The notes under the pieces are model-generated. The model did not search any database, was not told where the DNA came from, and worked only from the letters and a program-made list of their open reading frames with translations. Of a stretch of DNA of 18,667 bases, positions 1 to 18,667 are shown piece by piece; within the stretch, counting starts at the first letter, position 1, and each line of letters begins with the position of its first letter. The position numbers and the translations under genes were made by a program. The stretch is from Spirochaetota bacterium (GTDB lineage: Bacteria; Spirochaetota; UBA4802; UBA5550), in NCBI GenBank assembly GCA_050298055.1, contig JBNKTL010000064.1, positions 1 to 18,667 of the forward strand, given 5' to 3'.

Positions 1-121
1 ACGTGTCTTTATCAACGCAGACAGGGACTGTTTCGGGCATGTCGTCAAACATGCCGTTTATGATGTCCGAACAGGACAGGTTGAAAATTAACAGTATGGT
101 GACCGGAATTAACTTCTTCAT
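1..121 (-). CDS. Putative lipoprotein, 5' part only (runs off window)
   Basis: Hand translation MKKLIPVTILLIFNLSCSDIINGMFDDMPETVPVCVDKDT: basic N-terminus, hydrophobic stretch, lipobox-like NLSC. GGAG RBS upstream of ATG at 121. Co-oriented with the cluster. Confidence 0.75.
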   Translation of the reverse strand, partial: MKKLIPVTILLIFNLSCSDIINGMFDDMPETVPVCVDKDT

Positions 122-145
122 TATACTTCTCCACATTTTAAGAGA

Positions 146-230
146 GTGTTAAATTTTGAATTTTGAATTTTGAATTTCCTGATTAAAAACAGTCTTTTTA
201 ATTTAAAATCAAACATTCAAAATTTAAAAC
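146..230. repeat. Inverted pair of AT-rich heptamer arrays downstream of the four-helix-bundle gene
   Basis: 146-176 (tgttaaa ttttgaa ttttgaa ttttgaa) versus reverse complement of 200-230: 26/31 matches by hand alignment, 23-nt spacer. Confidence 0.8.
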
Positions 231-239
231 TTCTTCAAA

Positions 240-611
240 TCAACACTTCTTCGAAGCTGTTTTCACAATAGATGTTAAGATCCGGATCAACTGGTCAATG
301 TCCCTTAAATAGGGACTGTAATCAAGGTCCGCCATCTTCGATCTATCAAGCAGACAGAGCCAGTACCTGGTCTCTCTGGCCTCCTTCGACGCGATTGACA
401 TCTTCGATAAAAAGTCCTTTCTGCTCTGCGCCGCCTGTGCCTCCGCGGTATTCGCCCCGATACCTGTCCCGCTCCTCAATACCTGCTTTGAGATAATATA
501 TTCCCTCTTCTCCTGCAGCTTCTTATACAACTCAATAATGTCCAGTGCGAACTCAAAACACTTCTGCTCAATAATGTTGTTCTTTTTGATCCCGTTCATG
601 GTAACCTCCAA
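240..611 (-). CDS. Four-helix-bundle protein (TIGR02436 / 23S rRNA intervening-sequence protein family, Avd-like)
   Basis: Motifs KQVLRSGTGIGANTAEAQAAQSRKDFLSKMSIASKEARETRYWL. True start probably ATG at 599 (GGAGG upstream). Confidence 0.9.
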   Translation of the reverse strand: MEVTMNGIKKNNIIEQKCFEFALDIIELYKKLQEKREYIISKQVLRSGTGIGANTAEAQAAQSRKDFLSKMSIASKEARETRYWLCLLDRSKMADLDYSPYLRDIDQLIRILTSIVKTASKKC

Positions 612-652
612 CTAATTAATACGCATGAACAGGAAAAAAATTAAAAACTTTT

Positions 653-707
653 TTCTTTAATTTAACATTTAAAACTCAACATTCAACATTAAACACGTCT
701 CCGTGGT
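653..707. repeat. Heptamer array (5 units) plus ACCACGGAGA arm remnant upstream of the four-helix-bundle gene
   Basis: 661-695 tttaaca tttaaaa ctcaaca ttcaaca ttaaaca. 653-669 is the exact reverse complement of 18517-18533. 698-707 reverse-complements to accacggaga (compare accacgaaga at 2189). Confidence 0.8.
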
Positions 708-2174
708 TCAAAACCTGATCCCCGCCGAGGGAGAGATTGAAAACCAGGACATCCCCCCCGATTCTTCACTGATATACCGGTAGTCGGCGGAAAGGGCGAA
801 AAACCAGAGGGAAACGTTCCAGCGGACCGTGAGTCCCGCGCCGAAGAGGGGTTCGAACCCCCCTGTTGTTTTTGTCTTTTGCGACGAGCTGGGAATATCG
901 AAATAGCTGTGCCTCTCACGGACATAACAGGCCCCGGCATAAACCGCCGGCGAGATCCGGAACATCTTGCGGATAGAGAAGGAATATCCCGCAAAAAGCT
1001 GCACCGGGGCGAGGACAATATCTTCCACATCGTTTTCCGGGACCCCGGAGATATTCTCTTTCCCCGGGAAGATAAGATACGAGGACTCGATCCCCAGGTC
1101 AAGGCAGGGGAGAAAGTAGTTGGACATCCCCACCCGGAGGGTCCCCCCGTAACCCGGTTTTACCGCGTCCTTCAAATTTCCCCGGGGCAGAACAAGGGCC
1201 GGGGAGACCGCCACGTTGATCTCGGGACGGTGGGAAATGTAGACACGGGCAATCTCCTCCGATTCCGTTTTTAAATTGTCGCTGCTTTTAATATAGATGA
1301 TGTCAAATTTCACGTCCTTTGACAAACGGTATGCCGTCTTTTTTGTTACGCCCAGGAGCGAGGTTTTGAAATTCAGCACCTTATAGAGCCTGTACTCCTC
1401 CACACTCCCGTCGGGGTCCGTGGCTTTCTCCCAGGTGATCTCGTAGTTCCCCCCGGAGTCCTTTGTAACGTCGGTTTTCCCGGGAGGCAGGGGGGGGATG
1501 TTCTTCGTCTTCAGCGTGAGTTCGTTGCTGGGGGAGGACTCGTAGTCGTCACTGTCCACGCTCTTCACGATGAAATAGTACTTCGTGTTGCTCTTCAGGT
1601 CCTCAAGGGAAATATGCTTGCTTGATGTGGACGCGATCTTTTTATATTCGCCCCTTTTTAGGGTTTTGGTATAGATATTATATTTTTTTACTTTATCGTA
1701 AGGAGGAAACCATGAAAGCTCCGCGTCGGTCATACCGGCCTCACCCTTGAGCCCCGAGGGGTTTTTTTCCGCCACGAAAAGGACATCGCTCCTCCTGAGG
1801 CTGAACTCCTTCGGGGAATAGAGCTTCTTTCTGCAGATATAGCTCTCCCTGTCCTCATCCACGATAAAGGCGAGGACGCTTGTGCCGTCGCGCTTCTGGA
1901 TATAGACCTTCCCCATCTTCAGTTCGGTATAGAGGATACGGAGAATATCCCCCCTCCGGATCACCTGCCTTTTCCCCTCCACCCGGGCAACAACTGTTCC
2001 GGGCCGGTCCGCGATAATTCTCCCCCTGATGATCTTCCCGTCTTTTAAAAAAATATACTCCGCCCCCAGAATCGACGGGTAAAAAATCATCAGAAAAAAA
2101 ACCATCCCATAGAACGTTTTATTAAAATCTTTTTTCATCCTCTGTTTCCCGTAACTCAAATTGTAAAACCTCAT
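708..2174 (-). CDS. Outer-membrane protein: signal peptide, tandem LA_0442-like (Sm-like) domains, fibronectin type III domains, C-terminal beta-barrel
   Basis: Signal peptide ending SILGA; EYIFLKDGKIIRGRII motif; FN3 signatures LSWFPP..YNIY..LKSNTKYYFIVKSVD..ES.PS and ITWEKATDPDG..EYRLY; amphipathic beta strands ending SPSAGIRF (terminal Phe). Start may be ATG at 2138. Confidence 0.8.
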   Translation of the reverse strand: MRFYNLSYGKQRMKKDFNKTFYGMVFFLMIFYPSILGAEYIFLKDGKIIRGRIIADRPGTVVARVEGKRQVIRRGDILRILYTELKMGKVYIQKRDGTSVLAFIVDEDRESYICRKKLYSPKEFSLRRSDVLFVAEKNPSGLKGEAGMTDAELSWFPPYDKVKKYNIYTKTLKRGEYKKIASTSSKHISLEDLKSNTKYYFIVKSVDSDDYESSPSNELTLKTKNIPPLPPGKTDVTKDSGGNYEITWEKATDPDGSVEEYRLYKVLNFKTSLLGVTKKTAYRLSKDVKFDIIYIKSSDNLKTESEEIARVYISHRPEINVAVSPALVLPRGNLKDAVKPGYGGTLRVGMSNYFLPCLDLGIESSYLIFPGKENISGVPENDVEDIVLAPVQLFAGYSFSIRKMFRISPAVYAGACYVRERHSYFDIPSSSQKTKTTGGFEPLFGAGLTVRWNVSLWFFALSADYRYISEESGGMSWFSISPSAGIRF

Positions 2175-2187
2175 TTTTAAAAGATTT

Positions 2188-2408
2188 AACCACGAAGATC
2201 ACGAAGAAGGATAATTGAACCGCAAAGGCGCAAAGGGCGCAAAGTTTATAAAGTTGAGTTATTTTATCAAAAAACAGTCTCTTTAATTTAACATTCAAAA
2301 TTAAAACTCAACATTATAAAAACTCTTCCTTCGCGCCCTTCGCGCCTTCGCGGTTCAATACTTTTCTTCTTCTCCCTCTTCAATTCAAAATTTAAAATTC
2401 AACATTAT
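2188..2408. repeat. Composite palindromic element: 31-bp GC-rich inverted arms enclosing a 16-bp inverted pair and heptamer arrays
   Basis: 2214-2244 attgaaccgcaaaggcgcaaagggcgcaaag versus 2329-2359 (28/31). 2245-2260 versus 2305-2320 (15/16). Heptamers at 2287-2314 and 2384-2407. Confidence 0.85.
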
Positions 2409-3308
2409 TTATCTCGATTCCGTCTGCCTGACCTTTTTCCCGTCAATGCTGATTATCCCCGAGGGGGTGATCATCCGTATCCTTCTCCCCCGGGAGAGGA
2501 TGGCGCCCTGATATTTCTTTCCGCTGTAGAGGGTGACCGTGTCAATCCTTCCGTATTCGGACCGGATATTTTCAAGGGTGAATTTCTTGCCCAGGATCCT
2601 GCCGATCTCTTTATCGATCCGCCTGTCGTTCTCCCGTATCTTTTCCCCCTCTTTCTCAAGCTTATCCTTCTCCAGGGAACCGGGATTTTTTCTTACCGGG
2701 ATATCTTCGATCTTCCCCAGGGTAAGTTTCTCAATGGCTGATATCTTCCGGCTTTTAAGGGTCCCGGTAACAAGGATGGTCTTCCCGGTGTCCGCGTACT
2801 TCTCTTTCCTGGAAGATATCTTTTCAACCTTCACCTTCCCCCGGGACACGGCCACCCTGCTGGTCCCGCTATTGTGTTCCGTTAGAAAAACCGTGCCCCG
2901 GACCGATGCCACTGCCGTGGGAGTCTTGATAACATAACGTTCTCCCTTCCTGAGCCGGGAAATTTTTGAGAGCACCATGCCCTTTGACAGGTAAAATTCG
3001 TTTTCACCGTGCCCGGTGATGGAGTTCAGCTTCACACGGGACTCCTGTTCAATCCTGAAAACGGTTTCCCCTCCAAGCTGGACAACAATAAACGATTTCT
3101 TCCCCGTTAAAATCATGTCCCCCTTCTTCAGGTGTTCTTTTATGTTCGCTTTCTGTTCATTCCCGTTCCGCTTAATTTTTACGTCGCCGAACAGAAAGGT
3201 CACAACGGCGTCTTCTCCCGTTATGTTTTTGCCGCAGCCGGGAAAAAAGATTAAAACCACGGCAAATGCCGCCGTATAAACCGTTATTCGTTTCTTTAGT
3301 TCTTTCAT
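2409..3308 (-). CDS. FecR-domain lipoprotein, LipL45-like, with shared C-terminal Sm-like domain
   Basis: Lipobox-like IFFPGC (Cys25); FecR motifs LKKGDMILTG, IKTPTAVASVRGTVF, VAVSRGKVKV; GAGG RBS. Confidence 0.85.
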   Translation of the reverse strand: MKELKKRITVYTAAFAVVLIFFPGCGKNITGEDAVVTFLFGDVKIKRNGNEQKANIKEHLKKGDMILTGKKSFIVVQLGGETVFRIEQESRVKLNSITGHGENEFYLSKGMVLSKISRLRKGERYVIKTPTAVASVRGTVFLTEHNSGTSRVAVSRGKVKVEKISSRKEKYADTGKTILVTGTLKSRKISAIEKLTLGKIEDIPVRKNPGSLEKDKLEKEGEKIRENDRRIDKEIGRILGKKFTLENIRSEYGRIDTVTLYSGKKYQGAILSRGRRIRMITPSGIISIDGKKVRQTESR

Positions 3309-3323
3309 AGCAAACCTCAGCTG

Positions 3324-3737
3324 TTATTCCAGTATTGTTCTCATTTTTACGTCTTCCATGGAGATCTTTTTCATCCCCTCTGTTGTAACCATTGTGTAGA
3401 CATCATCTATGGAGATCACCGCACCGGTGTAGCTTTGCCCGTTATAGAGGGTCACAATCTCCACCCTGCCGTATATCTGTTTGATCTCCTCTTTTGTTTT
3501 GATCCCGGTTCTCTTTCCGGTTGCTGAACCGGATTTTCCGGGCACCCTGTTTTCCTTTACTGTCTCCTCTATCATAAGGTCTCTCCCTTTTATTAAATTT
3601 CCGGGAGTTCCGGTCCTGCCGGCGGTTTTCCTCTCCCCTTTATTATTTCCGCTTTTCATAATCATCAAAGCGGCGGATAGACAGAGCAGCAGAAGGAACA
3701 TAACCGTCAGGATCAAAAAATTTTTCTTCGTTTTCAT
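3324..3737 (-). CDS. Small membrane-anchored protein: N-terminal anchor, linker, shared C-terminal domain; no FecR domain
   Basis: ORF track 3324..3773; ATG at 3737 preferred (GGAGG RBS). Hydrophobic FLILTVMFLLLLCLSAALMIM; C-terminal YGRVEIVTLYNGQSYTGA paralogous to both neighbours. Confidence 0.8.
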   Translation of the reverse strand: MKTKKNFLILTVMFLLLLCLSAALMIMKSGNNKGERKTAGRTGTPGNLIKGRDLMIEETVKENRVPGKSGSATGKRTGIKTKEEIKQIYGRVEIVTLYNGQSYTGAVISIDDVYTMVTTEGMKKISMEDVKMRTILE

Positions 3738-3777
3738 CTTTCCCCTCCGGGTATCAACAGGTCTTCCGGTCAATACC

Positions 3778-4908
3778 CTATTCTATTATCCTCACATTCT
3801 TTACTTCTTTAGCCCTCACCCTTCTGACCCCTCCCGGGGTAATAATGGTAAAGAACCTGCCCCGTGAGGTAATGGCGCCTGTATATACTCTTCCGTTATA
3901 GAGCCGGACCTCCTCCAGCCGCCCGTATTTTTTCCTGATATCGTCAAGTGTTGTGATCCCGCTTCTCTTTTCCTTTTCCGTCTTTTCGCTCATCACGGCC
4001 ATGACAGCTTCACGCAGTTCATTCGTCTCAATAGCGCTTAAATTTTCCCTGTATTTCAGCCTGCCGATTTTTTGCAGCAACTGCATTTCCCGTGAACCGG
4101 TCTTTACCGGTTTTTTCACAGTTGATATTCCCCTGATCACGGCGCTCTGCCCCTTTTCCACCCGGATCTCATAATTTTTCACAAGGTTGGTCACCTTTAC
4201 CGCCCCCTGGGACACGGTCACCCTCGTTGTTTCCTTTTCATAGCTTATGCCGAACCCCGTTCCCGCCACAACAGCCACGGCGTTAGGTGTTATGACACTG
4301 AACATTTCACCTGTTTCCAGGGGTATGACTTTGCACAAAAGGGTCCCCCTTTCCAGTGAGAGTGACTTTCTTTTCAATCCGATCTCCACGGAAGCAGTGC
4401 TCCGGGACTCCACGCTTACAAGACTTTTCTTCATTTGAAAGAGGAGCCTGCCCCCGGGGCCGGTCATGATTTTGTCCCCGGTAATAATCCTCTCCTTTGT
4501 CCCCACTGCCGCTATCTCTCTTTTATTCCTTGTGATCTTCACTGCGCCCTCGGCCAGAAGAATGAAGCCCTTCCTGAATTCGGGGATCCCGGTCACGGGC
4601 CCTCTTCCCGTTCCATAGTCGTAGAAGACCGTCAGAGATGACGATACGATCACCAGGAACACGATGACCGATGCTGCCGCGAACGCCCGGGCCCCTCCCG
4701 CCAGTGTTGTCTTTATTCCGATCCTGTTGAGGAGATGCTCGAAAAAGACCGCGGCGTGCACCAGTGCGGAATCGTATATTTCGCTTTTAACTATTTTTGA
4801 TAATGCCTTTCGTTTCGCTTTGAATATTCTCCTCCTGTCATAAGAGGAAAGAGGTGATGTAAGCCTGTACTTTTCAATGATCTCTTCCAGTACACCTGTT
4901 CTTTTCAT
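3778..4908 (-). CDS. FecR-type anti-sigma factor: cytoplasmic N-terminus, one TM helix, FecR domain, shared C-terminal domain
   Basis: TM AFAAASVIVFLVIVSSSLTVFY; FecR motifs TGDKIMTG, VITPNAVAVVAGTGFGI, VTVSQGAVKV; ATGA overlap with sigma-factor stop at 4905-4908. Confidence 0.85.
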   Translation of the reverse strand: MKRTGVLEEIIEKYRLTSPLSSYDRRRIFKAKRKALSKIVKSEIYDSALVHAAVFFEHLLNRIGIKTTLAGGARAFAAASVIVFLVIVSSSLTVFYDYGTGRGPVTGIPEFRKGFILLAEGAVKITRNKREIAAVGTKERIITGDKIMTGPGGRLLFQMKKSLVSVESRSTASVEIGLKRKSLSLERGTLLCKVIPLETGEMFSVITPNAVAVVAGTGFGISYEKETTRVTVSQGAVKVTNLVKNYEIRVEKGQSAVIRGISTVKKPVKTGSREMQLLQKIGRLKYRENLSAIETNELREAVMAVMSEKTEKEKRSGITTLDDIRKKYGRLEEVRLYNGRVYTGAITSRGRFFTIITPGGVRRVRAKEVKNVRIIE

Positions 4909-5462
4909 AGCAGATCACCCAGTTCTTTGATCCCTTTTTCCCGGAGTCTCGATAATATCTTTTCGCAGATCCTGTTATACCTGTACCGCGCCTGTTTATA
5001 GTTAAGCTTTAAATGCCTGGCCGCTTCGGCAATGCTGTACCGGTAAACGGCAACCAGCTGAAAGATGGAATCGTCCCCGATTTCATCTCCGCGGCATTCA
5101 TCACTGATCTCATCAATGACCCGGGAGATCACCACCCGCGCTTCTTTAAAACCATTAACGTATCCCATATCTATATCGTTTAAAAGTGAATCCAGATCTT
5201 CATGGCCCCTGTTCCTCTCCTTGTAAAAATCCAGAACAACGATTCTGAGACATCCCAGGAGCCATTTCCTCGGGTTGTTGATCTCATCAAGCTTCCTGTA
5301 AAACCTGATGAAAACCTCCTGGCAGATATCTTCGGCATCGTGATAATTGTTGATGCGGGAATAGACAATGCTGAACACCAGGGAATAAAATAAATGGTAA
5401 TGTTTTGTAAAATTTTCAACCTTCGGGTCTGCAAGCGAACCGGTAAGTTTCACTGTTACCAC
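4905..5462 (-). CDS. ECF-type RNA polymerase sigma factor
   Basis: Region 2 motif DAEDICQEVFIRFY..PRKWL and region 4 HTH YSIAEAARHLKLNYKQARYRYNR; ~185 aa; directly upstream of FecR gene. Start may be GTG at 5453 (GAGGTGG upstream). Confidence 0.85.
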   Translation of the reverse strand: MVTVKLTGSLADPKVENFTKHYHLFYSLVFSIVYSRINNYHDAEDICQEVFIRFYRKLDEINNPRKWLLGCLRIVVLDFYKERNRGHEDLDSLLNDIDMGYVNGFKEARVVISRVIDEISDECRGDEIGDDSIFQLVAVYRYSIAEAARHLKLNYKQARYRYNRICEKILSRLREKGIKELGDLL

Positions 5463-5615
5463 CTCTGTCTTTCATATTTACAGTAGGAAAAACGCGGAAA
5501 AATTCCCCAAAAAAAATACATTTGCGCTGTTTTTTAATAAAATATCCGCCACGAAGACACAGATCTTAGAAAGAACTATGTGTATCTACAGGGAACTACT
5601 CAGATATATGATTTT

Positions 5616-5652
5616 AAAAAACATCTCTCTGCCACATCGGGGTGCGGAGAGA
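5616..5652 (-). terminator. Possible intrinsic terminator after the 5785..6969 gene
   Basis: Minus strand TCTCTCCGC-N11-GCAGAGAGA (8/9 pairs) followed by TGTTTTTT. Confidence 0.35.
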
Positions 5653-5784
5653 ACGAAATAAATTTACATTTAAATGAAATGAGAATTTTTATATCTATAT
5701 GCAGTAACAAATACACCTATTGAAACACAATTAAAAAAATGTAAAGGAAAATATGAAAATTACTCTTTAAAATTCAACATTATC

Positions 5785-6969
5785 TTACATCTCCGGATCA
5801 AAAACCGATATCCCCTTATTGTTTGTTTCCTGGATACACAGCTTTTCCCCGCACCGGACGGCCCTTCTGTATTGAAGAGAGGGGCTCTTTTTTAAACCGC
5901 CCTTTCTTGAATAGTGATAGGTCCCATCCATCTTATGAAAGAAAACAAAACATCTCCCGGACGTACAGGAAAAGAGTGTGGAAGGGGGATAATTCCTCTT
6001 CCCCAGGGTCATGAGTTTTTTAACCGGCCGAAGATCTCCCGGCCTGGCGCCGGCCTCCCCTTCCCAGACCATGTTGCCGTACTGTAAAAGCAGAAAGAGC
6101 CGGGGACCCGTATGGATAAACTTTGCCTTCAGTTCATTTATCGTGTCCCCGCTGATCCGGAGCTTTTTGATTGTAAAACTTTTCCCCGCAGGGGACCGGA
6201 AGGCGTAGAAAAATGAAGCGCGGCGGGGTGTTTTGCCGTAACAGGGGGCTTCGGCCCAGAGGAGACGGATACCCTGCCGGTCAACAAAAAGGTCCCCGCT
6301 TAGCACACAGGAATTATCCGGAAGATCTCTCCCCGCCATGAGCTCCTCGGTGCTCCCGTCCGCTTTTGCCCTGATGACCCTGAGTGTCCCGTCATGAACA
6401 AGCAGAAAGACCTCTTCGTTATAATAGCCCAGCGCCAGGTCCGTGAATGACATGTCCGTTTTAACCAGATGCCCCCCGGGCACCCGGAACGTTTTTATTG
6501 TCTTCAACGGCCCTTTATGGCCGAAGACACGGCAGATGAGATTGTTTTCCTTCGTGAGATAGGCCACTCCGAAGCTGTCCCCGGCTTCAAAAAAATCCCT
6601 TGTGATGTTGCCTTCCTTTTTATAAAGGACCTGCGGCCTGCCGGATAACTGCCCGAGGTCACGGTCAACCACTGCGGCGTAAAGGACTGTGGTAAAGAGG
6701 GTACGGTTGATGGCCCCGAATCCCGTTTCCCTGTAGGGGACACTGAACAGGACGCCCCATTTCCCCTCCATGGACACAAACGAAGTCCGGATATTGAGAG
6801 TCATGGGCTCCCGGGACGCGGTCCGGTCGGGAGAGAAGAAGAAGGATTTCCTCTCCTTTACCAGCCTGACGTTCTCATAGGTGACAGGGGAACTGCAGGA
6901 GAGGGAAAGCGTCACCCCGCAAAAAAGTATTGATAACCATCTCCCGAACAATGAGCGTTTTCCTTTCAT
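5785..6969 (-). CDS. Hypothetical lipoprotein, beta-rich
   Basis: 394-aa ORF; basic N-terminus, hydrophobic region, LSLSC lipobox-like motif; GGAG RBS. No family recognised. Confidence 0.7.
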   Translation of the reverse strand: MKGKRSLFGRWLSILFCGVTLSLSCSSPVTYENVRLVKERKSFFFSPDRTASREPMTLNIRTSFVSMEGKWGVLFSVPYRETGFGAINRTLFTTVLYAAVVDRDLGQLSGRPQVLYKKEGNITRDFFEAGDSFGVAYLTKENNLICRVFGHKGPLKTIKTFRVPGGHLVKTDMSFTDLALGYYNEEVFLLVHDGTLRVIRAKADGSTEELMAGRDLPDNSCVLSGDLFVDRQGIRLLWAEAPCYGKTPRRASFFYAFRSPAGKSFTIKKLRISGDTINELKAKFIHTGPRLFLLLQYGNMVWEGEAGARPGDLRPVKKLMTLGKRNYPPSTLFSCTSGRCFVFFHKMDGTYHYSRKGGLKKSPSLQYRRAVRCGEKLCIQETNNKGISVFDPEM

Positions 6970-7053
6970 TATAATTCTCCGTTAAGTGCCTGCATTGTTT
7001 GCAAAAAAATTTCTCTATCTCTCATCTTGAATTGTTAAGTGGAATTCCCACAG

Positions 7054-7071
7054 AAAAAGTCCGGCAGGACT
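7054..7071 (-). terminator. Weak candidate terminator after the phosphatase gene
   Basis: Minus strand AGTCC-TGCC-GGACT followed by TTTT, about 20 nt after the stop; stem only 5 bp. Confidence 0.3.
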
Positions 7072-7089
7072 CCCCCGGGTTTATTCCTG

Positions 7090-7800
7090 TTATTTTTTCA
7101 CTCCTTTGATGACCCGGGGTATCTCACCCCCGAAAACCGACAGGGCGGCCTTTACTGCGTCACAACTGTTCTCCCGCAGAGAAGCCTGTATAACATCGCT
7201 GTCAGCAGGAAACCCGCAATACTCCTTCAGGTAAACAGCAAGAGAGGAAGACGTTTCTCCTGAGATGTTTCCCGCCAGCCGGTTTTCAAGCTGCTGAAGC
7301 TGTGACGCGAAACCGATGTTGGGAAGCACATCAAATCTCTTTTTCTTCACCAGCCTGAATGATTCTAAAAAACTTCTCTTTTCCCTCATCATGATCAGGG
7401 CAATCATAAATGCCGCAGATCTGCTTACCCCAGCCTCACAGTGGACCAGGAGCTTTTCATCTGTACTTTGCGAGAGGAAACGGTGAGTGAAATTGAAGAA
7501 GGCATCCAGCGAAGAGAGGATATCTTCATAAATACCATCATGGACTTTCAGGAAAAGATGAATAAAATTATCTGCCAGGAAATCAACCTTCGGCCTGCTG
7601 CTTTCATCAAGACAGCTCACGACATGAGTGATCCCGGTTTTTTTCAAAAGCCCAAGGGAATCCACACGGGGCAGAGAGCCGAGATAGAGATTATTCCTGA
7701 TTTCACTGAGTCTGCTGCCGGTAGTACGGACAAGATCGGCAAAATCCGGAACAAGGGAGGAAAGGAGAAATTTAACTATCCTGTTAACCGTTTCAATCAT
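7090..7800 (-). CDS. Dual-specificity protein phosphatase
   Basis: Catalytic loop LVHCEAGVSRSA, plus NLYLGS, GITHVVSC and PNIGFASQL motifs; GAGGAG RBS. Confidence 0.9.
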   Translation of the reverse strand: MIETVNRIVKFLLSSLVPDFADLVRTTGSRLSEIRNNLYLGSLPRVDSLGLLKKTGITHVVSCLDESSRPKVDFLADNFIHLFLKVHDGIYEDILSSLDAFFNFTHRFLSQSTDEKLLVHCEAGVSRSAAFMIALIMMREKRSFLESFRLVKKKRFDVLPNIGFASQLQQLENRLAGNISGETSSSLAVYLKEYCGFPADSDVIQASLRENSCDAVKAALSVFGGEIPRVIKGVKK

Positions 7801-8240
7801 TATGACTCCTCTGCATCAGTAAAAGCAGCGAATACAGATAAATATCATTGTCAAAGTTTATGAGAAAAAATCAAGGACCATTTTGGGATAATGTTTCTCT
7901 TTCTATCCACAGGTTTGCCATTACTTAATTTATCTTGACGACAACGGTCCTGTGGGAAGGATTAAGGAAACCTGTAGAGAAGTTTATTAAGCTCCAAACT
8001 CAGATCACACCGTCGCTTCACTCCATGAGATGACACAGGACAAAATAAACATCATCCCGGCAAAAATAATAAAAAAATTGTTGAGAAAATATGAAATTTT
8101 TGATAATAATTGGTTGCATTTAAACAGGATAAAATTATTTGTTATTTGTAATGAAAAAACCTGTTTTTTTAGCAAAACAAGACTTATATTTCATGTTTCC
8201 AGCCTGCAGCAAATAATACCTTCGGAGGACTTTCACTGAC

Positions 8241-10499
8241 ATGGACATATATCTCTTCATTGTTGTTTTACTCCTGTCCCTGGGAATTTTCGGGATAATC
8301 GTGGGAGTAAGCAATGATGCCGTTAACTTTCTTAATTCATCCATAGGCTCAATGGTGGCCCCCCGGAATATTATTTTTCTGGTGGCAAGCATCGGGATTC
8401 TGACGGGTGTCACCTTCTCCAGCGGCATGATGGAGGTGGCACGAAAAGGGATCTTCCATCCCAAATTTTTCACAATGCCGGAACTGATGGTCGCCTTCCT
8501 GGCCGTAATGCTTGCCAATGTACTCCTTCTCGACCTCTTCAATACCTTCTCCCTTCCCACTTCAACAACGGTTTCCATTGTTTTTTCTCTCCTGGGAGCG
8601 GCAGTGGGAATTTCATTGATCAAGATCTCTTCAACGGGCCAGGAATATTATCTCCTGGTAAGATATATTAATACGGCAAAAGCTCTGACCATCATTATGG
8701 GGATCATCCTGTCGGTGGGCATCGCCTTCGTATTCGGGGTGGTCATCCAGTTTATCACGCGGTTTATTTTTACCTTTGATTACGAAAAGAGAATGAAAAA
8801 ATACGGGGCGCTCTGGGGAGGAACGGCCCTTACCACTATTATCTTTTTCATCCTGTTAAAAGGCGCCAGGGGATCGTCATTTCTGACACCTGAAATTCTG
8901 GACTTCATCCAGTCTCATCTGATTACTATCCTGATATTCACATTTCTCATTTTAGTCGTCATTTTACAGATAATAATACTCTTCACACAAATAAACATAC
9001 TGGTCATGGTCGTCCTTGCAGGAACTTTCGCCCTGGCTATGGCCTTTGCCGCAAACGACCTGGTCAATTTCATAGGCGTTCCTCTTGCCGGCCTAAACGC
9101 GTATACCATTGCCAGCTCCAGCGGTGATATGACCAATACTCTCATGCTGGGAATGCAGAAAAAAATTCAGACAAACACATTTATCCTTCTGGCGTCCGGA
9201 GCGGTCATGGTGGCAACACTCTGGTATTCACGAAAAGCCCAGTCCGTGGCAAAAACGGAAGTGGACCTGAGCCGGCAGGACGAGGGTACGGAAAGATTTG
9301 ACGCCACCCTGGTTTCCCGGGGGATAGTCAGAATGGTCTCCTCGCTCTTTGAAATGGTCCGGGTCATCATTCCGGAGAATATGGCAAACAAAATATCACA
9401 GCGTCTTGACATAAAAGCATATAAACCGGTCATACAGAAGGACGGGAGGACCCCTTCCTATGATCTTCTCAGAGCTTCGGTAAACCTCGTTGTTGCCAGC
9501 GCCGTTGTGTCATTTGCCACATCAATGAAACTTCCCCTCTCAACAACTTATGTGACCTTCATGGTTGCCATGGGGACCTCTCTCTCCGACCAGGCCTGGG
9601 ACAGGGAGAGCGCCGTATACCGGGTATCGGGCGTTTTAACGGTCATTGCCGGATGGTTCATGACAGCCGTCATTGCGTTTACCGTGGCCCTTGCTTTTTC
9701 CTATTTCATCCACTATTACAAGGTTCCCGCGATTATCATCTTATTACTTCTGACAGTGTTCCTCATTTACAGGTACCATCACATCCATTCTCACAGGGCA
9801 AAGAAACATGAAGAGATGGAAGTCTTTAATCTCATAAAAGTTACCGATCCTGAATCTGCCATCAATACAACATTTGAACACAGCGGACTTTTCCTCAGTG
9901 AAGTCAGGGATGTTGTCTCCCAGACATTTGACGGGATCTTTTCGCAAAACAGGCAGGAGTTGAGAAGACTGAGAGACGAATCCTCGAAAATCCAGAGATG
10001 GGCAAATATTATTATAGCCAACACCTTCAAGATACTTCGTCTTCTTTACCAGGCGGATATTGAACATACAACAAATTATTCCCATACAATCGGCGCGCTG
10101 CAGGAGATCGCGGAAAGCGTGAGGGACACTGCCGTCAGGTGTTACGTCCACGTAAATAACAATCACAAGGGGCTTCTCGACATTCAGATTGCCGAACTGA
10201 AAGAGATCAGCGAATGCATTGTAAAACTTCTTGACTACACATCCCGGGCTCTTCATAAAAAGCACGCGGTAAACTTTAAAGAAGTTGAGAAAATAAATAC
10301 ACGGCTCAGTGAACTTGCCAGAGAGTTTGATCAAAACCAGATCAAAAGGATCCAGGATGAGTCATCAAAAACCCGCCTCAGCATTCTCTTTTACGGACTT
10401 CTCGGAGACGTCATGAAGATATCCGAAGAGACTCTTGTACTGCTCAATATATTCCATGATTCATTTAAAATCAATAAAAAGAAACGGAGAACCAACTGA
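8241..10499 (+). CDS. PiT-family inorganic phosphate transporter with C-terminal PhoU-like helical domain
   Basis: GVSNDAVNFLNSSIGS, LPTSTT, AANDLVNFIG and LPLSTTYVTF PiT signatures; many TM segments; soluble helical C-terminus; GGAGG RBS. Confidence 0.9.
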   Translation: MDIYLFIVVLLLSLGIFGIIVGVSNDAVNFLNSSIGSMVAPRNIIFLVASIGILTGVTFSSGMMEVARKGIFHPKFFTMPELMVAFLAVMLANVLLLDLFNTFSLPTSTTVSIVFSLLGAAVGISLIKISSTGQEYYLLVRYINTAKALTIIMGIILSVGIAFVFGVVIQFITRFIFTFDYEKRMKKYGALWGGTALTTIIFFILLKGARGSSFLTPEILDFIQSHLITILIFTFLILVVILQIIILFTQINILVMVVLAGTFALAMAFAANDLVNFIGVPLAGLNAYTIASSSGDMTNTLMLGMQKKIQTNTFILLASGAVMVATLWYSRKAQSVAKTEVDLSRQDEGTERFDATLVSRGIVRMVSSLFEMVRVIIPENMANKISQRLDIKAYKPVIQKDGRTPSYDLLRASVNLVVASAVVSFATSMKLPLSTTYVTFMVAMGTSLSDQAWDRESAVYRVSGVLTVIAGWFMTAVIAFTVALAFSYFIHYYKVPAIIILLLLTVFLIYRYHHIHSHRAKKHEEMEVFNLIKVTDPESAINTTFEHSGLFLSEVRDVVSQTFDGIFSQNRQELRRLRDESSKIQRWANIIIANTFKILRLLYQADIEHTTNYSHTIGALQEIAESVRDTAVRCYVHVNNNHKGLLDIQIAELKEISECIVKLLDYTSRALHKKHAVNFKEVEKINTRLSELAREFDQNQIKRIQDESSKTRLSILFYGLLGDVMKISEETLVLLNIFHDSFKINKKKRRTN

Positions 10500-10504
10500 G
10501 ACCC

Positions 10505-12316
10505 ATGAACGTTAACAAGATACCCCGGAGAGATGAGATTGGACCAGGGGAAAAGTGGGACCTTACCCCCCTTTTTGGAACAGATGAAGAGTGGGAGGCC
10601 CTCTACGGGGAAGTGGAATCCCAATCGGGACAGTACGAAAGCTACAGGGGGCGTATGGGAGAGTCCCCGGAGCTTTTCAAAGAAACCATTGAATTTGACC
10701 TTGAGATGTCCCGAAAACTTGACAGGCTCTACACCTATGCCCACCTGAAAAACGACGAAGACAAGACTAACCAGCAGTATACCGGGGTTTACCAGAGGGC
10801 AATAAATCTCTACATGAGGATATCGGAACTCTCAAGCTTCATTACGCCGGAAATCCAGTCCCTGCCGGAAGAGAAACTGAATTCCTCTGTGAATGCCACC
10901 GGGATGAAGGAGTACAGCTTCTACCTTGAGAAGATCATCAGGTACAGGCCCCATACCCTTTCCCGGGAGATCGAGAAGGTACTCTCCATGTCCGGCGAAA
11001 TGGCCCAGGCCCCGTCGGAAATTTTCAGCCAGCTTGATAACGCGGACCTGACCTTCGGGGAAATTGAAGATGAGGAGGGGAGGAAGCATGAACTGAGTCA
11101 CGGGAACTACAACACATTCCTGATGAAAAAAAACAGGGAGCTGCGGGAGAAGGCGTTCAGGCAGTATTATAAATCGTATCACGACCTCAGGCACACAATT
11201 TCCGCATCCCTTGCCCATTCCAATAAGAAGGACTACTTTTACGCCCGGGTGAGGAACTTTAAAAGCTGCCGTGAAGCGTCCCTCTTTTCCGACAACATAT
11301 CCGGCCATGTCTACGACAATCTGGTCTCAAGCATAAGAGACAACCTCGCTCCCCTTTTCAAGTATCTCACTTTCAGGAAAGAGACCCTGGGTCTTGACGA
11401 GCTTCACTTTTACGATACTTATGTCCCCCTTGTGGAGAACATCGATTTTTCCATGGAATACGACGAAGCGGTTGATGTCTGCGTAAAGGCCCTTGCTCCC
11501 CTGGGTGAAGAGTATACGGATATCTTAAAAGAAGGCCTCCGGGGAAGCTGGGTGGACAGGTACGAGAACAAAGGCAAACGAAGCGGGGCCTATTCTTCGG
11601 GCTGTTACGACTCTCCTCCCTATATCCTTATGAACTATGAGAAGAACAATATCAACAGCCTCTATACCCTTATCCACGAGGCAGGGCACTCCATGCACTC
11701 ATTCTACTCAAAGAAAGAGCAGCCCTATGTGAACTCCCAGTACACAATTTTTGTGGCCGAGGTGGCTTCCACATTCAACGAGACCCTCTTAAGCAACTAC
11801 CTTCTGGATTTTTACGATGATAACCCGGGCATGAAGGCATACATTCTGAACAGGGAGATTGACAACATACGGGGGACCCTCTACAGGCAGACCATGTTTG
11901 CCGAATTTGAAAAGCTCACCCATACGGCAGTTGAAGAGAACAAACCCCTGACCCTTGAATTCATGCAGTCCGAATACCGAAAGCTCCTGGAGGCATACTT
12001 CGGCGATACACTGGTCATTGATGATGAACTCTCCCTTGAGTGTCTTCGAATACCCCATTTTTATTCGGCATTCTATGTTTATAAATACGCAACGGGAATA
12101 TCCGCCGCCATAACCCTGGCCCGGAAGGTCCTTTCCCGGGACGTGAGCGCGAGAGATTCATATATCAATTTCCTCAAACAGGGAGGGAGCACTTTTCCCC
12201 TGGACCAGTTGAAGGAAGCAGGTGTTGATATGCAGAGTCCGGAACCGGTTAAAAACGCCGTGGAGTACTTTGACAGCCTGGTTGACAGGTTTGTTGAGAC
12301 CTGCCGGTCGGTTTGA
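10505..12316 (+). CDS. pepF: Oligoendopeptidase F (M3B)
   Basis: KWDL N-terminus, GKRSGAYS, zinc motif HEAGHSMH, IFVAEVASTFNE, RIPHFY..FYVYKYATG. Confidence 0.95.
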   Translation: MNVNKIPRRDEIGPGEKWDLTPLFGTDEEWEALYGEVESQSGQYESYRGRMGESPELFKETIEFDLEMSRKLDRLYTYAHLKNDEDKTNQQYTGVYQRAINLYMRISELSSFITPEIQSLPEEKLNSSVNATGMKEYSFYLEKIIRYRPHTLSREIEKVLSMSGEMAQAPSEIFSQLDNADLTFGEIEDEEGRKHELSHGNYNTFLMKKNRELREKAFRQYYKSYHDLRHTISASLAHSNKKDYFYARVRNFKSCREASLFSDNISGHVYDNLVSSIRDNLAPLFKYLTFRKETLGLDELHFYDTYVPLVENIDFSMEYDEAVDVCVKALAPLGEEYTDILKEGLRGSWVDRYENKGKRSGAYSSGCYDSPPYILMNYEKNNINSLYTLIHEAGHSMHSFYSKKEQPYVNSQYTIFVAEVASTFNETLLSNYLLDFYDDNPGMKAYILNREIDNIRGTLYRQTMFAEFEKLTHTAVEENKPLTLEFMQSEYRKLLEAYFGDTLVIDDELSLECLRIPHFYSAFYVYKYATGISAAITLARKVLSRDVSARDSYINFLKQGGSTFPLDQLKEAGVDMQSPEPVKNAVEYFDSLVDRFVETCRSV

Positions 12317-12346
12317 TTCCGGCCAGTAAGGTGGGAATTTATTATC

Positions 12347-12388
12347 TTGACAAAAAAAAGGGATTTTCCGGAAATATATCCGGAAAAT
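12347..12388 (+). promoter_or_regulatory. TTGACA -35 box followed by a perfect 10-bp inverted repeat (candidate operator)
   Basis: TTGACA at 12347-12352; ATTTTCCGGA-N6-TCCGGAAAAT at 12363-12388 over the expected -10 position; no canonical -10 seen. Confidence 0.45.
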
Positions 12389-12413
12389 GAAATTCCTGTC
12401 ACTGGAGAGATAA

Positions 12414-12553
12414 ATGTCAAAATACAAGCTTAACGGCGCAAAATTTGAGACCCTGGAGGAGCTGAAAAATCACTCTGGGAACTCTATAAAGATAAAATGT
12501 CCGAAGAAGAATTTAATAACTATGTTGATGAAAATGTGGAAAAAAGCGAATAG
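12414..12553 (+). pseudogene. Small acidic protein (46 aa) interrupted by an apparent 1-nt deletion in an A5 run
   Basis: GGAG RBS and ATG at 12414. Adding one A at 12465-12469 gives MSKYKLNGAKFETLEELKKSLWELYKDKMSEEEFNNYVDENVEKSE ending at TAG 12551-12553, which avoids the overlap with the next gene. Confidence 0.55.
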
Positions 12554-12595
12554 CCTCTCTTCTTTTCAAATCCCGCCTGCAAATCCATACAAACA

Positions 12596-13225
12596 ATGTC
12601 ACTCTTAATTCATGAAATTTTCAGGTCCATAGAGGGCGAAACATGCTGGTCGGGTTTCCCTTCGGTTTTTGTAAGGCTTGCCGGCTGCAATCTCCGCTGC
12701 AGCTCCTGTGATACTCCCGGCTCAAGAAAAAACGGAAGAGAGAAGGAGATCCCCGCAATAATCAATGAAGTAAAGGAGCTGGGCCCCGTACACCATGTCA
12801 CTGTTACCGGGGGAGAGCCCCTCTGCCAGGACGAAACACCGCTCCTCATGAGAAAACTGATCTATGAAAAATACCGGGTCCAGCTGGAAACAAACGGGAG
12901 CTTTCTTCTCTCCCCGGTACCCTCCGGGGTCCGGAAAATCGTGGACGTGAAAACCCCTTCAACCGGAGAAGCGGGTTCCTTCCAGGAGGAAAACCTGGAA
13001 TATATTGATGAAAATGATGAATTAAAGTTCCTGATCTGCAACAGGGGAGACTACGAGTTTTCAAAAAAATTTATCGGGAAGTACCTGGAAGAAACCGTGA
13101 CAGTTATTAATTTTGCCCCGGTTTATAAAAAAATGAAATATGATAAATTGTCAGAGTGGATACTTGAAGACAATCTCAATGTGCGGCTTAATCTCCAACT
13201 CCACAAAATCATTAATGTGAGATAG
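12596..13225 (+). CDS. queE: 7-carboxy-7-deazaguanine synthase-like radical SAM enzyme
   Basis: IHEIFRSIEGE, FVRLAGCNLRCSSCDT, VTGGEPL, LETNGS, DVKTPS, RLNLQLHK. Confidence 0.8.
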   Translation: MSLLIHEIFRSIEGETCWSGFPSVFVRLAGCNLRCSSCDTPGSRKNGREKEIPAIINEVKELGPVHHVTVTGGEPLCQDETPLLMRKLIYEKYRVQLETNGSFLLSPVPSGVRKIVDVKTPSTGEAGSFQEENLEYIDENDELKFLICNRGDYEFSKKFIGKYLEETVTVINFAPVYKKMKYDKLSEWILEDNLNVRLNLQLHKIINVR

Positions 13226-13229
13226 TGAA

Positions 13230-14108
13230 ATGAATTACGTGGGTAATATTATCAGGCCTCCCAGTGAAGCGGACAGCCTTATATTACAGGTAACCGTGGG
13301 CTGCTCCCATAATATGTGCACATTCTGCGGCACGTACAAGGATGTGAAGTTCCATTTAAAGGAACGGGAAACAATCGAGAGGGATATTAATGAGGCTGCC
13401 GGATACGGTTACCGGTTCAGGAGGGTATTTCTCGCTGACGGCGATGTCCTTATCCTTCCTACAGAGACAATTCTGGAGATCATTGCCGCAATTAACCGGA
13501 AGATCCCCGGCATAGAGAGATTCGGGGTTTATGGAAACACAAAGTCCATACTGAAAAAGAGCCCCGGTGATCTCCGGGAACTGAAGAACGCAGGCCTGGG
13601 GATTGTCTACCAGGGAATTGAGAGCGGCTCAATGGATGTACTGAAAAGAATAAAAAAGGGCGCGTCTCCCCACAGGATGAGAGAGGCGGCAGATAAGGTC
13701 ATGGCTGCGGGAATACTTCTCTCACAGACAGTGATCCTGGGGATAGGGGGCACGGAACTCAGTACGCAACACGCGGTGGAAACCGGCAGGCTTCTGGGAG
13801 AGATGTCCCCCGATTACGCATCGGCCCTGACCCTGATCCTGGTCCCGGGAACAGGTCTCCACACTGAATATGAGAAAGGCAGGTTCAGTCTCCCTGACAG
13901 GTTTGGTCTCCTTAATGAACTGAGACTTATCATAGAACAGATGAACGTAAAAAAGAGATGTTATTTCACGTCAAACCATGCTTCAAACTACCTTCCCGTC
14001 AAGGCCGCACTCCCCGGCCAGAAAGACAGGGTGCTCAAGCTCCTTAACAGCGTCATAGAGAGCAGGGACGAACAGGTTTTGAAGCCGGAATATATGCGCG
14101 GCCTCTAA
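13230..14108 (+). CDS. Radical SAM protein of unknown substrate
   Basis: IIRPPSEADSLILQVTVGCSHNMCTFC, RVFLADGD, GIESG, SNHASNYL. Confidence 0.9.
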   Translation: MNYVGNIIRPPSEADSLILQVTVGCSHNMCTFCGTYKDVKFHLKERETIERDINEAAGYGYRFRRVFLADGDVLILPTETILEIIAAINRKIPGIERFGVYGNTKSILKKSPGDLRELKNAGLGIVYQGIESGSMDVLKRIKKGASPHRMREAADKVMAAGILLSQTVILGIGGTELSTQHAVETGRLLGEMSPDYASALTLILVPGTGLHTEYEKGRFSLPDRFGLLNELRLIIEQMNVKKRCYFTSNHASNYLPVKAALPGQKDRVLKLLNSVIESRDEQVLKPEYMRGL

Positions 14109-14169
14109 AAATCAAAAAACATCTTGATCATCATTCATCATTTCCCTATAATAATGGGAGGATGATGGG

Positions 14170-15759
14170 ATGGGAAGAACTTTTAAAAGCTTTTTCAACA
14201 CAATCCAATTCAGGACCGTTGCTTCCGGAGTAATTGTCCTGTTCCTGGTTGGTTTCGGAATTTCTCTCCTTGCCCTGAAGTCTCCTGAGGGCTGTTCCCC
14301 GGTCAGAGACTTAACGAAAAATTTAAATCTCACGGACAAGGCCTCATACCATTACAAGCTCACGGGGCCCATCCTTTTTATTGCCCTGATAATGATTATT
14401 TACTCCCTGAAGACTTTCATCAGGTCACCTTTCAACCGGGCCATTAATCCAATGCGAAAAGATGAGTATCCTGAATGCAGGGGAATAAACGAATTCCGGT
14501 TACAGCGCGGCAAGATAAGGAAGTTGATGACCATTATAGAGGAGCAAAATGAAAAGATAAGCGGCCTCGGCAGTGAGCTCCACAGGGCAAAGGAAGACGC
14601 GGCTGCCGCAGGTGAACTGAAGAGCCAGTTTCTCGCGAACATGAGCCACGAGATAAGGACTCCCCTTAACGGGATACTTGGAATGGCGGACCTTGTTCTC
14701 GATACCGAAATGAACATAGAGCAGCAAGAATATCTTACTATGATAAAATCCTCGGGGATGAGACTTCTGCTTGTTATCAATGACATCCTCGACTTTTCAA
14801 GAATTGAAGCGGGAAAAATGAGCCTTGAGACAACGACCTTCAGCCTCAGGAAAAGGCTTCTGGACACATTCAACCTGATGAAGGTGAGTGCCGTGAAGAA
14901 AAAAATCGGATTTTCATACCAGGTTGAAGATGACGTTCCGGACATGCTTACCGGTGATCCCAACAGGCTGCTCCAGGTCATCTTCAATCTTTTAAGCAAT
15001 GCGATAAAGTTTACCGACAAAGGAGAGGTCGGAATATCCGTAAAATCGGATTACGAGAACAGAGAAAAAAACTTCGTATTACTTCACGGCATTGTAAGTG
15101 ATACAGGTATCGGGATACCCGGGGAGAAGCAGGGCCAGATATTCAACGCCTTCACCCAGGCAGATTCATCACATTCCCGTCAGTACGGGGGGACCGGAAT
15201 CGGGCTTTCAATATCATCCGGTCTTGTCCGGCTTATGGGAGGGAAGATATGGTTTCACAGCATAGCCAACAAGGGTTCCCGGTTCCACTTCACTGCACGA
15301 TTCAGGGTTGAGCATGATATCACAAGAGAAGAACCCCTGCCTGCTCCGGGAAAATCCCCAATACCCGGGCCGGTCACCGATGAGAATGAATACCGTATTC
15401 TCCTTGTGGAAGATGAAAGAATAAACAGGATGCTCGCGGAAAAAATAATGCTCAAACAGGGGTGGAATGTTACACCTGCACGGAACGGGGAAGAGGCACT
15501 CATTGCCTGGAACACAGGCGGATTCAATCTCATTGTCATGGACATACAGATGCCGGTCATGGATGGGTTTGAGGCCACTGGAGCCATCAGAAAAGCGGAA
15601 AAAGAAACGGGGGGCCATGTCCCCATTATTGCAATGACAGCCCATGCCATAAAAGGGGACAGGGAAAAATGTCTCGCCGCGGGAATGGATGACTATTTAT
15701 CCAAGCCAATTGCTCCGGATAAATTTATTTCAACACTCTCCCGTTACCTGGACACTTAA
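14170..15759 (+). CDS. Hybrid sensor histidine kinase / response regulator
   Basis: Two N-terminal TM segments; H box [16 protein letters not shown] box [22 protein letters not shown]; receiver [10 protein letters not shown] and AMTAHA..DDYLSKP. Confidence 0.95.
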
Positions 15760-15793
15760 AGTGTATGAGAAAAGTGACGTTGAGAAAAAATCC

Positions 15794-15904
15794 CGTAACA
15801 ATTCAGCTATGTGTAAAAACTGACATGTTTAATGAACAAAATAAAACTGATGTGTCCCCGCCGCCGAAGGCGGCGGGGACACATTGTTTATAGTTTATGG
15901 AACA
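15794..15904. repeat. Palindromic element copy 1 (16-bp perfect stem, GAA loop); may also act as terminator for the kinase gene
   Basis: atgtgtccccgccgcc-gaa-ggcggcggggacacat at 15850-15884; imperfect arms extend about 15826-15904; left-end motif cgtaacaattcagct at 15794-15808. Confidence 0.85.
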
Positions 15905-16019
15905 AAAACCCTCAAGAGAGAAATAAATTTATATTGCAAAAAAATCCCATCAATTTTAACTGGTTTCTCAGTGATGATAATTTTATGGCCTCATGCAAGC
16001 CAGTTAAGCGGAGAAACCT

Positions 16020-16187
16020 ATGAGTGATGAGATAAGAGATGCAGTGAAGTATATTTCAAAAGAGATACTGCATAATCCCGGTACAGATATCAATAAACTG
16101 GTAGAATCTGCCTGCCTGAAATTCGACCTGAACCCCCTTCAGGCGGACTTTCTTGTGAACAAGTTTATCACCGAAAGAAAAGAATAG
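16020..16187 (+). CDS. Small hypothetical protein (55 aa), not in ORF track
   Basis: GGAG RBS; MSDEIRDAVKYISKEILHNPGTDINKLVESACLKFDLNPLQADFLVNKFITERKE; amphipathic helical pattern. Confidence 0.75.
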   Translation: MSDEIRDAVKYISKEILHNPGTDINKLVESACLKFDLNPLQADFLVNKFITERKE

Positions 16188-16726
16188 ACCTGCTTTTCCA
16201 TTGCCCTTTCACAACCTGCCACAATCTTCCCGGAAAGCTCTTCAAAAAAGCGGAAATAGTCAGTGTCGCCGTCAATATCAAATTTTATGAAGATAAAGTC
16301 GTCCTCCGCCCTTTTATAGAGTATCAGCCTGCAGGTATACCTTATCTTTGCCCTGATCTCCTTAATACTCTTATTGAAACTCTTTGATTCCAGAGATCCT
16401 GATACAGCATAGTCCGCCCTGAAACGGATGCAGTATCTTTTCAGAACATCCCTGTTCAATGTCCGTGTGTAAGATTCAGGTTTTTCCCTGAACACCCGTT
16501 CATATTCCATAACAGGCACTATGGGGTACTCTCTTTTCCGGAACTTCCAGAGCACCCTCTCCCGGAGAAGTCTGTTCTGAATGTCATTAATGACACCTGA
16601 TTCAAAACCGAAGACCAGGACCTTCCCTTTTTCGCCTCCCGCCTCCAGGGGCCGGGAGAAAAGGATCAGAAGGAAAACAGCCAGAACCGGGACCATGTGC
16701 CTCTTCTTTAAAGTGATTTTCATCAT
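16139..16726 (-). CDS. Exported hypothetical protein, possibly CsgG/FlgO-like alpha/beta fold
   Basis: Signal peptide ending PLEA; VLVFGF and ADYAVSGSL patterns; GGAG RBS; downstream of and co-oriented with the pyrophosphorylase gene. Confidence 0.65.
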   Translation of the reverse strand: MMKITLKKRHMVPVLAVFLLILFSRPLEAGGEKGKVLVFGFESGVINDIQNRLLRERVLWKFRKREYPIVPVMEYERVFREKPESYTRTLNRDVLKRYCIRFRADYAVSGSLESKSFNKSIKEIRAKIRYTCRLILYKRAEDDFIFIKFDIDGDTDYFRFFEELSGKIVAGCERAMEKQVYSFLSVINLFTRKSA

Positions 16727-16767
16727 TATGCTATCTCCCTCGATCCACCGGCATCAATGAAACCTTT

Positions 16768-18144
16768 CTACTCGATCAGGACCTTCTCCTCCCCGGAAAT
16801 TACCAGATCACTGCTGATATCGTCGGGACCCACAGCATAGAGGGGCGAGATTTCAATATCAGCATCATCCCGGGGAATTGTGATCCCCTTTTCCCTGAGC
16901 CAGCTTTTATGCAGGTTTATCATTAATTTCCTGGCAGAATCAACCGAATCCACACCTTCCGCGTTTTTTACCGGCGCGAATTCCTCTTCCCTCAATGTTT
17001 CAAAAATAATATTTTTTTCAGTGAGCTTAAGAGAATCGAACACAAACTTTTCAAACTTGTATCCTTCAATTTCTCCCTGATTATTGTTCCTGAATGCCTT
17101 TATCTTTTTCCGGGCAGTATGATAGGGAAGGGAAACTCCCAGACCGGAAGTTATTTTTTCAATAAAAAAGCTGTTAAAAAGATGAATGGCCAGACTCCCC
17201 GAAGAAAATTTCAGATTACCCTTTTCATCTTTCATGAACATCTTCTCTTCAGGGAGGTCGGAATATTCAACAACCCCCATCTTTCCGCCGGTATACCGCA
17301 CAAAGACTCCCATCTTCTCCTCAGGATAGGCCTTTTTTACGGACTTGCTTGAGATATCGGCGCTGTTTTTAACATGGAAACCGGTAAAGACCGGGTCAAC
17401 AATTTTAACCAGCGGGTTGTCCACCTGAAAGTAGGAGATTGTCTCTATTCCCCGTTCCTTCATCTTATTGAGTACCCCGGAACTGTGAAGTGCCGTCAGG
17501 CTGCCCCCGTGACCGTCGGGATTCATGAAAATGCCTGAGCTGCTCTCAAGAATAAGCTTCCCCCGGGTATCAAGAGACGGGATCATGTTCTGGGGGAAGA
17601 TAAAGATATCATTCTCATCAAGACCGAAAAACCCGCACCGTCCAAAGTAGTCTACTGTCTCATGATGGTTCAGTCGTGAAGTCATAACAAGCCAGGGAAT
17701 TCTTACCCCGTACTTGTCCGAATATTTCCTTATCTTCTCACCGTGTATCCGGAAGAGGGTCTTCCCGGAAACAGGTCCCACGGGAAACATTCCCTTGGGA
17801 CCATCGTAACCGAGACGGGACCCCTGCCCTCCTGCCACAACAAAGGCGGCCAGTTTTCCCCCCTCTATATGCTTTATCCCCGCTTCGGCGGCTTCTCTCC
17901 GCAACTCCCTGTCATTGTCACTTTCAGGCAGCGGTATGTAAGGGGCCTCGTTATAGTCCTCATCCACGGAATCCCCCGGTGATTCAAAAAGTCCCGTAAG
18001 CAGATGAAAATCGATCCCTTCCAGCTGTTCCAGGAGATTTTTTTTCTTCTCATCATCCAGACTCTCCCAGTATTCAAAAACATGTTCCTGTTTGTAATCA
18101 TAGACTTTTTCAATAGTCTTTTCATAACCACCGTAGGAAATCAT
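16768..18144 (-). CDS. UDP-N-acetylglucosamine pyrophosphorylase-like protein (UAP1/UDPGP family)
   Basis: AGGQGSRLG..GPKG, PDGHGG, QVDNPL, KFEKFVFD, EEFAPVKN. ORF track starts at 18183, but ATG at 18144 has an AGGAG RBS. Confidence 0.9.
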   Translation of the reverse strand: MISYGGYEKTIEKVYDYKQEHVFEYWESLDDEKKKNLLEQLEGIDFHLLTGLFESPGDSVDEDYNEAPYIPLPESDNDRELRREAAEAGIKHIEGGKLAAFVVAGGQGSRLGYDGPKGMFPVGPVSGKTLFRIHGEKIRKYSDKYGVRIPWLVMTSRLNHHETVDYFGRCGFFGLDENDIFIFPQNMIPSLDTRGKLILESSSGIFMNPDGHGGSLTALHSSGVLNKMKERGIETISYFQVDNPLVKIVDPVFTGFHVKNSADISSKSVKKAYPEEKMGVFVRYTGGKMGVVEYSDLPEEKMFMKDEKGNLKFSSGSLAIHLFNSFFIEKITSGLGVSLPYHTARKKIKAFRNNNQGEIEGYKFEKFVFDSLKLTEKNIIFETLREEEFAPVKNAEGVDSVDSARKLMINLHKSWLREKGITIPRDDADIEISPLYAVGPDDISSDLVISGEEKVLIE

Positions 18145-18175
18145 ACAACTCTCCTGAATTTTTTTCTTGTGAAAA

Positions 18176-18317
18176 CGTAACAACTCAGCTCTATTGTTAA
18201 AAATAATTGTATTTACTAAAATGTTAACGATATGTCCCCGCCGCCGAAGGCGGCGGGGACATATCGGTTATGTTTTTAATGAATACGATTATTCTTATAC
18301 ATAGCCGATTAATTGCG
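18176..18317. mobile_element. Palindromic MITE/REP-like element copy 2 (~142 bp, 18-bp perfect central stem)
   Basis: cgatatgtccccgccgcc-gaa-ggcggcggggacatatcg at 18228-18266; left end cgtaacaactcagct is 14/15 identical to copy 1; degenerate inverted right end at 18317; symmetric about 18247. Mobility is inferred. Confidence 0.65.
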
Positions 18318-18465
18318 CAATAACGTATATCCAAAACAGTTTATACCGGTATATTTTACTCCTTATAATATTCTTGTAAAGATATTATTAAGAAAAATAT
18401 TTGTTCACGGCAGATAAAAATAAAATGGACCGAAAAAGTGTAAAAGAAAGAGAGAGAGAGAGAGC

Positions 18466-18609
18466 ACCACGAAGGAAGAGGAAGAAAAGTCTTGAATCGC
18501 AAAGGAAGAGTTTATTAATGTTAAATTAAAGAAGCTTTTGTTGATTGGATAATTTAACATTTAAAATTAAACATTCAACATTATTTTAAGCTTTGCGCCC
18601 TTTGCGCCT
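18466..18609. repeat. Second, degenerate copy of the composite heptamer/GC-arm element
   Basis: accacgaag..ttgaatcgcaaagg..gtttat in the same order as 2189-2249; perfect 12-bp IR at 18517-18528/18550-18561; heptamers at 18553-18580; 18591-18609 is the exact reverse complement of 2226-2244. Confidence 0.8.
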
Positions 18610-18667
18610 GCTATGTATAAAATATGTCAACCCGTATATTAGTTATTATTCTTTATAAAGGCGTAAG

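Follow-up and report, generated by a model that had tools for sequence, protein, structure and literature searches.

The stretch of DNA considered here (the window, 18,667 nucleotides of a contig from a Spirochaetota bacterium) carries five co-oriented genes, all on the minus strand and at the coordinates that the initial annotation had assigned to them. The first encodes an ECF sigma factor of 185 aa (4905..5462; 44 bits for PF04542 and 40.5 bits for TIGR02937, whose cut-off is 42.9) that may start a few codons further in, and its stop overlaps the start of the second gene as ATGA, which bears out the translational coupling proposed for this pair. The second gene (3778..4908) encodes a predicted anti-sigma that strings together a cytoplasmic N-domain, a transmembrane helix (residues 76-94), a FecR domain (PF04773, 51 bits) containing a GT pair at 216-217, and a C-terminal Sm-like domain (3781-3951). 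Next come a small membrane-anchored protein (3324..3737, with 3737 the likely true start, judged by the ribosome-binding site) composed of a transmembrane helix, a low-complexity linker and an Sm-like domain, and a LipL45/Lsa33-like FecR lipoprotein (2409..3308) with Cys25, GT at 138-139 and a C-terminal Sm-like domain; the latter reaches 54.7 bits for PF04773 and stays below the cut-offs of NF047849 (89.5 bits) and NF033165 (60.6 bits, cut-off 350). The fifth gene, whose likely true start at 2138 was judged in the same way, encodes an outer-membrane (OM) protein that begins with two tandem domains, N1 and N2 (1758..2066), modeled as Sm/Hfq folds, continues through two FN3 spacer domains (1239..1769), and ends, with Phe as its last residue, in an 8-stranded OmpA/OmpW/NspA-like beta-barrel (708..1238; residues 313-488). 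The FN3/beta-barrel assignment thus held up, and the barrel matches NspA (1p4t; Z 18.7, rmsd 2.9 over 150) and OmpW (2f1t; Z 17.9, rmsd 2.7 over 163).

The operon had been drawn as ending at 708; its five genes stand, whereas that end does not, for transcription would run on into a four-helix-bundle gene (240..611, minus strand; TIGR02436, 103.6 bits) and then into the start of a lipoprotein (1..121, minus strand) that has an acidic amphipathic helix after its Cys and is truncated by the end of the contig. This lipoprotein is the sixth operon gene, absent from the earlier five-gene description. The four-helix-bundle gene is probably a passenger: dispersed AT-rich repeats lie on its flanks, and it is missing from the same position in related loci. 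Upstream of the sigma gene lies a predicted ECF-type promoter (5481..5508, minus strand) with a GGGAATT −35 block and a CCTACT −10 block, the genome's top match to a motif for which it was itself a training site. The motif precedes 6 of 12 sigma genes, 10 of 38 stand-alone OM genes and 0 of 175 other genes; a sigma-70 promoter scan gave chance-level results (10 vs. 7.9).

An ECF sigma factor co-encoded with a single-pass FecR-domain anti-sigma is one mark of FecI/FecR/FecA signaling, and that is what we find here. G216-T217 of the anti-sigma, a putative self-cleavage motif, is invariant across 88 aligned sequences; the anti-sigma N-domain family occurs in 66 of 95 genomes of the order, and the genome has an RseP-family gene. 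The three middle proteins do share a C-terminal domain, as had been noticed by eye, with 41-42% identity to the anti-sigma copy (z 16-25; 0 of 1000 shuffles reach the score), and, of the 150 top-ranking C-domain representatives, 27 have the architecture of the small protein. Both segments quoted earlier from the OM protein (..IRRGDILRI and ..LRRSDVLFV) are present, and their likeness proved real at the level of profiles (N1 vs. N2, probability 96, E 2e-9). The C-domain profile also finds N1 (probability 80.7, E 1.3e-5, rising to 89.5 and 2e-6 with a deeper alignment); direct comparison with N2 gave no significant match, the deeper alignment included, so that this link is only indirect.

What fold is this? 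The N1-N2 model (pLDDT 94.9, pTM 0.81) is predicted as a packed unit and matches Hfq (2qtx) at Z 8.0, with an rmsd of 1.0 Å over 46 residues, and N2 matches LSm domains at Z 6.5-6.7, resembling the Edc3 type; the SH3-like domain of BirA ties with Hfq at Z 8.0, and, among small beta-barrels, an Sm-type score of 6-8 lies close to the background. Foldseek gave nothing at E < 0.001 for the N1-N2 model (the best were Tudor and Hfq) and only FN3 proteins for the whole OM model, the ESM Atlas gave no match of ≥0.9 for either domain, the C-domain profile found no match among solved structures, and a search with a single C-domain sequence found 2 proteins among 39 candidates. The concern that the N-terminal domains of the OM protein might have an unrelated fold was checked, and the answer points to an Sm/Hfq fold homologous to the C-terminal domains, predicted from the model for N1 and N2 and, for the C-domains, through profile homology only. 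The five-stranded fold is like that of Sm, LSm and Hfq proteins, the C-domains beginning with an N-terminal helix-like segment; unlike those proteins, the domains here are predicted to be periplasmic and are fused to membrane anchors. NF047433, the Lepto_7 N-domain, scores 36.8 bits in the window's OM protein (cut-off 43) and 44.1, 61.3, and 66.1 bits in three paralogues from the same genome.

In the canonical systems (FecI/FecR/FecA, PupI/PupR/PupB, FoxI/FoxR/FoxA), homologous STN domains pair (PMC7186176) and the contact protects the anti-sigma (PMC11637429). The window shares with them the ECF sigma factor, the single-pass FecR (CJM) anti-sigma, the GT motif, predicted autoregulation and an anti-sigma whose C-terminal subdomain is homologous to the N-terminal domain of the OM protein. 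It differs in that the pairing domain is Sm/Hfq-fold (CsgG-like in paralogues) rather than STN, that the OM protein it pairs with has FN3 spacers and an 8-stranded barrel lacking a plug, and that there are extra carriers of the domain and a variable lipoprotein. PupR (6ovk) matches the anti-sigma in its FecR part only. A search for STN (PF07660) in this 98% complete genome gave no match, with controls positive in 4 of 14, and neither of the two TonB-dependent receptors elsewhere in the genome has an N-terminal extension. The independence from such receptors that the initial annotation proposed was upheld in the order-level loci screened (L001-L053 and L083-L102), where there is none; 3 of 11 Leptospira-like loci, a single locus type, do have a receptor two genes after the anti-sigma. 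[quoted passage not shown] Two known arrangements come closer. Dma, a dual membrane-spanning anti-sigma, likewise spans the periplasm to connect with an 8-stranded barrel in the OM and has lipoproteins in its regulon; there a single polypeptide contains the disordered tether, whereas here there are two genes and a link predicted to be non-covalent. PUMA3 (VreA/VreI/VreR of Pseudomonas aeruginosa) is also a system of the cell-surface-signaling kind without a full TonB-dependent receptor, although VreA (PMC2729926) keeps a canonical signaling domain and lacks a barrel, whereas here there are a barrel and another fold. Our literature search, with subscription papers and supplements outside its scope, found no description of this architecture or of an Sm fold within it.

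One line of evidence comes from paralogous cassettes. In these, the families of sigma factor, inhibitor and barrel stay constant, and the pairing domain differs on both partners together: of the 45 anti-sigmas followed within four genes by a partner, 11 are Sm-Sm, 34 are CsgG-like on both sides (the two CsgG-like domains matching at profile probability 98.8, from disjoint sets) and none is mixed. This one genome contains both kinds of cassette, and their sigma factors, N-domains and barrels belong to shared families. The swap amounts to 4 changes on the tree, and a Fisher p of 1e-10 overstates it because well-supported branches force only 1. Some anti-sigmas whose sole periplasmic domain is the Sm domain adjoin an Sm-barrel gene (L101, L201, L236), and anti-sigma and barrel lie on separate genes here and in related loci. 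This matched swap mirrors the STN-STN pairing of TonB-dependent signaling, and by that analogy we infer that the Sm domain of the anti-sigma binds the barrel protein. In other words, we judge it rather probable that the anti-sigma and a small OM barrel clasp one another through their Sm/Hfq-fold domains, a TonB-independent link that would govern the operon and its variable lipoproteins. Counting against this, the sigma pair is present at just 8 of the 47 barrel loci and any C-domain protein near 11 of them, whereas most have a lipoprotein gene next, and about half of the anti-sigmas lack a nearby partner.

One way such a clasp might work can be sketched. By analogy with PupB/PupR and FoxA/FoxR, the tandem Sm domains presented on the FN3 spacer would gain an edge strand from the Sm domain of the anti-sigma, and the contact would protect the GT-self-cleaved anti-sigma and keep the sigma factor off. 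The clasp would break when something alters the barrel, be it docking, a bound ligand, a pull on the lipoprotein or an assembly defect, and RseP-type proteolysis would then release the sigma factor, so that the operon and the stand-alone barrel-lipoprotein pairs would be transcribed. The same domain, here lacking the sigma-binding part, is found on the FecR lipoprotein and the small protein; these two may be optional, tuning the threshold as competitors or adaptors.

Must the domains assemble all together? Sm folds commonly form rings, and the initial annotation had all five co-assembling; that N1 and N2 are predicted as a packed unit, and that L007-L009, like the window, have all three C-domain carriers in one transcription unit, would suit one hetero-ring of OM protein, lipoprotein, small protein and anti-sigma. 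Composition, however, varies too much. Minimal cassettes hold only sigma, anti-sigma and OM protein (C27, L029) or only FecR lipoprotein and OM protein (C21, L031, L033, L036), the small protein occurs in just 3 of 47 loci, and many cassettes have no small protein, no FecR lipoprotein or even no FecR domain. A fixed five-domain ring is unlikely because the minimal cassettes have two partners, and a two-partner clasp with optional carriers fits better because so many cassettes do without the rest; the CsgG-like and STN parallels also favor pairwise matching, and we consider the ring quite improbable. More doubtful still is the reading of the shared domain as a periplasmic module, reused for capping or for stability, on proteins that are co-regulated without binding each other; the anti-sigma would then sense something else, for instance envelope stress or a remote TonB-dependent receptor. 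About half of the anti-sigmas (51 of 96) have no partner within ~5 kb, the domain is also found on unrelated proteins, and some Leptospira-like loci do have a receptor near them. Such a module sits poorly, though, with the lack of mixed cassettes, with receptors that have no N-terminal extension, and with the OM protein being best conserved in N1-N2 (mean column identity 67%, against 49%, in overlapping, non-identical sequence sets).

The lipoproteins bring in another possibility. After the barrel gene, the next gene encodes a lipoprotein in 41 of 48 cases, against 224 of 3609 genome-wide, and this adjacency is the most constant feature of the loci. The relatives' downstream lipoproteins, which are probably on the cell surface, join an acidic N-terminal helix to variable adhesin-type domains, and the helix motif, amphipathic with a moment of 0.43 (0.24 when shuffled), is kept across unrelated passenger domains; by leave-one-out scoring the tether of the window's own lipoprotein reaches 11.4, against a background 95th percentile of −6.3. 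A beta-helix (Chlam_PMP) protein encoded on contig C12 is a near-identical paralogue of the cut lipoprotein, and the joining of the window's contig (C64) to C12:3-1808 stays a guess because no DNA contig bridges the contig end. Helix similarity tracks N1/N2 (rho 0.35-0.39; signal-peptide control 0.15; barrel 0.08). Co-variation of the tether with the barrel found no support (partial r −0.06). An acidic export signal after the Cys is known in Bacteroidetes (PMC5080379). All of this could mean that the barrel protein is mainly a dedicated export or display partner of the adjoining lipoprotein, whose acidic helix its Sm domains or its barrel would bind; the sigma pair would only monitor or supply this machine, with any Sm-Sm contact secondary. 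The likeness of N2 to Edc3-type LSm domains, which bind short helices, leans the same way. An 8-stranded barrel is, however, too narrow for a folded protein to pass (the Slam of type XI lipoprotein secretion has a 14-stranded barrel with a TPR domain, and the barrel here is 8-stranded, with no TPR); like helices also follow CsgG-type barrels without Sm domains, where 11 of 26 next genes encode lipoproteins, 6 of them above the tether threshold; and the tracking of N1/N2 may reflect shared ancestry. By itself, moreover, export leaves the matched swap on the anti-sigma unexplained, and we hold it to be unlikely as the main role.

The clasp between anti-sigma and barrel protein has a possible counterpart in Leptospira. 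Passages of PMC7708080, PMC12155086 and PMC13118517 describe FecR-like anti-sigma systems with lipoprotein regulons, no TonB-dependent receptor with a signaling extension, and a stimulus and anti-sigma input reported as unknown. In SigX/Rsx (LIMLP_03680/03685; PMC7708080) and in LIC12757/LIC12756/LIC12758 (PMC12155086, PMC13118517), a FecR-like anti-sigma ends in a homologous small domain and an adjacent gene carries the Lepto_7 (NF047433) N-domain; PMC13118517 suggests LIC12758 as a component on STRING evidence, and those same passages of the three papers note neither an Sm fold nor a domain match between partners. In Leptospira-like loci the anti-sigma C-domain matches N1 at probability 95.9, and a related N-domain lies in an adjacent gene in 9 of 11 Leptospira-like sigma loci. 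The two groups are not the same: the Leptospira-like sigma and N-domain cannot be called clear orthologues of the window's, the sigma N-domain family differs, window proteins fall far below the cut-offs of NF047528 (Leptospira Rsx, 27.8 bits against 200) and NF033165, and in the Leptospira-like loci the partner gene mostly runs divergently, its product having a helical anchor and a disordered linker in place of FN3 and barrel. FecR lipoproteins of L. interrogans are reported to be partly surface-exposed (PMC13719327), which speaks against the clasp reading.

We can imagine, tentatively and with less than even confidence, a transporter-free modular sensing in which the acidic helix of a swappable surface lipoprotein docks on the small barrel, FN3 domains provide reach, and an interchangeable, matching Sm or CsgG-like pair clasps the anti-sigma, as STN does in Fec systems, so that Sm domains would act as periplasmic pairing codes, LipL45 as a periplasmic modulator and Lepto_7 as the missing Leptospira input. 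What our reading offers is a specific candidate contact for FecR-like anti-sigmas whose input in Leptospira is reported unknown, together with a proposed general rule by which, whatever the fold, the anti-sigma ends in a domain matching the one with which its OM partner begins. If this is true, a fold familiar from RNA biology, that of Sm and Hfq, works in the periplasm as well, proteins of the LipL45 type would be reinterpreted, and a candidate sorting or docking signal would be defined on spirochaete lipoproteins.

All five co-oriented genes of the initial annotation—an ECF sigma factor (4905-5462, assigned by family search), a FecR-domain membrane protein coupled to it by an ATGA overlap (the anti-sigma, 3778-4908), a small membrane protein, a FecR lipoprotein and an outer membrane (OM) protein—lie as described on the minus strand, and the C-terminal domain attributed to the three middle products is indeed held in common by clear homologues (z 16-25, 41-42% identity). 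The OM protein had been read as FN3 plus beta-barrel, and its model (pLDDT 89.6) agrees, with two small beta domains (N1 and N2) ahead of two FN3 domains and an 8-stranded barrel resembling OmpA/OmpW/NspA (Z 17-20 in structure comparison of the model). Folded separately (pLDDT 94.9), N1-N2 match Hfq (2qtx) with an rmsd of 1.0 Å over 46 residues at Z 8.0, their best score and the value below which the tool warns that a match may reflect merely a common arrangement. Hfq, Sm or LSm proteins fill most of the top 50 rows, a BirA SH3-like domain ties at the top, and NCBIfam leans the same way, with weak matches of homologues both to Hfq (E 5e-4) and to RimP. Profile comparison by itself links the C-domain to N1 as putative kin (probability 80.7 and 89.5), with no direct link to N2.

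Wherever a partner was found, the domain ending the anti-sigma matched the one on that partner. The organism's other cassettes hold sigma, anti-sigma and OM genes (C27), a FecR lipoprotein, a short OM protein and lipoproteins (C21), or sigma and anti-sigma (C30); in a further two (C42 and C84) the sigma, the anti-sigma N-domain and the barrel belong to the families seen in the window, but the anti-sigma ends, and the barrel protein begins, with a CsgG/FlgO-like domain (PF03783 over cut-off on the barrels). Such CsgG-type paralogous cassettes, of sigma, anti-sigma and CsgG-like domain plus barrel (L104:3580-6986, L105:383-2983), are the commoner form in this order. Of about 157 anti-sigma N-domain matches, 100 were taken from the top of the list, passing over loci already sampled and three at contig ends; together with C42 and C84 they gave 96 anti-sigmas, six loci yielding none. 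A partner within the next four co-oriented genes accompanies 45 of these: 11 pairs are Sm-Sm, 34 CsgG-like on both sides (25 with a barrel match) and none mixed; the other 51 have no partner in that span. Disjoint profiles of the anti-sigma-side and barrel-side CsgG-like domains match at probability 98.8. In a quickly built tree with 78 rows the domain label switches 4 times, and independent swaps are few, since supported branches force only one. At three loci (L101, L201, L236) an anti-sigma without a FecR domain, its Sm domain alone outside, adjoins an Sm-barrel gene. The canonical system has a comparable pair, the C-terminal STN of PupR being a homologue of PupB's signalling domain (PMC7186176).

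Some cassettes are arranged otherwise. A 155-aa protein (G000:C34:47264-47731) has the CsgG-type anti-sigma C-domain yet no part that would bind sigma, and may correspond to the small Sm protein. At seven loci (L153, L167, L168, L179, L181, L207, L235) sigma and an Sm-only anti-sigma, with no OM partner close by, always precede a 617-639-aa protein, by eye a candidate acetyl-CoA hydrolase/transferase fused to an acetyltransferase. At L165 and L217, where the anti-sigma lacks a recognised C-domain, the next gene encodes another kind of protein with a signal peptide (L165:3732-4679, L217:1422-2378), some 315 aa long and without a Pfam match, possibly a third pairing type.

The claim that no TonB-dependent receptor takes part gained support within the window's order, in that none was found in loci L001-L053 or L083-L102. 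The genome yields 16 FecR matches and two TonB-dependent receptors, neither with an extension, and no STN domain that we could find. Counting against the receptor-free reading, a receptor that bears a CarboxypepD_reg domain does lie two genes beyond the anti-sigma at three orthologous Leptospira-like loci (L069, L073, L077). All 47 related loci come from Spirochaetota MAGs, and the N1-N2 profile matches 176 of 401 genomes of the phylum: 65 of the 79 that belong to the window's order, 1 of 50 in family f21, 0 of 38 in f19 and, weakly, 75 of 75 in f15, which is probably Leptospiraceae because Leptospira-named families score above cut-off there. The anti-sigma N-domain is present in 66 of 95 genomes of the order. 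Among the top 150 of 422 clusters found with the C-domain profile, the domain is C-terminal (55 FecR lipoproteins, 27 small membrane proteins, 25 anti-sigmas, the remainder fragments or others). Eleven f15 sigma loci picked by NF047528 score, representing only a few orthologue groups, include nine with an adjoining gene bearing a Lepto_7-type N-domain; the anti-sigma C-termini match the window C-domain at probability 94.4 and N1 at 95.9, three neighbouring lipoproteins tested all exceed the SrpBC cut-off, and the OM-side anchor, judged by eye, differs from an 8-stranded barrel. The neighbour has already appeared in print as a hypothesis: LIC12758, which bears Lepto_7, is proposed as a possible member of the LIC12756/LIC12757 system (PMC13118517). 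The literature consulted does not mention the domain match between partners.

A further component had escaped the initial annotation: the gene after the barrel gene has a lipobox (by our own regex) in 41 of the 48 cases where it was available, from 52 barrel ORFs. The corresponding figures are 224 of 3609 for ORFs genome-wide and 48 of 410 for the other genes of the loci. An acidic amphipathic helix, the tether, follows the lipoprotein Cys (moment 0.43 vs 0.24 shuffled), and in leave-one-out scoring 39 of 42 lie above the 95th-percentile mark set by 252 background lipoproteins. The remainder varies among the 42 scanned (beta-helix, BspA LRR, Big_2, GLUG, FG-GAP, Lcl_C, FGE-sulfatase, LamG, DUF285, propellers), and from these passenger types we infer a surface location. 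The window's own tether-bearing gene (121 to 1) lies past a four-helix-bundle gene and is truncated by the contig end. Contig C12 opens with two paralogues, one near-identical and of beta-helix type, the other N-truncated; the run of lipoprotein genes there, beta-helix and others (L103, G000:C12:1-7200), probably continues the operon, with no contig bridging the join. AT-rich intergenic repeats (135-240, 612-707 and 2180-2408; 27-77 BLAST matches each in the genome) border the four-helix-bundle gene and recur on C12, a depth spike is recorded, and an inverted repeat with 31-nt arms lies at 2214-2359. An own-genome copy (L005:2890-4197) joins N1 and most of N2 to unrelated sequence without a barrel and looks like an OM gene fused to its lipoprotein gene by deletion; at L039, L040 and L046 the OM gene is in two ORFs, through frameshift or assembly error.

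Elsewhere in the window, two exported-looking proteins (5785-6969 and 16139-16726) have no Pfam or NCBIfam match; the latter is CsgG/FlgO-like by eye and scores nothing with our profiles. Ordinary neighbours (7090-18183) are a dual-specificity phosphatase, a PHO4-family transporter, oligopeptidase F, two radical SAM proteins, a hybrid histidine kinase and a UDPGP-family enzyme.

How might these parts work together? We somewhat favour, by analogy, a counterpart of Dma1 (PMC10927553) that is split and non-covalent and that would act in the manner of cell-surface signalling. That is, an Sm-Sm clasp would keep the anti-sigma stable, much as FoxA holds FoxR stable (PMC11637429); a change at the barrel-lipoprotein unit would free the anti-sigma from the clasp, and RseP, whose gene is present, would then free sigma. 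Binding, topology, proteolysis and stimulus are all inferred here. The barrel protein could instead be an export partner of the lipoprotein, an unlikely reading based on their tight pairing, a sigma gene in just 8 of 47 loci, and tether similarity that follows that of the Sm domains (49 pairs; partial r 0.28, p about 0.008); yet CsgG-type barrels have such lipoproteins too. Less likely still is the five-domain co-assembly first proposed, a ring of Sm-like domains, with which the variable composition of the cassettes is at odds.

The split-counterpart arrangement would work like Fec-type signalling but stands outside it, having no STN and no linked transducer, and it is not a Dma; the literature searched, a scope short of subscription papers and supplements, does not describe the architecture. 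Ahead of 6 of 12 sigma genes stands a two-part motif, GGnAATT followed by TCTACT, and a matrix trained on those six sites reaches a score of at least 14 upstream of 10 of 38 stand-alone OM genes vs 0 of 175 other genes; the genome's best site, itself a training site, is the predicted promoter ahead of the window's sigma gene (5508-5481). In L. interrogans, SigX similarly governs its own expression along with that of three lipoproteins, by way of another motif (PMC7708080). Going by the sites found here, the window's sigma factor may regulate itself and a regulon of barrel-lipoprotein pairs, so that its release would lead to more barrels and lipoproteins being made.
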